A stretch of 64,000 nucleotides of DNA from Acidobacteriota bacterium (GTDB taxonomy: Bacteria; Acidobacteriota; UBA890; WLXD01), in contig CBDFKD010000002.1 in the NCBI GenBank assembly GCA_965248695.1, forward strand, positions 960,001 through 1,024,000, given 5' to 3'. Positions 1-64,000 of this stretch are shown piece after piece (the stretch's first letter is position 1; the number at the start of each line of letters is the position of its first letter). The translations under genes and the position numbers were made by a program. Under the pieces are notes generated by a model that was not told the DNA's origin, did not search any database, and worked only from the letters and a program-made list of their open reading frames with translations.

Positions 1-1644
1 GTCCAGTTCGGATTCCTGTACGTCGTGGGCATGTCTTTCGCGGCGATCCACACGGTCTCCTTGGGCGCCTCTCTAGCGGCGCACAACGCGTCGAGCAAGG
101 GTCGGGCAGTGGCGCTGAGCGCCACGTCCGTCGTGATGGCGGCGGTTACGGGTTTCGGACTGTTTCCTTACCTGACTCTGGCAGAAGTCTACCGCCTTGC
201 TTTGATGTTCCATCAGCAACGACAGTCCCGCGCCCGGTCGTTCAAGGAGGACTTGAGGGCAACCCTGATTCGATGGACGCCCTATGGTGCGATCACCGCG
301 TCTCTGTTCGTCTGGGCCACTTTCCTGAGGCCCGTCTATCATCCTGAGCGCGAAGTCCAGGCGATCCTCGCCGCCGGGCTCCGGGCTCCGGGCGAGATGG
401 CGATGTCCATTGCTTACCGGGCGTTTACCTCGCTCTGGACGCTGGCCGTCGGCGCCTGGACGGAGACCACGACCTTTGCTTTCGCTGGCTCGACCGGCTC
501 CGGGTCGGCGTGGGGAGCGATCGCCGGGTTTGGCGTTGCGTTCACCATCGTGTTCTGGACCGCGTCTGCGGTACGTCACGATGTGGATCGGCGCACCGCC
601 CGTGACGACAAGGCGCACGGAGGTGCCGTCCTCGTGGGTCTCGTTGGTCTGGTCGCGGCGTTGCTGCCAATCGTGCTGGCTGGCCTCCATATCGACCTCG
701 GGAGCACCGGCCTGGATCGCTACAGTCTGGTGGCCATCGGAGCCAGCGGCATTTTCACTGCAGGATGCTTGCACAGCCTTGTGGCTCGTAGGGCTCGTGT
801 GCTGATCCTCGCGTTCATGGTGGCCGTCGCCGCGTTTCCGCATCATTCCATGGCCGCTGACTATCGCGAGAGCTGGTCGGCCCTCAGGGGCTTCGTCTGG
901 CAAACTGCCTGGAGGGTCCCTGATCTGGCCGGCACGATGCTGGTTCAGCGACTGCCTCTTGGCCTATCCGGCCGGCATGAGATCCCGTCCCAGGCGATCG
1001 ACAAGCTCCGAGCTCCTCTGCGAGCGCGCTATCCGGCACTCCAGGACGTCTTCATGGTCGGCAACTCGTCCGACGAGGGGCGCCTGCGGGATGCGCTCCA
1101 GACCTTGACCCCACAACAGGCTCGTCAGAACGTGCTGATCCTCTCTCAGGCAGCGCCCGGCCATTGCGTCCAGGCGCTGTCAGGTCGGACGACCGATCAG
1201 CGACCTCTTGACGGACAACTGACCCGCCGTATTGGAAGCGTCTATTCGAACCCGCACCTGATCGCCCAACCGGATTCCGTGGCCTTACCGGAACCCGTCG
1301 CGGTGTTCGGACCTGAGCCGGACCACGGTTTTTGCTATCAGTTCCAAATGGCCTCCGCTGCCATCCAACGCGAGGACTGGGGAGCTGCCGTCGGCCATTG
1401 GGAAGAGGTGCAACGAAAGGACCTCATACCCGCGACACCGATCGAGTGGATGCCGTTCGCGGACGCGCTGCTGATGATGGGGCAGCGCGCCGATGCTCAA
1501 CGTTTGATCGCCCGTATACGCGCCGCTCCTGAAGGCTCCGCGGCCTGGTGTCGCTACGTCGGCGAGATGCGTCGCCGCCGCGAACGCCCGTCTGCTCTCA
1601 ATTCGAGTGTTGTAGGCTGCCGCCCGGCCAGGTCATCCGAGTAA
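1..1644 (+). CDS. Polytopic membrane protein with soluble C-terminal domain (possibly GT-C-like glycan modifier); 5'-truncated by window edge
   Basis: Frame is open from base 1; many hydrophobic helices followed by a helical, TPR-like tail (EPDHGFCYQFQ...EDW...IEWMPF); lies at the head of a polysaccharide locus. Confidence 0.55.
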   Translation, partial: VQFGFLYVVGMSFAAIHTVSLGASLAAHNASSKGRAVALSATSVVMAAVTGFGLFPYLTLAEVYRLALMFHQQRQSRARSFKEDLRATLIRWTPYGAITASLFVWATFLRPVYHPEREVQAILAAGLRAPGEMAMSIAYRAFTSLWTLAVGAWTETTTFAFAGSTGSGSAWGAIAGFGVAFTIVFWTASAVRHDVDRRTARDDKAHGGAVLVGLVGLVAALLPIVLAGLHIDLGSTGLDRYSLVAIGASGIFTAGCLHSLVARRARVLILAFMVAVAAFPHHSMAADYRESWSALRGFVWQTAWRVPDLAGTMLVQRLPLGLSGRHEIPSQAIDKLRAPLRARYPALQDVFMVGNSSDEGRLRDALQTLTPQQARQNVLILSQAAPGHCVQALSGRTTDQRPLDGQLTRRIGSVYSNPHLIAQPDSVALPEPVAVFGPEPDHGFCYQFQMASAAIQREDWGAAVGHWEEVQRKDLIPATPIEWMPFADALLMMGQRADAQRLIARIRAAPEGSAAWCRYVGEMRRRRERPSALNSSVVGCRPARSSE

Positions 1645-1747
1645 GAGGGACTCCACACTGGTACCGGCTTGCGCGTGCTCGAATCCGCTGCCTCCCTCGG
1701 CTATCGTTGCGTGGGCGTGGCAGATAGACCCAGGGAAGGCTTCTGGA

Positions 1748-2236
1748 ATGCCGATAGCGGAGGATGTCGTACTCGGGTCCGAGGTGACCATTCACCAACG
1801 CGACCTCGTGAACCTCTACGGTTGCTCGATCGGCGATCACACGACGATCGGGGCCTTCGTGGAGATTCAGAAGAATGCCCGGATCGGCAATCGATGCAAG
1901 ATCTCCTCACACACGTTCATCTGTGAGGGGGTGACGATCGAGGACCGCGTCTTCGTGGGGCACGGCGTCGTGTTCATCAACGACCTCTATCCGCGGGCGA
2001 CGACAGAGGGTGGCGAGTTGCAGCGCGAGGCCGATTGGGAGGTCGTTGCAACCGCGGTGCGCGAAGGGGCTTCGATCGGCAGCAATGCTACGATCATGGG
2101 CGGCATCGAGATCGGCGCGGGCGCCTTGGTCGGCGCCGGGGCGGTGGTCACGCGAGACGTTCCCCCGGGCGCCGTCGTCGCTGGGGTACCGGCCAGCCAG
2201 CATGCGGATCGTAGTGGCTTGCCGCGTAGATCGTGA
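1748..2236 (+). CDS. Hexapeptide-repeat (LbH) sugar N-acetyltransferase, WbpD/WlbB-like
   Basis: LbH repeats (IGDHTTIG, IGNRCKI, IGSNATI) and C-terminal VGAGAVVTRDVPPGAVVAGVPA. Confidence 0.85.
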   Translation: MPIAEDVVLGSEVTIHQRDLVNLYGCSIGDHTTIGAFVEIQKNARIGNRCKISSHTFICEGVTIEDRVFVGHGVVFINDLYPRATTEGGELQREADWEVVATAVREGASIGSNATIMGGIEIGAGALVGAGAVVTRDVPPGAVVAGVPASQHADRSGLPRRS

Positions 2237-2272
2237 TGGGTCGCTGGACCCAGCCACCCGAGAGGACGGCGA

Positions 2273-3286
2273 GTGATCAGGATCGGAGTCATCGGGTACG
2301 GCTATTGGGGCCCCAACCTGGTCCGTAACTTCGCAGAGTCGCCCCACAGCAACGTCGTTCGGATATGTGACCGGGACGAGGCTCGACGACAGCGTGCGCA
2401 GGCCCGCTACCCGGCTGCGGCGGTAGCCGCCGATCCCTCCGAAATGATCGCCTGCGCCGACATCGACGCCGTGGTCATAGCGACTCCGGTATCCACTCAC
2501 TTCTCTCTGGCGATGGAAGCGCTCGACGCCGGCAAACACGTGCTGGTAGAGAAGCCTCTCGCCGAGACTCCGGAGCAATGCCGCAAGCTCATCGACGAGG
2601 CCGAGTCACGCGGCACATGTCTTATGGTCGATCACACATTCGCCTACACCGGCGCTGTGCAGAAGCTCCGCCAGCTGATCGATGACGGCGCGATCGGCAC
2701 AATCCACTATTACGACTCCGTGCGCGTAAATCTCGGCCTGTTCCAACACGACGTCAGCGTCATCTGGGATCTCGCCGTGCACGATCTGGCGATCATGGAC
2801 TTCCTGTTCGACGAGCAGCCGATCGCGGTGTCGGCCACCGGCATGGCCCATATCGAAGGGCAAGCGGAGAACGTCGCGTACATCACCTGCTTTTTCGAGA
2901 GCAGTGCCATCGCGCACATTCACGTGAACTGGCTCGCGCCCGTGAAGATCCGCCGAACCCTGCTGGGCGGTAGCAACAGCATGGTGGTCTACGACGACTT
3001 GGAACCGACCGAGAAGATCAAGATCTACGAGAAAGGCGTCACGCTGGAACGCGACCCGGTGGCGATCCAGCAAATGCGCGTTGGCTACCGGATCGGCGAC
3101 ATGGTGGCTCCGCGCCTCGATCACCGTGAGGCCCTCGCCTGCATGGCGGATCACTTCATGGATTGCATCGGCGGCAAGCTGCAGCCGCGCACCGATGGGA
3201 AGGCCGGCTTGCGTGTGGTACAGACCTTGGCGGCGGCGACCGAGTCGATGGCCCTACGCGGTGTGCCATTGCCAATCGAGGTCTGA
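2273..3286 (+). CDS. Gfo/Idh/MocA oxidoreductase (WbpB/WlbA-like nucleotide-sugar dehydrogenase)
   Basis: GVIGYGYWG, GKHVLVEKP and DLAVHD motifs; sits between acetyltransferase and DegT genes. Confidence 0.85.
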   Translation: MIRIGVIGYGYWGPNLVRNFAESPHSNVVRICDRDEARRQRAQARYPAAAVAADPSEMIACADIDAVVIATPVSTHFSLAMEALDAGKHVLVEKPLAETPEQCRKLIDEAESRGTCLMVDHTFAYTGAVQKLRQLIDDGAIGTIHYYDSVRVNLGLFQHDVSVIWDLAVHDLAIMDFLFDEQPIAVSATGMAHIEGQAENVAYITCFFESSAIAHIHVNWLAPVKIRRTLLGGSNSMVVYDDLEPTEKIKIYEKGVTLERDPVAIQQMRVGYRIGDMVAPRLDHREALACMADHFMDCIGGKLQPRTDGKAGLRVVQTLAAATESMALRGVPLPIEV

Positions 3287-3287
3287 G

Positions 3288-4397
3288 TTGAGGGTGCCGT
3301 TCATCGACCTCGAAGCGCAGCACAGCGCGCTGCACGGAGAGCTGGCAGCGGCAATCGATGCCGTCATGTCGACGGGCCAGTTCATCCTCGGGCCCGCTGT
3401 CGAACGGTTCGAGGCGGATTTCGCCAGGACGGTTGGTACCCGCTTCGCGATTGGGCTGAATTCGGGAACCAGCGCCCTGCACCTGGCCTTGCTGGCGCTC
3501 GATGTCGGGCCGGGAGACGAGGTCATCTCGCCGGCCATGACCTTTGTGGCCACACAAGCCGCGGTCCGCTACTGCGGCGCCCGGCCGGTGATCGTCGACA
3601 TTGCCCCGGACACTTTGACGATGGACCCGGCGTCGGTTGCTGCCGCGATCACGCCGCGAACCAAAGCGATCATGCCGGTTCATCTCTACGGCCAGACGGC
3701 CCCAATGGACCCAATTCTGGAGCTAGCGCAGCGACACGGCCTGGCGGTAATCGAAGACGCGGCCCAGGCAATTTTGGCCGAGGATCGAGGTCGGCTCGCT
3801 GGAGGGATAGGCAATATCGCCGCTTTCAGCTTCTACCCCAGCAAGAACCTCGGCGCCTGCGGCGAGGCAGGCGCGGTGACCACCGACGACGAGTACCTGG
3901 CCAGCAAAGGTCGATCGCTGCGTGACTGGGGGCAGAGTGCGAAGGGCGTTCATGAGCACCTCGGGTACAACTACCGAATGCCAGGGATTCAGGGTGCGAC
4001 GCTCGAGGTGAAACTCGGGCATCTGGCCCGCTGGACCGCTGAGAGACGCGTCGTCGCCAAGCTCTATCGAGAGCAATTAGGCAACTTGCCCGATATCCTC
4101 TTGCCGGAGGAGCGTCCAGAGAGCAGGCACGTGTACCACGTGTACGCTGCACAGGTAAAAGGACGCGACGAGTTGCACCGCCGTCTTGGGGAGTACGGCA
4201 TCTCTGCGGGGATCCACTATCCCCTGCCGGTTCACTTGCAGCCGTGTTTTTCCGATCTCGGGTACGTGGAAGGGGACTTCCCGAATGCCGAGCGACTAGC
4301 CAAGCGTGAGATCTCGTTGCCGATGTTCCCCGAGATGACAGCTGCGCAGGTGGAATTAGTCGGGACACGCATCGAGGAGTTCATCGACCATCGCTGA
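3288..4397 (+). CDS. DegT/DnrJ/EryC1/StrS PLP aminotransferase (WbpE-like)
   Basis: VPFIDL, NSGTSALHLAL, IEDAAQA, SFYPSKNLG, GYNYRM; start placed at TTG 3288 (GTG 3294 is an alternative). Confidence 0.9.
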   Translation: MRVPFIDLEAQHSALHGELAAAIDAVMSTGQFILGPAVERFEADFARTVGTRFAIGLNSGTSALHLALLALDVGPGDEVISPAMTFVATQAAVRYCGARPVIVDIAPDTLTMDPASVAAAITPRTKAIMPVHLYGQTAPMDPILELAQRHGLAVIEDAAQAILAEDRGRLAGGIGNIAAFSFYPSKNLGACGEAGAVTTDDEYLASKGRSLRDWGQSAKGVHEHLGYNYRMPGIQGATLEVKLGHLARWTAERRVVAKLYREQLGNLPDILLPEERPESRHVYHVYAAQVKGRDELHRRLGEYGISAGIHYPLPVHLQPCFSDLGYVEGDFPNAERLAKREISLPMFPEMTAAQVELVGTRIEEFIDHR

Positions 4398-4434
4398 CCA
4401 TCCGCACGTTGACAGCTAACGCGTTTCTGCAGGC

Positions 4435-4663
4435 ATGGCAAAAGAAACATCAGAAATCCGCGAACACTGGGACAGGCACGCCGGCCGCGACGTTGACTCG
4501 AGCCCGGTCACTCACGCGGATCGGTCGTCGCGGATGGTCGTGCGGCTGGTACTGGGTAGGCCCCATGTTGATGATGGGAATCCTCGGCGAGTACCTGTGG
4601 CGTGCGTTGCACGAGGCCCGACGACGACCACGCTATCTGATCGAAGACGAGACCGGCGACTAG
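4435..4663 (+). pseudogene. Chimeric deletion scar: 5' end of an unknown gene joined to the degenerate, frameshifted 3' end of an ArnC/YfdH-like GT2 glycosyltransferase
   Basis: MAKETSEIREHWD... runs into SSRMVVRLVLG; the other frame gives MLMMGILGEYLWRALHEARRRPRYLIE*, the typical GT2 (ArnC-type) C-terminus. Confidence 0.75.
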
Positions 4664-4664
4664 C

Positions 4665-5675
4665 ATGATCAGCGGCGCACGTGTCCTTGTCACCGGTGGC
4701 GCCGGGTTTATCGGCTCCGAGCTTGCACGTCAGCTCGAGGCAGCGGGGGCCGAGGTCCGGGTGTTGGACAATCTGGTCAACGGCAAGCGTGAAAACCTCG
4801 AGGACGCTCTCGGCTCGAGTGCGTGTCTGGAGGAAGCCGACATCCGCGATCGGGAGCGCGTGGCGGAGCTCCTTCGCGGAACCGATATCGTTCTCCACCT
4901 CGCTTGCCTCGGGGTGCGTCACTCGATCCACTCCCCGCGCGAGAACCACGAGGTCAACGCGACGGCGACACTGCAACTGCTCGAGGAAAGCAGACGGGCG
5001 GAAGTCGGTCGGTTTGTTTACGTATCGAGCTCCGAGGTCTACGGGACTGCAAGGACAGTCCCAATGGACGAGGATCATCCGACATACCCATGCACGGTCT
5101 ATGGCGCATCCAAGCTCGCCGGTGAATGCTACGCCCGTGCGTATCACCAGACCTACGGCTTTCCGACCGTCATCATCCGACCGTTCAACAGCTTCGGACC
5201 ACGCTCGCACCACGAAGGTGACAGTGGCGAAGTCATTCCCAAGTTCATGCTTCGGTGCATTGCGGAAAGACCAATGGTCGTATTCGGAGACGGCACGCAG
5301 ACGCGCGACTTCACGTACGTGTCCGACACGGCGTGCGCTATCGTCGCCGCAGCGACGAAGGATTCGTGTATCGGCCACACACTCAACATCGGTAGCGGTC
5401 GCGAGGTCCAGATCGGCGAGCTGGCCGCCATGGTCAAGGAAGTCACCGGCAGACCCGAAGCGAGGATCGAGCAGGTGGAGGCTCGTCCGGGAGACGTGCG
5501 TCGTCTCTATGCGGACTCCTCCCGCGCCGCTGCGTTGCTCGGGTTCGCGCCCACGGTCTCGCTTCGCGAGGGGCTCACCAAGCTCCGCAACTGGTACGAG
5601 CAGTCAGGTCGTTCGGCAGACGAGCTGTTGAAGGACGAGACGACACGGAACTGGCTCCCAGAGGTCTCTGCCTGA
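4665..5675 (+). CDS. NAD-dependent nucleotide-sugar epimerase/dehydratase (extended SDR)
   Basis: VTGGAGFIG, SSSEVYG, YGASK, GDGTQTRDFTYV. Confidence 0.9.
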   Translation: MISGARVLVTGGAGFIGSELARQLEAAGAEVRVLDNLVNGKRENLEDALGSSACLEEADIRDRERVAELLRGTDIVLHLACLGVRHSIHSPRENHEVNATATLQLLEESRRAEVGRFVYVSSSEVYGTARTVPMDEDHPTYPCTVYGASKLAGECYARAYHQTYGFPTVIIRPFNSFGPRSHHEGDSGEVIPKFMLRCIAERPMVVFGDGTQTRDFTYVSDTACAIVAAATKDSCIGHTLNIGSGREVQIGELAAMVKEVTGRPEARIEQVEARPGDVRRLYADSSRAAALLGFAPTVSLREGLTKLRNWYEQSGRSADELLKDETTRNWLPEVSA

Positions 5676-5692
5676 GACGCACCGGAGACGTT

Positions 5693-6886
5693 GTGGATAC
5701 ACCCATGATCCCGGTCGCGAAGCCCTGGCTCGACGACCAGGAATTGGAAGCGGTCCGGCGACCCCTGAAGAGCAGCTGGGTCACACAAGGGCCGGAGGTA
5801 GCGGCCTTCGAAGACGAGTTCGCCACGTACGTCGGGGCTCCTCACGCGTGCGCGGTCTCGAGCTGCACGACAGCATTGCACCTCGCGCTCCATGCCCTCC
5901 AGCTCTGCCCCGGTGACGAGGTCATCACCGCCAGCCACTCCTTCATTGCCACCGCCAACGCGATCCGCTACGTCGGCGCCACCCCGGTGTTCGTCGATAT
6001 CGATTCGGCGACGTACAACATCGATCCCGCGCTGCTGGCTGGCGCCGTTTCGGACCGCACCCGGGCTGTGCTCGCTGTCCATCAGATGGGAATGCCTTGC
6101 GACATTGGGGCCATCGTCGAATTTGCCAATTCACACGGTCTGTTTGTCATCGAAGACGCCGCATGTGCCGTCGGCAGCGAAATCCTCCACGACGGCGATT
6201 GGCATCGGATCGGAAGGCCCGAAGGACACATAGCGTGCTTCTCCTTCCATCCGAGAAAGCTGCTGACGACTGGCGACGGCGGCATGCTGACGACGCGCGA
6301 CGCGGCGCTCGACGCCAAGTTTCGCCTGCTGCGTCAGCACGCGATGAGCGTGCCCGATCAGGTCCGCCACGGATCAAGCGAAGTGATCTTCGAAGAGTAC
6401 TCAGAGCTGGGATTCAACTACCGCATGACCGACATCCAGGCGGCGATTGGTCGGAGCCAACTTCGCAAGTTACCCGTGATGGTAGAGCGCCGGCGCCTGC
6501 AGGCAGAGCGGTATCGGGAACTGCTCGAAGGGGTCTCCGGGCTGGGCCTGCCAGTCGAGCCCGAGTGGGCGCGCACGAACTGGCAGAGCTTCACGGTGCG
6601 GCTCCCGGACGGCGGCGATCAACGAACGATCATGCAAGCGATGCTCGACCGGGGCATCGCCACGCGGCGCGGCATCATGTGCTCGCATCGGGAACCCGCT
6701 TTTAGACTTGAGCCCTGGCGCTGCACTCGCCCCACGGCCTGCCGTGAATGCGAGCCCGGCACCTGCGCCGAGCTGACAAACAGCGAGCAAGCCCAGGACC
6801 GGACGCTGGTACTGCCCCTGTTTCACGATCTGTCGGACGCCGAGATGTCGATCGTCACCGAGACCCTCGAGTCCGTCCTGAATTAG
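5693..6886 (+). CDS. DegT/DnrJ/EryC1/StrS PLP aminotransferase
   Basis: IPVAKPW, SSCTTALHLAL, IEDAACA, SFHPRKLLTTGDGG, GFNYRMTDIQAA. Confidence 0.9.
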   Translation: MDTPMIPVAKPWLDDQELEAVRRPLKSSWVTQGPEVAAFEDEFATYVGAPHACAVSSCTTALHLALHALQLCPGDEVITASHSFIATANAIRYVGATPVFVDIDSATYNIDPALLAGAVSDRTRAVLAVHQMGMPCDIGAIVEFANSHGLFVIEDAACAVGSEILHDGDWHRIGRPEGHIACFSFHPRKLLTTGDGGMLTTRDAALDAKFRLLRQHAMSVPDQVRHGSSEVIFEEYSELGFNYRMTDIQAAIGRSQLRKLPVMVERRRLQAERYRELLEGVSGLGLPVEPEWARTNWQSFTVRLPDGGDQRTIMQAMLDRGIATRRGIMCSHREPAFRLEPWRCTRPTACRECEPGTCAELTNSEQAQDRTLVLPLFHDLSDAEMSIVTETLESVLN

Positions 6887-6916
6887 ACGGCGGTGGGCAC
6901 GGCAGAGCGGACGGAA

Positions 6917-8428
6917 CTAATCGTCAGGAGTCCGCAAGGCTGCAGCGGTGGCAAGCCCTAGCGCCGTCAGCGCCCAAAAGGCTCCTTGCAGTTCGGCGAG
7001 CAGCAGCGGGTGGGAGACCAACGAGAGGGTCAGGAAGGCTACCTGGCCGAAAGCGATGCCCGCGAGGAGGCCTCGCTCGGGCCCATCGGGGCAGCGGACT
7101 GCGGCGCGCAGTATCGTCGCCAAGACCATCGCCAACACGGCCATGAGGGCTACCGCCGCCGGAACGCCGAACTCCGCGGCGTACTGAAGGAAGTAGCTGT
7201 GCGCGTTCTCGACCTCGAGCTCCTCTAGAGCGTAGGCGAGCTCAGAAGTGCCGTAGATGTCGCCGTATTCGACGAGAACCTCGGGGGCAACGACGGCACC
7301 GCTGCTCGGAAAACCCTTGGGGCCGAAACCCCAGATAGGCCGCTCGGCGATCAGATCGGACGCCTTGCTCCACAAGAGCACGCGGCGGGCGAGCAGTGGG
7401 TTCTCGGCGGTCGCCGGGTCGAGAAACTCCCACATTCTCGGGTTGCCGAAGCCGCCCAACGTTCGTTGAACGGAGCCGCGGAGGCTAGAGGATACGACCA
7501 ATCCCACCGGGACCGCGACGAGGAGGACGCTCACCACGCTCGACGCCACCAGCATCCGTCTACCGTGCTTGGATGTCGACACCGTTCGTAGGCTCAGCGC
7601 CAGCCAGGCAAGCGCCGTGACGAGAACCGCCCCGGCCAGGGCCAGCAAACCGCCGCGTGAGTTTGTCTGCAGCAGCACCAGGAAGCTGGCCAGCATCAAC
7701 CCCCCATGCGCCCAAGCCGCCGCTCGACGGCCGGCGTGGAAGCTGCCATAGGCGCGACCGGCCGAGACGCCGATCGCCAGCAGCAGGAACGCGGCGAAGC
7801 TGTGCTCGTCTTGGAAGAACCCCACCAATCCCTCGCCGGTCTGCACACGCTTGTCCGGCCGCACGAACGGGTTGAGGAATGCGAGCTGCAGGAGCGGGCT
7901 GCAAACAGCGACAGCGATTCCGACGGTGAACGCATTGCTCAGCATCGAGCGCCTCGCCGCGTTGTCGAGCCGCTCGACGAACAGCGCCAGGAGCAACAAA
8001 CCCATCGTCGCGATGAGCGCGGCCTGCAAGGGACCCGCCGGAGCCTGGGGATTGAACGTTCCGAGCTCGGCGAACGCGGCGCGCAATTGAAAGCCCAGCT
8101 CGCTCAGCTGTACGTTCCGCAGCAACGCCAGCAAGCTCGACACGGCGATCGTGAGTATCGACAGCCGAATCGCCAACGCGATGCGTCGCGAGAGGCCCCC
8201 GGCGTCCGCCGAACGCGACTCCGGCGAGGCGACGTCGATTCGATGCCACAGAGCGCCGACGAGCAACCCGAACAAGTAGACGAATGCCGTGGAACGGTTG
8301 GCAAGTCCGAGCTGCCAATCGATGCTGGGGGTCACAACGACGACGCCAACCAGAACGCCGAGACCAAGGGAGGGGCGGGCCCGGCCGAGCAGCAATCCGG
8401 CGATGCCGAGCAGCCACGATAGCGTCAC
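6917..8428 (-). CDS. O-antigen ligase/Wzy_C family membrane protein
   Basis: About 12 hydrophobic segments; TNSRGG, R..LW...I..RPIWGFG and NAHSYFLQYAAEFG motifs; GTG start at 8428 overlaps the upstream TGA (GTGA). Confidence 0.8.
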   Translation of the reverse strand: MTLSWLLGIAGLLLGRARPSLGLGVLVGVVVVTPSIDWQLGLANRSTAFVYLFGLLVGALWHRIDVASPESRSADAGGLSRRIALAIRLSILTIAVSSLLALLRNVQLSELGFQLRAAFAELGTFNPQAPAGPLQAALIATMGLLLLALFVERLDNAARRSMLSNAFTVGIAVAVCSPLLQLAFLNPFVRPDKRVQTGEGLVGFFQDEHSFAAFLLLAIGVSAGRAYGSFHAGRRAAAWAHGGLMLASFLVLLQTNSRGGLLALAGAVLVTALAWLALSLRTVSTSKHGRRMLVASSVVSVLLVAVPVGLVVSSSLRGSVQRTLGGFGNPRMWEFLDPATAENPLLARRVLLWSKASDLIAERPIWGFGPKGFPSSGAVVAPEVLVEYGDIYGTSELAYALEELEVENAHSYFLQYAAEFGVPAAVALMAVLAMVLATILRAAVRCPDGPERGLLAGIAFGQVAFLTLSLVSHPLLLAELQGAFWALTALGLATAAALRTPDD

Positions 8429-9621
8429 GGCCTGCCCTGCGCGGCCGGGGAGCACTCCCCGTTCATCACCACGCGGATCAGGTTCGTGTCGCGCATGTCG
8501 ACGGCCAGGAAAGCGGCATCGTCCATCTCCCCGAAGACCTTGTTGGCGAACTCCAGATGATGGTAGTGGAAGCCTCCCCGGTCCGAGTAGAAAGCCATCG
8601 AGTCGACGCCGCAAAACGGCGCCAGATACGAGAGGCCACCGTAGGTGCCGACGAAAGCGCGGGCCCGACTGATCACCTCGGTTTGAACCGCGAGGTTCGT
8701 ACTCGGGTCCATCAAGTGACCGATCGTGTGCAGCCGGGCGCTGCGCACGGGATCGAGGTCGCAGTGGTCGTCCATCGCAAAGCCCGGATTCAGGACGACG
8801 ACCTCGTGACGCTCGGTCAGGTTGGCAAGCATCGCCTCAACGAACCCGCGATTCTCTTTCGTGTCGGGGAACGAGTCGTTGAAGTAGAAACGCACCGCGA
8901 TGTAGTCGTGGGGAAGATCTGTGGCCCATGCCGACGACTCGATGCCCTCGAATCGCTTGAATTTGGAAAACTGTTCGGTCAACCGCACGCTCGCTTGCTG
9001 CTTCCAATAGAGCATGAACAGGTTGTACATCAACGCCGGCTGCAGCACTTCGACTTCGCGTTCGTTCAGCACATCCTTGGCGACTCGCAGGACCTCGCGA
9101 GCGAACTCGGAGGTACTTCGTTGCTTCTGCATGCCTCCCCGACCGCGCTTCGAATTGCTACGCAAATAGTGTTCTGTCGACATGTGGTCGAGGATCTCGA
9201 TGTAGTTGTTAGTGACGTTCCGATACCAGCTGCCCACTCCACCCCGCGAGATCACGAACAGCCGATTGCCGTCGAAGCCGTCATTCGATGCGACCCAGTT
9301 CAAGAACGGGATCCAATAGAGCAGCTCGAATCCGACCTCGCCTAGCCATGGGCCGATAACGATCGGCTTATCGCCCGTGCTCGCCAGGCGGCGGATCTCC
9401 CGGTGCACGGCGTCCGCATGCTGGAGCGCCGTGTCACCCGAGACCACGTGGGGAACTACGTGCCGGCTCACGAAGCCTTTCACCTGCTTGCGCTGCAAGA
9501 AACTCACAAGCCGACGTCGCATCATCTTGCGGAGCGATAACACGAGGTATCCCCAGATACTGTGGTACTTCTGCTTGAATCTCTGCCGCCGACTCGCGAG
9601 CTTCTGTTGCAGAGTCGCCAT
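8425..9621 (-). CDS. Hypothetical protein, possibly GT-B fold glycosyltransferase
   Basis: Coupled to the downstream gene; ISRARAFVGTYGGLSYLAP resembles a GT9-like nucleotide-binding loop; start at ATG 9621 or GTG 9690. Confidence 0.5.
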   Translation of the reverse strand: MATLQQKLASRRQRFKQKYHSIWGYLVLSLRKMMRRRLVSFLQRKQVKGFVSRHVVPHVVSGDTALQHADAVHREIRRLASTGDKPIVIGPWLGEVGFELLYWIPFLNWVASNDGFDGNRLFVISRGGVGSWYRNVTNNYIEILDHMSTEHYLRSNSKRGRGGMQKQRSTSEFAREVLRVAKDVLNEREVEVLQPALMYNLFMLYWKQQASVRLTEQFSKFKRFEGIESSAWATDLPHDYIAVRFYFNDSFPDTKENRGFVEAMLANLTERHEVVVLNPGFAMDDHCDLDPVRSARLHTIGHLMDPSTNLAVQTEVISRARAFVGTYGGLSYLAPFCGVDSMAFYSDRGGFHYHHLEFANKVFGEMDDAAFLAVDMRDTNLIRVVMNGECSPAAQGRP

Positions 9622-9689
9622 CGCCGAGAATCGGGCAACAGCGACGTTGATTGCCCTCGACCATGCGGTGCGGGTACCGGCTTTCCGCA

Positions 9690-11285
9690 CTAGCTTGTCC
9701 CCGATCGTGGGTGCGTGACGCCGGAGCCGTCGCGTTTGGCGGCGCGACCGCCCTTCTTGCGCCTACGCCCTAGCCTCCGACCAAGGGCCATCATGGACGC
9801 GAACGGATAGGCGGCCGCCCGCACCGGATACAGCCGAAAGCTGAATGGCTGGGGCTTCGGACGTCTGGTGCGACCGAACGCTTCGAGGTCGTCGACGAAC
9901 ACCGTGGTGGCCGAGACATCCAGGCCCAACGGACGAACGAATTCTCGGACGAAGTCCTGGCCCCCGGGCGCCCCTGCCGCCGCGGCCGCGCTCCCGCCGC
10001 CCGTGTCACTGGTCTGGATGCCCGCGGCCATGAGCTGTGCGAGATGCTCGGAGAAGTCCTTGGCTACGCTCAGCAAGCCATCGCCGACACTTACCAGGTA
10101 GTGGAAGTGGAGCGTTCCCGCTTGAGTATCAGCGTTGTCCGGATCGAGGACTGTAAAGACCTGTCGGCCGACGACACCCGCCTCGATCATGCCGCTGGTG
10201 TTGACACCAACGATACCGACGCTGTGATACATCGAATCGAAGTAGTCGGTTCGCGCGCCATCGTCAACGGGATTCGCGCCGCGCGGCGGCCAGACGACCA
10301 CATTGCCGAGCTCGTCGCGATCCAGGCTCTCCCATCTCTGGGCGTTCTCCGGATGAGGGCGTACCAGAACGCCGATATCGCACAGGTCTGGTACACCGCA
10401 CGCACGGATCGCGGTTATCCATCTCTCGATGAAGTCGATCTCATTGGGAGCGATAAAGCGCGATGAGCCAAGGTACAACAGGTACCGCTTGTCAGGAGCG
10501 AGGCCGACCTCGGTCTTGAACTCAGCTGCCGACCTGCTGGGCCGCTGCTCGAACCAGCGGTCGTAAGAGTTGGCGCCGGTCACAACGACGTCGTCGGGAT
10601 CGGCCCCGTGGAGCCTCACGGCCTCGTCCTTCTGAACCGTGTTCCAAACATAGATCCGTTCGGGCATCACTCGAATCAGACCTTTGTTCGTCAAGTTGTC
10701 CCAGCTATGTACGCATAGAGCCGACGCGATGCCGTGGGCTCTGGCGACGTTGACGTAATCGACCTGGTCGGAACCCAGGTCGACCAATGGCGTCACCAGC
10801 ACGAGATCGGGGCTTTGCGAAACGACGTCCTCTTCAATCGAGGGATCGATCGGAACGGCGCGCTCGACGACCCCGAGCAGGCTGCTGACGAAACGATTGA
10901 CCGGCCGCCACCGAAGCAGCGGGAATCTGGTCAGCGGTCGAATCAGTCTCGGCAACCGGATCTCGGCGCGCTCGCGGAGCTTGCGGGCACCGTCGTACTC
11001 CGGAAGTCTGTAACGCAGAAAGTCGCCGAGGAACCGAACCGCCCGCGAGAAGTCGAACCAAGGCGAGCCGGAACGCTTGGGGATCCAGCCAAAGGTGAGC
11101 TTCGGGAACTCGCGACTGAGCCGCGCAACGATGCGGTCGTCCCCTTCGACCACCTGCCCGTCGCCGAGCTTGTCCGGAAGCAAGAACGACAGGTGCAGCT
11201 CATGCCCCTGCTCGCAAAGGGCTCGAATGACCGACTCGAAGTTGCGTATCGCCCCCGAGTGACGCATGGAGAAGAAGATCTTCAT
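9690..11285 (-). CDS. Putative glycosyl/glycerophosphate transferase (GT-B; TagF or CMP-sugar-transferase-like)
   Basis: SWDNLTNKG, VWNTVQK, VRPHP and NTSGMIEA motifs; start at MKIFFS. Confidence 0.55.
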   Translation of the reverse strand: MKIFFSMRHSGAIRNFESVIRALCEQGHELHLSFLLPDKLGDGQVVEGDDRIVARLSREFPKLTFGWIPKRSGSPWFDFSRAVRFLGDFLRYRLPEYDGARKLRERAEIRLPRLIRPLTRFPLLRWRPVNRFVSSLLGVVERAVPIDPSIEEDVVSQSPDLVLVTPLVDLGSDQVDYVNVARAHGIASALCVHSWDNLTNKGLIRVMPERIYVWNTVQKDEAVRLHGADPDDVVVTGANSYDRWFEQRPSRSAAEFKTEVGLAPDKRYLLYLGSSRFIAPNEIDFIERWITAIRACGVPDLCDIGVLVRPHPENAQRWESLDRDELGNVVVWPPRGANPVDDGARTDYFDSMYHSVGIVGVNTSGMIEAGVVGRQVFTVLDPDNADTQAGTLHFHYLVSVGDGLLSVAKDFSEHLAQLMAAGIQTSDTGGGSAAAAAGAPGGQDFVREFVRPLGLDVSATTVFVDDLEAFGRTRRPKPQPFSFRLYPVRAAAYPFASMMALGRRLGRRRKKGGRAAKRDGSGVTHPRSGTS

Positions 11286-11305
11286 GCGGGTGCCTTTGTA
11301 ACGAC

Positions 11306-12391
11306 TCAATTCGTGTCGAGATCGATCAGCGGCAAATCGTGCTCGCGAATGTGCTCGAACAGATCGTGGCCCCGCGAGCCGTATTTCATCAGCATTCGGT
11401 ATGCGCTACCGGGGTCGCAAGCCGGAATCTCGGAGCCCTGGTCATTACGCAGGAAGAAGGCATTCACGCCTCGGGGCTCCGTCGTGACCAGCCGGTAACC
11501 CTTCTGCTCAGCGAGTCGGTTGAGAGCCTGAAGGGAGGCACCAAAGTAGATGTGTCTGCCGTCGATGCCGCCCGCGAACCGGTGTCGATCAAACTCGGGA
11601 TCGTACGGAACGACCGCGGCGCGGTCTGGGCCGAACAGCGAGTTATATTCGATGATCACCAGCCGCGGTGAGCAGACCGTCAAGGCCTCCCAAATCCAGT
11701 AGTCGTTGCCGTCGATGTCGTTGCTCAGGAGGTCAATCTCGCCCGAGCAGCCGCCGTCGCGGACGAGGTCGTCGAGGTTCTCGCGGGTGACCCAGTCGCC
11801 AGCGTAGGTGATCCTCCGTGCTCCGAAACGCATCTTCAGCTGGGCTAGGCGAGCCTCGTTGGCCTCGAGCATCATGCCGCTCCACCCGCATTCGCTGGCC
11901 AGAAACCCGGAGTTTCCGCCGTTGGAGCCGGCGCCGATCTCGACGAAGCGGCGCGAGTTCTCGCCGATCTTGTCGAAGATCGCGTGAATGATGCCATCCT
12001 CCTCGTTTTGGGAGAGAAGGCCGAAGCGGCGGGCGGTGAGACGATGGGGGTAAGAAAGCTCATCCGGATCGAGAAACAGGGCGCGTTGAATCGCCCGCGT
12101 CATGATCGAGACACGTCGCATATCGCCCTTCAGCCCACCGGCACCGACCACGCCGACGAGCCGTTCGAGGCGCTTCATCAAACGATGGTTTTGCAGATGG
12201 GTCTCTTTCAGCAGTTCGCGATTGCTCTTCGCTTGTTCCTCGAGCTCCACGAGGCGGTCGAGGATCTCGTTGGCGCTTCGTTGGAGCTCGATGGCCTGCT
12301 TGTCCGGGAGAGCGGTGCCTGGCTCGTACTTTCCCCCGGAGCTTGTGCCGCCCCACCCGAGCAGCGATTTGACTGACCTGGTTACCGACAT
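11306..12391 (-). CDS. FkbM-like SAM methyltransferase with N-terminal coiled coil
   Basis: SQNEEDGII, FVEIGAG, DLLSNDIDGNDYWIW, IIEYN, GVNAFF; heptad-like N-terminal segment. Confidence 0.65.
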   Translation of the reverse strand: MSVTRSVKSLLGWGGTSSGGKYEPGTALPDKQAIELQRSANEILDRLVELEEQAKSNRELLKETHLQNHRLMKRLERLVGVVGAGGLKGDMRRVSIMTRAIQRALFLDPDELSYPHRLTARRFGLLSQNEEDGIIHAIFDKIGENSRRFVEIGAGSNGGNSGFLASECGWSGMMLEANEARLAQLKMRFGARRITYAGDWVTRENLDDLVRDGGCSGEIDLLSNDIDGNDYWIWEALTVCSPRLVIIEYNSLFGPDRAAVVPYDPEFDRHRFAGGIDGRHIYFGASLQALNRLAEQKGYRLVTTEPRGVNAFFLRNDQGSEIPACDPGSAYRMLMKYGSRGHDLFEHIREHDLPLIDLDTN

Positions 12392-12403
12392 AGAAGTTTA
12401 AAA

Positions 12404-12418
12404 TGGCACGCTTTGTGC
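12404..12418 (+). promoter_or_regulatory. Putative sigma-54 promoter (-24/-12)
   Basis: TGGCACGCTTTGTGC has exact GG-N10-GC spacing and a TGGCACG -24 box; faces the 12718-26113 operon. Confidence 0.5.
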
Positions 12419-12717
12419 GCCCTGGCTAGCTGCCAGCTTTGGTTTCAAAGGTCGGCGAACAGCGACGTCGAACATGACCTGGATCCGGGGTGTGGCGGTT
12501 ACATCTGAAAGTTGGACGCCCAGCTGGCGCCAACAGATCGGTTCGTTTGTCAGGCGGTCTGGACTGTTTGCGCCGGCGTCTCTTTCGGCTAGAATTTGCG
12601 GTGCGGAACGCCTCCCTCTTCGACTCTTCTTTCGCAGATCCGGCCTGGCAGCCCGACCTCGACACCGCCGCGGCCCGCAGACGTGCGCGGCTCAAGTGAG
12701 ATCCGAGAAGATCTGTA

Positions 12718-13821
12718 TTGATTCTCACTTTTGAGCAACTTCGAGAGTACCGCGGCAAAGTCGCGATGGTCGACGGCGGTTTCGACCCGCTGCACGCCGG
12801 CCATGTGGCTTACTTCAAGGCCGCTGCCGAGTTGGGGACACCGGTGGTCTGCAATCTCGCGTCCGACCGATACGTGGCGGGTAAGCACGCTCCGTTCTTG
12901 CCCGAAGCTCAGCGCCTGCAGATTGTCGATTCGATCGGCACCATCGACCATGTGCACCTGAACGAGCACGACACCGAGACCATCCTGCGTGAGCTTCAAC
13001 CGAAGTACTACGTCAAGGGCAAGGACTGGGAGGGCCGTCTGCCCCCGGAGCAGGTCGAGATCTGCGCCGATCTCGGAATCGAGGTGGTTTACCTCGACAC
13101 GGTGCTCGAGTCGTCGACGCGCATCCTTGATGAGCACTACCGCTGCCGCGATACGACCCGGCTTGTGGAGGAATTCGAGGAATTCGTCCAGCAGCAGCAA
13201 CCAAGCAGCGCAGACGCATACCACGCGGAGTACTTCACTGAGGGTTGGCGCGACGACGGGCATGCCTACACGCTGGAGTCACGGCGTCAGCGCGAGGCCG
13301 ACCATCCGCAGGTGATCAAGGCCGTCTTCGCACCCGAGCGCGCCCTCGACATCGGTTGCGGGCCCGGGTTCCTGATGCTGTTCTTGCAGGAGCTCGGCAT
13401 CGAAGTAGCGGGCGTCGATCACAGTGCCGACGTGCTGGAGCTGGCCCCGCCCGAGGTACGCGATCGGATCCGAATTGCCGACATCGCCGACGCCAGCATT
13501 GCGGGGGATTCATTCGACCTGGTGATCTGCCGCGAGGTCTTGGAGCACCTGACCCTGCTACAGATACGCGTGGCGGTATCAAACATCTGTCGAGTGTCCT
13601 CCAGGTATGCTTACGTAACTACCCGGTTCAATCGGGATCCTGAGCATCTGTTTTCGGTACAGACGAAGGACGATCTCGATCCCACCCACATTACGCGTAT
13701 GAACAAAGACCTGTTGCGTCTGATGTTCGTGCTCGAAGGCTTCCGCTGCCGGTCGGACCTGGAGGCCAAGATCGATTGGCTCGGCAAGGGCCGGGTGCTG
13801 GTCTACGAGAAGGTGCCCTAG
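12718..13821 (+). CDS. Fusion of HxGH cytidylyltransferase-like domain and class I SAM methyltransferase
   Basis: GGFDPLHAGH, YVKGKDW and SSTRIL in the N-half; LDIGCGPG and FDLVICREVLEH in the C-half. Confidence 0.8.
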   Translation: MILTFEQLREYRGKVAMVDGGFDPLHAGHVAYFKAAAELGTPVVCNLASDRYVAGKHAPFLPEAQRLQIVDSIGTIDHVHLNEHDTETILRELQPKYYVKGKDWEGRLPPEQVEICADLGIEVVYLDTVLESSTRILDEHYRCRDTTRLVEEFEEFVQQQQPSSADAYHAEYFTEGWRDDGHAYTLESRRQREADHPQVIKAVFAPERALDIGCGPGFLMLFLQELGIEVAGVDHSADVLELAPPEVRDRIRIADIADASIAGDSFDLVICREVLEHLTLLQIRVAVSNICRVSSRYAYVTTRFNRDPEHLFSVQTKDDLDPTHITRMNKDLLRLMFVLEGFRCRSDLEAKIDWLGKGRVLVYEKVP

Positions 13822-13841
13822 CAGGGCACGATCGAAATCCC

Positions 13842-14822
13842 ATGGATAGTGTCCTCAGCTTCCATATGAACGGTCTCACCTGTGGTGTGGCCAAGTTCAA
13901 CCATCGTCTGGCCTCCGAGCTCGGGGTGCCGATTCACCAAATCTTCAACGACGATGCCGGCGGCTGCGCCGAGCCGCTGCTATCGATCAAGATCTCCGAG
14001 TTCAGCCCGCTCGACATCGACCGTCTGGCGCGGCTGCTGGATTCGGTGCCCTGGCGGGGCAGCTACCACATCTTCCTGCACGCCTGGTCGGGGACCGAGA
14101 TCGAGATCCGCATGCTGCGCGAGGCGCGCGCGGTGTTCTGCGGCAACACCGAGCTCGCCGAACAACTGACCGGCTTGCGCCCCGACGTACAGGCGGTGTG
14201 GTGCCCGGGCACTCTCGATGATGCCCGCGAGTTCGACCACTCGGGTCTGACCGTCTTCACTATGGGGATGGCCCACAAGATCCGCGCCCGCCACTACCAC
14301 CGGCTCAAGAATCTGCTCGACGCTACCGGTTCGCCCTACAGTCTCTATCTGTCGACCGCGCTGCACGAGAACACCAGCTTCGACGAAGAGTTCTCGGTGG
14401 CCTTTGAAGAGTTGCAGACGATCTTTGGCGACAGCGTACGTTTTCTCGGCTACCTGTCGGACGGCGCGGTATACAACTACCTCAAACAGACTGACTACTT
14501 CGCCGCATTCTTCGATCGTGGCGTGCGAGCGAACAACACCAGCGTGAACCTGGCGATGCAGTGCAGCTCGGTGGTAATCACCAACCTCGACGAGCACTCG
14601 CCCGGGTCGCTAGTACCGATGCACAACGTCATTGATATCAAGACCTGCGAGACTCTCCCGACGGAACCGGAACTGCTGGCACGGATCGGCCGCAACGCCG
14701 ACCAGATCGTCCACGAGCGCTACAGTTGGAAGGCGCTCGAGCGCAGGCTGCGAGGAGGGCATGAACCGCTTCCGGGAACCGCCATGTCGGCCGGCGCCCA
14801 GGGCGACGAGTTCAACGAGTAG
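13842..14822 (+). CDS. Hypothetical protein, GT4-like glycosyltransferase
   Basis: TCGVAKF, VRFLGYLSD and terminal RYSW.AL, as in GT-B enzymes. Confidence 0.5.
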   Translation: MDSVLSFHMNGLTCGVAKFNHRLASELGVPIHQIFNDDAGGCAEPLLSIKISEFSPLDIDRLARLLDSVPWRGSYHIFLHAWSGTEIEIRMLREARAVFCGNTELAEQLTGLRPDVQAVWCPGTLDDAREFDHSGLTVFTMGMAHKIRARHYHRLKNLLDATGSPYSLYLSTALHENTSFDEEFSVAFEELQTIFGDSVRFLGYLSDGAVYNYLKQTDYFAAFFDRGVRANNTSVNLAMQCSSVVITNLDEHSPGSLVPMHNVIDIKTCETLPTEPELLARIGRNADQIVHERYSWKALERRLRGGHEPLPGTAMSAGAQGDEFNE

Positions 14823-14864
14823 CAGGCATACTGCCGAGGGTCAGACCGAGAGGCGAGGAATACG

Positions 14865-15992
14865 ATGCCAGGCGAACTGACGATCGACGGTACGGTGGTC
14901 AACCAGGACAGCGACTGCTATGTCATCGCCGAGATCGGCCACAATCATCAGGGCGACCTCGAGACGTGCAAGAAGATGTTCCTGGAAGCGCTCAACTGCG
15001 GCTGCGACGCGGTCAAGCTGCAAAAGCGCGACAACGGGGCTCTGTTTACCGACGACGGCTACAACCGCCTGTACGACAACCGCAACAGCTACGGCACGAC
15101 TTACGGCGAGCATCGCGAGTTTCTGGAGTTCGAGCGTGACGAGTATCTCGAGCTGCAGAAGTACGCCGCCGAGATCGGCGTCACGTTCTTCGCCACCGCC
15201 TTCGACTTCCCCAGCGCTGACTTCCTGGCCGATCTCGATATGCCGGCGTACAAGCTCGCCTCGGGTGACATCAAGAGCACACCGTTGCTGGCCTACATTG
15301 CCCAGTTCGGCAAGCCGATGATCATCTCGACGGGCGCCGCCCTGATGGAGGACGTACAGCGAGCCTACGACACGATCATGCCGATCAACCCGCAGCTGTG
15401 TGTCATGCAGTGCACCGCCGGGTACCCGGCCGAGTTCGAGGAGCTCGACCTGGGCGTGGTAGCGACATACGCCGAGCAGCTTCCCGACATCGTGGTCGGG
15501 TACTCGGGCCACGACAACGGCATCGCGATGCCTCTGGCGGCCTACATCCTGGGCGCCCGCGTGATCGAGAAGCACTTCACGCTCAATCACACTTGGAAAG
15601 GCACCGATCACGCCTTCTCGCTGGAGCCCATCGGCATGCGCAAGATGGTGCGCGACCTGAAGCGCGCCCGCGTAGCGATGGGTGATGGGCAGAAGAAGTT
15701 CTACGAGAGCGAGGCCGGGGCCGGCATCAAGATGGGCAAGAAGATCGTGGCGGCGCGGGATCTTCCGGAGGGCACCATGATCGGCGCCGACGACCTGATA
15801 CTCAAGTCGCCCGGCGACGGACTGCCGCCCTACGAGATCGACAAAGTGATCGGCTCGAGCCTGAAGGTGCCGGTGGCTCGTGACGGCGATCTCCACATGG
15901 ATATGCTGCACGATCCCGACGAGTCGACAGACGGCCCGACCGCGGCAGACACCGAAGCTGCGGGAGATCACGAGGATGTTCGACCTCACTGA
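14865..15992 (+). CDS. neuB: NeuB-family PEP-dependent ulosonate synthase with C-terminal SAF/antifreeze domain
   Basis: IAEIGHNHQGD, AVKLQKRD, IISTG, GYSGH, IEKHFTL, KGTDH, K.PGDGLPP. Confidence 0.92.
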   Translation: MPGELTIDGTVVNQDSDCYVIAEIGHNHQGDLETCKKMFLEALNCGCDAVKLQKRDNGALFTDDGYNRLYDNRNSYGTTYGEHREFLEFERDEYLELQKYAAEIGVTFFATAFDFPSADFLADLDMPAYKLASGDIKSTPLLAYIAQFGKPMIISTGAALMEDVQRAYDTIMPINPQLCVMQCTAGYPAEFEELDLGVVATYAEQLPDIVVGYSGHDNGIAMPLAAYILGARVIEKHFTLNHTWKGTDHAFSLEPIGMRKMVRDLKRARVAMGDGQKKFYESEAGAGIKMGKKIVAARDLPEGTMIGADDLILKSPGDGLPPYEIDKVIGSSLKVPVARDGDLHMDMLHDPDESTDGPTAADTEAAGDHEDVRPH

Positions 15993-16776
15993 CCGCGTCG
16001 CGGTCGTTACCGGGGCTGCAGGCAAGCTGGGCCCGATCTGGGCCGAGGCGTTGCTGCAGGCCGGCGCCAGTGTCGCCGGGGTCGATCTACCGGACCTGGC
16101 TCAGTCAGACGGGCTCCAAGCCCTGTCGGACACCTACGGCGCGGAACGTCTGCGTTCGTACGGAGGCGACGTACTCGATCGCGACTCGCTGACGGACGCG
16201 CGCGCAGCCATCGAGAGGGATCTCGGACCGGTGTCCATCCTGGTCAACAACGCCGGCATCGACCAGCCTCCCGGCCAGGTGGAAGGTCACCATCTGCACG
16301 AGATCCCGGCCGACGCGGTGCGCAGGGTGCTCGACGTCAACGTGGTCGGGCTGTTCCAGGTGGCGCAGGTGTTCGGCGAAGCGATGGTGGAGCGTGGAGG
16401 AGGCTCGATTATCAACATCGGCTCGCTGTACGCGAGCGTCTCGCCGGACGCGCGCTTCTACGATCACCTGGCGGTGGACCCGCCGTTTCTGAAGCCGCCG
16501 GGCTACGGGGCCTCCAAAGCGGCAGTCGTCAACCTGACTCGCTATCTGGCCACCCACTGGGGCCCGCGTGGTGTGCGGGTCAACGCGCTCTCGCCGGGCG
16601 GCGTGCTCGGTGGACAGGACGCAGAGTTCCAGCGCAAGTTCAACGCTCGGGTGCCACTCGGGCGTATGGCCGAGGCGACGGATCTGGGGGGCCCGCTGGT
16701 GTTCCTGGCCTCCGACGCATCCTCGTATGTCAACGGAATCGAGTTGTGCGTCGACGGCGGCTACACAGCCTGGTAG
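15976..16776 (+). CDS. Classical SDR oxidoreductase
   Basis: TGAAGKLG, NNAG, YGASK, VNALSPGG, VDGGYTAW; ATG 15976 overlaps the neuB end. Confidence 0.9.
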   Translation: MFDLTDRVAVVTGAAGKLGPIWAEALLQAGASVAGVDLPDLAQSDGLQALSDTYGAERLRSYGGDVLDRDSLTDARAAIERDLGPVSILVNNAGIDQPPGQVEGHHLHEIPADAVRRVLDVNVVGLFQVAQVFGEAMVERGGGSIINIGSLYASVSPDARFYDHLAVDPPFLKPPGYGASKAAVVNLTRYLATHWGPRGVRVNALSPGGVLGGQDAEFQRKFNARVPLGRMAEATDLGGPLVFLASDASSYVNGIELCVDGGYTAW

Positions 16777-16809
16777 ACGTCTCACTGGCATCAAACGGAG
16801 GCAACGCCG

Positions 16810-18276
16810 ATGGGCGTGATTCCCGATCTCGTTCCCAACTTCATCGACGGCGAAGAGGTCGCGGCAGCATCCGGTGACCGATTCGACAACGTCAACCCCC
16901 ACGACGGGTCGGTGCTCTGTGAGGTCGCATCCTCTCAGACTGAGGATGTGCGTCGGGCAGTGGCAGCCGCCAAAGCGGCACAGGAGGCATGGGCGGATCT
17001 GACGCCGGTGGCGCGCGGCGATATCCTGCGCGAGGCGGCGTTGGCGATCCGCGATCGACGCGACGAGATCGCCGAGATCGTTGCTCTGGAGACGGGCAAG
17101 ACCATCGGTGAGGCGCGCGGCGAGACCATGGGCGCCTTCGAGCTCGGGATGTTCATGGCGGGCGAGGGTCGACGCTACTTCGGCCGCACCTCCACCAGCG
17201 CCAATCCGCACCGCGAGGTGGTCATCCTGCGTCAGCCTTTGGGCGTCTGTGGTTTGATCATCGCCGCCAACACACCGATCGCGAACGTCGCCTGGAAGGC
17301 GTTTCCTGCCCTGATCTGTGGCAACGCCGCGGTGATGAAAGCGGCGGAAGACACGCCGGCGACCGGCTGGATCGTGGCGAAGATCTTCCACGAGGTCGGA
17401 GTACCCGCCGGTGTGTTCAACATGATCCATGGATTCGGGCCGCAGGCAGGCCAACCGCTCGTAGAGCACCCGGATGTCGACCTCGTGAGTTTCACCGGCT
17501 CCGCCGCTGTCGGCCGCATGATCCAGCGCGTCGCCGGCGAGCGGCTCGCCAAGGTGATCCTGGAGTTGGGGGGCAAGAATCCGCTGGTGATCTGCGACGA
17601 CGCCGACCTCGACAAAGCCGCTGACGCGGTGGTGTTGTCGGCCTTCAGCAATGCCGGGCAGCGCTGTGCCTCGGGGAGCCGCATCATCGTCTTCGATGCG
17701 ATCTACGACGAGCTCAAGCAGCGTGTCGTCGACCGCATCGAGAGCCTCGAGCTCGGCAACACGGACGGGGCCGACCTGGGCCCGGTGATCAACGAGCGCC
17801 AGCTCACCAACATGCTGGGTTCGATCGAGGATGCCCGCGCCAGCGGAGCGCGCATAGTTACCGGCGGGCATCGGTTGGACGACGCCGCTCACCAGGGTGG
17901 TTTCTATCTGGCACCGACGCTCATCGAGGCGGCGGATCCCGGCGATGCGATCTCGCGCGATGAGCTTTTTGGCCCGATAACGTGCCTCTACCGTGTCGAA
18001 GGCTTCGACGAGGCCCTGCGACTGGCCAACGATTCACCGTTCGGTCTGACGGCTGCGATTCATACCGCGAACCTGCACCGGGCAATGCGTTTTGCGGACA
18101 AGATGCGTACCGGCCTGGTGTCGATCAACGGGTTCACCTATGGCAGCGAGCCCCACATGCCGTTCGGCGGGCTCAAGCAATCGGGCAACGGCTTGCGGGA
18201 GCCGGGGCCGGAGGCGCTGGACGTGTACTCGGCGCAGAAGAACGTCTTGATCCAGACCGATCCCTCCGCCGTGTAG
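16810..18276 (+). CDS. NAD(P)-dependent aldehyde dehydrogenase
   Basis: FTGS, LELGGKNP, GQRCAS, ELFGP, PFGGLKQSG. Confidence 0.92.
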   Translation: MGVIPDLVPNFIDGEEVAAASGDRFDNVNPHDGSVLCEVASSQTEDVRRAVAAAKAAQEAWADLTPVARGDILREAALAIRDRRDEIAEIVALETGKTIGEARGETMGAFELGMFMAGEGRRYFGRTSTSANPHREVVILRQPLGVCGLIIAANTPIANVAWKAFPALICGNAAVMKAAEDTPATGWIVAKIFHEVGVPAGVFNMIHGFGPQAGQPLVEHPDVDLVSFTGSAAVGRMIQRVAGERLAKVILELGGKNPLVICDDADLDKAADAVVLSAFSNAGQRCASGSRIIVFDAIYDELKQRVVDRIESLELGNTDGADLGPVINERQLTNMLGSIEDARASGARIVTGGHRLDDAAHQGGFYLAPTLIEAADPGDAISRDELFGPITCLYRVEGFDEALRLANDSPFGLTAAIHTANLHRAMRFADKMRTGLVSINGFTYGSEPHMPFGGLKQSGNGLREPGPEALDVYSAQKNVLIQTDPSAV

Positions 18277-18285
18277 GGCCTGTCT

Positions 18286-19059
18286 ATGCCCTCTGACCCA
18301 GACGTGGTGGCCCTGATTCCGGCGCGCGCCGGATCGAAACGGGTCGTCAACAAGAACATCCGGCCGTTAGCTGGCCACCCTTTGATCGCTTATGCGATCG
18401 CCTCGGCGCTCGAATCTCGCCTCTTTGGCACCGTCATCGTGTCGACCGACTCGGAGGAAATCGCCTCCATCGCTCGCCACTATGGCGCCGAGGTGCCGGT
18501 CCCCCGGCCGGGCGAATTCGGTGCCGATCATTCGCCCGACATCGAGTGGCTCGAGCACCTACTGCAACAACTCGGCGCCCAGGGCCGAACATGGGACTGC
18601 TTCGCCCTCCTGCGGCCGACAAGTCCGTTCCGCACCGCGGCTACACTGCGGCGTGCCTGGGACGAGTTCGTCGACGAGAAAGACGAGGTGGATTCGTTGC
18701 GGGCGGTGGAGAAGACGAAACTACATCCGGGTAAGATGTGGCTCGTCGAGGGCAGGCGAATGGTGCCGGCAATGACCGAGATCGGTGGCCAGCGCAGCCG
18801 GCCGGAGCAACCTTGGCACAGCACGCCCTATCAGGCGCTTCCACCGGTGTACTCGCAGAACGCAAGCCTCGAGATCGGATGGTCGCGAGTCGTCCTGGAG
18901 TCGAGGACTATCGCGGGCACCATGATCATGCCCTTCTTCACCGACAGCGAAGAGGGCTTCGACATCAACGACGAGATCGATTGGAGCGTCGCTGAGGAGC
19001 TTGTCCGGCGCGGCGCCGCAACGCTGCCGTGCGTTCCCGACGCTCCTTGGAACGGCTGA
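18286..19059 (+). CDS. neuA: CMP-ulosonate (acylneuraminate) cytidylyltransferase
   Basis: IPARAGSKRVVNKN, VSTDS, LRPTSPFR, DINDEID. Confidence 0.9.
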   Translation: MPSDPDVVALIPARAGSKRVVNKNIRPLAGHPLIAYAIASALESRLFGTVIVSTDSEEIASIARHYGAEVPVPRPGEFGADHSPDIEWLEHLLQQLGAQGRTWDCFALLRPTSPFRTAATLRRAWDEFVDEKDEVDSLRAVEKTKLHPGKMWLVEGRRMVPAMTEIGGQRSRPEQPWHSTPYQALPPVYSQNASLEIGWSRVVLESRTIAGTMIMPFFTDSEEGFDINDEIDWSVAEELVRRGAATLPCVPDAPWNG

Positions 19060-19070
19060 GGGAGAAAAGC

Positions 19071-21125
19071 TTGCCGAGTTCGGAGACCCATACCGACGAG
19101 AGCGTCGACAACGCCGCGCGCTTGAGTCAGATCCTCGAGAAACGCGCCGGCGGGCTCTGTCTGGTGCCCAACTCGGGATTCGACCTTCTGGCGAAGGCCG
19201 ACCTGTCGCCCGAGCTGCGAGCCCAGCTATTCGCGACCTATTGCCGGCTGAACATCCTCTACATGGTGGCGCGCGCGGGTTCGGGCCACCCCGGAACCTG
19301 CCTCAGCTCGATCGACTTGATGTCGTGGCTGTATCTGAACGAGATCCGAGGCCTGGATGACGACCCCGGCAGCGCCGACGTGTTCTTCTCGTCCAAGGGA
19401 CACGATGCACCGGCGTTTTATACCGTGCTGATCGGGCTCGGGCTCCTCGACGCCGACTACTTACACAAGCTACGCCGTCTCGGCGGTCTGCCCGGCCATC
19501 CGCACATCGAGACGCCGCACGTCTACGCTGGCACCGGCTCGCTCGGAATGGGCATATCCAAGGCCAAGGGCATGATCACCGCCAACCGATTGCTCGGCCA
19601 CGACCGTCATGTCTACGTCATGACCGGTGACGGTGAGCTCCAGGAGGGACAGATCTGGGAGTCTCTGTCGACCGCCGCCAGAGAGCGCATGGGCGAGCTG
19701 ACGGCGATCGTCGATCACAACAAGATCCAGTCCGATACCTGGGTCGCCGACGTCAGCGATCTCGGCGATGTAGGCGCCAAGTTCGCCGCCTTCGGCTGGG
19801 AGGCGGCCCGTTGCGACGGCCACGATGTCGGCGCGATCGGCGCGATCATGCGGCGTTTCCGTGGCATCACCGATCGCCCCAAGGTGCTCGTGGCGGACAC
19901 CGTCAAAGGCAAGGGCGTGACCTTCATGGAGGGGCCGCAAGCCCTCGAGGGCGGCGAGCTCTATGCCTTCCACAGCGGTGCCCCGAGCGTCGATCAGTAC
20001 GATGCCGCCATCCGTGAAGTGCTCGGCCGCGCGCTGATGTTGCACGCGCAAGCCGACATTGACGACCTCGAGATCGAATGGCTCGAACGTGACGTGCACG
20101 CCAAGCACAGCGGGTTCGGGAACGTCCATCGGTTGATGGCGGCCTACGAAGACGAACTGGTCAAACAGGCCCAAACGAACGACAAGATCGTGGTGTTCAA
20201 CGCCGATCTGGTCAAAGACTGCGGCTTGATCGCCTTCCAGGAGCAGTTCCCCGAGCGTTTCATCGAGTGCGGTATCGCCGAGCAGGACATGGTCTCGCAG
20301 GCGAGCGGACTGGCACAGATGGGCATGCTACCGATGTGTCACTCGTTTGCGTGCTTCCTGTCGACGCGACCGAATGAGCAGATCTACAACGCCGCCACGG
20401 AACACGAGAAGGTGATCTATGTCGGTTCGCTGGCGGGCTTGCTGCCCGGCGGGCCGGGACACTCGCACCAATCGGTACGGGACATCTCGGCGCTGGGGGC
20501 AGTTCCGGACCTGTGGCTGGTGGAGCCGTGTCAGGAATCGGAGGTACGGCAGGTCCTCGGCTGGGCAATCAACGACAACGCCTACAGTACCTACATCCGG
20601 CTGTGCTCGATGGGCTGGGATATGCCCTTCGACCTACCGGAGGACTACGTGCTTACCCCTGGCAAGGGGGTCGTGGTTCGTGAGGGCGACGATGGCGCCG
20701 TGTTCGCCTACGGACCTTGGCTGCTCTCCAACGCCTACGAGGCCGCCGAGCTATTGGCGCGCGAGCGCTCGATCGACCTGCAGGTGGTCGATTTGCCGTG
20801 GCTGAATCGCGTCGACGATCAGTGGCTCGTCGAGGTCATCGGCGACCGGCCATGGGTGGTCGCCCTGGACAACCACTACGAGCACGGTGGGCAGGCCGAG
20901 ATGCTACTGGCAAGGATCGCCGAGTCGGGTGTCCGTGTCGGCGCCGGGCGACTCGGCATGGGTGCCATACCCGAATGCGGCTCGACTCAGGAAGTGCTCG
21001 AGCATCATGGCCTCGACGCCCTCAACCTGGCGCGCCGGGTAGCCGAGCTGATGCAGGGCTCGGGCAACATCGATGCGGAAGCGGACGTCTCGGGTACGCG
21101 TACCAGCGATATGGGACCACAGTGA
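19071..21125 (+). CDS. Transketolase-family TPP enzyme, single chain
   Basis: AGSGHPG, SKGH, LPGHP, TGSLGMG, GDGELQEG, GIAEQDMV; TTG start after GGGAG. Confidence 0.85.
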   Translation: MPSSETHTDESVDNAARLSQILEKRAGGLCLVPNSGFDLLAKADLSPELRAQLFATYCRLNILYMVARAGSGHPGTCLSSIDLMSWLYLNEIRGLDDDPGSADVFFSSKGHDAPAFYTVLIGLGLLDADYLHKLRRLGGLPGHPHIETPHVYAGTGSLGMGISKAKGMITANRLLGHDRHVYVMTGDGELQEGQIWESLSTAARERMGELTAIVDHNKIQSDTWVADVSDLGDVGAKFAAFGWEAARCDGHDVGAIGAIMRRFRGITDRPKVLVADTVKGKGVTFMEGPQALEGGELYAFHSGAPSVDQYDAAIREVLGRALMLHAQADIDDLEIEWLERDVHAKHSGFGNVHRLMAAYEDELVKQAQTNDKIVVFNADLVKDCGLIAFQEQFPERFIECGIAEQDMVSQASGLAQMGMLPMCHSFACFLSTRPNEQIYNAATEHEKVIYVGSLAGLLPGGPGHSHQSVRDISALGAVPDLWLVEPCQESEVRQVLGWAINDNAYSTYIRLCSMGWDMPFDLPEDYVLTPGKGVVVREGDDGAVFAYGPWLLSNAYEAAELLARERSIDLQVVDLPWLNRVDDQWLVEVIGDRPWVVALDNHYEHGGQAEMLLARIAESGVRVGAGRLGMGAIPECGSTQEVLEHHGLDALNLARRVAELMQGSGNIDAEADVSGTRTSDMGPQ

Positions 21126-21832
21126 CGCTGGTCTTGCTCTGGGACATCGACGGCACCCTCCTGACCACCGAGCGGGCCGGCATCTTTGCCTGGGAAGATG
21201 CCATCGAGCAAGTTCTCGATCAGCGAGTGTCGCTGCAGGACTATCAGACGGCGGGCCTGACCGATGTGGAGATCGCTGCGCTGCTGGTGACCAAGGTATG
21301 CGAGCAAGATGACGGCGCTCGAGCAGCGCAACTGCTGCGACGCTATGAGCGTCTGCTGCCATCAAGATTGCACCGTCGGAAAGGTCGGGCCTTGCCCGGC
21401 GTGCGAGAGATACTCGAGGCTACCTGTGACCGCGAGGATGTCCTGTCGATCCTGCTCACAGGGAACACGGCTGCCGGCGCCCGGGCCAAGTTGGAACACT
21501 ACGAACTGGACGGGTACTTCAGCAGCGGCGCCTTCGCTGATGGCGCCAAGGATCGCCCGACAATCGCCCGCCGTGCGTTGAAGATCGCCGAGGCGGAGCT
21601 CCGCGGCCTCCAGCGGTGCAACGCCTTCGTGATAGGTGACACGCCGCACGATATTCAGGCCGGCAACGCCATCGGCGTGCGGACGGTCGCCGTAGCCACG
21701 GGTGGGTACACTGCTACTCAGCTGGAAGGATACGACCCGTGGTGGCTACTCGAGCAGCTGCCGACGGCAGATAGTTTCCTCGGCCATCTCGAGGCTTCAG
21801 CGCTCGAGCCCAGGGCAACGCCGGATTGTTGA
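21122..21832 (+). CDS. HAD-family phosphatase
   Basis: LWDIDGTL, LLTGN, IGDTPHD; GTGA coupling to the transketolase. Confidence 0.88.
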   Translation: MTLVLLWDIDGTLLTTERAGIFAWEDAIEQVLDQRVSLQDYQTAGLTDVEIAALLVTKVCEQDDGARAAQLLRRYERLLPSRLHRRKGRALPGVREILEATCDREDVLSILLTGNTAAGARAKLEHYELDGYFSSGAFADGAKDRPTIARRALKIAEAELRGLQRCNAFVIGDTPHDIQAGNAIGVRTVAVATGGYTATQLEGYDPWWLLEQLPTADSFLGHLEASALEPRATPDC

Positions 21833-23604
21833 GCGTGGATCCTCGCCTCAAGCAGCTAGTCAAGCGATTCGGGCTCACGAAGCGCCTGGTTGCAAACAAA
21901 CGGGGGCGCGAAACCCGGCAGTTTCGCGACTGGTGGCGGCGGCATCTTACCGACGGCGCCAGCACACCGGACCCGGACGAGCCCAGGGCCCCGACCGGTC
22001 CCACACAGGCCGCAGCACCGCGAGTGCTGATGGCGACCAGCCTGGGAGGCTGGCAGCCCGGGACCCGGCTGGACACAGTTGTAGCCCACGCGCTCCGCTT
22101 GCGCGGCGCCGAGGTGGAGGGCTGGCTGTGCGACCAGGCGCTGCCGGCATGTCAGCTCGCCGATGCCTATTTCTACCCGCGTCAGGAGGCGTTTCTCCGC
22201 AACGGTCCGATCGAGCTGTGTCGCACCTGTGCCGGCCCTGCCGAGGAGCTCTTCGAAGCCGCGCGAATCCCACTGCACCGACTGAGCAGCACGCTGACTG
22301 AGCCGCATGCCGCCGAGGCGGAGCGCGTGTCGCGCGAGCTGGAGATCGACGAGATCCTGGCCCTCGAGATCGACGGCGTGACCATCGGCGAGCACGCGCT
22401 GTCCGGCGCCCTGAGGTTCTTCGCGAGCGGCGACCTACACGACGAGCCGCAGGGGGAGGCGATTCTCCGGGCCTATCTGCGTGCTGCACTTCGGACGTTC
22501 TTTTCCTTTCGTGAGCTCCTCGACCAAACGCACTTCGACTGCGTCGTTCTGCACCACGGCATTTACGTCCCCCAAGGACCGATCGCCGATCTCTGCCGGC
22601 AGCGGAGCGTGCGCGTCGTCACCTGGCACCCCGCCTACCGGCGCAACTGCTTTACCTTCGCGGAGTCCGATACCTACCACCGGGCAATGCTCGTCGAGCC
22701 GACCTCAGTGTGGGAGCAGATGGACTGGTCGGAGGCTCATGAAGCCGCGATCATGGACTACCTCAAGAGCCGGTGGCGGGGCTCGGAGGACTGGATCTCC
22801 TTCAACGATGCACCCGAGGACAACCTGCGCAAGATCTCGGATGAGCTCGGCCTGGATCCAGACAAGCCCTGGATCGGATTGCTCACCACCGTCATGTGGG
22901 ACGCACGGTTGCACTATCCCACCAACGCCTACGAGAACGTCTGGTACTGGGTGCGCGACACGATCGAGTACTTCGCGCAGCGGCCCGACCTGCAGCTCAT
23001 CATCCGAGTGCACCCGGCGGAGGTGAGGGGACGTCTGCCAGCCCGCCAACGGATGGACGACGAGATCAAGCGCGCCTTTCCCACCCTACCGAACAACGTC
23101 GTCGTGATACCCGCAGAGAGCAGAATCAGCAGCTACGTCGTTCTTGCCAACTGCAACGCAGCGCTCATTTACGCCACCAAGATGGGCATCGAGCTGACGG
23201 CGACCGGCATTCCCACGCTAGTGGCAGGCGAAGCCTGGATACGCAACAAGGGATTCAGTTTGGATGCCGGATCACCAGCGGAGTACCGCGAGCTGCTGGA
23301 CCGACTCCCACTGCCCGAGCGCATGTCGCCGGAACAGGTGGCCCACGCCCGCAAGTACGCTTTCCACTACTTCTTCCGACGCATGATCCCGCTGCAGTTC
23401 GTGTCGCAGGGATCCAGCTCATCGCTGGGGTTCGAGGTCGACATCGAGCGGCTGGACGACCTCCAACCGGGCCGGTTCCGCGGCCTCGACGTTATCTGTG
23501 ACGGCATCCTCGAAGCCGGGAACTTCGTCTACCCAGCGGAAACAGAGATCCGCGACAAACGGCTCGGTATCAACGAGCCCGAGCCGCACCAGGCCGTGCA
23601 CTGA
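21826..23604 (+). CDS. Capsule_synth (KpsS/KpsC-like) putative CMP-ulosonate transferase
   Basis: IRVHP motif, TKMGIEL, G.P.LVAG; Cys cluster CDQALPAC...CRTC; same operon as neuAB. Confidence 0.6.
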   Translation: MLSVDPRLKQLVKRFGLTKRLVANKRGRETRQFRDWWRRHLTDGASTPDPDEPRAPTGPTQAAAPRVLMATSLGGWQPGTRLDTVVAHALRLRGAEVEGWLCDQALPACQLADAYFYPRQEAFLRNGPIELCRTCAGPAEELFEAARIPLHRLSSTLTEPHAAEAERVSRELEIDEILALEIDGVTIGEHALSGALRFFASGDLHDEPQGEAILRAYLRAALRTFFSFRELLDQTHFDCVVLHHGIYVPQGPIADLCRQRSVRVVTWHPAYRRNCFTFAESDTYHRAMLVEPTSVWEQMDWSEAHEAAIMDYLKSRWRGSEDWISFNDAPEDNLRKISDELGLDPDKPWIGLLTTVMWDARLHYPTNAYENVWYWVRDTIEYFAQRPDLQLIIRVHPAEVRGRLPARQRMDDEIKRAFPTLPNNVVVIPAESRISSYVVLANCNAALIYATKMGIELTATGIPTLVAGEAWIRNKGFSLDAGSPAEYRELLDRLPLPERMSPEQVAHARKYAFHYFFRRMIPLQFVSQGSSSSLGFEVDIERLDDLQPGRFRGLDVICDGILEAGNFVYPAETEIRDKRLGINEPEPHQAVH

Positions 23605-23607
23605 GCC

Positions 23608-24612
23608 ATGCGGCTGTCGGTCTGTTTGACCTACTACAGCGGGCTCGAGTACTTGCACGCCTGTCTTGCCTCGATTCGCGCCAACGCCCCGGCATGCAGC
23701 CACGAGATCATCGTCGTTGACGACGCGTCCGCGCTTTCCTGCGCAGAAACGGTCGGCGAGGCGGCGCCGGGGACGGTTCTCATCCGCAACCCTATGAATC
23801 TCGGGTTCGCTGCCGCCAACAACGTTGCGTGGCGCGCGTCCACGGGCGAGTTTGTCTTGTTCCTCAACAGCGACACGAAGGTACTGCCCGGAGCCCTCGA
23901 CGAGCTGGTCGCGTATCTCGAAGCGCACGCGGAGGCCGGCGTCGTCGGACCGATGGTGCTCAACGGTGACGGCAGCTTCCAGCCACAGTGTCGCCGCGGA
24001 CGCCTCACGCCACTCAGCGGTCTGACCTACTCGCTGCGTCTGGACCGGTTGTTCCCGCACAATCGCACCGTGTCCGAGTATCTGATGCGGTACACGGACA
24101 AGGAGCAGACGCAGCCGGTTCGCGCGGTGTCGGGCTGCTGCATGCTGTTCCGACGCGCCGTCCTCGACAGCGGTGGCGGGTTCGACGAGACGCTGCACCA
24201 GTACGGCGAAGATCTGGATCTTTGCTACCGAGCCGGCAATGCCGGTTGGAAGGTCGTCTATTCTCCCGGGGCGCGGATCATCCACTATGGCGGCCAGGGT
24301 GGCACCAACGTTCGCGTCGTCCGCTCGCTCTACTACTTCCATCGCTCGCTGTGGATGATATTTCTCCGCTACAACACGAACCGAGTGTTTCACCTGTACT
24401 CTTGGTTCGTGATCTTGATGCTTGCCGCCCGTTTCGGATTGTCGGCGAGCATGCTGCTGTTGGGACAGCGTCGGGCCGGTACACGTAAGGGAGCCCCGCG
24501 ATTCGCGCGCGAGACGACGCCGGCGACAACCCTGTCGGGCCAAGCTGACGAGCAGGACCGGATGACAGGAACAAATGGCGATACGGATCTCTCCCGAGAA
24601 CACGACTCCTGA
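23608..24612 (+). CDS. GT2 glycosyltransferase (WbbL/rhamnosyltransferase-like)
   Basis: IIVVDDAS, NLGFAAANN, LNSD, SGCCML, YGEDLDLC. Confidence 0.88.
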   Translation: MRLSVCLTYYSGLEYLHACLASIRANAPACSHEIIVVDDASALSCAETVGEAAPGTVLIRNPMNLGFAAANNVAWRASTGEFVLFLNSDTKVLPGALDELVAYLEAHAEAGVVGPMVLNGDGSFQPQCRRGRLTPLSGLTYSLRLDRLFPHNRTVSEYLMRYTDKEQTQPVRAVSGCCMLFRRAVLDSGGGFDETLHQYGEDLDLCYRAGNAGWKVVYSPGARIIHYGGQGGTNVRVVRSLYYFHRSLWMIFLRYNTNRVFHLYSWFVILMLAARFGLSASMLLLGQRRAGTRKGAPRFARETTPATTLSGQADEQDRMTGTNGDTDLSREHDS

Positions 24613-26113
24613 TCTCCCTGCGCGCCACAGCTCGGTGACCACGAGGGCAGCCCCGCTCGGCCTGCACCGCACCGAGCGACGCCTGTTTCTCCTCGTGGTG
24701 GATCTTGTAGCGATCAACACGGCGCTGCTTACCTACTTGATTGCGCGCGGAGATCACGCCGGTCTCGGGTTGCCGGAAAGCACTCCGCTGGATCTGAATC
24801 TCCTGTGGGCCAGACCCGGGTGGTTCTTGCTGCTTTCCGCCGCCTGGCTCCTCGCTGCCCAGGCGTTCGACGCTTATCGTCTGCAGACCGCAAATCGCTT
24901 CGCCAGCTCGGCGGCGGCTGTGCTCAAGAGCGCCATCATCGTCTTGCTGTTCTATGTCGCGGTGCCCTACCTCACGCCCACGCTACCGCCGTCACGGAGC
25001 TACCTGATCGTTCTGTTCGGCACCACGATCGGCTTACTCTTGCTCGTGCGGTCGGTTTACGTGCTGGCGCTCGGTCGCTCCGTATTCCGCCGTCCGACGC
25101 TGATCGTCGGAACCGGTTGGGCAGGCCAGACCATCGCTCGGGAGCTGCTGCAGAACGACGACGGAACGCACCTGATCGTCGGCTTCATAGGCGACAAGAA
25201 GACGCCACCCGGCACGCGACTGCAGATCGCAGACACCAGGGACGGCAAGGCCGGGATTGCCCCAATCGATCAGCGGGCCCTCACCGTCCTGGGCGATAGC
25301 GCGTCGCTGAAGGATCTGGTTGAACGGCACCACATTCGCACGATCGTGCTCGCCGCGACCGACGAGCTGGATCCGGAGCTGCTGCGGGTGCTCATGGATT
25401 GCCTGGAGTTCGGAGCTCAGATCATTCCGATGAGCCAACTGTACGAGCGCCTTACCGGCCGGGTTCCGGTCGAGCACGTCGGCGACGACTGGCATCTGGC
25501 GATGCCCCTGGAGCATCCCGGCACGGGTACGTTGCGGCCGCTGGCAAAGCGCGCCTTCGACCTGGTGTCAGCGAGCGTCGGTCTGATCCTGCTGGCGCCC
25601 TTCGTGCCGCTCATAGCTTTGGCGATCCGAATCGAGTCTCGTGGCCCGATCTTCTACACCCAACGTCGCGTCGGCAAAGGCGGTCGGGTGTTCAAAGTCT
25701 TCAAGTTCCGCTCCATGCGGTCGGGGGCCGAGGAGGACGACGCCGTCTGGTCGCAACCGGGTGATGCCAGGGTCACCAGAGTCGGCGCGATCCTGCGCGC
25801 AACGCACGTCGACGAGTTCCCTCAGTTCCTCAACATTCTGCGTGGAGAGATGAGTGCGGTCGGCCCGCGTCCGGAGCGACCGGAGTTCCTGGAGCGCCTG
25901 ATCGCCGACATTCCGTTCTACACAGTGCGCCACGCAGTAAGACCGGGAATGGCGGGATGGGCGCTGGTGAATTGCGGCTACGGCTCATCGATCGACGACG
26001 CCCTGCGCAAGCTGCAATACGACCTGTACTACATCAAGCACCAGTCTGTGTCTCTCGATCTGGTTATTCTCTTGAAGACGATCTTGCACAGTTTGGGGTT
26101 GCAGGGACGCTGA
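24575..26113 (+). CDS. Polyprenyl-phosphate hexose-1-phosphate (priming) transferase, WcaJ/WbaP family
   Basis: N-terminal TM helices; KRAFD, KFRSM, DEFPQ..N..RGEMS.VGPRPERP, DLYYI. Confidence 0.92.
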   Translation: MAIRISPENTTPDLPARHSSVTTRAAPLGLHRTERRLFLLVVDLVAINTALLTYLIARGDHAGLGLPESTPLDLNLLWARPGWFLLLSAAWLLAAQAFDAYRLQTANRFASSAAAVLKSAIIVLLFYVAVPYLTPTLPPSRSYLIVLFGTTIGLLLLVRSVYVLALGRSVFRRPTLIVGTGWAGQTIARELLQNDDGTHLIVGFIGDKKTPPGTRLQIADTRDGKAGIAPIDQRALTVLGDSASLKDLVERHHIRTIVLAATDELDPELLRVLMDCLEFGAQIIPMSQLYERLTGRVPVEHVGDDWHLAMPLEHPGTGTLRPLAKRAFDLVSASVGLILLAPFVPLIALAIRIESRGPIFYTQRRVGKGGRVFKVFKFRSMRSGAEEDDAVWSQPGDARVTRVGAILRATHVDEFPQFLNILRGEMSAVGPRPERPEFLERLIADIPFYTVRHAVRPGMAGWALVNCGYGSSIDDALRKLQYDLYYIKHQSVSLDLVILLKTILHSLGLQGR

Positions 26114-26334
26114 AGCGGCCTGGCGAAAGCCGCGAGCAGCTGCCGGAGCAGCAAATTCCACCGAGCGACGGAAAAGGAGCCCTCCGATAGCTGCACTATA
26201 ATGTCGGCGCTCCGGTCGCGGCCTCGCCCACCCTTCTCGCTGCCACCCTCGACCACGCCGCCGCAGCCCCGGTTTTGCCACCGCAATCTCGACCATGTCG
26301 CTAACCTCGGCCTGTCGTCAACCTCGGCCCGCCC

Positions 26335-27498
26335 ATGTCTGAATCCGTCGCCGTGATCGGCGGCTCCATCGCCGGACTCTACGCGGCGCAGCTGCTAGCG
26401 AGCCGGGGGCATTCCGTACGGGTTTACGAAGGTTCCGAAGGCCTCGAACCCGCTCCCAGAGCGCTCATCGTCACCGCCGCGCTGCGCGATCTTCTCGGCA
26501 ACTCGGCCAAGGATGCCGTCGTCAACGAGATCGACCGATTCGAGCTCTTCGCTAACGGCCGGAAGGTCGAGGTCGAGCTCGGACGTCCCGACCTGATCGT
26601 CGAGCGCGCCACGCTCATGCGACGGCTCGCTGAGGCGGCGGAAGCGGCTGGCGCCGAGATCGTCTGGTCCCATCGCCTCGAGCAGCTGACCGCGCGTGGG
26701 AATGGTATCGACATGCGGTTCCGGAACAACGGCACCAGGCCGATCATGGCCCGGTCGATCATCGGTGCCGACGGTGCGTTCAGTGCCGTGGCACGCGCCG
26801 CAGGCTGGCCGCCGCAGAGGCTCGTGTCGTTGGTCCAGGCCGTCGTGCGTCTGCCTGCAGACCTACCTCCGAAGACCGTGCGCGTGTGGTTCGCGCCCAG
26901 GGACACACCGTATTTCTACTGGTTGATTCCCGAATCGCCTACGTCGGGGGTTCTGGGGGTGATCGGCAACGAGGCGCGCGCGACCCGGAGCTTGATCGAT
27001 CGGTTCACGGCACATCAGCGTCTCCACGTGCTCGGTTATCAAGGGGCCAGGATCCCCGAATACGCCGGCTGGACACCCCTGCATCGGCGCATGGGAGGCG
27101 GGAACGTCTACCTCGCAGGCGACGCCGCCGGGCACGTCAAGGTAACCACCGTAGGCGGCGTGGTCGACGGCTTGTGGGGCGCTCAGGCCGTCGCCAACAC
27201 GATCACCAGCGGGCGCCGCGGCTGTGCAGCAAGCTCACTGCGGATCGAGCTGGAAATGCACCGACTGATCCGCGTCGTTCTGAATCGCTTCGGCGACGAG
27301 GACTATCAGGCCCTGTTCGAGAACCTGGGACGGTCCTCGCAGGGTTCGCTCGCACGTTACAGCCGCGACCAAGCGATCTGGCTCATGTGGGATCTGATTC
27401 GGCGACGCCCGCGGCTGGCGTGGCTTGCCGCGCGCGCCATGCTGGGCGTCAGACCGTTTCGGTCCGCGACAGCGTCGACGGCCTACACGCCTACCTAG
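26335..27498 (+). CDS. FAD-dependent oxidoreductase, geranylgeranyl reductase family
   Basis: [30 protein letters not shown]. Confidence 0.75.
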
Positions 27499-27788
27499 GG
27501 CGACACGAGATCTCGACGTTCGTTTTCGAACGCCCCTTCGGCGCGCCACAGATCGAGACCCACTGGGGCGAACACGTCGTCACCAATGCGTCCGATGAAG
27601 GTCACCTGGGCGCCGAGCCGCGCCGCCGCCACCGCCTGGTTGGAGCCCTTACCGCCCGGGCCGGTGACAAAACGATCTCCCGCGACGGTCTCGCCCGGAC
27701 GCGGCATACGCTGCACGTATGCGGTCAGATCGGTATTGAAGCTACCAACGACGACGATCCTCGCGGCCGTTCGCCCCCCGTTCTGTTG
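27495..27788 (-). pseudogene. rbsK: Ribokinase N-terminal remnant
   Basis: [11 protein letters not shown]...PRPGETV...[17 protein letters not shown]...GRIGDD; no in-frame start upstream of the conserved N-terminus (TGA at 27789-27791); similarity ends after LWRAEG. Confidence 0.85.
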
Positions 27789-27802
27789 TCAGTCAGCTCC
27801 GG

Positions 27803-28777
27803 TCAACCGCGACCTTCGGGGCTCGGGGAGTTCCGTCCCTCGGATCGACCGACGTCCGCCGCCGACGGCTCCGCTTGCAGCCCGGCGCGGTGCACCACTT
27901 CGGCGACCAGGTCCTCGCGCCGGTGGGCCATGAGGTGAACTCCGGCGACCCCGCCGATCTGCCGCACCTGTTCGATGATCTCCAGACAGATCTTGATGCC
28001 CTCCTCTTCCTGTGCCTCCTTGGACACGCCCGCCAAGCGCTCGACGACCGCATCGGGAATCACCACTCCCGGCACCCGCGTGCGAATGACGTCTGCCAGC
28101 CGCGCCGACGGCATCGGTCCAACCCCTACCAGGATGAACGCCCGCTCGTGCAGCCCTAGATCACGGATCCGCTGCATGAAGGTCTCGAAACGCGGCACGT
28201 CGAAGCAGTACTGAGTCTGGATGAAGCGCGCCCCGGCCTCGACTTTCTTGCCCATGCGATGCGGCCGCCAGTCATAGGGCGGGACGAACGGGTTGGCGGC
28301 GGCGCCGATGAAGAAGCTCGGCGGCGGATCGAGCCGGCCGTCGTTCAGGAACTGCCCGCGGTCGGACATGATCTCGGCGGTGCGCAGCAGCTGTGCCGAG
28401 TCGAGATCGAACACCCGCTTGGCGTCGGTTTGATTGCCGACGCTGGTGTCGTCGCCAGTGATCAAGAAGACGTTGCGAATCCCGCTGGCGGCCGCCCCGA
28501 GCAGGTCGCCCTGCAGGGCGATGCGATTCCGGTCGCGGCAACCGAGCTGCATGATCGGCTCGATGCCGGCGTGGTGAAGCAGAATTGAGCAGGCGAGCGG
28601 CGACATGTGTACGTTGGCACCCGTGGAGTCCGGCACGTTGATCGCGTCGACGACCGCGGCGAGGGTACGGGCGGGCGCCAGGACGACCTCGGGATCGGCG
28701 CTGTCGCGCGGGCTCAGCTCGGCAGTGACGGTGAACTTGCCGGACCGCAGGCGCTCCTCGAAGCGCGAGAGGGTCAA
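27803..28777 (-). CDS. metF: Methylenetetrahydrofolate reductase
   Basis: TAELSP, CRDRNRIALQGDL, ITGD, KKVEAGARFIQTQ. Confidence 0.9.
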   Translation of the reverse strand: MTLSRFEERLRSGKFTVTAELSPRDSADPEVVLAPARTLAAVVDAINVPDSTGANVHMSPLACSILLHHAGIEPIMQLGCRDRNRIALQGDLLGAAASGIRNVFLITGDDTSVGNQTDAKRVFDLDSAQLLRTAEIMSDRGQFLNDGRLDPPPSFFIGAAANPFVPPYDWRPHRMGKKVEAGARFIQTQYCFDVPRFETFMQRIRDLGLHERAFILVGVGPMPSARLADVIRTRVPGVVIPDAVVERLAGVSKEAQEEEGIKICLEIIEQVRQIGGVAGVHLMAHRREDLVAEVVHRAGLQAEPSAADVGRSEGRNSPSPEGRG

Positions 28778-28859
28778 CGTCGACCCTTCGCTGCGGACAG
28801 CTCGATGCGCAGGCTCGGCGGATAGCTCGTTGCACCGGATCCGCAGGTCGCCGAGCGCC

Positions 28860-29342
28860 TCACCGCTCCACCCCCGCCGACCAGCCCTCAGGGTGCGGCT
28901 CGCCGATCCCCTTCATCTCGTTGACCCATGCGGCGCTGCCTTGACGTGCCCAGTCGAGCGGCGGGCGCAGTTCATGGATCGCCGACCCGTAGTGGCTCAT
29001 CTTCTGCGAGCGCTCCCAGGCTTCCACCCATACACAGGGCTCATCGGGAAGCACCTCGCAGTTGCCGTTCAGCCGCACGCCGCCACAGGGGCCGTTCCGT
29101 AGGTTCTTGGGACAGCTCATCGGGCAAGTCATGCCGGTGGAGTGCAGCACGCACTGGCCGCACATGCGGCAGTCGAACACCAGCCCCTTGCTGAGCCGCT
29201 CGACCGGCCGCAGCAATCGATCGAGCCAACGGAGCTCGCCGCCCGCGGCCAGCCCGCGCACCGGCTTCATGACCGCCAGCATCAGGCGATACGACCACTC
29301 CAGCGCACGTGGCCGATTGCGCATCCAACGGCCGAAGCTCAC
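28860..29342 (-). CDS. MTHFR C-terminal-domain (MetV-like) Cys-rich protein
   Basis: CRMCGQC...CPMSCPK..RNGPCGG...C...C; directly upstream of metF. Confidence 0.85.
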   Translation of the reverse strand: MSFGRWMRNRPRALEWSYRLMLAVMKPVRGLAAGGELRWLDRLLRPVERLSKGLVFDCRMCGQCVLHSTGMTCPMSCPKNLRNGPCGGVRLNGNCEVLPDEPCVWVEAWERSQKMSHYGSAIHELRPPLDWARQGSAAWVNEMKGIGEPHPEGWSAGVER

Positions 29343-29473
29343 CGCAAGATCACCGGGTCGATATCGATCTCAACCACACCCGTGCCGACTCCGCTCGACT
29401 CCGGGGCTGGCGCGCAGGCCACGGTGGCAATCAAGCAGATCAGAGCGGAGATTCGGAAAGTTGGGAGACGCAT
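29339..29473 (-). pseudogene. 44-aa ORF with lipoprotein signal peptide (truncated-gene remnant or small lipoprotein)
   Basis: AGGAG RBS before ATG 29473; MRLPTFRISALICLIATVAC lipobox-like segment; TGA overlaps the metV-like GTG. Confidence 0.45.
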
Positions 29474-29633
29474 GGCCAACTCCTGTTGACGGGCCGCACA
29501 ATTGCACCAGGGCAGCGTGCGTGCGCCGAGCCGCGCTATGGTGCCGATCGCTACGATACAGTTCAAGCCGCTCGGCGGATCTACAGACCTCTGCCGCCGC
29601 GGCCAAGAGATCCTGTTCTCTCGGAGGACCTTG

Positions 29634-30914
29634 ATGAAGCGCCGGACCTTGACCACCGCAGCGGCTATGACGACGTTCATGGCTGTCGCAGCCCCGACCG
29701 TAACCGCGCAGGGTCTGCCGCGCGCCGCTCCGGACGAGGTGGGCCTGTCAGGCGAGCGTCTGGCGCGAATCCGGCCCGTGATGCAGGCCTACGTGGACGC
29801 TGGGACGCTACCGGGCGTCACCACGGCGATCGCTCGTCGCGGCAAGCTGGTGCACTTCGAGCAGATCGGCATGATGGACGTCGAGCGGGGTAAGTCACTG
29901 CGCCCCGATACCATTTTTCGCATGGCGTCGATGACCAAGCCGATGACCGGCGTGGCGATGATGATCCTCTACGAGGAGGGTCGCTACCTGCTCACCGATC
30001 CGGTGTCGCAGTACCTGCCGGAGTTCGCCGACCTGCAGACGTGGGTCGGCGGCACCGCCGAGGCGCCGCAAACGGAGCCAGCGCGACCGATGGCGGTCAA
30101 GGACCTACTGACCCACACGTCGGGATTGATATACGGCGGCAACGAATCCGCGGTCGGACAGCTGTACGGCCAAGCGCAGCTGTTCGCGGCGCCGACGCTG
30201 GCCGACTTCACGCAACGCGTCGCGTCGATTCCGCTGGCGTTCCAGCCAGGGAGCCGGTGGGAGTACTCGATCTCACAGGACGTCCTCGGACGCCTGGTGG
30301 AGGTGCTGTCGGGCCAACCGTTCGACGAGTTCCTGACACAGCGTGTGTTCGAGCCGCTCGGCATGAAGGACACTGGCTTCTACGTTCCTGAGGAGCATGC
30401 CGACCGACTCGCCGCCAACTACCGGGCAACTCCCGAGCGCGGCCTGGAGCCCGTACCGTCGCGACCGGGTATCCATGATCCCGATCGGGTGCCCTACGGC
30501 GGCGGCTCGGTGTCGACCGCTGCCGATTACCTTCGCTTCGCGCAAATGCTCGCCAACAGCGGTGAGCTCGACGGGGTGCGCATTCTCGGTCGCAAGACCG
30601 TCGATCTGATGATGATGAACCACCTCGACCCGGAGCTCGGCCCTGAGCCCATGGCGGCGATGACCAGCTCGCTGCAGTCGAGCCCGCGTGGCGTTGGCTA
30701 CGGACTCACCGGCGCGGTGATCACCGACGTGGCGTTGTCGTCGCTGCCGGGCTCGGTCGGCACGTTCTCCTGGGGGGGCGCGCGCAGCACCTACTTCTGG
30801 GTGGACCGTTCCGAGGAGCTTGTCGGGTTGCTCCTGACCCAGGTGTCACCTTCCGACCGTTACCCGCTGCGCGCCGAGATCCGCATCCTTACGTATCAGG
30901 CACTCATCGAATAA
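29634..30914 (+). CDS. Secreted serine hydrolase, beta-lactamase class C fold
   Basis: Signal peptide; SMTK, LLTHTSG, WEYS, FSWGG; GGAGG RBS. Confidence 0.88.
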   Translation: MKRRTLTTAAAMTTFMAVAAPTVTAQGLPRAAPDEVGLSGERLARIRPVMQAYVDAGTLPGVTTAIARRGKLVHFEQIGMMDVERGKSLRPDTIFRMASMTKPMTGVAMMILYEEGRYLLTDPVSQYLPEFADLQTWVGGTAEAPQTEPARPMAVKDLLTHTSGLIYGGNESAVGQLYGQAQLFAAPTLADFTQRVASIPLAFQPGSRWEYSISQDVLGRLVEVLSGQPFDEFLTQRVFEPLGMKDTGFYVPEEHADRLAANYRATPERGLEPVPSRPGIHDPDRVPYGGGSVSTAADYLRFAQMLANSGELDGVRILGRKTVDLMMMNHLDPELGPEPMAAMTSSLQSSPRGVGYGLTGAVITDVALSSLPGSVGTFSWGGARSTYFWVDRSEELVGLLLTQVSPSDRYPLRAEIRILTYQALIE

Positions 30915-31097
30915 GACTCACGGCGCGGATCGATGGGGACCCGACAGGAATCCGGCCATACGGCGAGCTCCTGGCCAGGACCGGTCGGTTGACACCCGGT
31001 ACGTACAGGGATTTGCTTGGCGACGCTACTTTACAAACCGTGCTGGCGCCGCTTCTCGGCGCGTCGAAGCGCCGCTCGGCCCGCCTCCGAGGACGAC

Positions 31098-32606
31098 ATG
31101 TCAATAGACCAACTCGCTTCTTCGACAATCGTTACCCTGTCGTGCCGTTTCGCAAGTCTGGCGACGATGGCACTGCTCGCTAGCGGATGCACTATCGCCG
31201 CCGGGCCCGGAGACAACGCAGGGAACACCGACACGGGCGCTGACAACCCCGCCGTCGATGCAATGTTCGCTGCATTCGACCAACCGGGCTCGCCGGGCTG
31301 TGGCCTGGCCGTGGCTCAGGACGGCGAGCTGATCTACGCGCGCGGCTATGGCTACGCCAACCTCGACCACGACATTCCCAATTCGCCACACACGGTGTTC
31401 GACGTCGGCTCGGTGACCAAGCAGTTCACCGCCGCCAGCCTCAGCATGCTGGCGCAGGAAGAGAAGCTGACGCTGGACGACGACATCCGCCGATGGTTGC
31501 CGGAGTTGCCGGAGTACGAGCCGACGGTCACCATCCGTCACCTGCTGCACCACACCGGTGGACTGCGTGACTACCTCAACCTGTTTCCGCTCGCCGGGCG
31601 CAACGACTACTTCCCGATCTCACACGCGCAGATCCTGGCGATGATGTCGCGGCAACGGGCACCGATCTTTGCCGCCGGCGAGCGCTATCGCTACAGCAAC
31701 ACCGGCTACATGCTGCTGGCGCAGATCCTCGAGCGCGCCGGCAGCGAGTCGCTGGGCGAGATGGCGCAGGCGCGCATCTTCGACCCGCTCGACATGACCG
31801 GCAGCCACATGTACGAGGACCTGCGAGAGATCATCCCCGGTCGCGCCATCGGCTACGACCGCGACGACGACGGCGACCTACGCATCGTGCACAACTACAA
31901 CTTCGACGTCACCGGCGACGGGCAGCTCTACACCACGATGCCGGACCTGCTGCGCTGGGATGAATGGTTGCACGGCGACGAACCGTCGATTCACGCCATG
32001 ATGCTCACCGAAGGCCACCTCAACAACGGCGAGCCGGTGGGTTACGCGCAAGGAATCCGCCTGGATGAGTATCGCGGGCTGCGTACGGTCGGCCACAGCG
32101 GCGGATCCTGGGGATTCGTCACGCAGATGGTGCGATTCGTCGAGCCCGCGCTATCGATCGCGATCTCGTGCAACGCCGGGTGGGCGCGGCCGGGGAGGCT
32201 GGCAGAGCAGGTCGCTGATCACTACCTAGCGGATCAACTCGGCCCCGCGGAAGGCGACGGCGCGGATCCCCCGTCAGAGTCGGAGCGCGCGGACGCGTCT
32301 CCCGTCCCCGCGGCGTGGACTTCGGCGCTGCAGTCGGCGATCACGGGCGAGTTCTACTCGCGCGAGCTCGACGCCACGTACCGCTTCGCCCCCGCGGACG
32401 GCGGCGTGGCTGTGCGCATCGAGCAAGACGCGCCGCTCGAGGTCACCCTGCTGACGGAGGACACACTCGAGTTCAGCCTCGGCGACGAGGCGCTCGGCGG
32501 CACCCGCAAAGCAACCCTGTCGCTCGATCGAGACCGTGCCGGCCTCGTGACGGGATTCAGTCTCAGCGCGTCGTCGGAGCACGGCCTGGTATTCAAGCGG
32601 CGCTAG
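31098..32606 (+). CDS. Lipoprotein serine hydrolase (D-aminopeptidase/beta-lactamase-like)
   Basis: LASGC lipobox; SVTK, LLHHTGG, YSN, HSG. Confidence 0.88.
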   Translation: MSIDQLASSTIVTLSCRFASLATMALLASGCTIAAGPGDNAGNTDTGADNPAVDAMFAAFDQPGSPGCGLAVAQDGELIYARGYGYANLDHDIPNSPHTVFDVGSVTKQFTAASLSMLAQEEKLTLDDDIRRWLPELPEYEPTVTIRHLLHHTGGLRDYLNLFPLAGRNDYFPISHAQILAMMSRQRAPIFAAGERYRYSNTGYMLLAQILERAGSESLGEMAQARIFDPLDMTGSHMYEDLREIIPGRAIGYDRDDDGDLRIVHNYNFDVTGDGQLYTTMPDLLRWDEWLHGDEPSIHAMMLTEGHLNNGEPVGYAQGIRLDEYRGLRTVGHSGGSWGFVTQMVRFVEPALSIAISCNAGWARPGRLAEQVADHYLADQLGPAEGDGADPPSESERADASPVPAAWTSALQSAITGEFYSRELDATYRFAPADGGVAVRIEQDAPLEVTLLTEDTLEFSLGDEALGGTRKATLSLDRDRAGLVTGFSLSASSEHGLVFKRR

Positions 32607-32652
32607 TCCCGGCGCCAGTACCGACGATAACTCCGCCGATGCCGGAAGATAG

Positions 32653-34383
32653 CTACTCCTGTGCCCAGATCGCCAGCGCTTCATCGTGCAGCGCGCAGGC
32701 TTCCTGACGCAATCCGGCGCCGGCCCTGACCTGGGCGCCCAATTCCAGGTACTCGTCGGCCTCGGAGTACGCCGGCCAGGCCGGCCGGCCGTCGCCGTTC
32801 GGGTCGCCGGTGGCGGCGAAGCTCGTCCAGTACCCGCCGACCGTCTCCGCCAGCGCCGCGTCGGTGCTGTCCCAGGGCATCCAACTGTCCGGAGTGCTGA
32901 GCACGTACGGGATCTCGGCGCCGTGGTACGCGCCGACCGTAGCGCCAGGCTGTGCGCGACTGAAGAAATACAACCACGCAGGGGCGCCGGTCTGTGGGGT
33001 CCTCGCCGCCAGGTACTTGGCGCTGCAGCCGAACGTGTTGTTCGTGCTGTAGCGATCGAAGGCGGCGACGATCCCTCCGTCGCCAACCGCGTAGACCTCG
33101 ACGGCGTGATCCCCAAGGGGGCCATAGCGCTGACGAATCATCGCCTCGAGCCTGTCGGCATCGATGTCGCGGGGGACGCGCATGGAACCCTCGTTGGCGT
33201 TGAAGCCGATCAGCAGCGGAACAGCATGCTGGTCGCCAGCCGCGAACGTCTCTGCCAGGGGGCGCGACACCACCCAGCCGTCGATGTTGGGGCCTCCGTC
33301 GGCGCCGCCAGGCACGTTGGCCGCCAGGATTTCCTCGATACTCGCCGCACGCATGGCCGCCAGCGACTCGGCCGGATCATCACTCGCCGCCTGGCCCCCG
33401 AGCGCCCGGCCTAGTTGCCTGCCGCGCTCCTCGGCCTGCTCGAGGGTGGAGAACCTCGACGCCGGGTACGCGCCGCTCTGGGAGATAGCCCGGTGGAACA
33501 GCCCCTCGGCAAGCGGCGAGACCATCAGGAAAGCGATGTTGGCCCCGCCGGCAGACTCGCCGAAGATCGTCACCCGATCCGGGTCTCCACCGAAAGCCGC
33601 GATATTGCGCTGCACCCACTGCAGGGCGGCAATCTGATCGAGCAGGGCATAGTTGCCTGAGGCCCTGTCCGGAGACTCGGCGGTAAGCCCAGGATGCGCC
33701 ATGAAGCCGAAATCGTTGAGACGATAGTTGATGCTCACCACCACGACGCCGCGGCGCGCCAGGTGGTGGCCCTGATACGGCAACTCGGCGGACCAACCGA
33801 CGGTGTTGCCGCCTCCATGGATCCACACCATGACCGGTTGCGGGGTATCGCCCTGCCAGTTGGTCGTCCAGACGTTGAGTTGTAGACAGTCCTCGCTCAC
33901 CGGCGGCATGCTGAAGGCGACACTCGGGTCCTGCCCGAGCCCCTCGGCGACGGAGCGATACCAGTCCAGGTTGCTATCGTCTTGCGGGCACGCCGGCGGG
34001 AACGTCCAGGCCTGCTGCACACCGGCGCGGGGCTCGTGGGGCTGCGGAGGGCGCCAGCGAAGCTCGCCCACAGGCGCCTCAGCGAACGGGATGCCCTTGA
34101 ACACCACCTGGCTGCCGTCGGAGCTGAAGTAGCCACCCTCGAGCGACTCGCCGTCGGCCTGCACACGCGGCGGGGCGTCCATGGAAGCGGCCGATCCGAC
34201 CCCGGTGGCGTCCGCCGACTGCGAAGCAGGAACGCAGGCCGTCGACGCCACCAGCATCCCCACTACGATGGCCACCCAGAGCTTCAGCGGCCGCGCCGCG
34301 ATCGCGGTTGCTATCCCCTCAGGGCGTCCTCGTCGGAGCCCGCTCGATCCGCGCCTGTACTCGTTCATCACATCACTCGCCAA
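32653..34383 (-). CDS. Type-B carboxylesterase/lipase
   Basis: FKGIPFA, SEDCL, WIHGGG, GESAG, YHGAEI; start uncertain. Confidence 0.9.
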   Translation of the reverse strand: MASDVMNEYRRGSSGLRRGRPEGIATAIAARPLKLWVAIVVGMLVASTACVPASQSADATGVGSAASMDAPPRVQADGESLEGGYFSSDGSQVVFKGIPFAEAPVGELRWRPPQPHEPRAGVQQAWTFPPACPQDDSNLDWYRSVAEGLGQDPSVAFSMPPVSEDCLQLNVWTTNWQGDTPQPVMVWIHGGGNTVGWSAELPYQGHHLARRGVVVVSINYRLNDFGFMAHPGLTAESPDRASGNYALLDQIAALQWVQRNIAAFGGDPDRVTIFGESAGGANIAFLMVSPLAEGLFHRAISQSGAYPASRFSTLEQAEERGRQLGRALGGQAASDDPAESLAAMRAASIEEILAANVPGGADGGPNIDGWVVSRPLAETFAAGDQHAVPLLIGFNANEGSMRVPRDIDADRLEAMIRQRYGPLGDHAVEVYAVGDGGIVAAFDRYSTNNTFGCSAKYLAARTPQTGAPAWLYFFSRAQPGATVGAYHGAEIPYVLSTPDSWMPWDSTDAALAETVGGYWTSFAATGDPNGDGRPAWPAYSEADEYLELGAQVRAGAGLRQEACALHDEALAIWAQE

Positions 34384-34457
34384 TGGAACCGATACCGGAG
34401 GAATGGCATTATGGCGGGCTGCGACGCACGCTACCAGGGTGTACGCAAAGGACCGCG

Positions 34458-34931
34458 ATGCAGATCCGTTTCGACGATATCGACGGGCTCAGAAACCTCA
34501 TCAGCGACGAGTACGGCGAGTACGGCCCATCTCTCGAGATCACCCAGGAGCGCATCAACGCGTTCGCCAGGGTGACCGAGGATCACCAATGGATCCACGA
34601 GGACGTGGCGCGTGCCGAGGCGGGTCCGTTCGGTACCCCCATCGCCCACGGCTTCCTCGTCCTCAGCCTGGTCGGCTCGCTCTACGACGAGTCCCAGATG
34701 GATATCACCGGCGCCGGCATGACGATCAACTACGGTGCCAATCGCCTGCGCTTCATCGACCCGGTACCCGTGGGGAGCCGCGTGCGGTTGCGGCAACGGG
34801 TAACGGACGTCGTCGCCAAGCCCAAGGGCACCGTGCTGACCCACGAGGTGGAGGTCAGCGTCGAGGGGGCTGCACGCCCCGCGATGATCTACGAGATGCT
34901 GACCATGTACGCTCCCGCGGCGCCGGCGTAG
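34458..34931 (+). CDS. MaoC-family dehydratase
   Basis: FARVTEDHQWIHED, GPFGTPIAHG, NYG..RLRF. Confidence 0.88.
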   Translation: MQIRFDDIDGLRNLISDEYGEYGPSLEITQERINAFARVTEDHQWIHEDVARAEAGPFGTPIAHGFLVLSLVGSLYDESQMDITGAGMTINYGANRLRFIDPVPVGSRVRLRQRVTDVVAKPKGTVLTHEVEVSVEGAARPAMIYEMLTMYAPAAPA

Positions 34932-34933
34932 TC

Positions 34934-35362
34934 GTGGCCACTGTCTCCCGCCCCGACGCGCCACGCTGCTTCGTGTGCGGGCCCGACAACCCGATCGGGC
35001 TCGGTATTCGCTTCCGCCTCGACGGCGAGGTCTGCCGCGGCGAGTTCACCCCGGACGAGAACCACTGCGGCTTCGACGGCCAAACCCACGGCGGCATCAT
35101 CTTCAGCGCCCTGGACGATGTGATGGCCAACTGGTTGTTCCTGCGCGGCGCGCGTGGAAACACGGCCCGCTGTGAGATGCGTTACCGGAAGCCGCTGCCG
35201 ACGGGCACCGCGGTGCTGCTCGAGGGAAGGCTCACCAAGCTCAGGAGCAAGCTGGCACAGCTCGAAGGACGAATCCTGCGGGCCGACGACGGCAGCCTGG
35301 TGGCCGAGTGCCACGCCAGCTTCATGATCACCGACCCCGGACCGCCCGGCGCGCTCGACTAG
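34934..35362 (+). CDS. PaaI-family hotdog thioesterase
   Basis: CFVCGPDNPIG, HGGIIFSALDD. Confidence 0.85.
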   Translation: MATVSRPDAPRCFVCGPDNPIGLGIRFRLDGEVCRGEFTPDENHCGFDGQTHGGIIFSALDDVMANWLFLRGARGNTARCEMRYRKPLPTGTAVLLEGRLTKLRSKLAQLEGRILRADDGSLVAECHASFMITDPGPPGALD

Positions 35363-35383
35363 CGACGCCGACAGGAGCGCACC

Positions 35384-36529
35384 ATGACCGACGACGGCTT
35401 TGCCGCGCAGATCGCTATCGGGCCACGGGTCCGCAAATCGCCGTATTTCGACGCCACGCGGCGCTGGGGCGCCAGGGGTTTCTCGATCTACAACCACACC
35501 CTCATACCGATCTGGTACACCGACAGCGTCGATGAGTACTGGAAGCTGCTGAAGACGGTGACCCTGTGGGATGTCGGCTGTCAGCGTCAGGTCGAGATCA
35601 GCGGCCCGGAGGCGGCGCGCTTCACCCAGTACCTGACGCCGCGCAATCTGGCGAGCTGCGCGGTGGGGCAATGCAAGTACGTACTGATGACCAACGAGGC
35701 CGGGGGTGTAGTCAACGACGCAGTGCTGTATCGGCTAGCAGAGGATCGCTTCTGGTTCTCACCCGGCGATGGCGACGCGTTGCTGTGGGCCATGGGGGCA
35801 GCGGTGCACTCGGGCATGGACGTCACCGTGGAGGAGCCCGATGTCTGGCCGATGCAGCTGCAAGGCCCGAGCTCCATCCATGTGGCCCGCAAGCTGTTCG
35901 GCGACTGGGTCGAGAAGCTCGGCTTCTACCGCCTACGCGAGACCGAGCTCGACGGGATCCCGCTGGTGCTCACCCGCACTGGCTGGAGCGGCGAGTTCGG
36001 CTTCGAGATCCTGCCGCACAGCAGCGACCGCGGCGACGAGTTGTGGGAGCTGATCATGGCCGCCGGCGCCGAGTGGGACATCGCCGCCATTTGCCCGTCG
36101 GCGATCCGCAGCATCGAGGCCGGCAACCTCGACTACCGCTCCGACATCACCCTCGACGACAACCCGTTCACGCTCGGCTACGAGCGTCTCGTCGACCTGC
36201 ACCAGGAGGCCAACTTCATCGGCAAGGCGGCGCTCAAGCGCATCCAAGCGGAGGGACCCAAGCGCCGGCTGGTAGGCGTGGAGATCGACTGCGAGCCGCT
36301 GCCGCGGCTGAACGAGGAGTGGCTGCCGATCGTGGACGGCGACGAGCAGATCGGCCGCATCACGCGCTGCATCCACTCACCGCGGCTGAACAAGAACATC
36401 GGCTTCGCCAACGTCCCCGCCACGTTCGCCGACGAAGGCTCGACCTTCACCGTCCGCGGCCCCTTCGGCGACGCCACGGCCACGGTCATCCCGACTCCAT
36501 TCGTGCAGCGTGTAAAGTCCGCCGGCTAG
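35384..36529 (+). CDS. GcvT-family THF-dependent aminomethyl/methyltransferase, DmdA-like
   Basis: PRVRKSPYF, YNH, WDVGCQRQVEISGP, RTGWSGEFGFE, SIEAG. Confidence 0.8.
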   Translation: MTDDGFAAQIAIGPRVRKSPYFDATRRWGARGFSIYNHTLIPIWYTDSVDEYWKLLKTVTLWDVGCQRQVEISGPEAARFTQYLTPRNLASCAVGQCKYVLMTNEAGGVVNDAVLYRLAEDRFWFSPGDGDALLWAMGAAVHSGMDVTVEEPDVWPMQLQGPSSIHVARKLFGDWVEKLGFYRLRETELDGIPLVLTRTGWSGEFGFEILPHSSDRGDELWELIMAAGAEWDIAAICPSAIRSIEAGNLDYRSDITLDDNPFTLGYERLVDLHQEANFIGKAALKRIQAEGPKRRLVGVEIDCEPLPRLNEEWLPIVDGDEQIGRITRCIHSPRLNKNIGFANVPATFADEGSTFTVRGPFGDATATVIPTPFVQRVKSAG

Positions 36530-36532
36530 TCG

Positions 36533-37807
36533 CTAGTTCAAGATCGCCTGGTAGACGAGACTCTTGAACTTGTCGCCGTAGTCCACCGACGACGACCGCA
36601 GGATCTGGATCATGAAGATCCCGATCAAGTCATCGACCGGGTCGACCCAGAAGCGCGTGTGCGCGTAGCCACCCCAGGAGAACGTGCCCTCGTGCGAGGT
36701 CGCACCCATAGCGCCCAGGTCGGCGTTGACCATGAAGCCGAGGCCGAAGCCGTGGCCTTCCGCGCCCAGGCCCATCTCGATATCGCCTAGATGATCTTCC
36801 GTCATCATCTCGACGGTGTGCGCACCGAGCAGCCGGACACCACCGAGCTCACCGTCGTTGAGCAGCATCTGACAGAAACGTACGTAGTCGGTAGCTGTCG
36901 ATAGCAGCCCGCCGCCGCCGGAGGGTGCCGGGGGCGGCTCACGATAGTCGCGCGCCACCGCATCCGTCTCCATCGGCTTGAGCGTCAGGTCATCGGCAGC
37001 AATGGGTGTGTAGAGCGTCGTGAGTCGATGCGCCTTGCTCTCCGGTACCCAGAAGCTGGTGTCGTTCATCTCCAGCGGCCGGAAGATGCGCTCCTCGAGG
37101 AACTGATCGAACGGCATGCCCGAGACCACCTCGACGAACCGTCCCAGCACGTCGGTCGACACGCTGTAGTTCCAGGTGCTGCCGGGGTCGTAGCGCAGCG
37201 GCAGCGTACTCAGCTTGGTGACGAACTCAGCCAGCGAGTCCGAGTTGAGCATCTCCTGCTCGTTGTACATCTGATCGACCGTCGACGCTCCGAAGATCCC
37301 GTAGGTGAGCCCCGAAGTATGTCGGAGCAGATCGCGGACCGTCATGTCGCGGCTCGACCGCGTGGTGGTGAACTCGGGCTGGCCGTCCGCGCCGATGCCG
37401 TCGACGCCAACCATCAGGCCGCCGAGCTCGGGAATGTACTTGGAGACCGGATCGTTGAGCAGAAAACGACCCTCCTCCCACAACATCATCACCGCCACCG
37501 ATGTGATCGGTTTGGTCATCGAGTAGATGCGGAAGATCGAGTCGAGCTGCATCGGCGTATCGGCGCTCATGTCCTGCTCGCCGAGGGCCTCGTGGTAGGC
37601 AAGACGGCCGTTACGGGCGATCAGCGCCACCGACCCGGAGATGAGATCCCCATCGATATGGCGTTGGAGGAACGGGCCGATGCGATCGAGCCGCTCGCTC
37701 GACAGACCCACATCCTCGGGAGACGAGACCGGCAGGCCTTGCGCCCAGACCGGGGCGGCAACGAGCGCCAGGAGGACGACTATCACAGGTACACGCATCA
37801 GCTTCAT
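36533..37807 (-). CDS. Secreted serine hydrolase, beta-lactamase class C fold
   Basis: Signal peptide; SMTK, LLRHTSG, WNYS, SGGGGL, FSWGG. Confidence 0.9.
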   Translation of the reverse strand: MKLMRVPVIVVLLALVAAPVWAQGLPVSSPEDVGLSSERLDRIGPFLQRHIDGDLISGSVALIARNGRLAYHEALGEQDMSADTPMQLDSIFRIYSMTKPITSVAVMMLWEEGRFLLNDPVSKYIPELGGLMVGVDGIGADGQPEFTTTRSSRDMTVRDLLRHTSGLTYGIFGASTVDQMYNEQEMLNSDSLAEFVTKLSTLPLRYDPGSTWNYSVSTDVLGRFVEVVSGMPFDQFLEERIFRPLEMNDTSFWVPESKAHRLTTLYTPIAADDLTLKPMETDAVARDYREPPPAPSGGGGLLSTATDYVRFCQMLLNDGELGGVRLLGAHTVEMMTEDHLGDIEMGLGAEGHGFGLGFMVNADLGAMGATSHEGTFSWGGYAHTRFWVDPVDDLIGIFMIQILRSSSVDYGDKFKSLVYQAILN

Positions 37808-37896
37808 GATTCGGCTCCGATTGCTGGCGCGGTGCAACGCGCCGGTTTCGAGTGTCGCAAGTTCGCGGCCTGCCTACAGGCTACTGGTGATGAGAG

Positions 37897-38679
37897 TCAG
37901 GCATCGGCCGTCAGGCTCGCCTGGAACCGGCGCATGCCGGTGAGCCAGCGATCGTAGTCCGCCGCCTTGCGCTGGAAGAAATCGGCGACCTCAGGGTGCG
38001 GCAGTATCAGGAACTGTCCGGCGGCCATTGCCTCGACTACCGAGTCCGCCACGTCATCGGGCTCCAGCGCCACGCCCTTGAGGTACGCGCCGATGGCGGA
38101 GTCCGCCTCGAACTGGCTCATCATGGGTGTGTTGACCCCCTGCGGGCACAGACAGAACACCTCGATGCCGTCGTCCGCGTGGGTCATCGAGAGCCATTCT
38201 GCCAGCGACAGCGCAGCATGTTTGGTCACCGAGTATGGCGCTGACCCCACCTGTGTGAGTAGGCCGGCGGCCGAGGCAGTGATCAGGAACGCTCCCCTGC
38301 CACGCTCCAGCATCGGCGGCAGCAGGGCGCGGCTGGCATAGACGATCGACATGAAGTTGACGTCCCAGACGCGCTTCCACTCCGCGTCGCTCACCTCAAC
38401 TCCGCCCTCGCTGAACACGCCGGCGTTGCAGCAAAACAGATCGATGGCGCCGAAGTGCTCCTCGGTCTCGGCCACGAGGCTCTGAACCTGTGCCTCGACC
38501 GCGACGTCCGTTGTCACCGCCAGCCCATCGATCTCCGCCGCCACCGCCGCAGCGCCGTCGGCGCACCGGTCGGCGACCACCACGCCCCGCGCGCCTTCGG
38601 CGGCGAACCGCAGACACAGCGCGCGACCGATACCGCTCGCCCCACCGGTGACGACGACAACCTTGCCGTCGAGATTCAC
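37897..38679 (-). CDS. SDR oxidoreductase
   Basis: TGGASGIG, CNAG, YSVTK; GTGA coupling to the upstream gene. Confidence 0.88.
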   Translation of the reverse strand: MNLDGKVVVVTGGASGIGRALCLRFAAEGARGVVVADRCADGAAAVAAEIDGLAVTTDVAVEAQVQSLVAETEEHFGAIDLFCCNAGVFSEGGVEVSDAEWKRVWDVNFMSIVYASRALLPPMLERGRGAFLITASAAGLLTQVGSAPYSVTKHAALSLAEWLSMTHADDGIEVFCLCPQGVNTPMMSQFEADSAIGAYLKGVALEPDDVADSVVEAMAAGQFLILPHPEVADFFQRKAADYDRWLTGMRRFQASLTADA

Positions 38680-39818
38680 TGGGCGGCAGCCACGGGCCGC
38701 AGCTCGGCGATCGTCTCGCTGACCAGCGCCAGACCCTGGCACGCCTTATCGATGTCGTAGCCGTAGCCGACGCGGATATAGTCGCCGATCCCGAAGTGTG
38801 CCCCCGGGGTAATGAGCACCGAGCGCTCGGTGCGCAGCTTCTCGCACAGCGCCGCCGACTCGATCGGCAGGTCGTAGGCGATCAGGCCGATAGCCGCCGC
38901 CGCCGGGGCGATCATGCTGAGCTCCTCGTGGCTGCCCACCCACTCCACCAGACGCGGAAGCTGCGCACGGACGATCGACTTGGAGCGGTCGAGGATCTCG
39001 TCGCGCTTGGTGGGTTCCATGGCGACGGGTGCCAGACGATCGGCGAGCAAGTTCGGCGTCAAGGTGGTGTAGTCGCGATAGCACATCAGCTGATGGGTCG
39101 CGGATTCCGGCGCCACGGTCCAGCCAATGCGCAGCCCGGGCATGGCGAATGCCTTCGACAATCCCGAGGTGACGACCACCTTGTCGTACCGACCCCAGAG
39201 GCTCGACCCGGTCTCACCCTCGACCTCGGCGCCGCGATAAATCTCGTCGCAAACGATCCAGGCATCGGCTCCTCGCGCCGCCTCGACGAGCGCTTCGAGC
39301 TCGGCCTCGTTGAGCACTGCCCCGGTGGGATTGTTGGGGTTGGTGATGACGATCATCCCTGTCGCCGGCGACACCGCCGCGGCGAGGCTGTCGAGGTCGA
39401 GCGCCCAGCGCGTGCGGTCGCCATCGGTGGATTCGACGAGATAGAAAGCGTCTGTGCGCTCTGCGCAAGCGCGCGCCAACCCCCAGGTCTGCAAGTAGTT
39501 GGGGATCATGCAGGCAACGCGGTCCCCCTCTTCGAGCAGCGCTTGAAGGGCGCTGTAGTTGGCCTCGGAGCCGCCGTTGGTGACCACGATGTTGGCGGCG
39601 GTGGCGTCGTCGTAAAACAACGCGACGCGCTCGCGCAACAGGTCCGAACCCATACCCTCCGGATAGCACAGCCGGGTCGAGGCGAGCTCCGCCAGCTCCG
39701 TTGGGGGCAGCAGATCGTTCACGGTCAACGGCCACACGCCGCTCTCGGCGATGTTGTATTCAACGGCGTGCTCGTAGAGCGACTGCGTGCGCTCCATCTC
39801 GAAACATTCGATCTTCAT
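38676..39818 (-). CDS. Class I/II PLP aminotransferase
   Basis: NPNNPTG, DEIY, SGLSKAFAMPGLRIGW. Confidence 0.9.
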   Translation of the reverse strand: MKIECFEMERTQSLYEHAVEYNIAESGVWPLTVNDLLPPTELAELASTRLCYPEGMGSDLLRERVALFYDDATAANIVVTNGGSEANYSALQALLEEGDRVACMIPNYLQTWGLARACAERTDAFYLVESTDGDRTRWALDLDSLAAAVSPATGMIVITNPNNPTGAVLNEAELEALVEAARGADAWIVCDEIYRGAEVEGETGSSLWGRYDKVVVTSGLSKAFAMPGLRIGWTVAPESATHQLMCYRDYTTLTPNLLADRLAPVAMEPTKRDEILDRSKSIVRAQLPRLVEWVGSHEELSMIAPAAAAIGLIAYDLPIESAALCEKLRTERSVLITPGAHFGIGDYIRVGYGYDIDKACQGLALVSETIAELRPVAAAQ

Positions 39819-39850
39819 CGCTCAACTCCTGGCGTTGGTTTCGCGCGCAG

Positions 39851-39859
39851 ATTCTAGCA
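39851..39859 (-). promoter_or_regulatory. Extended -10 promoter (TGcTAGAAT) for the aminotransferase-SDR operon
   Basis: TGnTAGAAT about 30 nt upstream of the ATG, followed by an AGGAG RBS. Confidence 0.45.
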
Positions 39860-39966
39860 GCCAGCCGTGCGCAGCAACTGGGAGAGGTGTCGGCTCGGCT
39901 TGGCGGGCCCCGGCGTTCCAATAGACTGGCGTGGCCCTGTCCGTCTTCGATGCGCGAGGTCTAGCC

Positions 39967-40677
39967 ATGAGCCCATTCACCGCCGAGATCGTCGGAACCG
40001 CGCTGCTACTCCTGCTGGGCGACGGCGTCGTCGCCAACGTCGTGCTGCGACGCACGAAGGGTGCCGAGTCGGGCTGGATCGTGATCAGTCTCGGCTGGGG
40101 CATGGCGGTGTTCGTAGCCGTGTTCGTCGTGGCGCGCTTCAGCGGCGCGCACATCAACCCGGCCGTGACCCTTGGGCTGGCGGCGGCGGGCAGCTTCCCA
40201 TGGGCGGACGTACCGGCCTACATCGGAGCACAGATGCTAGGCGCGGCCATCGGCGCCACGCTCGTGTGGCTGCAGTATCGCGATCACTTCGCCGCCACCG
40301 AGGACAGCGATCTCAAGCTCGCGGTCTTCTGCACCGGGCCGGAGATTCGCAATCCCGTGTCGAACCTCGTCTCCGAGGTGATCGGCACGTTCGCACTCGT
40401 GTTCGCGGTTCTCTACATGGCCAGCGCGGACGTCGGGCTCGGTGCCCTCGACGCCCTGCCGGTCGGCCTGCTGGTGCTGGCAATCGGGCTATCGCTCGGC
40501 GGCACCACCGGCTACGCCATCAACCCCGCCCGCGACCTGGGCCCACGCATCATGCACGCCTTGCTGCCGATTCCAGGCAAGCGTGACAGCGATTGGGGCT
40601 ACGCCTGGATTCCGGTGCTCGGGCCGGTGGCAGGTGGCCTGCTCGCGGCCGTCGCATATCAGGTACTTGGAGCCTGA
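39967..40677 (+). CDS. glpF: MIP aquaglyceroporin (glycerol facilitator type)
   Basis: SGAHINPAVT and AINPARD motifs. Confidence 0.88.
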   Translation: MSPFTAEIVGTALLLLLGDGVVANVVLRRTKGAESGWIVISLGWGMAVFVAVFVVARFSGAHINPAVTLGLAAAGSFPWADVPAYIGAQMLGAAIGATLVWLQYRDHFAATEDSDLKLAVFCTGPEIRNPVSNLVSEVIGTFALVFAVLYMASADVGLGALDALPVGLLVLAIGLSLGGTTGYAINPARDLGPRIMHALLPIPGKRDSDWGYAWIPVLGPVAGGLLAAVAYQVLGA

Positions 40678-40706
40678 ACGCCGGACGGCTGGGGCTTGCA
40701 CAATCA

Positions 40707-40731
40707 GACTAGATATAGTCATCATCTAGTC
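40707..40731. promoter_or_regulatory. Toxin-antitoxin operator inverted repeat
   Basis: GACTAGAT-N9-ATCTAGTC perfect inverted repeat immediately before the antitoxin ATG. Confidence 0.7.
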
Positions 40732-40989
40732 ATGACAATCGTGAACACGTCCGAGCTCAAAGCCAGACTCAGTGCCTACCTGGCCGCCGTTCGCGGCGGC
40801 GAGACCGTGGTGGTCTGTGATCGTCGGACCCCGATTGCTCGCTTGGTGCCGCTGGAGTCCCCCGCCAGTGACCTCGTTGTCGACGAGCCCAAACGGCGGC
40901 CGACCGAGATTGCGAACTACACGCCGGTACGTCTGCTGAAAGTGGTAGATCCTGTCGCAATCCTCCGAGAGGATCGCGATCAACGGTGA
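40732..40989 (+). CDS. Phd/YefM-family antitoxin
   Basis: SELKARLSAYL..VRGGETVVVCDR.TPIARLVP. Confidence 0.88.
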   Translation: MTIVNTSELKARLSAYLAAVRGGETVVVCDRRTPIARLVPLESPASDLVVDEPKRRPTEIANYTPVRLLKVVDPVAILREDRDQR

Positions 40990-41402
40990 TCGTCTACGTC
41001 GATACCAGTGTTGTTCTTCGCGTCGTATTCGGTCAGCCCGGGAGGATCGAGGATATGGACGCCTGGGAGGCCGCGTACAGCAGCGAGCTCGCGGGTGTCG
41101 AGGCGCGTCGAACGATCGACAGGCTGCGCCTCCAATCCGCGCTCGATGATGACGGCGTAGCCTGCGCCCATGAACAACTCGGTCAGATCGAGGAGGCGCT
41201 GGGGTCGATTCGCCTCACGCCGCCCGTGCTACGGCGCGCTGGCCAACCCATGGCGGTAGCCCTGCGAACCCTGGACGCGCTTCACCTGTCGAGCGCGCTG
41301 CTGCTCCGAGAGCAGCGCTACATGGCGCTCGTGTTCGCCACCCATGACGCGCGGCAGGGCCTCGCCGCCCGCGCCAACGGATTCTCCGTACTCGGCCTGT
41401 AG
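40986..41402 (+). CDS. vapC: PIN-domain toxin
   Basis: YVDTS, LRTLDALHL, FATHD; GTGA coupling to the antitoxin. Confidence 0.88.
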   Translation: MIVYVDTSVVLRVVFGQPGRIEDMDAWEAAYSSELAGVEARRTIDRLRLQSALDDDGVACAHEQLGQIEEALGSIRLTPPVLRRAGQPMAVALRTLDALHLSSALLLREQRYMALVFATHDARQGLAARANGFSVLGL

Positions 41403-41444
41403 AGCGCACGAGCTGCTGGCCGTCGTACCCTGCTGTCTGATATC

Positions 41445-41470
41445 TTGATCATCAATCTATTGATCATCAA
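41445..41470. promoter_or_regulatory. Tandem palindromic operator upstream of padR
   Basis: TTGATCATCAA at 41445-41455 and 41460-41470; each copy is a TTGAT-C-ATCAA palindrome. Confidence 0.7.
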
Positions 41471-41509
41471 GTGATCTCTCACCCGCAGAGCTCTTCGGCG
41501 AGGTTAGCC

Positions 41510-41908
41510 ATGGCGGATCGACCGGACCTGAAACCCGACCCTCAGACATATTTGCCGCTCACGGCGCTGTCTTTCGACATCTTGCTGTCGATGGCCAGCG
41601 GCCCGCTGCACGGATACGGGATCATCCAGGACATCGAGACGCGCGCCGGCCGGCCAATGAAATCCAGCACCGGGACGCTCTACCTGGCCATACAGCGACT
41701 GCAGCGCGACGGACTCATCCGAAGGTGCCATGCCGAGGGAGCTGAGAAACGGCGGCGGCTGTATGCGATGACCGTTCTCGGCGTCGCGGTCGCAGCCGCC
41801 GAGGCCGAGCGGCTCGCGGCGCTGGTGGGCAACGCCCGGGACAAGGATCTGTTGACTCATGCCGCGCTGACCGCTGCCCTGCAGTCGCCCCGAGGACAGG
41901 ACCGTTGA
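41510..41908 (+). CDS. PadR-family transcriptional regulator
   Basis: ILLSM..GPLHGYGI, GTLY.AI.RL...GLI, RRRLY. Confidence 0.88.
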   Translation: MADRPDLKPDPQTYLPLTALSFDILLSMASGPLHGYGIIQDIETRAGRPMKSSTGTLYLAIQRLQRDGLIRRCHAEGAEKRRRLYAMTVLGVAVAAAEAERLAALVGNARDKDLLTHAALTAALQSPRGQDR

Positions 41909-44661
41909 GCAGAACCTGGCTGCGGCGATTGTCACGACTGCTTCTCAGCAGCTACCCGCCGGCACTCCGAAGCGAGTATGCGAATGACGTCCATGAGACC
42001 TTCGTGCTTCGCTATGAGGCCGCGCGTCGGCGTGGCAGACGCGCCGCGGCGTCGCTTCTGGGACGCGAGGTACTCGGTTGGATGGGCTCGCGGACCGGAG
42101 CCGTGTCTGCAGGTGGCACGGGTACGCGGCGAGGAACCGCGCCTGACGGCAATCGCCATTCCCCGCCGCCTACGCCACATGGCGGAATGGCGCCGGCCTT
42201 CGACGGCGTGTTGCAGGACTTCCGCTTCGCCCTCCGGACGCTGATCAAAGCCCCCGCCTTCACCGCCACGGCGATCGTGGTTCTAGCGCTCGGTATCGGC
42301 GCCAACGCGGCGATCTTCTCGCTCGTCAACGCAGTGATCCTCCAGCCTCTCCCTTTCGCCGAGCCACACCGCCTGCTTTCGATCTGGGAAACGAACCCCG
42401 AGCGCGGGTGGCATCGTGCACAGGTCGCTGCCGCCAACTATCTCGACTGGGCGGCGGAGGCGCGGTCGTTCTCGGACATGGCGGCGAATCAAGACTGGCT
42501 CGACGACGTAGCGCTGACCGGCAGCGGCGAGCCCACGACACTTGCCGCAAACAGCATCACGTCGAACTACTTCCACGTGCTCGGCGTCGAGTTGGTTCTG
42601 GGCCCCGGCTTCACAGACGCCGACACCTGGAGTGGAGGCGAGCCCAAGGTGGTGATCTCGCATGAGCTCTGGCGAGGGCTGCTGGCTGGAACGGATGACG
42701 TCATAGGACGCCGGCTCACCATCGACGATGTGCCGCGCACGATCGTCGGAGTGGCGCCCTCGGGCTTCGACTACCCGCTTTCCGGCATCGACGTTTGGCA
42801 GCCGATGGAGTGGAATCCAGAGTTCCGCGACCTGGTCTTCTTCCGCCGCGCACATGGATTTCGAGTCGTCGGTCGCCTAACGCCAGATGCGACCATCGAA
42901 GCCGCCGAGACCGAGCTTGCCACGATCGCAAGGCGACTCGAGGATCGCCATCCGGAGACCAACGTGGCGATGGGCACGGGCGTGACGCCACTCCACGAGT
43001 GGATCACCGACGACACCCGGCGTCCGCTGGTGGTGCTGTTGGTTTCGGTCGGGCTGGTGCTGCTCATCGGCTGCGCCAACGTAGCCAGCATGCAGCTGGC
43101 CCGATGCAGTCAACGTCGGCGCGAGATGTCGGTACGCAGCGCCTTAGGCGCCGGTCGCGTCCGTCTTCTTCGCCAGGGCCTGACCGAGAGCCTGCTGTTG
43201 TCCATCGGCGGCGGAGCCGCCGGGCTGGCTCTCGGCGCCGCCGGCATGCGCATTATCGCCGCGATGGTCAACGACGAGATCCCGCGACTCGGCGGCGTTG
43301 CTCTGGACGGACGTGTCATCGCATTTACCATCGGCATATCGCTCGCAACGGCCGTACTCTTCGGAACCCTGCCCGCACTGCGCGCGGCACAGCCGGATCT
43401 GCGTCGCTCGCTAAGCTCGAACCGATCGTCCACCACGCATCGTGCGCGCCGCGCCGCGGCACTGCTGGTGGCAGCCGAGATCGCGCTGGCACTGCTGCTG
43501 ACGATCGGCACCGGGCTCATGGTTCGCAGCCTGGCGCACCTGCAACAGGTCGAGCTCGGCTTCGATCCCGTGAATACCATCGCGGTCGGCGTTTCGCTGC
43601 CGACGGCGCGCTATTCCGATGGAGAGGAGGTGACCGCGTTCTACGATCGGCTGCTGGAGTCCGTCCGCGCGCGATCAGGAGTGGAATCGGCCGCCCTGGG
43701 CACGCGGCTGGCTTTCGTCAACCAGCGCTGGAGCAGCGATTTCACCGTCGAGGGCTGGGCGGAGGATCAGTACGGCGTCGGCGTGCGGCACGACGAGGTC
43801 TCGTCGGATCTGTTCGAGACCCTGCGGGTACCACTACTGGCCGGACGCGACTTCAATGACGCCGACGCCACGGGCCCGTTGGTGGCGATAGTCAACCAGG
43901 CGCTCGCCGAGCGCTACTTCCCGGACGAAGACCCACTGGGCAAGCGACTCTGTTTCAGCCGCGCCGCCAGTGAGTGCGAGGTTCTGGAGGCCGACGCGGA
44001 GCGTGTTCACGAGATCGACAACTGGTTCGAGATCATCGGCGTGGTGGGCAACGTCCGCCGCGCCAGCCTGGCTGGTGAGGAAAAACCGAGCATCTACGCG
44101 CTGATCTTCCAGGATTGGACCCACAGCACCTTCGTGATGGTCCGATCCGAACGAGCAGCCGAAGACCTGGCGGTCGAGGTACGCGCAGCCATGCAGGAGA
44201 TCGACCCCAACCTGCCCCTGAGCTCGGTCCACGTCCTCGAGCAGGTTGTGGCCGACTCGGTGGCACGTGAGCGACTAGTTCTGCGACTGCTCGGCGCCTT
44301 CTCGACCGCCGCGGTGCTGTTGGCCGCTCTGGGTGTCTATGGCGTGATGTCGCAGACGGCGAGACAAGCTTCGCGAGAGATCGGGATTCGAATGAGCCTC
44401 GGCGCCCAGCGCGCGTCCATGCTGCGCGCGATCGTCGGGCGCGGGCTCGTACCGGTCGCAATCGGGATCGCCGTCGGCCTGGTTGCTGCCGCGACGGCGA
44501 CGCGAGTCCTCGATAGCATGCTGTTCGGCGTCGGCCCGATCGACCCGGCGACCTATGCAGTCACCGCTTTCGGGTTGCTCGCCATCGCAATTCTGGCGAG
44601 CTATCTGCCGGCACGCCGGGCCGTCTCGGTCGATCCGGCGATCGTGCTGCGATCGGAGTAG
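41905..44661 (+). CDS. Duplicated MacB/FtsX ABC permease (ADOP type), no adjacent ATPase
   Basis: QDFRFALRTL.K.PAF, LALGIGAN, CANVA, EIGIRMSLGA, PARRA..VDP..LRSE. Confidence 0.9.
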   Translation: MSRTWLRRLSRLLLSSYPPALRSEYANDVHETFVLRYEAARRRGRRAAASLLGREVLGWMGSRTGAVSAGGTGTRRGTAPDGNRHSPPPTPHGGMAPAFDGVLQDFRFALRTLIKAPAFTATAIVVLALGIGANAAIFSLVNAVILQPLPFAEPHRLLSIWETNPERGWHRAQVAAANYLDWAAEARSFSDMAANQDWLDDVALTGSGEPTTLAANSITSNYFHVLGVELVLGPGFTDADTWSGGEPKVVISHELWRGLLAGTDDVIGRRLTIDDVPRTIVGVAPSGFDYPLSGIDVWQPMEWNPEFRDLVFFRRAHGFRVVGRLTPDATIEAAETELATIARRLEDRHPETNVAMGTGVTPLHEWITDDTRRPLVVLLVSVGLVLLIGCANVASMQLARCSQRRREMSVRSALGAGRVRLLRQGLTESLLLSIGGGAAGLALGAAGMRIIAAMVNDEIPRLGGVALDGRVIAFTIGISLATAVLFGTLPALRAAQPDLRRSLSSNRSSTTHRARRAAALLVAAEIALALLLTIGTGLMVRSLAHLQQVELGFDPVNTIAVGVSLPTARYSDGEEVTAFYDRLLESVRARSGVESAALGTRLAFVNQRWSSDFTVEGWAEDQYGVGVRHDEVSSDLFETLRVPLLAGRDFNDADATGPLVAIVNQALAERYFPDEDPLGKRLCFSRAASECEVLEADAERVHEIDNWFEIIGVVGNVRRASLAGEEKPSIYALIFQDWTHSTFVMVRSERAAEDLAVEVRAAMQEIDPNLPLSSVHVLEQVVADSVARERLVLRLLGAFSTAAVLLAALGVYGVMSQTARQASREIGIRMSLGAQRASMLRAIVGRGLVPVAIGIAVGLVAAATATRVLDSMLFGVGPIDPATYAVTAFGLLAIAILASYLPARRAVSVDPAIVLRSE

Positions 44662-44671
44662 CTGTCGCCCG

Positions 44672-46818
44672 CTAGCGGGCGGCTGCGCTCCTGTGCGTCT
44701 CCCAGGCGATGCGCTGCAACGCCGTGGCGGTCTCGGGTTAAGGTCGACCAGGGTGACGTAGCGGTTCTCGTCAAGGTCACCGTCGAGCGAGGTGAACCGG
44801 CCGCGGATCATCGCCGGGGCCCCCACTGGGCTGCGGCCGGTCAGGGTCGCGTAGAGCGTCGCGGCGGTCAGGTACGAACCGGCCGGGGTCGGATGCGATC
44901 CGTCGAAAATGTACAGATCGGGAATGCCCTCCGTGGCATGCGCCCGCGCCCAGGCCCGACCGATCGGCGACAACTCGGCCCCGGTGTCGTCGGCGACCGT
45001 GCCGTAGGCATCGGCAAGGACCTCGAGCTGGGCTGGATAGTCTCGCCGCGCCCAGGTCAGAAAAAGCACCGGCCGCGCGTCGGTCGCCTGAATTGTCGAT
45101 ACCAGCTCACGGGCGGCGTTCAGAAACATCGTCGGATCGCCGATGATCGACACTCCGTCGACGTACGGTGGGCCCAGCCGACTCTGTCCCTGGACAACCA
45201 CCGCATCGAAGTCGCCCGCATCGATACGCTGGCGCGCGGACCCCTCGCCCAGGTGCCAGCGCAGCGTCGACGCGCCGCGCACGCTCATTTCGGTATCGAT
45301 CATCGGACCATCCTCGAGCGTGTGCGCGAAGCTCTGCAGGAGATCCGGCAGGTTGTTGACGTAGGTATAGCTGCTGCCGACGAACAGGGCGCGAACGGTG
45401 TCCTCACGCGCGGCCGAGCGGCGCAGCGGCGGTACCGACTCCGGGTCGACGAGCTCCGGAAGTGAGGCCAGCACCTCACCGACGAAGTCATCGGCGTCGA
45501 AGCCATCGCCGGGGGTCTGCCCCAGGCGCACGATCACCGCCCGGCGCGACGGAATGATGAACACGAATTGCCCCTCGAAGCCCGAGGCGATCAGCGCGTC
45601 GCGCGGCACGTAGTCGAATCGACCACCGGTGTTGAGCGCGAAGTGGACTCCGAGGCGCTCTTCTTCAGGTGGTGCCGCCGGGCTGCGGGTGTACTCGACG
45701 AAGCGCGGCAGGAAGATGCTCTCGCCGGCGAACCGGCCGTCGTCGAGGTACAGCATCCCGAAGCGGGCCCAGTCTCGCGCCGTGGCCCAGAAAAACGACG
45801 AGCCCACGAACGTCCCCGAGGGATCGGTCTCGAACACCGCGCTGCGCATGCCGATACGGTCGAACAGCGCCTCTCGGGGCCATCGCCAGTAAGCGGCATC
45901 GTCGGGAAAGAGTCCGCGGATGGCGCGCGAGATGATCGCCGTGGTGCCACTAGCGTAACTGGCGACCGACCCCGGCGCGTGGGCCAGCGGCTTCGCCGCC
46001 GCGAAGGCGCCCGAGTCCGTCTCCCAGAAGATCATTCTCGCCGGATCGGAGTCGGCCCCAGCGTAGTCCTCGTCCCACTGCAGGCCGCTGCTCATTCTCA
46101 GGAGCTGATCGAGGATGATCTCGTTGCGCGGATCGTCAGCGTCGTCCCACTCGGGAACATCGAGGCCCGCGAACGGCAGCAAACGTCCCTCGCTCATCAG
46201 GACGCCAACCAACGCGCCGGTGACGCTCTTGGCCATCGACCAGCCCTGCAGTGGCGTGTCGCGCGTGATGCCCGGTGTGTAGCGCTCCGCGACGACACGG
46301 CCATCGTGCACGACCACCACGGCCCGAGTGCGGCGCGGCTCCGAAGGGTCCGGCTCGTCGAACGCGTCGTCCAACGCCGCTTCGAGGCGCTCCGCGTCGA
46401 CCGGCGCCGCCGGAGGTCCCGACGGCTCCCTATCGCCCAGCGGCCACGGTTCGTTCGATGTGTCACGGGCGGGTGCCGCGAAGCTCTGAGCTTGCAGCTC
46501 GGCGACAGAGACGCCGTTGGCGAGCGCGCAACCGAGCCCGGCACGATAGACGGCCGTAGTGTCGATACCGGCAGATTCGATCACCGCGGTCACGGTGCGA
46601 TCTTGGCGATCGATGTCCACCTGACCACCCAGCTGATCGAACCCGGCGGCCTCTTCGCGGAACAGGCGCTCAGGCTCGAGTCCGGCGACGAACACCCCGG
46701 AGCAGACGCGCTTGGCGACGGCGCCGGTCATCGTGCGCGCCAGCTCGACGGGTACTTGAGCCGACGGCGCAAGAACACCTGTGAGCGCCATCAGTGCTGC
46801 CAGGATCGTCGGTCTCAT
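44672..46818 (-). CDS. Secreted class C serine hydrolase fused to an SGNH-like domain; apparent 1-bp frameshift near the 3' end
   Basis: WSMAK, YASG, SGFEGQ, then GSSYT and DGSHP; the alternative frame after about 44735 gives PETATALQRIAWETHRSAAAR* ending at 44672. Confidence 0.78.
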
Positions 46819-46821
46819 CGA

Positions 46822-47043
46822 TCAGTCCCCGTGCGCCCGATCGCCCTCACCGGCCAGATGCAACAACGTCTCGCGCGTGAGGTTCCCGACGCTCATCACG
46901 ACGACGATCGGCACTCCCAGGCAGGCGGCCGAAGATCGCGCCACCGGTAGAACGGGCGTGCGTCGAACGACGGCCGGAAGCGCCGCCTGCGCTGCCCGGA
47001 TCTCGTCGATCGTGACCAACCGGCCGGATGGGGGATCCGGCAC
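46822..47043 (-). pseudogene. Threonine/serine dehydratase remnant with large internal deletion
   Basis: N-terminal VTIDEIRAAQAAL..VVRRTPVL joined to C-terminal-like IVVVMSVGN (cf. VVVLSGGN); 73 aa, no PLP lysine motif. Confidence 0.7.
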
Positions 47044-47045
47044 GA

Positions 47046-48020
47046 TCAGCCGTCCATTCCAGCCTGCCGGCGGACATACCGCGCTGCCGACTCGTGGGTG
47101 GCGAACCAGGCGCCACCGCGCGCCTTGATGTGCTCGATCAGCCCCTTGAGCGCGATGATTCGCGACCGGTGCGCGATGATGTGCGGGTGCATGGTGAGCA
47201 GCAACATGGTGCGTTCCTCCCATGCGACGTCGAACTCGTCGATCCACACCTGCATGACGTCGCGTGGCGGGCTGTAGCTACCCCCGAGCGGATCGAACAG
47301 CGGCGCGTCGTCGAGAATCCACTCCACCGGAAGCTCGACCATGCCGGTGGGCTCGCCGTTCGCCAGCAGCTCGTAGGGCCGATCATCGGCCATCAGCGAG
47401 CTCTCGTACAGCAGGCCCATGTCGCGCACGATATCGAGCGTCGCCGGGCTCAGGTTCCACGATGGCGCCCGGTAGCCGACCGGCCGCGTTCCGGTGATCT
47501 CTTCGATTGCATTGACCGCCTGCTCGAGCAGCCGACGCTCGGTGGCCGCGTCGAGCAGCGTGTTGCGCTCGTGGATCCAGCCGTGCACACCGATCTCGTG
47601 GCGGCCGGATGCCTGGATGAGCCCCGCCTGCTGCGGAGCCAGCTTCAGGCTCCAGGCCGGGAAGAAGAATGTCGCCGGGATCTCCTCGCGATCCATCAGC
47701 TCGACGACGCGCGGCAGCGCAACCCGCGGCCCGTATTCGCCCTGCGAGAGAGGCCCGACGCTAAAGGTGCCGTCGCGCAGCCCCTCGACGGTCTCGTTGT
47801 CGACGTCGAACGACAGCAACACGGCGACCCGGGCGCCGCCGGGCCACTCGTCGGGCGTCAGATCACGGCCGGCGCGTACCCGGTTCACCCCGTCGCGCAC
47901 ATAGTCGTCGGTCCAATCCCATGGCGGTGCACCGTCCGTCGCAGGCTCCTGGGCGGCGGGGGCGGGCAAACAGGCGCTCAGCGCCAACGTCGTGGCCAAG
48001 ACCGCAATCGCTGTCCTCAT
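47046..48020 (-). CDS. Polysaccharide deacetylase family (PuuE/PgdA-like) lipoprotein
   Basis: LSAC lipobox; SFDVD, ATFFFP, HEIGVHGWIHE, GYRAP, TMHP. Confidence 0.85.
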   Translation of the reverse strand: MRTAIAVLATTLALSACLPAPAAQEPATDGAPPWDWTDDYVRDGVNRVRAGRDLTPDEWPGGARVAVLLSFDVDNETVEGLRDGTFSVGPLSQGEYGPRVALPRVVELMDREEIPATFFFPAWSLKLAPQQAGLIQASGRHEIGVHGWIHERNTLLDAATERRLLEQAVNAIEEITGTRPVGYRAPSWNLSPATLDIVRDMGLLYESSLMADDRPYELLANGEPTGMVELPVEWILDDAPLFDPLGGSYSPPRDVMQVWIDEFDVAWEERTMLLLTMHPHIIAHRSRIIALKGLIEHIKARGGAWFATHESAARYVRRQAGMDG

Positions 48021-50965
48021 GGAAGATCTCCTCGGGCTTCAGAGGTGGGCAAGGCGCGCGCTAGCGCCACCGCTGGGTGGATGGCCTCACGGCCCGTACC
48101 GTCGAGAATCTGCCGCCGGCAGCTGGTGCCATCGGCAACGATCCAGGTATCGGCGTCAGCCTGCCGAATCTCGGGCAACAACGCCAGCTCCGCCATGCGC
48201 AGCGACACGTCGAGGTGCTCGACCTCGTAGCCGAAGGATCCGGCCATGCCGCAGCAGCCGGCCGCAATGGTGTCGACCTGGAGGTCGGGCACCAGGCGCA
48301 GTGCCTCGATCATGGGCTCCAGAAGTCCGAAGGCCTTGCGGTGGCAGTGGCCGTGCACCAGGGCACGCTTCGCCGGGATCGCATCGAGCCGCAGGTCGAC
48401 GTCACCGGCGGCCATCCCGTTCATCAACAGCTCCTCGAAGAGCACCGCGGAGACGGCGAGCGCCTCGCTCTCGGAGCCCGGAAGCAGCGCCGGGAGCTCG
48501 TCGCGGAGGGTCAACAGGCAAGAGGGCTCGATGCCCACTACCGGCACTCCCTGGCGCACGAACGGCAGAGTGGCCGCCAGCAGGCGCTTACCCTCGACGC
48601 GCGCCTCATCGGCGAGACCGGCGCTCAAGAATGTACGGCCACAGCAAAGCGGCCGCTCACCGTCAGGTGCGGCAATCGTCTCTACTCTGTAGCCCGCCGC
48701 CCGAAGCACCCGTGTGGCAGCGTGCGCGTTCTCCGGCTCGAAGTGGGTGCTGAACGTGTCGACGAACAGGGCGACACGTGGGCCGGAGCTCGACGCCGCG
48801 AGCGGCTCGACGCACCGCCCGGAGGTCGACGGCGGAAAGGACTCCGAGCCGACCCCGCCGCGTCGGAACTCGGGCAGCGGGCGCCGAGCGGAGATCCCCG
48901 CGAACCTCTCCAGCAGCCATCGCACCGGCCGCCACTCGACCGGGCCGGAGACCGGGCCGAGCCGGGAAACAGCAGCGGCATAGCGAGGCAAGTAAGCGAA
49001 CATGCGCTCGCGCAGCGGCACTCCGTGGCGGGCACGGTACGCGCTCACGAACTCGATCTTCATGCGCGCCATATCAACGCCAGTGGGGCATTCACGTCGA
49101 CAGGCCTTGCAGCCGACACACAGATCGAGCGCCTCGTATAGCTCGCTCGAATCCAGGCCGGTGGCGCCGAGCTGCCCGCTCAGCGCCAGCCGCAGCGCGT
49201 TGGCACGCCCGCGAGTCGTGTGCGTCTCATCGAGCGTCGCCTGATACGACGGGCACATGGAGCCGACCAGCTGACGGCAGGCACCGTTGTTGTTGCACAT
49301 CTCGACCGCGCCGGGCAGGCCGCCGGCGTCGGGCCACTGCAGGGAGGTCGACCGCGATTCGGTAGCGTAGTCGGGTCGGAAGCGAAACAGACTGCGATCG
49401 TCCATGCGCGGCGGATGGACGATCTTGCCGGGGTTGAACAGTCCGGACGGATCGAAGGCGACCTTCACTTCCTCGAAAGCATCCACCGCCGCGTTTCCCA
49501 GCATCGAGCGTAGAAACTCGCTGCGCACCAACCCGTCGCCGTGCTCGCCGGAATGCGAGCCACGGTACTGGCGCACCAGTGCGTGGGTCGCCTCGGCGAT
49601 GCTCCGCATCTTGGCCACGTCACCGGCCTCCTTGAGGTTCAGCGTCGGTCGCACATGCAGACACCCGACCGAGGCGTGCGCGTACCAGGTGCTCTCGACC
49701 CCATGCCGGGCAAAGATCTCGCCGAGACCGGCGGTGTAATCAGCCAGGTGCTCGAGCGGCACGGCGCAATCCTCGACGAACGACACCGGCTTGGCGTCGC
49801 CCTTCATCGACATGACGATGTTCAATCCGGCCTTGCGAACGCCCCATATCTCGGCCTGCGCGGCGGGCTCGATCGCTCGGTGCACCGCTTTGTCGTGACC
49901 CAGATCCGCCATCAGCTCCTCGAGCCGATCGAGGTCGCGTCGCTGCTCCGCAGCGTCGGCGCCGGCAAACTCGACGAGCAGCAACGCCTCGGGATCGCCG
50001 CGCACGAAGCGCCCTAGAGGGCCGGCGAAGGCCGGTCGCTGGCGCGCCAGCGCGATGACCTTCCGATCAACCAGCTCGATCGCTGTCGGAGCCAGCTGCA
50101 CGAGGTGCTGCACCGCCTGCATCGCGGCCTGGAACGTGGCGAAGTGGCACACCCCGAGCACCTTGTGAGCCGGCAGCGGCTGGAGCTCCAACTCCAGCTG
50201 GGTGAAAAACGCCAGGGTGCCCTCGGAGCCGACCAGCAGCGGTGCCAGGTCGGAAGCCTGTTCGTCCAGGCGGGTCAGGTTGTAGCCCGCCACATGACGT
50301 AGCACGCGCGGCGCGGCGTGATCGATGGCGGCGGCATGGCGTTGGTGCACATCGGCGATCCGCCGGGTCAGATCACCGGATGCGTCGTGTGCGGCGCCGA
50401 ACCAGGCACGGGTGCCATCGGCGAGCGCGGCCTCGATGGCGCACACGTTGTCGACCATGAGCCCGTAGCGGATCGAGCGCGCTCCGGCGCTGTTATTACC
50501 CGCCATGCCGCCGATCGTGGCACGGCTCGCGGTGGCTACGTCCACCGGGAAGAACAGTCCTGACGGTTGGAGTGCCCGATTGAGCTCGTCGAGCACGACC
50601 CCGGGCTCAACCACGACCCGGCGCGCCTCGACGTCGAGCCGTCGGACAGCGCGAAGATACTTGCTGGTATCGATGACGATCGCCTCTCCGATCGCCTGCC
50701 CACCCTGCGACGTTCCGGCACCACGCGGCAGCACCGGCACGCCCTCCTCGCGGGCAATCGCCAGCGTCGCGGCGATGTCGTCGGCGCTCTCCGGCACGAC
50801 GACACCGATCGGCTCGATCTGGTAGATCGACGCGTCCGTCGCATACAGCGCACGATCGAGCGCGCCAAACCGCACCTCGCCAGCGAGCGCACCGCGTAAC
50901 CGCGCTGCCAGCGCCGAGTCACCGATGCGCGCGGCGTTTGTGCTCGTCATCCTCTCGCTGCTCAT
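48017..50965 (-). CDS. FAD-linked 2-hydroxyacid oxidase fused to Fe-S and CCG domains (GlcD/GlcF-like)
   Basis: RGAGTSQGGQ, GSEGTL, SGEHGDG, CNNNGAC, CVGCKAC...CP, CCG motifs. Confidence 0.88.
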   Translation of the reverse strand: MSSERMTSTNAARIGDSALAARLRGALAGEVRFGALDRALYATDASIYQIEPIGVVVPESADDIAATLAIAREEGVPVLPRGAGTSQGGQAIGEAIVIDTSKYLRAVRRLDVEARRVVVEPGVVLDELNRALQPSGLFFPVDVATASRATIGGMAGNNSAGARSIRYGLMVDNVCAIEAALADGTRAWFGAAHDASGDLTRRIADVHQRHAAAIDHAAPRVLRHVAGYNLTRLDEQASDLAPLLVGSEGTLAFFTQLELELQPLPAHKVLGVCHFATFQAAMQAVQHLVQLAPTAIELVDRKVIALARQRPAFAGPLGRFVRGDPEALLLVEFAGADAAEQRRDLDRLEELMADLGHDKAVHRAIEPAAQAEIWGVRKAGLNIVMSMKGDAKPVSFVEDCAVPLEHLADYTAGLGEIFARHGVESTWYAHASVGCLHVRPTLNLKEAGDVAKMRSIAEATHALVRQYRGSHSGEHGDGLVRSEFLRSMLGNAAVDAFEEVKVAFDPSGLFNPGKIVHPPRMDDRSLFRFRPDYATESRSTSLQWPDAGGLPGAVEMCNNNGACRQLVGSMCPSYQATLDETHTTRGRANALRLALSGQLGATGLDSSELYEALDLCVGCKACRRECPTGVDMARMKIEFVSAYRARHGVPLRERMFAYLPRYAAAVSRLGPVSGPVEWRPVRWLLERFAGISARRPLPEFRRGGVGSESFPPSTSGRCVEPLAASSSGPRVALFVDTFSTHFEPENAHAATRVLRAAGYRVETIAAPDGERPLCCGRTFLSAGLADEARVEGKRLLAATLPFVRQGVPVVGIEPSCLLTLRDELPALLPGSESEALAVSAVLFEELLMNGMAAGDVDLRLDAIPAKRALVHGHCHRKAFGLLEPMIEALRLVPDLQVDTIAAGCCGMAGSFGYEVEHLDVSLRMAELALLPEIRQADADTWIVADGTSCRRQILDGTGREAIHPAVALARALPTSEARGDLP

Positions 50966-51121
50966 CGTCCCCTGGCGTTGTGGTGGTGCGTACCGGAACC
51001 GCTCCACCACAGCGGTTTCCGATCGGTGCCTGGCCGGAGAGTAGTATTGTGCCGCCGTTGACGGCGTAGTTCAGAGATCGCCGCTCGCACACCATAGCCG
51101 AGCAGCAACCCGAGGATCCGC

Positions 51122-52309
51122 GTGAGTCGTGCCGGCGGACGACATCTGCTCCAGGTACCCGGACCCACGAACGTGCCCGAGCGCGTGCTACGTGCCATGG
51201 CGCGCCCGACCATCGACCATCGAGGTCCGGAGTTCGCCCGCCTCACCGGTGAGATTCTCGCTGGCCTGAAGGCGATCTTTCACAATCCCGACGGCGCGGT
51301 GATGATCTACCCGGCCTCCGGCAGCGGCGCCTGGGAAGCAGCGCTTGCCAATACGCTCTCGCCGGGCGACCGCGTGCTGATGTTCGACCACGGCTTCTTC
51401 GCCCAGGGCTGGGCCCGCATCGCCGAGCGCCTCGGTCTCGAAGTCGACATGGTGCCGGGCGACTGGCGGCAACCCGCCGACGTCGAGGCGGTCGAGGAGC
51501 GGCTGCGGGGTGAGGGCACGGCTCCCTATAGCGCCGTCGCCGTGGTGCACAGCGAGACGTCGACCGGCGTTCGCAACGATATCGCCGCCGTTCGCGCGGC
51601 GATCGATCGTGCCGAACACGGAGCCTTGTTGCTGGTGGACGCGGTCTCGTCGATGGCATCGATGCCTCTGCCGCAGGACGAGTGGGGCGTCGATGTGGTG
51701 GTCGCCGGCTCGCAGAAGGGCCTCATGCTTCCGCCGGGACTGTCGTTCAACTCGGTCAGCGCAAAGGCGCTCGCCGCCAGCACCGGTGCCAACCTGCCGC
51801 GAGCGTACTGGGACTGGGCGCCCATACGAGCCCAGAACGACAAAGGCTTCTTTCCCTACACGCCGGCGAGCAACCTGCTGTTCGGGCTGCAGGAGGCGCT
51901 CGACATGTTGAGGGAGGAGGGCGAGCTTACGGTGTTCGCTCGCCACGACCGCCTGGCAACCGCAACCCGGACCGCCGTGAACGCCTGGGGGCTGGAGACT
52001 TACTGCGCCCACCCTGACAGTGCCAGCAGCTCGTTGACTGCCGTGATGACGCCCGAAGGTATCGATGCCGACAGTGTGCGCCAGGTGATCCTCGACAACT
52101 TCGACATGTCGCTGGGCACCGGCCTGGGACCGCTGCAGGGCAAGCTCTTCCGCATCGGCCATCTCGGACAGCTCAACGACCTGGGGCTCGCCGGGGCGCT
52201 CGCCGGGGTGGAGATGGGCTTGCGCCTGGCCGGCGTGCCGCACAGCCGTGGCGGGGTGACCGCCGCGCTCGAGTCGCTGGCTCCCGCAACCACCGCGGCA
52301 ACGAGCTGA
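51122..52309 (+). CDS. Class V aminotransferase (serine/alanine-glyoxylate type)
   Basis: PGPTNVP, HSETSTG, VDAVSS, GSQKGLMLPPG, FRIGHLG. Confidence 0.88.
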   Translation: MSRAGGRHLLQVPGPTNVPERVLRAMARPTIDHRGPEFARLTGEILAGLKAIFHNPDGAVMIYPASGSGAWEAALANTLSPGDRVLMFDHGFFAQGWARIAERLGLEVDMVPGDWRQPADVEAVEERLRGEGTAPYSAVAVVHSETSTGVRNDIAAVRAAIDRAEHGALLLVDAVSSMASMPLPQDEWGVDVVVAGSQKGLMLPPGLSFNSVSAKALAASTGANLPRAYWDWAPIRAQNDKGFFPYTPASNLLFGLQEALDMLREEGELTVFARHDRLATATRTAVNAWGLETYCAHPDSASSSLTAVMTPEGIDADSVRQVILDNFDMSLGTGLGPLQGKLFRIGHLGQLNDLGLAGALAGVEMGLRLAGVPHSRGGVTAALESLAPATTAATS

Positions 52310-53373
52310 TGCACCGCCAGTCGCTTGACGCGAGCGCTGCTACTGTCGCCTGGTCACGTCCCGCGTCGACGCCCCCCGCTGTGGCGCGAGGCTTCGCATT
52401 GCTGGCTCTGGTCATCGCTGCCAGCGTGGCGATCGCGTGTTCCGCAGGGGCACCTTCCGGTCCACTGGTGCTGAGCTTCGGGCATGTAGGCGCGCCCGGG
52501 TCGCTCTACGCCTTGACCGCCGAGGAGCTCGCTCGACGGGTCGAGGTGGAGATGGGCGACCGCCTGCGCCTGCAGGTTTTCGGCTCTAGCCAGCTGGGCG
52601 GCGATGAAGTGATGCTGCAGAAGCTCAGGCTCGGCACACTCGACCTCGCGCTCCCGTCGACGGTGATGTCGTCGAACGTTGCCGAGTTCGGCCTGTTCGA
52701 GCTCCCGTATCTAGTCCGCGACCGCGATCACATGCGCCGCATCGAAACCGCCGTGTTCTGGGACCGGCTGGCACCGAAGGCGCAAGGCCACGGATTCGAG
52801 ATCCTGGCGGTGTGGGAGAACGGCTTCCGGCACGTGACCAGCAACGTGCGTCCGGTGCGCACGCCGGACGATCTGCGCGGCATCAAGCTACGCACGCCGC
52901 GCGGGCTCTGGCGCGTGAAGATGTTCCAGGCATACGGCGCCAACCCCAGCCCGATGCCGATGGCGGAGGTGTTCGTGGCGCTGCAGACCGGGGTGATGGA
53001 CGGGCAGGAAAACCCGCTGACACAGATCCACAGCCAGCAGTTCCAGGAAGTGCAGACGTACCTGTCGCTCACCGGTCACGTCTATACCCCGGCGTTCGTC
53101 ACGGCCGGCGCGGGGCGCTGGGAAGCGCTTCCCGCCGACATCCGGCAGGATCTGGCCGGGCTCGCCCGCGACATGCGGACGTTCGTGCACGAGGCCGCAG
53201 CGCGCTTGGATACAGAGTTGCTGGCGCAGCTGCGCGACGACGGCATGCTGGTCAACGATGTCGATCGCGATGCGTTCAGCGCCGCCAGCCAACCAATCTA
53301 CTCGGAGTTCGCCGCCGAGGTCGAGGGTGGTGACGAGCTCCTGGTCGCCGTCCTGGAAGTTGGTGCTGACTGA
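52309..53373 (+). CDS. dctP: TRAP transporter substrate-binding protein
   Basis: SQLG, ENGFRH, DL.G.KLR, ALQTGV.DGQENP. Confidence 0.9.
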   Translation: MHRQSLDASAATVAWSRPASTPPAVARGFALLALVIAASVAIACSAGAPSGPLVLSFGHVGAPGSLYALTAEELARRVEVEMGDRLRLQVFGSSQLGGDEVMLQKLRLGTLDLALPSTVMSSNVAEFGLFELPYLVRDRDHMRRIETAVFWDRLAPKAQGHGFEILAVWENGFRHVTSNVRPVRTPDDLRGIKLRTPRGLWRVKMFQAYGANPSPMPMAEVFVALQTGVMDGQENPLTQIHSQQFQEVQTYLSLTGHVYTPAFVTAGAGRWEALPADIRQDLAGLARDMRTFVHEAAARLDTELLAQLRDDGMLVNDVDRDAFSAASQPIYSEFAAEVEGGDELLVAVLEVGAD

Positions 53374-53890
53374 TCTCGGGCGCTGGCGCCGCGCCCTGCG
53401 CGTACTGCTCGAGGCCACCGTGCTGGCGCTCATGGGCACGCTGGCGATCGTCGTGCTGCTGGGTGTGGGTTTCCGCAAGGCCGGCATGGCGCTGGCCTGG
53501 TACGACGAGCTGGCGTCGATCCTGCTCGCCTGGCTGACCTACTACGGCGCCGCGCTGGCGGCCCTCAACGGTCGCCACATCGGCTTCCCGACGCTGGTCC
53601 GAGACTTGGCGCCGGCCCGGCGCCGAATCGCCTGGGCGCTGCGCGAGATCATCGTCGTCGGCTTCTTCGTGCTGGTGGCGATCTCGGGTGTCCAGGTCGT
53701 ACGCGTCCTGTCCGGAACCTACCTCGTCGGGCTGCCCTGGTTGCCGGTGGCGTTGAGCCAATCAGTGATTCCGATCGGCGCGCTGCTGTTCGTGGTGGCG
53801 GAGCTGCTCGCCGTCGCCGACGCGCGCGGGCCAACAGCCTCGGCAAGCTCCGAGGTCTCCCCCGAATCGCCCACGCCGGGGTTGCCGTGA
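53363..53890 (+). CDS. dctQ: TRAP transporter small permease
   Basis: Four TM segments; W.DELA, HIG; between dctP and dctM. Confidence 0.85.
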   Translation: MLTDLGRWRRALRVLLEATVLALMGTLAIVVLLGVGFRKAGMALAWYDELASILLAWLTYYGAALAALNGRHIGFPTLVRDLAPARRRIAWALREIIVVGFFVLVAISGVQVVRVLSGTYLVGLPWLPVALSQSVIPIGALLFVVAELLAVADARGPTASASSEVSPESPTPGLP

Positions 53891-55176
53891 CGCTTCTGTG
53901 GATGTTCATCGGCCTGGTGGGGCTGATCGTGCTGAACGTGCCGATCGCGGTGGCCCTCGGGGTGGTGGCCGTGGCCGCCATGCTGGCCAGCTCCGGGATG
54001 GGCATGCTGCCCAACGTCGCACTGGTGCTATTCGACGGCACCACGAGGTTCCCGCTCATCGCCATTCCGCTCTTCATCCTGGCCGGGGCGATCATGAACG
54101 CCTCCGGCATCTCCCGTCGCCTGGTGGCGCTCGCCTCAGCTCTGCTCGGATTCGTCCGCGGCGGGTTGGCGATGGTGGCGATCGGCGCGTCGCTGTTCTT
54201 CGCCGAGATCTCGGGATCGGCGGTGGCCGACGTAGCGGCACTGGGCTCGATTCTCATCCCGGCCATGCGACGAAAGGGCTACTCACGCGAGTTCGCCGCC
54301 GCGGTGACCTCGTCGTCGGCAACGCTGGCTGTGATCATCCCGCCATCGATTCCGATGATCCTCTACGCCGTGATGTCGGGCAGCTCGGTGATCGAGCTGT
54401 TCGTCGCCGGCATCATTCCCGGTCTCATCGGCGGCGCGCTGCTGATGGGCATCGCCTACGCGATGGCGATCCGCCACGACTTCCCGGTCGAGGAAGCCTT
54501 CGAGCTGCGACGCCTTCGGCAGGCCTTCCGAGAGGCGGGGTGGGCGCTGTCGCTGCCCGTGATCATTCTCGGGGGCATCTTCGGCGGCGCGGTGACCGCC
54601 ACCGAGGGCGCCGGGCTGGCGGTGGTGGCAGCGATCGGGATCGGCGGGCTCGTATACCGCGAGCTGGACTGGGCGCATCTGCGCCGGGCGATGCTCGAGG
54701 GCGGCGTGCAGACCGCGGTGGTGATGCTACTGGTGGGGACGTCGGCGCTGCTCGGCACGTTCCTCACCCAGGCCCAGGTACCGCAGCAGCTGGCGGCCGG
54801 CATCACCGGCCTCACCGACAACCCCTGGACGGTATTGCTGCTGCTCAATGTGATGTTCCTGGTCATCGGGCTGTTCCTACACTCGGCGGCGGCGATCATC
54901 CTGGTGGTGCCGATCGTCATGCCGCTGGTGCGCGCCGTCGGCATCGACCCGGTCCATTTCGGGCTGGTGGTGACGCTCAATCTGGGGATCGGACAGCAGA
55001 CCCCGCCGGTTGCGTCGGTGCTGGTGACCGCATGCTCGGTGGCGAAGGCCGACATCTGGGAGGTAAGCAAGGTGAACGTCTGGTTCATCGCCGCCCTGCT
55101 GGCAACGCTGCTCCTGGTCACGTACGTTCCCGCCGTACCGCTCAGTCTGGTGCGACTGCTCTTCGGTTCCGCCTGA
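53887..55176 (+). CDS. dctM: TRAP transporter large permease
   Basis: AIPLFILAG, SGSAVAD, IIPPSIP, GIDPVHFG, TPPV. Confidence 0.92.
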   Translation: MTLLWMFIGLVGLIVLNVPIAVALGVVAVAAMLASSGMGMLPNVALVLFDGTTRFPLIAIPLFILAGAIMNASGISRRLVALASALLGFVRGGLAMVAIGASLFFAEISGSAVADVAALGSILIPAMRRKGYSREFAAAVTSSSATLAVIIPPSIPMILYAVMSGSSVIELFVAGIIPGLIGGALLMGIAYAMAIRHDFPVEEAFELRRLRQAFREAGWALSLPVIILGGIFGGAVTATEGAGLAVVAAIGIGGLVYRELDWAHLRRAMLEGGVQTAVVMLLVGTSALLGTFLTQAQVPQQLAAGITGLTDNPWTVLLLLNVMFLVIGLFLHSAAAIILVVPIVMPLVRAVGIDPVHFGLVVTLNLGIGQQTPPVASVLVTACSVAKADIWEVSKVNVWFIAALLATLLLVTYVPAVPLSLVRLLFGSA

Positions 55177-55197
55177 GACGCAAACACGAGTCATCAC

Positions 55198-55977
55198 ATG
55201 ACCGAGAAGATCCTGGTCGACGCGTCGGCGCCGCTGGCGACGGTCACCCTGAACCGTCCGCAGCGGCTGAACGCACTCGACGAGGAGTCCTGGCGCCTGC
55301 TGGGCGAGGCTTTCGATGCCCTCGATGCGGACGATGACGTCCGCTGCATCGTGGTGCGTGGCGCCGGTGAGCGCGCGTTCTCGGCCGGGGCGGATGTGGC
55401 CGAGTTTGCCGACAAGCGCCGCGATGTCGAGCGCGCCACCGGGTACGGCAAGATCGAGCTTGCCGGCATCGAGGCGGCGACGACGTGTCGGCATCCGACG
55501 GTGGCCCAGATCCACGGCGTGTGCGTCGGCGGAGGTCTGGCCGTAGCACTGGCCTGTGATCTCCGCGTATGTGCGCAATCGAGTCGATTCGGCGTGCCCG
55601 TCAACCAGCTTGGCCTCACCATGTCCTACGGCGAGCTGGGGCTGCTGCAGCGTGCCGTCGGCGCCTCGGCTGCCTCGGAGATCCTGCTGTCGGGCGAAGT
55701 GTTCGGCGCCGAGCGCGCGCTGCACCTGGGGCTCGTAGGACGCGTCGTCGACGACGATCGGCTCGCCGACGAGGTCGCCGACCTGACCGGGCTCATCGTC
55801 GAGCGCGCGCCGCTGGTAAACCGCTGGCACAAGAAGTTCGTCCGTCGACTGCAGGACCCGACACCGCTGAGCGAAACCGAGATCGCCGAGGGTTACGAGT
55901 GCTTCGGGACCGAGGATTACCGAGCCGGCTTCGAAGCGTTTCTGGCCAAGCGCAAACCGACGTTCAAGGGCCGATGA
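55198..55977 (+). CDS. Crotonase (enoyl-CoA hydratase/isomerase) superfamily protein
   Basis: LNRP..LNAL, FSAGAD, GGG.....ACD.R, AFLAKRKP.FKG. Confidence 0.88.
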   Translation: MTEKILVDASAPLATVTLNRPQRLNALDEESWRLLGEAFDALDADDDVRCIVVRGAGERAFSAGADVAEFADKRRDVERATGYGKIELAGIEAATTCRHPTVAQIHGVCVGGGLAVALACDLRVCAQSSRFGVPVNQLGLTMSYGELGLLQRAVGASAASEILLSGEVFGAERALHLGLVGRVVDDDRLADEVADLTGLIVERAPLVNRWHKKFVRRLQDPTPLSETEIAEGYECFGTEDYRAGFEAFLAKRKPTFKGR

Positions 55978-57248
55978 GCGAGCCCGAGGCCCTGGGGGAC
56001 GCAGCGTCACGTCCGAGTGCCAGTGGCGACGCTGATCCGGCCGGGCCGCTCCACGGCATCCGGGTGATCGAGCTGGCGCACGTCATGGCGGGCCCGGTGT
56101 GCGGTCTCATGCTCGCCGACCTGGGCGCGGACGTGGTCAAGATCGAGCGGCCGACCGGCGATCCGACGCGCAAGTTCGTGCCTCCGGAACAGGGCGGCGA
56201 AGCGGCAGCGTTCCTCATGCTCAATCGCAACAAGCGCAGTATGGCGCTCGACATCAAGCATCCGGACGGTCGCGACGCATTGCTGCGACTGCTGGGCGAC
56301 GCTGACGTGCTGATCGAGAACTACCGGCCAGGCAGCCTGGCGCGCAGCGGCCTCGATTACGCCGCGCTCGAGCCCGACTTCCCGCGGCTGGTCTACTGCA
56401 GCATCACCGGCTACGGCAGCAGCGGGCCGATGGCAACAGACGGCGGACTCGATCTCATCGCCCAAGGCTACTCCGGCATCATGAGCATCACCGGCGAGGG
56501 CGAAGGGCGTCCGCCCGTGAAGGTAGGGGTGCCGCTGACCGATATCGGCGCGGGCATTCTGGCAGCGCTCGGTGTGGTCTCGGCGCTACACCGTCGCCAC
56601 CAGACCCGTCGCGGTCAGCACGTCGAGACCTCGTTGTTCGAGGCCGGTTTGATGACCACCTTTTGGCAGGCCGCCATCGCGCTGGCCTCCGGCCAATCCC
56701 CGGGGCCGATGGGCAGCGCCCATCCGCTGGCAGCACCTTACGAGGCCTTTCGCACCGCCGACGGCTGGATGACGCTCGGCACGCCGACGCAGACCAACTG
56801 GGAGCGGCTCCCGGACGTGCTCGGTATGCCCGAGTTGCTCGATGACGACAGGTTCGGCGATAACGCCGGGCGGCTACAGTACCGCCGCGAGCTGGTCGCG
56901 CTGGTGCAGGAGCGCATCGAGCAACGCACCACCAGCGATTGGATGGCGGCGCTCGGAGCGGCTGGCATCCCCGCCGGACCGGTGCTCAACGTCGGTGAGG
57001 CGCTCCATCACGCGCAGAGTCAGGCCCGCGAGATGCTGGCCTACGTCGATCACCCCACCGCCGGTCGGGTAGCGACGATCGGCCCGCCCATCAAGCTGAG
57101 CGAGTCACCGGCGTCGATTCGCGGACCCGCACCGCTGTTCGGACAGCACACGCGCGAGGTGCTGAGCCAGATCGGCTACCAGGATGCAGAGATCGAAGCG
57201 ATGCTCGGCGCCGGGGCAGCGATCGCAGGACCAGCAACCGCCAGCTGA
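55974..57248 (+). CDS. CaiB/BaiF family III CoA-transferase
   Basis: GPLHGIRV, LADLGADVVKIE, NRNKRS, ENYRPG, GGLD...Q. Confidence 0.92.
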   Translation: MSEPEALGDAASRPSASGDADPAGPLHGIRVIELAHVMAGPVCGLMLADLGADVVKIERPTGDPTRKFVPPEQGGEAAAFLMLNRNKRSMALDIKHPDGRDALLRLLGDADVLIENYRPGSLARSGLDYAALEPDFPRLVYCSITGYGSSGPMATDGGLDLIAQGYSGIMSITGEGEGRPPVKVGVPLTDIGAGILAALGVVSALHRRHQTRRGQHVETSLFEAGLMTTFWQAAIALASGQSPGPMGSAHPLAAPYEAFRTADGWMTLGTPTQTNWERLPDVLGMPELLDDDRFGDNAGRLQYRRELVALVQERIEQRTTSDWMAALGAAGIPAGPVLNVGEALHHAQSQAREMLAYVDHPTAGRVATIGPPIKLSESPASIRGPAPLFGQHTREVLSQIGYQDAEIEAMLGAGAAIAGPATAS

Positions 57249-57272
57249 GGTCGACTGGGCTTTCGACTGCGA

Positions 57273-57305
57273 GCGTGCCGGCCGGTCGACTCTCCGCCGG
57301 CACGC
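57273..57305. terminator. GC-rich stem-loop after the TRAP/CoA-transferase operon
   Basis: GCGTGCCGGC...GCCGGCACGC 10-bp inverted repeat; no U-tract. Confidence 0.4.
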
Positions 57306-57363
57306 GCACGAGATTCAGACTCGGTCACCGGGCGTAGTCGGGCAATCCTGGTCTGACGGCCCA

Positions 57364-57392
57364 TTGACTGGTTCAGCCCCGCCACGTACGTT
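57364..57392 (+). promoter_or_regulatory. Putative sigma-70 promoter
   Basis: TTGACT-N17-TACGTT upstream of the GGAG RBS and ATG 57431. Confidence 0.55.
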
Positions 57393-57430
57393 GCGGCAGC
57401 CCTTCCTCATGCCACCGAACGGAGATCGCC

Positions 57431-58405
57431 ATGCGCACCGCCGCCGCCCGAATCTTGCTGGCCCTACTGGTGGTCATACCCGCCACCGGGGTGGCGCAAG
57501 AGGTGGTCCACTTCGAACCCACCGTTGGCTACCCGACGTTCGCCGTGCGCGAGCCGGTGCTCCGCATCCAACCGAACACCGAGCTGCACTCGCGCACCAA
57601 TCACGGCCCCTACTACGACCCCGGCGGCGGTGCCTTCCCTGGCGAAGTTGGCCCCTTCTACGTCGAAGGAGCCGAGCCCGGCGACACGCTGGTGGTGGAG
57701 ATCATCGAGGTCGTGCCCAACATGGATACAGCTGGGGCGCAGATCAGTCCCGGATTCGGCGGCCTGGCCACCGACTCGCGTTTACGACTCCTCAACGATC
57801 CCATTCCCTTCAAGCGCTTCGAATGGCGGCTCGATCGCGAGGCGATGACCGGCACCCTAGACCTGCCCGACAGCGAGAGCGGTAGCATCACCATCGACCT
57901 CAGGCCCATGCTCGGCCGGGTCGCGGTGGCCCCGCGCGGCGAGGAGGCGTTCGGCGGCCTGTGGCCCGGCGACTTCGGCGGCAACCTCGACGCCCAGGAG
58001 GTGTCACCTGGAACCACGGTCTACTTGCCGGTGTTCCACGAGGGGGCGTACTTCTACTTCGGCGACGGCCACGCGCGCCAGGGCGAGGGCGAGGTCAACG
58101 GCACCGGGCTCGAAACTTCGATGGACGTGGTGTTGCGCATCGACGTGATCAAGAACACTGGCATCGACTGGCCGCGTCTGGAAGACGACGACTACATCAT
58201 GGTCGCCGGTAGCGCCCGGCCGCTGATCGATGCCTTCCGGCTCGCCCACGTCGAGCTCATCGAGTGGCTCGAGGCCGACTACGGCTTCGACCGCTGGGAC
58301 GCCTACCACCTCGTCGGCGAGCTCGGCGAGAGCTCGGTGGCCAACATCGTCGATCCGATCTACACGGTGGTGGCGAAGTTCCCCAAGCGATACTTGCCCG
58401 AGTAG
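57431..58405 (+). CDS. Acetamidase/formamidase family protein with signal peptide
   Basis: GPFYVEGAEPGDTL, GGNLD, GDGHARQGEGE..GTG.E. Confidence 0.88.
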   Translation: MRTAAARILLALLVVIPATGVAQEVVHFEPTVGYPTFAVREPVLRIQPNTELHSRTNHGPYYDPGGGAFPGEVGPFYVEGAEPGDTLVVEIIEVVPNMDTAGAQISPGFGGLATDSRLRLLNDPIPFKRFEWRLDREAMTGTLDLPDSESGSITIDLRPMLGRVAVAPRGEEAFGGLWPGDFGGNLDAQEVSPGTTVYLPVFHEGAYFYFGDGHARQGEGEVNGTGLETSMDVVLRIDVIKNTGIDWPRLEDDDYIMVAGSARPLIDAFRLAHVELIEWLEADYGFDRWDAYHLVGELGESSVANIVDPIYTVVAKFPKRYLPE

Positions 58406-58410
58406 CGTCC

Positions 58411-58439
58411 TCACGATCACGATCACGCTCAGGATCACG
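58411..58439. repeat. Degenerate GATCAC hexamer tandem repeat
   Basis: TCACGATCACGATCACGCTCAGGATCACG. Confidence 0.6.
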
Positions 58440-58492
58440 GGCGCGGGAAAGGGTACATCGGAGAGGAGAGCAGCCGGACCGGAGCAGCAGGG

Positions 58493-58539
58493 CTAGTAGG
58501 GTGCTGAAGAACTCTGCAAGCGCCTGTAACAGGCCCTAG
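58493..58539. mobile_element. IS5/IS1182-like terminal remnant(s), CTAG-flanked
   Basis: CTAGTAGGGTGCTGAAGAACTC (reverse strand reads EFFSTLL*) and AACAGGCCCTAG; CTAG at both ends; no transposase. Confidence 0.45.
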
Positions 58540-59513
58540 GGCAGCAAGACCGTCGATCCCGTGGTACCGCGCGACTCTAGCAACCGATGGGCTTCCGCGA
58601 CCTCCGGTAGGGGGAAGCGCTGGCCGATGCTGGGCGTGACCGTGCCATCAGCCACGACGCTGAACAGCTCCTCAGCAGCGACACGTAGCTCGTCGCCCGG
58701 GAGGATCTCCTTGGACATCGACGGGCGCGTCACGTAGAGCCCCTTGGGCAGCAGCCGCAGGAGGCTGAACGGGTCGACGGGGCCCGAGGCATTGCCGAAG
58801 CTCGCCATCAACCCATTGCGCGCCAGGCACTCGAGCGACTCGTCGAACGTCGCCTTGCCAACGCCGTCATAGACGACGCGCACGCCCTCGCCACCGGTGA
58901 TGTCGGCTACGCGCTCCGCGAAGCTCTCGCGGGTGTAGACGATCGTGTGATCACATCCGTTTGCTGCCGCCATCGCGGCTTTCTCGTCGGTACCGGCGGT
59001 GCCGATGACAGTCGCTCCTAGCGCTTTCGCCCACGGACACAGAATGGTCCCGACGCCACCGGCGGCGGCGTGAATCAACACCGTATCCCCGGGCTGCACG
59101 GCGTACGTCTGCCGCAGCAACATGCGCGCGGTGAGGCCCTTGAGCATGATCGCCGCGGCCTGCTCGTCGCCCACACTGTCGGGCAACTTGACCAGATGGT
59201 CGGCATCCAGCACGCGGCGCTCACTATAGGCACCCGCAGCCGTGCCCTCCGCAACGCGATCGCCGAGCGCAATATGCTCGACTCCCTCCCCTACCGCCTC
59301 GACAACCCCGGCCGCCTCGACCCCGAGCACCGCGGGCAACTCCGCCAGTGGGTAGAGACCCGAGCGCTGGTACGTGTCGATGTAGTTCAGCCCGATCGCG
59401 GTATGGCGAATGAGCGCCTGACCAGGACCGACGCCACCGAGCTCGATCTCCTCCCAGGACAGCGCCTCGGGTCCGCCGTACTCGTGGATCCGTATGGCAT
59501 GGGTCGCGGTCAT
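58536..59513 (-). CDS. qor: NADPH:quinone oxidoreductase (zeta-crystallin MDR)
   Basis: GLNYIDTYQRSGLY, MLKGLTA, HAAAGGVG, YDGVG, FGNASG. Confidence 0.9.
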   Translation of the reverse strand: MTATHAIRIHEYGGPEALSWEEIELGGVGPGQALIRHTAIGLNYIDTYQRSGLYPLAELPAVLGVEAAGVVEAVGEGVEHIALGDRVAEGTAAGAYSERRVLDADHLVKLPDSVGDEQAAAIMLKGLTARMLLRQTYAVQPGDTVLIHAAAGGVGTILCPWAKALGATVIGTAGTDEKAAMAAANGCDHTIVYTRESFAERVADITGGEGVRVVYDGVGKATFDESLECLARNGLMASFGNASGPVDPFSLLRLLPKGLYVTRPSMSKEILPGDELRVAAEELFSVVADGTVTPSIGQRFPLPEVAEAHRLLESRGTTGSTVLLP

Positions 59514-59615
59514 CGTGTCCTCTCGTGGTTCGTGTTGGTGGCCTCGCCGGCTACGCCAGGAGCAGGTTATAGCTGCTGCGAGCTCAACGGGCAAAACGGC
59601 TCGCCGCCGCGGAGG

Positions 59616-61337
59616 CTACCGTGCTAGCGCCTCGAGGGTGGCGTTCTCGCGGGCCGCGAGCTCGGGACGTCCGGTGTCGGTATAGAACTCGGCAAGCAGG
59701 TGATGGATCCAGGCGTCACCCGCCCAGCGGTCGCGAAGCGCCACCAGCCGTGCCTCAGCCTCCTCAAGCAGACCCCGCTCCCACAGGATCCGCGCCTCCG
59801 CTCGGCCGCTCCAGAAGCCGCCGGGATCCAGGCTCGCCAGCGTCGCCGCCGCTTCGTCGGCAGCATCCAGGTCCTCCATCGCCAGATGAACGTCTACCAG
59901 GCGGCCGTGCATCGCCAACTGATACGGATCCAGCTCCAGCCCACGACGCGTCGTTGCGAGCGCAACGGTCGGCTGGCCGAGCCGCAGCTCCACGTCGGCA
60001 GCGACCATGTAGACCCAGAAAACGTTCGGGGCCAGGGCGCGGGCCCGGTCCAGGGCCGCCTGCGAGGCCTCGACGTCGGACACCAGCAGAGCAAGCAGCG
60101 CAGCGGCGATGTGAACAACCGGATCGTCGGGGTCCGAGTGCCGCGCCGCCTCGATCTCGTGCCCGGCTTCCGCAAGCTCGGCAACGGTCCACGGCCGCCA
60201 GCCGACGGCCTCTGCCATTGTCGCGACGCGTCCCGCCCTAGCCCGCGCGAAGTCCTCATCGAGCACGATCGCGCGACGCAGCAACTCAGCTGCCTGCAGG
60301 GCGATTCCGAGATCGCGTTGGGCTGGCCCGATCAACAGCTCCGCCGCCTGCACTGCCAGCAGCGTCGCCTCCTTGCTCGTCGATGGCCGCAACGTGCTGT
60401 ATACGCTGGCGTGGTCGAGTAGAAAGCCGAGGCGCGTCAACAGGCTGCGGGCGAAGGCATCGGCGCGGAACAGCTCTGCCGGGATGTCCCAGTCCTGTCG
60501 CCACCAGTTGTCGCCGGTGATCGCATCGCGAACCCGGGCCGAGATATCGAGCCGCCCGGCGTCGGCGACGATGTCGACGCTCAAGACCGCATCGACGGCT
60601 TGCTTCTGGTCGACTGCTCCGGAACCGGCCAGCGACACGACGGTGAGCTTCGTCTCCCGCTCGATCAGGTCGATGAGCGCGGGCGCGAGCGCCTCGACGA
60701 CCTCCACCGCCAGCGGCGCCCCCGCCGAGGACAGATCGCCCAGCCCCAACCGACTGATCTGTATCGGTCGATCGGTGGCTACTGCGTCGCCGTCGCTTGT
60801 TCCCGGTCCACCGAACCGTCCCCAGAGCACCATGCTCGCGGCGACGAGTAGGGCCGCAGCGACCCAGGTCGCCCGGCTACGGGCCAAGCGCGTTGCCGCC
60901 GAGTAGTCGCTGGAGAGGTGGGCTGTGGATGCGGCTGGAGAGCGGTCGGCGACCGTGGAAGGCTCCGATGCGCCGGAAGCCATGGAGCCCTCGACCTCCG
61001 CCACGAAGCGGTAACCGCGGCGGGGCAGCGTCTGAACGAAGCGCGGCTGACGCGGATCGTCGTCGAGCGCTTGTCGAATCAGGCTAATCGCATGCGTCAG
61101 CGAGTCCTCCGAAACAAAGGACTCCGGCCACCCGCGCTCCAGCAGAGCGTCCTTGGTCAGGACGTCTCCGGGATGCTCCAGAAAGCACACCAGCACTGTC
61201 AAGGCGCGAGGCGGCAGCGCCACCTCGCGATCGCCCTCATACAACAGGCCGGTATCGACCTCGAGGCGAAAACCCTCGAAGCGGTACTCACGTAGCGGTC
61301 CCGCCGAGGCTGTCCCGTTCCCTGGCGCGGCTACCAT
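59616..61337 (-). CDS. CadC/ToxR-like membrane-anchored regulator (OmpR wHTH, TM, TolB-N-like, TPR)
   Basis: L..AIS.IRQALDDD...PRFVQTLPRRGYRF; one TM segment; TPR-like helices. Confidence 0.85.
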   Translation of the reverse strand: MVAAPGNGTASAGPLREYRFEGFRLEVDTGLLYEGDREVALPPRALTVLVCFLEHPGDVLTKDALLERGWPESFVSEDSLTHAISLIRQALDDDPRQPRFVQTLPRRGYRFVAEVEGSMASGASEPSTVADRSPAASTAHLSSDYSAATRLARSRATWVAAALLVAASMVLWGRFGGPGTSDGDAVATDRPIQISRLGLGDLSSAGAPLAVEVVEALAPALIDLIERETKLTVVSLAGSGAVDQKQAVDAVLSVDIVADAGRLDISARVRDAITGDNWWRQDWDIPAELFRADAFARSLLTRLGFLLDHASVYSTLRPSTSKEATLLAVQAAELLIGPAQRDLGIALQAAELLRRAIVLDEDFARARAGRVATMAEAVGWRPWTVAELAEAGHEIEAARHSDPDDPVVHIAAALLALLVSDVEASQAALDRARALAPNVFWVYMVAADVELRLGQPTVALATTRRGLELDPYQLAMHGRLVDVHLAMEDLDAADEAAATLASLDPGGFWSGRAEARILWERGLLEEAEARLVALRDRWAGDAWIHHLLAEFYTDTGRPELAARENATLEALAR

Positions 61338-61366
61338 GTGTGTACCTCCTGGGCGGCCGGCGGCGT

Positions 61367-61395
61367 TTCAGGAGTTCCTAAGGCTCTCTTCAGGA
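61367..61395. promoter_or_regulatory. Three direct repeats at 11-bp period (wHTH binding array)
   Basis: TTCAGGA (61367), CTAAGGC (61378), TTCAGGA (61389) in the divergent intergenic region. Confidence 0.6.
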
Positions 61396-61549
61396 CTCGC
61401 GAGCGGCCGAGGGCGAGGGTGACGACATGCGACGCGGCACCCGCCTGGATGCGCGAGACGGCGCCGCGGCCCACTGTCGCGTCGCAAGTATATGTGGGTC
61501 GCGGCCCGTCTCCCAACGTCCCGCCGGCTGGCGGGCACAGGAGGCTCTA

Positions 61550-62746
61550 ATGAGCTCTCAGTCAAACCGGTTCATCGCGACGGTCGTGATGGCGATGCTC
61601 GGGCTCGCCACCCCGACGTGGGCGCAGAAGGTGGACCAGATCCCCGCCCGTAACTTCGCGGAGCTTTCGCGGCGAGCCCTGCTGAGATCCGGCGATCGCC
61701 TTGAAGTAGTCACCCTCGAAGCAACACAAGCTGGCAAGTTTGCCGGCCTCATCGACGACAAGCTGCTCCTGAAGATCAAGGGAGTCACTGTGGTGCTGGA
61801 GGAGTCGTCCGTGCACCGCATCGAGCGCCGTGGAGATCCGGTGGGGAACGGCGCTCTTGCCGGCGGGGCGACGCTCGGCGTCGTCTTCTTACTCGCTGAA
61901 ACCGGTTGCGATAGGTGGTGCTTCGGTGCTGGACGCATGGCGGGAGCCGGCTTCGTGCTCGGGGCCGCCATTGGACTGATCGGTGACGCCCTACACAGCG
62001 CGCGCGACGCGGTGTACGAGCGTCCGGCCTCTCGCATGGCCCTGAATCCGGGCGATCTGGACGCGCTCCCGAACGCCTACTCCTCTCCGATCGCCAGGCA
62101 ACGTCCCGATCCGGGTCCGTGGGCAGGCCAGCGCTTTCGCCTCGCGGCCTTCGGTGGCAACAGCGCAAACGGAGGCCCGAGCAGCGAGGTGGAGCAGGCC
62201 ATGCGCTCGGCCGGGCTTACCGGACGCTCCTGCTTTTTCGGGTGCGTCGATTACCCGACGACCACGTCATCCATGCAATGGGGCGTCGAAGCCGGCTACC
62301 AGCTGAGCCGGCGCTTCGGCATTGGGATGACATGGATGAGCGCCGACCTCGGTAGGGTCTCCGGCAAGTTTGGCGCCTGGGATACCTTGACGCTGGAGCA
62401 CCGGCTCACGGGCCTCGCAACCACGTTCCAGGTGCATCCGTCCGACAAAGCGACCCTGAGCGTTGGACCTGCCCTCTACTCGCTGAGGGCGGGCGAGGCG
62501 GAGTGGACGTCGCCTGATCCGACGGAGTACACGGCCCGACGTTTGGGCCTGCTGGCGAGCGTCCACGCTCGACCGATACCGAGCTTCGGAGTGATGCTCC
62601 AATATCGCCTGGTCGGAAGCTCGCAACCTGGACCGTTCTCGTCGCACGGGCTTGTCCTGGCCGGCGAGTCGGCGGCGGCGTTCACGCACCCGAAGGTCAA
62701 CTACAGTCACCTGTTCCTGGGGGTATCGCTGAATCTGGCCCGATAG
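61550..62746 (+). CDS. Secreted hypothetical protein: glycine-zipper-like domain plus putative outer-membrane beta-barrel
   Basis: AGGAGG RBS; signal peptide; GALAGG...GAGFVLGAAIG; amphipathic strands (WGVEAGYQLSRRFGIG, LFLGVSLNL). Confidence 0.6.
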   Translation: MSSQSNRFIATVVMAMLGLATPTWAQKVDQIPARNFAELSRRALLRSGDRLEVVTLEATQAGKFAGLIDDKLLLKIKGVTVVLEESSVHRIERRGDPVGNGALAGGATLGVVFLLAETGCDRWCFGAGRMAGAGFVLGAAIGLIGDALHSARDAVYERPASRMALNPGDLDALPNAYSSPIARQRPDPGPWAGQRFRLAAFGGNSANGGPSSEVEQAMRSAGLTGRSCFFGCVDYPTTTSSMQWGVEAGYQLSRRFGIGMTWMSADLGRVSGKFGAWDTLTLEHRLTGLATTFQVHPSDKATLSVGPALYSLRAGEAEWTSPDPTEYTARRLGLLASVHARPIPSFGVMLQYRLVGSSQPGPFSSHGLVLAGESAAAFTHPKVNYSHLFLGVSLNLAR

Positions 62747-62750
62747 CTCG

Positions 62751-64000
62751 TCAGCCGGCCTGCTCCTGCTCGATGAACCAGTCGACGTGCTGCTCGAGAA
62801 CCTGCATCGGCAGCGCACCGTAGCTGAGGATGGCGTCGTGGAACCGCGCCAGATCGAAGCGGTCCCCGAGCGCCTCCTCGGCGCGGCGGCGCAGGTCCCA
62901 GAAGCGACGGGCACCCGTCTTGTACGCCAACGCCTGGCCGGGCATGTCGACCGAATAGCGAAGCGTCTCGCTGGCGATCTGCGTCTCCGATTCGAGAACG
63001 TGGTCGAGCATGAACGCGGTGGCGCGGGCGCGCGGCCAGCGCAGGTGGTTCATTCCGGTGTCGACCACAAGCCGCACGGAGATGAAGATGTCCATCGACT
63101 GTCGGCCGTAGGGATCGTCGTACAGCCCGGCCTCGACGCCGAGCGACGACGCGTAGTCGCCCCATCCCTCGGTGAAGGCGCCGAAGAAGGAATAGCGCCG
63201 GAAGTCGGCGAGCCCCGGGTTCTCGCTCTGCAGGTTGATGTGGAAGTGATGCCCGGGTATGAGCTCGTGATAGGTGAGCGCCTGCAGGAAGAGCATCGAG
63301 CGCTGATCCAGGTCGGAGCCGTTGTAGCGGTAGTAGCCCGTCGGCTCCGCCGCAGTGGGCACCTCGTAGGTACCGAACGTCATCCGGGGCTCGCGCTCCG
63401 GCTCGAGGCGTTTGACGCCATACGGCGCCGCGGGTCGACGCAGGAACATCGAGTCGATCTTGCCCTCCATCTCGGCCGCGTAGCCCATCAGCCGATCGTG
63501 GATTTGCCGGGCGGTGTCGGGGAAGAACTGCGGATCGGTCCTCAGAAACTGATGAAACTCGGCCTTGGTGCCCTCGTGACCGAGGTCGTCGCGCAGCGTG
63601 GCCATGGTCGCGTTGACGCGCGCGACTTCCTCCAGGCCGATCGCGTGCACCTCTTCCGGCGTGATGTCCAAGGTGGTGTGCTGGCGCACCTGGTATCGAT
63701 ACCAGTCCTCACCGCCAGGAAGCTGCCACGCGCCGACACCGACTGGCGACGCGCCACGATACGCCGCCCCGTCCAGCAGATCGACAATCTCTTGTAGCGC
63801 ACGATCGGAATCGGCGATGTACCCGTCCATCTGGGCGAGAAAGGCGTCTGACTCGTCGGCATCGACATCGTCAAGCCGGTCCGGGTGAACACTGAACAGG
63901 TTCCCCGGTCCATCACCGATCATCGAGGAGACGAATGGAATCACGGTGTCGAGCTCTTGCAGCGGGACGCGTATCCCCTGCCTCGCCTGGCCGCGCAACC
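62751..64000 (-). CDS. DUF885 family protein; 5'-truncated by window edge
   Basis: HELIPGHHF, AFTEGW..Y, RLVVDTG, PGQALAYK, FHDAIL..G.LP. Confidence 0.88.
   Translation of the reverse strand, partial: LRGQARQGIRVPLQELDTVIPFVSSMIGDGPGNLFSVHPDRLDDVDADESDAFLAQMDGYIADSDRALQEIVDLLDGAAYRGASPVGVGAWQLPGGEDWYRYQVRQHTTLDITPEEVHAIGLEEVARVNATMATLRDDLGHEGTKAEFHQFLRTDPQFFPDTARQIHDRLMGYAAEMEGKIDSMFLRRPAAPYGVKRLEPEREPRMTFGTYEVPTAAEPTGYYRYNGSDLDQRSMLFLQALTYHELIPGHHFHINLQSENPGLADFRRYSFFGAFTEGWGDYASSLGVEAGLYDDPYGRQSMDIFISVRLVVDTGMNHLRWPRARATAFMLDHVLESETQIASETLRYSVDMPGQALAYKTGARRFWDLRRRAEEALGDRFDLARFHDAILSYGALPMQVLEQHVDWFIEQEQAG

Follow-up and report, generated by a model that had tools for sequence, protein, structure and literature searches.

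Which sugar is made by a gene block that places a short-chain dehydrogenase/reductase (SDR), an aldehyde dehydrogenase (ALDH) and a transketolase (TK)-like enzyme among the genes for a NeuB-family synthase and a NeuA-type cytidylyltransferase? Such a block is found in the 64,000-nucleotide stretch of DNA from a soil-type Acidobacteriota bacterium that we analysed (the window). The best explanation is that it belongs to an exopolysaccharide or capsule locus, making and installing a CMP-activated, chain-shortened dicarboxylic keto-deoxy sugar. Specifically, it is quite possible, and we tentatively suggest, that the SDR acts at C8 of an ulosonic acid, that the TK-like enzyme removes C8-C9 and that the ALDH gives 3-deoxy-hept-2-ulosaric acid, which would then be activated by NeuA and transferred by a KpsC-like enzyme.

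Pfam and NCBIfam searches gave seven genes between positions 14865 and 23604, all on the + strand and overlapping or near-abutting (spacing of -17, +33, +9, -31, -4 and -7 bases), in the order NeuB-family synthase, SDR, ALDH, NeuA-type cytidylyltransferase, TK-like thiamine diphosphate (ThDP) enzyme, HAD phosphatase and GT-B transferase. This bears out the seven tightly spaced genes and the domains given in the initial annotation, but the block is part of a longer, 11-gene array (12718-26113). The first of its four additional genes encodes a nucleotidyltransferase-methyltransferase fusion (12718..13821, +; Pfam CTP_transf_like and Methyltransf_11/25) with a cytidylyl/adenylyltransferase-like N-terminus (RfaE domain II-like; NCBIfam rfaE_dom_II 71.9 bits, under the cut-off) and a SAM methyltransferase C-terminus, which may modify the sugar, e.g. 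by O-methylation. It is followed by the gene for a 348-aa protein (13776..14822, +; start codon uncertain) with no Pfam or NCBIfam match, which the Atlas places with uncharacterised Acidobacteriota clusters at 0.99 and, as a lead only, with GT4 clusters at 0.96; a GT4-like glycosyltransferase is thus one candidate identity. Only the Vicinamibacterales-type loci L002, L003, L006 and L027 keep the fusion gene beside the cassette, and in them the gene for the 348-aa protein is also syntenic. At the other end of the array are a GT2 glycosyltransferase (23608..24612, +; Glycos_transf_2, 83 bits) and a polyprenyl-phosphate glycosylphosphotransferase (24575..26113, +; Bac_transf 208.3 bits; TIGR03025 EPS_sugtrans 345.7 bits, over the 295.55 cut-off), the initiator of EPS/CPS repeat-unit assembly.

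Eighty loci were fetched using the TK as query. The order NeuB-SDR-ALDH-NeuA-TK returns in 21 of these loci, from many phyla, a recurrence that puts the grouping of the genes far outside what chance would give. Among the 55 loci with a TK that is at least 40% identical, the SDR is present in 45, NeuB or NeuA in 44, ALDH in 39 and all four in 25, counts that include related genomes and are not independent samples; for the 30 of these that extend 5 kb or more to either side of the TK, the numbers are 26, 25, 20 and 15, respectively. The gene set is thus conserved across genomes, which the initial annotation had named as its own test. With a more distant TK the partners are present in one of 25 loci. 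Three loci (L010, L019 and L033) have no partner genes within 10 kb on either side of the TK, and in L039 only a homologue of the 592-aa transferase lies beside it. Our literature search returned no paper describing the NeuB-SDR-ALDH-NeuA-TK gene set.

The PEP-condensing ulosonic acid synthase of the NeuB family (14865..15992, +; PF03102 252.6 bits, C-terminal SAF 37.9 bits) has SpsE (1vli) and NmNeuB (1xuu) as its closest solved structures, and it scores under the NCBIfam equivalog cut-offs both for NeuB (277.6 vs 399.65) and for PseI (217.4 vs 340.25). Likewise, the NeuA/PseF-type CMP-ulosonic acid synthetase (18286..19059, +; CTP_transf_3 69.3 bits) reaches 131.2 bits with the PseF model, where the cut-off is 205.7. 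These scores support the earlier view that the gene set differs from those for Neu, Leg, Pse and Kdn. That neuC and Pse/Leg precursor genes are lacking holds within the block, with a qualification for its surroundings: 8-10 kb upstream are genes for a LegB-like dehydratase (214 bits vs a cut-off of 475), two PseC/LegC-like aminotransferases, a NeuD-like acetyltransferase and a UDP-GlcNAc 3-dehydrogenase-like protein, all under their equivalog cut-offs, and a separate NeuC+NeuB+NeuA-like locus is present ~1.9 Mb away in the same genome. The upstream LegB-like and PseC/LegC-like genes or the distant NeuC could feed the cassette NeuB an amino sugar, which counts against our best explanation.

Comparison of the loci provides insight into where the additional enzymes act. 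Two classes, A and B, were set by gene order after the loci had been inspected; of the 55 family loci, 15 with short contigs or incomplete partner sets belong to neither. The class B order is SDR-TK-ALDH-NeuC, then usually NeuB and/or NeuA (adjacent NeuB in L018, L043 and L050); no NeuB was seen in the fetched stretches of L007, L011, L012, L015, L023 and L032, and in L007, L011 and L015 the contig ends within ~2.5 kb of the TK. Median TK identity to the window protein is 51% in class A and class B alike, while class B NeuB (median 33%) and NeuA (median 31%) are of a different lineage from those in the window. The SDR-TK-ALDH trio is hence a portable tailoring module, combined with two NeuB/NeuA lineages. 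NeuC is present in none of the 29 class A loci and in 10 of the 13 class B loci, where it is bona fide (331.6 bits vs a cut-off of 235.9). Phosphatases were found in 15 class A loci (nine of them KdsC-family) and in no class B locus; the small class A phosphatase belongs to the KdsC/YrbI family (TIGR01670 113.7 bits vs a cut-off of 106.95) and also matches the Kdn-9-P phosphatase model. A phosphorylated Kdn/Kdo-type route, as initially suggested, is on these numbers plausible. The two supply routes for the NeuB substrate, NeuC and phosphatase, are mutually exclusive, and the trio must therefore act on what the NeuB products of both routes have in common, namely a glycerol-like tail.

The SDR (15976..16776, +; adh_short_C2 158.8 bits) is of the classical type, with its true ATG at 15976 (the ORF starts at 15880) and intact TGxxGxxG and YGASK motifs. 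Its closest solved relatives are galactitol dehydrogenase (2wdz), gluconate 5-dehydrogenase (1vl8) and KduD (4z9y), all of which oxidise a secondary hydroxyl adjoining a terminal CH2OH. Given that these relatives act on the next-to-last hydroxyl of sugar acids or polyols, the primary-alcohol oxidation proposed earlier is unsupported, and we propose that the SDR would turn C8 of the ulosonic acid, which bears the next-to-last hydroxyl, into a ketone. The NAD(P)-dependent, non-acylating ALDH (16810..18276, +; PF00171 515.3 bits; ELGGK and GQRC intact) has as its top NCBIfam families alpha-ketoglutaric semialdehyde dehydrogenase (444 bits) and 2,5-dioxovalerate dehydrogenase (435 bits), both under the cut-offs. 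These families use 2-keto-3-deoxy omega-aldehyde acids, and the proposed role of the ALDH is to oxidise a C7 aldehyde to the carboxylate.

The TK-like ThDP enzyme (19029..21125, +; Transketolase_N, Transket_pyr and Transketolase_C; true start possibly downstream of 19029) reaches 372.9 bits with the top NCBIfam transketolase model (cut-off 488) and 221.9 bits with its best solved match, human TK (4kxu); a canonical tkt is present elsewhere in the genome. The motifs GDGE and AEQ are intact in the window protein, and an alignment of the genome's own canonical TK with 38 family members has the cofactor and catalytic motifs SGHPG, KGH, GHP, GDGE, N, AEQ and SHQ retained. In the family consensus the equivalents of Arg357/358, Ser384/385, His461, Asp469 and Arg520, for which PMC4601599 gives substrate-binding roles in transketolase, are replaced; these five are the four phosphate-binding residues and the acceptor-binding Asp, lost in 38/38 members. 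The His261/263 equivalent is uncertain, since both alignments left an invariant FHSGAP unaligned to the canonical HG.P. The C2 unit taken up by a transketolase must be passed to an acceptor; with the phosphate site lost, none can be named, which counts against our best explanation. Because the phosphate and acceptor residues are lost and NeuC already provides the NeuB substrate in class B, the TK is unlikely to supply a dedicated aldose phosphate, the task first assigned to it. We propose that this enzyme, with a remodelled substrate pocket, cleaves off a terminal C2 ketol unit.

The HAD-superfamily phosphatase (21122..21832, +; HAD_2 53.7 bits, domain beginning near 21122) has an intact DIDGT motif and weak, PpaX- or phosphoglycolate-phosphatase-like NCBIfam matches. 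Its gene follows the TK gene in the window and in L003, L006, L047 and L048, the L008 homologue lies ~9 kb from its TK, and L059 has, behind its TK, a HAD of a different family that the window HAD does not match. We propose that it dephosphorylates the NeuB product; because it is not KdsC-type and L059 carries both kinds, it may have another function instead. The last gene of the block (21826..23604, +) encodes a 592-aa protein with no Pfam or NCBIfam match at E≤0.001, and its naming as a transferase, a guess made without a domain match, is supported by its GT-B fold, which is nearest to that of KpsC. The protein distantly resembles the KpsC/KpsS beta-Kdo transferases: a profile search against PDB sequences gave six matches, of which five are KpsC (E 0.04-0.8), and the AF2 model (pLDDT 82.9) has KpsC with the top target TM-scores among the Foldseek matches (0.53-0.55). 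The Atlas places it at 0.99 with clusters having Capsule_synth in 38-41% of their members, and its gene follows the TK gene in eight related loci. We propose a glycosyltransferase that uses the CMP-sugar and is a distant KpsC/KpsS relative.

From these enzyme classes we infer substrates, step order and product as follows. NeuB would condense PEP with a hexose 6-phosphate-type aldose to a Kdn-like C9 3-deoxy-2-ulosonate 9-phosphate, and the HAD phosphatase would unmask the terminal alcohol. Oxidation of the C8 hydroxyl by the SDR would create a terminal CH2OH-CO-CHOH ketol, i.e. the transketolase donor motif, and the TK-like enzyme, its pocket being without a phosphate site, would cleave C7-C8, taking off the C2 unit and leaving a C7 aldehyde for the ALDH to convert to the carboxylate of 3-deoxy-hept-2-ulosaric acid. 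NeuA would then make the CMP-sugar, and the KpsC-like GT-B enzyme would transfer it to the glycan whose assembly is encoded by the neighbouring GT2, phosphotransferase and Wzy-type genes. A 3-deoxy-2-ulosaric acid, predicted in the initial annotation, hence still appears the most coherent product; the TK as aldose-phosphate source is not supported. The product has the same formula as Dha (C7H10O8), but derived from Kdn it would be L-arabino whereas Dha is D-lyxo; the literature search found no biosynthetic route to Dha in print. The trio follows the same three-enzyme logic as the proposed formation of tartrate, in which 5-keto-D-gluconate is cleaved by transketolase to tartaric semialdehyde, the substrate of an aldehyde dehydrogenase (PMC7970118, PMC12016104). 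Moreover, by Fischer-projection reasoning, 8-keto-Kdn and 8-keto-Neu5Ac should have the D-threo configuration needed in transketolase donors.

The trio might act on the ulosonic tail with another outcome, which we consider rather unlikely: the TK, running in the synthetic direction, would add a C2 unit to an omega-aldehyde and so produce a longer sugar acid; alternatively, cleavage would occur with the ALDH only detoxifying glycolaldehyde, the sugar keeping its aldehyde or being later reduced or aminated. Both variants agree with a module tied to two NeuB lineages and with the operons that lack the ALDH. The latter include compact Chloroflexota operons (NeuB-KdsC-SDR-NeuA-TK in L045 and L059) and a Streptomyces locus that continues after NeuB-SDR-TK with genes for an RmlD-like protein, a HAD and, in the place of the ALDH, a class III aminotransferase; this variant fits an omega-aldehyde intermediate open to oxidation or amination. 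Since the ALDH is missing from the Chloroflexota operons and from 16 of the 55 family loci, the carboxylate is not universal. Yet the ALDH is in the core of most loci, between SDR and NeuA, and extension would leave it no aldehyde and would need a primary-alcohol oxidase, of which none is evident.

The route first proposed, in which a TK-derived aldose phosphate is extended by NeuB, dephosphorylated by the HAD and oxidised at its primary alcohol by SDR and ALDH to an ulosaric acid without shortening, we regard as unlikely. Every enzyme class for it is present, phosphatases occur in about half of the class A loci, the ALDH type makes 2-keto-3-deoxy diacids, and the AHBA/rifamycin pathway, where a dedicated transketolase feeds a PEP-condensing enzyme, is a precedent. 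Against this stand the lost residues of the TK family, the secondary-alcohol dehydrogenases to which the SDR is related, and the NeuC-bearing class B loci, which lack a phosphatase and have ManNAc as the substrate of NeuB.

It is very unlikely that SDR and TK precede NeuB in the pathway and start from a hexonic acid (e.g. by turning gluconate into 5-ketogluconate and then into a tetruronic acid semialdehyde), so that condensation with PEP gives the heptulosaric acid directly. The ALDH, present in 39 of the 55 family loci, would compete for the NeuB substrate and have no role, the phosphatase would have no obvious one, and in NeuC-containing class B loci NeuB is already supplied with a substrate; still, the TK pocket suits a non-phosphorylated acid, the chemistry is that of the proposed tartrate pathway (PMC7970118), and Dha-type C7 diacids could result. 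Least likely of those graded here, and only slightly probable, is that SDR, TK and ALDH make a small glycolyl- or glyceroyl-type acyl/acid substituent on an ordinary nonulosonic acid: across the loci examined, the core is not accompanied by any conserved CoA ligase, carrier protein or acyltransferase, and the only acetyltransferase-like gene of the window lies 13 kb upstream. In its favour, transketolase-type enzymes can deliver C2 glycolaldehyde units in natural-product pathways, and N-glycolyl and N-glyceroyl nonulosonic acids exist. Finally, a yersiniose-type C2 branch added by the ThDP enzyme, the alternative given initially, may still apply but gains no support here; the known branch-adding enzymes to our knowledge fall in other ThDP families.

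If the reading with removal of C8-C9 holds, a widely shared and unstudied gene set would trim a sialic-acid-like sugar by two carbons and turn the shortened end into a second carboxylate, after which the sugar would be placed on the cell surface.

The seven genes of the cassette (14865-23604) are co-directional on the plus strand, and neighbouring genes either overlap or are separated by at most 33 bases. They encode, in order, a NeuB-family synthase (14865-15992), a classical SDR (15976-16776; its ATG at 15976 falls within a longer ORF beginning at 15880), an aldehyde dehydrogenase (ALDH; 16810-18276), a NeuA/PseF-type cytidylyltransferase (18286-19059), a three-domain transketolase-like protein (TK; 19029-21125), a HAD phosphatase (21122-21832) and a protein of 592 aa that matches nothing in Pfam or NCBIfam (21826-23604). 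The run of genes described in the initial annotation is thereby confirmed, and it is part of a longer array that extends past this block on both sides (12718-26113). Upstream of NeuB the array starts with a nucleotidyltransferase-methyltransferase fusion (12718-13821) and a 348-aa protein (13776-14822); downstream of the 592-aa protein gene it continues with a GT2 gene (23608-24612) and ends with a polyprenyl-phosphate glycosylphosphotransferase (24575-26113) scoring above its NCBIfam subfamily cut-off. A motif check on the window proteins revealed intact catalytic motifs in the SDR, ALDH, HAD and TK. Scanning of 12300-26500 gave 0 promoter-like sites (shuffled mean 2.2) and 6 terminator-like sites, which is not above expectation (shuffled mean 7.4).

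A Wzy-like gene is situated just upstream of the array, and we therefore regard the locus as a surface-polysaccharide locus. Between the Wzy-like gene and the cassette there are three consecutive minus-strand ORFs of 421, 539 and 361 aa (8425-12391). None of these has a Pfam match, and the 539-aa ORF, the one of the three that was also searched against NCBIfam, has no match there either. Some of the related loci have homologues (families F34, F45 and F44), and the ORFs probably encode proteins that serve the polysaccharide system in the membrane or in export. A pair of adjoining serine hydrolases of the beta-lactamase fold (29502-32606), with best matches to methyl acetate hydrolase-like and D-aminopeptidase-like proteins and scores far under the beta-lactamase family cut-offs, appear ordinary and without relation to the cassette.

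The distribution of the gene set was studied by scanning one genome per species with the TK sequence, which gave 595 relatives; the best 80 loci were kept. Partner genes were located using tblastn with the window proteins, and for gene calls in the fetched loci the choice of ORF was weighted by family size. The initial annotation had made its proposal dependent on conservation of the genes in other genomes, and they are indeed conserved: the exact order NeuB-SDR-ALDH-NeuA-TK recurs in 21 of the best 80 loci. For TKs at least 40% identical to that of the window (55 loci, in which related genomes are non-independent samples), the SDR is present in 45, NeuB or NeuA in 44, the ALDH in 39 and all four partners in 25. 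The corresponding numbers for the 30 of these loci with at least 5 kb on both sides are 26, 25, 20 and 15, while all four partners were found at one (L070) of the 25 loci with a more distant TK. The ALDH is missing in 16 of the 55 family loci, including compact Chloroflexota operons with the order NeuB-KdsC-SDR-NeuA-TK. Three loci (L010, L019 and L033) have no partner within 10 kb on either side of TK, and at a fourth (L039) only the homologue of the 592-aa protein lies beside it.

According to the record titles of the best 80 loci, carriers belong to Vicinamibacterales and other Acidobacteriota, Gemmatimonadales, Alpha-, Gamma- and Deltaproteobacteria, Polyangiaceae (Myxococcota), Rokubacteria, Phycisphaerales (Planctomycetota), Actinomycetes (Actinomycetota), Chloroflexota, Cyanobacteriota and Saccharibacteria. 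Close to the window genome TK is present in 5 of 40 relatives (1/4 in the genus, 1/6 in the rest of the family, 3/15 in the order and 0/15 elsewhere in the phylum), a patchy distribution that is usual for surface-glycan genes. In three small genomes of the same order (G015, G016 and G017; genus g9) each TK match carries one in-frame TGA, which could be the stop of the upstream overlapping gene, a gene boundary or recoding. We found no description of this cluster in open-access PMC papers and bioRxiv, and it is highly probable that it represents a conserved, undescribed module.

None of the sugar-acid genes in the window is a known equivalog. The NeuB protein has the Pfam domains of the NeuB superfamily (PF03102, 252.6 bits; SAF, 37.9 bits) and scores below the equivalog cut-offs for both NeuB_NnaB (TIGR03569, 277.6 vs 399.65 bits) and PseI (TIGR03586, 217.4 vs 340.25 bits). 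SpsE, NmNeuB and PseI, its relatives of known structure, lie close together in score (150, 139 and 128 bits), and no specificity could be assigned to it from them. Likewise, NeuA matches CTP_transf_3 (69.3 bits), reaches 131.2 bits against a cut-off of 205.7 for PseF, and is far under the cut-offs of the NCBIfam KdsB models.

With respect to the substrate of NeuB, the initial annotation was right that the block is devoid of neuC and of the Pse and Leg precursor genes: there is no Epimerase_2 gene in the block or in the whole window, and none of the Leg/Pse set in the block. The sole Epimerase_2 match of the genome (C2:2867562-2868608) adjoins a second NeuB. Leg/Pse-type genes, all under the equivalog cut-offs, were detected 8-13 kb upstream of the cassette (1748-6886, plus strand): a LegB-like 4,6-dehydratase (214 vs 475 bits) and two PseC/LegC-like DegT aminotransferases (262 and 299 vs 423.5 bits), these three at 8-10 kb from the cassette, and a NeuD-like acetyltransferase (86 vs 160.8 bits). 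A UDP-GlcNAc 3-dehydrogenase-like GFO enzyme, also under its equivalog cut-off, is encoded in the same stretch, and the window has neither LegG nor PseG. The probable product of these upstream genes is a di-N-acetylated amino sugar that enters the same polymer; in principle, the LegB-like and PseC/LegC-like enzymes, or the NeuC elsewhere in the genome, could feed the window NeuB.

The Kdn pathway of Bacteroides thetaiotaomicron consists of Kdn-9-P synthase, Kdn-9-P phosphatase and CMP-Kdn synthetase. As in the cassette, a NeuB-family synthase is thus combined with a HAD phosphatase and a NeuA-type cytidylyltransferase without NeuC; the cassette differs in having three additional conserved enzymes (SDR, TK and ALDH) and in that its own HAD is of the HAD_2 and not the KdsC type (Pfam and NCBIfam). 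A small phosphatase of the KdsC/YrbI family, which also matches the Kdn-9-P phosphatase model, is present at nine related loci of class A (see below; TIGR01670, 113.7 bits vs a cut-off of 106.95). One locus (L059) has two HADs, a KdsC-like one and a second, and since both kinds occur there and the window HAD is not KdsC-type, the HAD downstream of TK may have another role.

We grouped 41 loci together with the window according to gene order, in classes defined after viewing the loci: class A (29 loci including the window) has ALDH-NeuA-TK, and class B (13 loci) has SDR-TK-ALDH followed by other genes; 15 other family loci were left out due to short contigs or incomplete partner sets. In class B the gene after ALDH encodes a UDP-GlcNAc 2-epimerase, and that of L018, the sole class B representative compared with NCBIfam, is a true NeuC equivalog (331.6 vs 235.9 bits). 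At L018 and two other class B loci (L043 and L050) the next genes encode a near-equivalog NeuB (362.7 vs 399.65 bits) and NeuA. NeuC is present at 10/13 class B and 0/29 class A loci, and a phosphatase at 0/13 and 15/29, respectively. The median TK identity to the window is 51% in both classes, whereas the medians for NeuB are 62% in class A and 33% in class B, and for NeuA 57% and 31%. From these identities and counts it follows that SDR, TK and ALDH (referred to as the trio) have been joined to two synthase/activase lineages. Judging from gene content and sequence, the class A lineage would bear the marks of a phosphorylated Kdn-like route and class B those of a ManNAc route. The class B loci resemble the NeuC-NeuB-NeuA pathway to Neu5Ac in having NeuC beside the trio, with NeuB and NeuA adjoining at the three loci mentioned; the window block differs from that pathway in lacking NeuC and in that NeuB and NeuA are under all equivalog cut-offs. 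The trio itself has no counterpart in the Neu5Ac pathway, and most simply it acts on the polyol tail that is shared by the products of both routes.

Two NeuB queries gave no match in the fetched stretches of six class B loci (L007, L011, L012, L015, L023 and L032); the contigs of L007, L011 and L015 stop no more than about 2.5 kb from TK. L012, L015, L023 and L032 (also L007 and L011) constitute a subtype with genes for a 2-hydroxyacid dehydrogenase, an epimerase/dehydratase, SDR, TK, ALDH, NeuC and NeuA. In this subtype either NeuB is encoded elsewhere or another aldolase is used.

The window TK has the N-terminal, pyrimidine-binding and C-terminal Pfam domains of a three-domain transketolase and carries the motifs GSGH, KGH, GHP, GDGE, AEQ and SHQ. 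Its scores do not reach the NCBIfam cut-offs for transketolase (best model 372.9 vs 488 bits) or for DXP synthase. Since an ordinary transketolase is encoded elsewhere in the genome (493.5 bits to Transketolase_N), the window TK is an extra paralogue. We compared its residues in two independent alignments, one with human transketolase (4kxu) and one with the canonical transketolase of the genome and 38 family members. Both show that TK has kept the motifs for cofactor and metal as well as the activating Glu and the catalytic His residues, and these features, like the three domains, are shared with canonical transketolase and DXP synthase. The invariant motif FHSGAP probably corresponds to the canonical HG.P histidine, although neither alignment placed it there. 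The two alignments agree on replacements, both in the window protein and in the 38-member consensus, at the equivalents of Arg357/358, Ser384/385, His461 and Arg520, which we take to bind the substrate phosphate in transketolase, and of Asp469, which presumably binds the C2 hydroxyl of the acceptor. Thus, TK differs from canonical transketolase in that five of the seven residues listed for substrate recognition in PMC4601599 are replaced across the family, in addition to the separate tkt gene in the genome.

These replacements are the main evidence against the mechanism put forward in the initial annotation. That TK would decarboxylate a 2-keto acid, as DXS or an E1 enzyme does, was rejected since this would destroy the group required by NeuA. 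The initial annotation had instead TK supplying a dedicated aldose phosphate for NeuB, and in the absence of the phosphate site TK is a poor candidate for such a step, which is consequently not supported.

Among solved structures the SDR is closest to galactitol dehydrogenase, gluconate 5-dehydrogenase and KduD, and the NCBIfam families that it matches best include those of D-mannonate oxidoreductase and gluconate 5-dehydrogenase. The three solved relatives oxidise the hydroxyl adjoining a terminal CH2OH, and this results in a terminal ketol, which is the type of donor used by transketolase. The ALDH is a generic non-acylating enzyme. In NCBIfam it comes closest to alpha-ketoglutaric semialdehyde dehydrogenase and to 2,5-dioxovalerate dehydrogenase, in both cases under the cut-off; these enzymes convert an omega-aldehyde to a 2-keto-3-deoxy diacid.

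In the pathway that we propose, NeuB (with the phosphatase in class A) would generate a C9 3-deoxy-2-ulosonic acid, the SDR would oxidise its C8, TK would remove C8-C9, the ALDH would oxidise the resulting C7 aldehyde, NeuA would make the CMP-sugar and a KpsC-like enzyme would transfer it. Trimming in this way would give each conserved gene a role, and we put it forward tentatively, at somewhat less than an even chance. The same logic of a dehydrogenase, transketolase and semialdehyde dehydrogenase has been proposed for the formation of tartrate from 5-keto-D-gluconate, in PMC7970118 and PMC12016104. In the proposed late steps to L-tartrate (PMC7970118), idonate/gluconate 5-dehydrogenase, transketolase and tartaric semialdehyde dehydrogenase are of the same enzyme classes and act in the same chemical order as the trio would: the next-to-last hydroxyl is oxidised, a C2 unit is removed by a ThDP enzyme and the aldehyde becomes a second carboxylate. 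For the tartrate route a promiscuous activity of the housekeeping transketolase is assumed, and that pathway is unclustered, whereas the trio includes a dedicated, remodelled TK paralogue in an operon with NeuB and NeuA, and its substrate would be a C9 keto-deoxy acid.

Fischer-projection reasoning suggests that 8-keto-Kdn and 8-keto-Neu5Ac would be D-threo at C7 and C6, as transketolase donors need. The loss of the TK Asp would fit with the C6 oxygen being the pyranose ring oxygen, where the Asp normally binds a hydroxyl. Starting from Kdn, the product is predicted by derivation to have the formula of Dha (3-deoxy-D-lyxo-hept-2-ulosaric acid), C7H10O8, but the L-arabino and not the D-lyxo configuration, and the same L-arabino configuration is predicted for a Neu5Ac precursor; for this reason we limit the claim to "a 3-deoxy-hept-2-ulosaric acid". 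The product class suggested by the initial annotation, a 3-deoxy-2-ulosaric acid, remains the likely one, while the role it gave to TK is not supported.

For the 592-aa protein, no Pfam model, PF05159 included, matched at E≤0.001. However, a protein-language-model Atlas related it (0.99) to clusters in which 38-41% of the members have Capsule_synth (KpsC/KpsS), and a profile of ten homologues searched against PDB sequences gave six matches at E≤1, five of which are KpsC (E 0.04-0.8). Its AlphaFold2 model (mean pLDDT 82.9) has a GT-B fold, and Foldseek gave target-normalised TM-scores of 0.53-0.55 to KpsC beta-Kdo transferases and 0.28-0.36 to the other listed GT-B proteins. KpsC/KpsS (Capsule_synth, GT107) has the GT-B fold in common with the 592-aa protein, whose donor would likewise be a CMP-keto-deoxy acid; the 592-aa protein differs in its marginal sequence signal to KpsC (E=0.04) and in being a single module with an N-terminal helix. 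On this evidence we read it as a glycosyltransferase, the putative transferase for the CMP-sugar. At two alphaproteobacterial loci, L005 (7457-9992) and L020, genes for a DHDPS/NanA-family aldolase-like and a Capsule_synth-like protein are inserted between NeuA and TK. The Capsule_synth-like protein, the homologue of the 592-aa protein at L005, matches PF05159 (E=6.4e-4) and supports the KpsC-like assignment.

Two further loci illustrate variation on this theme. In Streptomyces sp. NBC_01237 (L083; NZ_CP108509.1 809988-829850, locus 3562-17990) the genes that come after NeuB-SDR-TK encode an RmlD-like protein, HAD_2, a class III aminotransferase and a LuxR-type regulator; ALDH and NeuA are absent from the locus, and its other flank has hydroxyphenylglycine-type genes (glyoxalase-fold dioxygenase, FMN dehydrogenase and aminotransferase). 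This fits a natural variant in which the omega-aldehyde is aminated instead of oxidised, and it looks like a secondary-metabolite cluster using the NeuB-SDR-TK module for an amino sugar acid. A second sialic-acid-like locus, about 1.9 Mb from the window (L081; G000:C2:2859000-2878900, genes 2291-13831, minus strand), has the order GT4, ABC exporter, NeuB2, NeuC, methyltransferase, D-2-hydroxyacid dehydrogenase, acetolactate-synthase-like ThDP enzyme, GFO/IDH/MocA oxidoreductase, NeuA-like cytidylyltransferase and sulfotransferase. It is another case of a dehydrogenase and a ThDP enzyme beside NeuBCA, with a ThDP family different from that of TK, and its product may be a nonulosonic acid that carries a C2 branch or some other modification.

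The statement that Dha has no defined biosynthetic route agrees with our survey, in which no route to Dha or any ulosaric acid was found in the open-access literature, where the term "CMP-Dha" has 0 occurrences and all matches to ulosaric acids are plant, algal or food papers. A 2025 review on plant cell walls (PMC12168206) counts both the pathway and the nucleotide form of Dha among the unknowns, and a 2012 review takes the same view (PMC3355719). The lipopolysaccharide of Rhizobiaceae is reported to contain Dha (Russa 1991, as cited in PMC5713287). One class A locus (L013) derives from a member of the Rhizobiaceae, Ciceribacter sichuanensis, and could not be linked to the reported Dha. Apart from a single true family member in Streptomyces, a search of plasmids with TK gave 18 matches (~32% identity), 16 of which are from Agrobacterium or Rhizobium; these give no link to Rhizobiaceae Dha because they are ordinary or split transketolases.

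Taken together, the cassette is a CMP-keto-deoxy-acid pathway whose tailoring module of three enzymes, centred on a phosphate-blind TK, is conserved and without precedent. Possibly, though we regard this as rather doubtful, the trio constitutes an unrecognised two-carbon trimming module that converts C9 sialic-acid-type sugars to CMP-activated C7 dicarboxylic keto-deoxy sugars (Dha-type ulosaric acids), which would be the first route to that class and the first transketolase-like enzyme on a nonulosonic acid, spread over at least ten bacterial phyla and independently combined with pathways of the Kdn and the Neu5Ac type. Cell-surface recognition is shaped by keto-deoxy acid sugars (sialic acids, Kdo, Kdn, Leg and Pse), whose pathways are regarded as well catalogued; the five-gene core holds three enzymes without a place in any known pathway. 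Cultured carriers exist, e.g. Ciceribacter sichuanensis and Streptomyces sp. NBC_01237. If trimming is true, ThDP-dependent C-C cleavage would be a new reaction type in sugar-acid biosynthesis and the transketolase superfamily would gain a new substrate class, and the cassette would provide enzymes for CMP-Dha-like donors and the first testable genetic route to heptulosaric acids.
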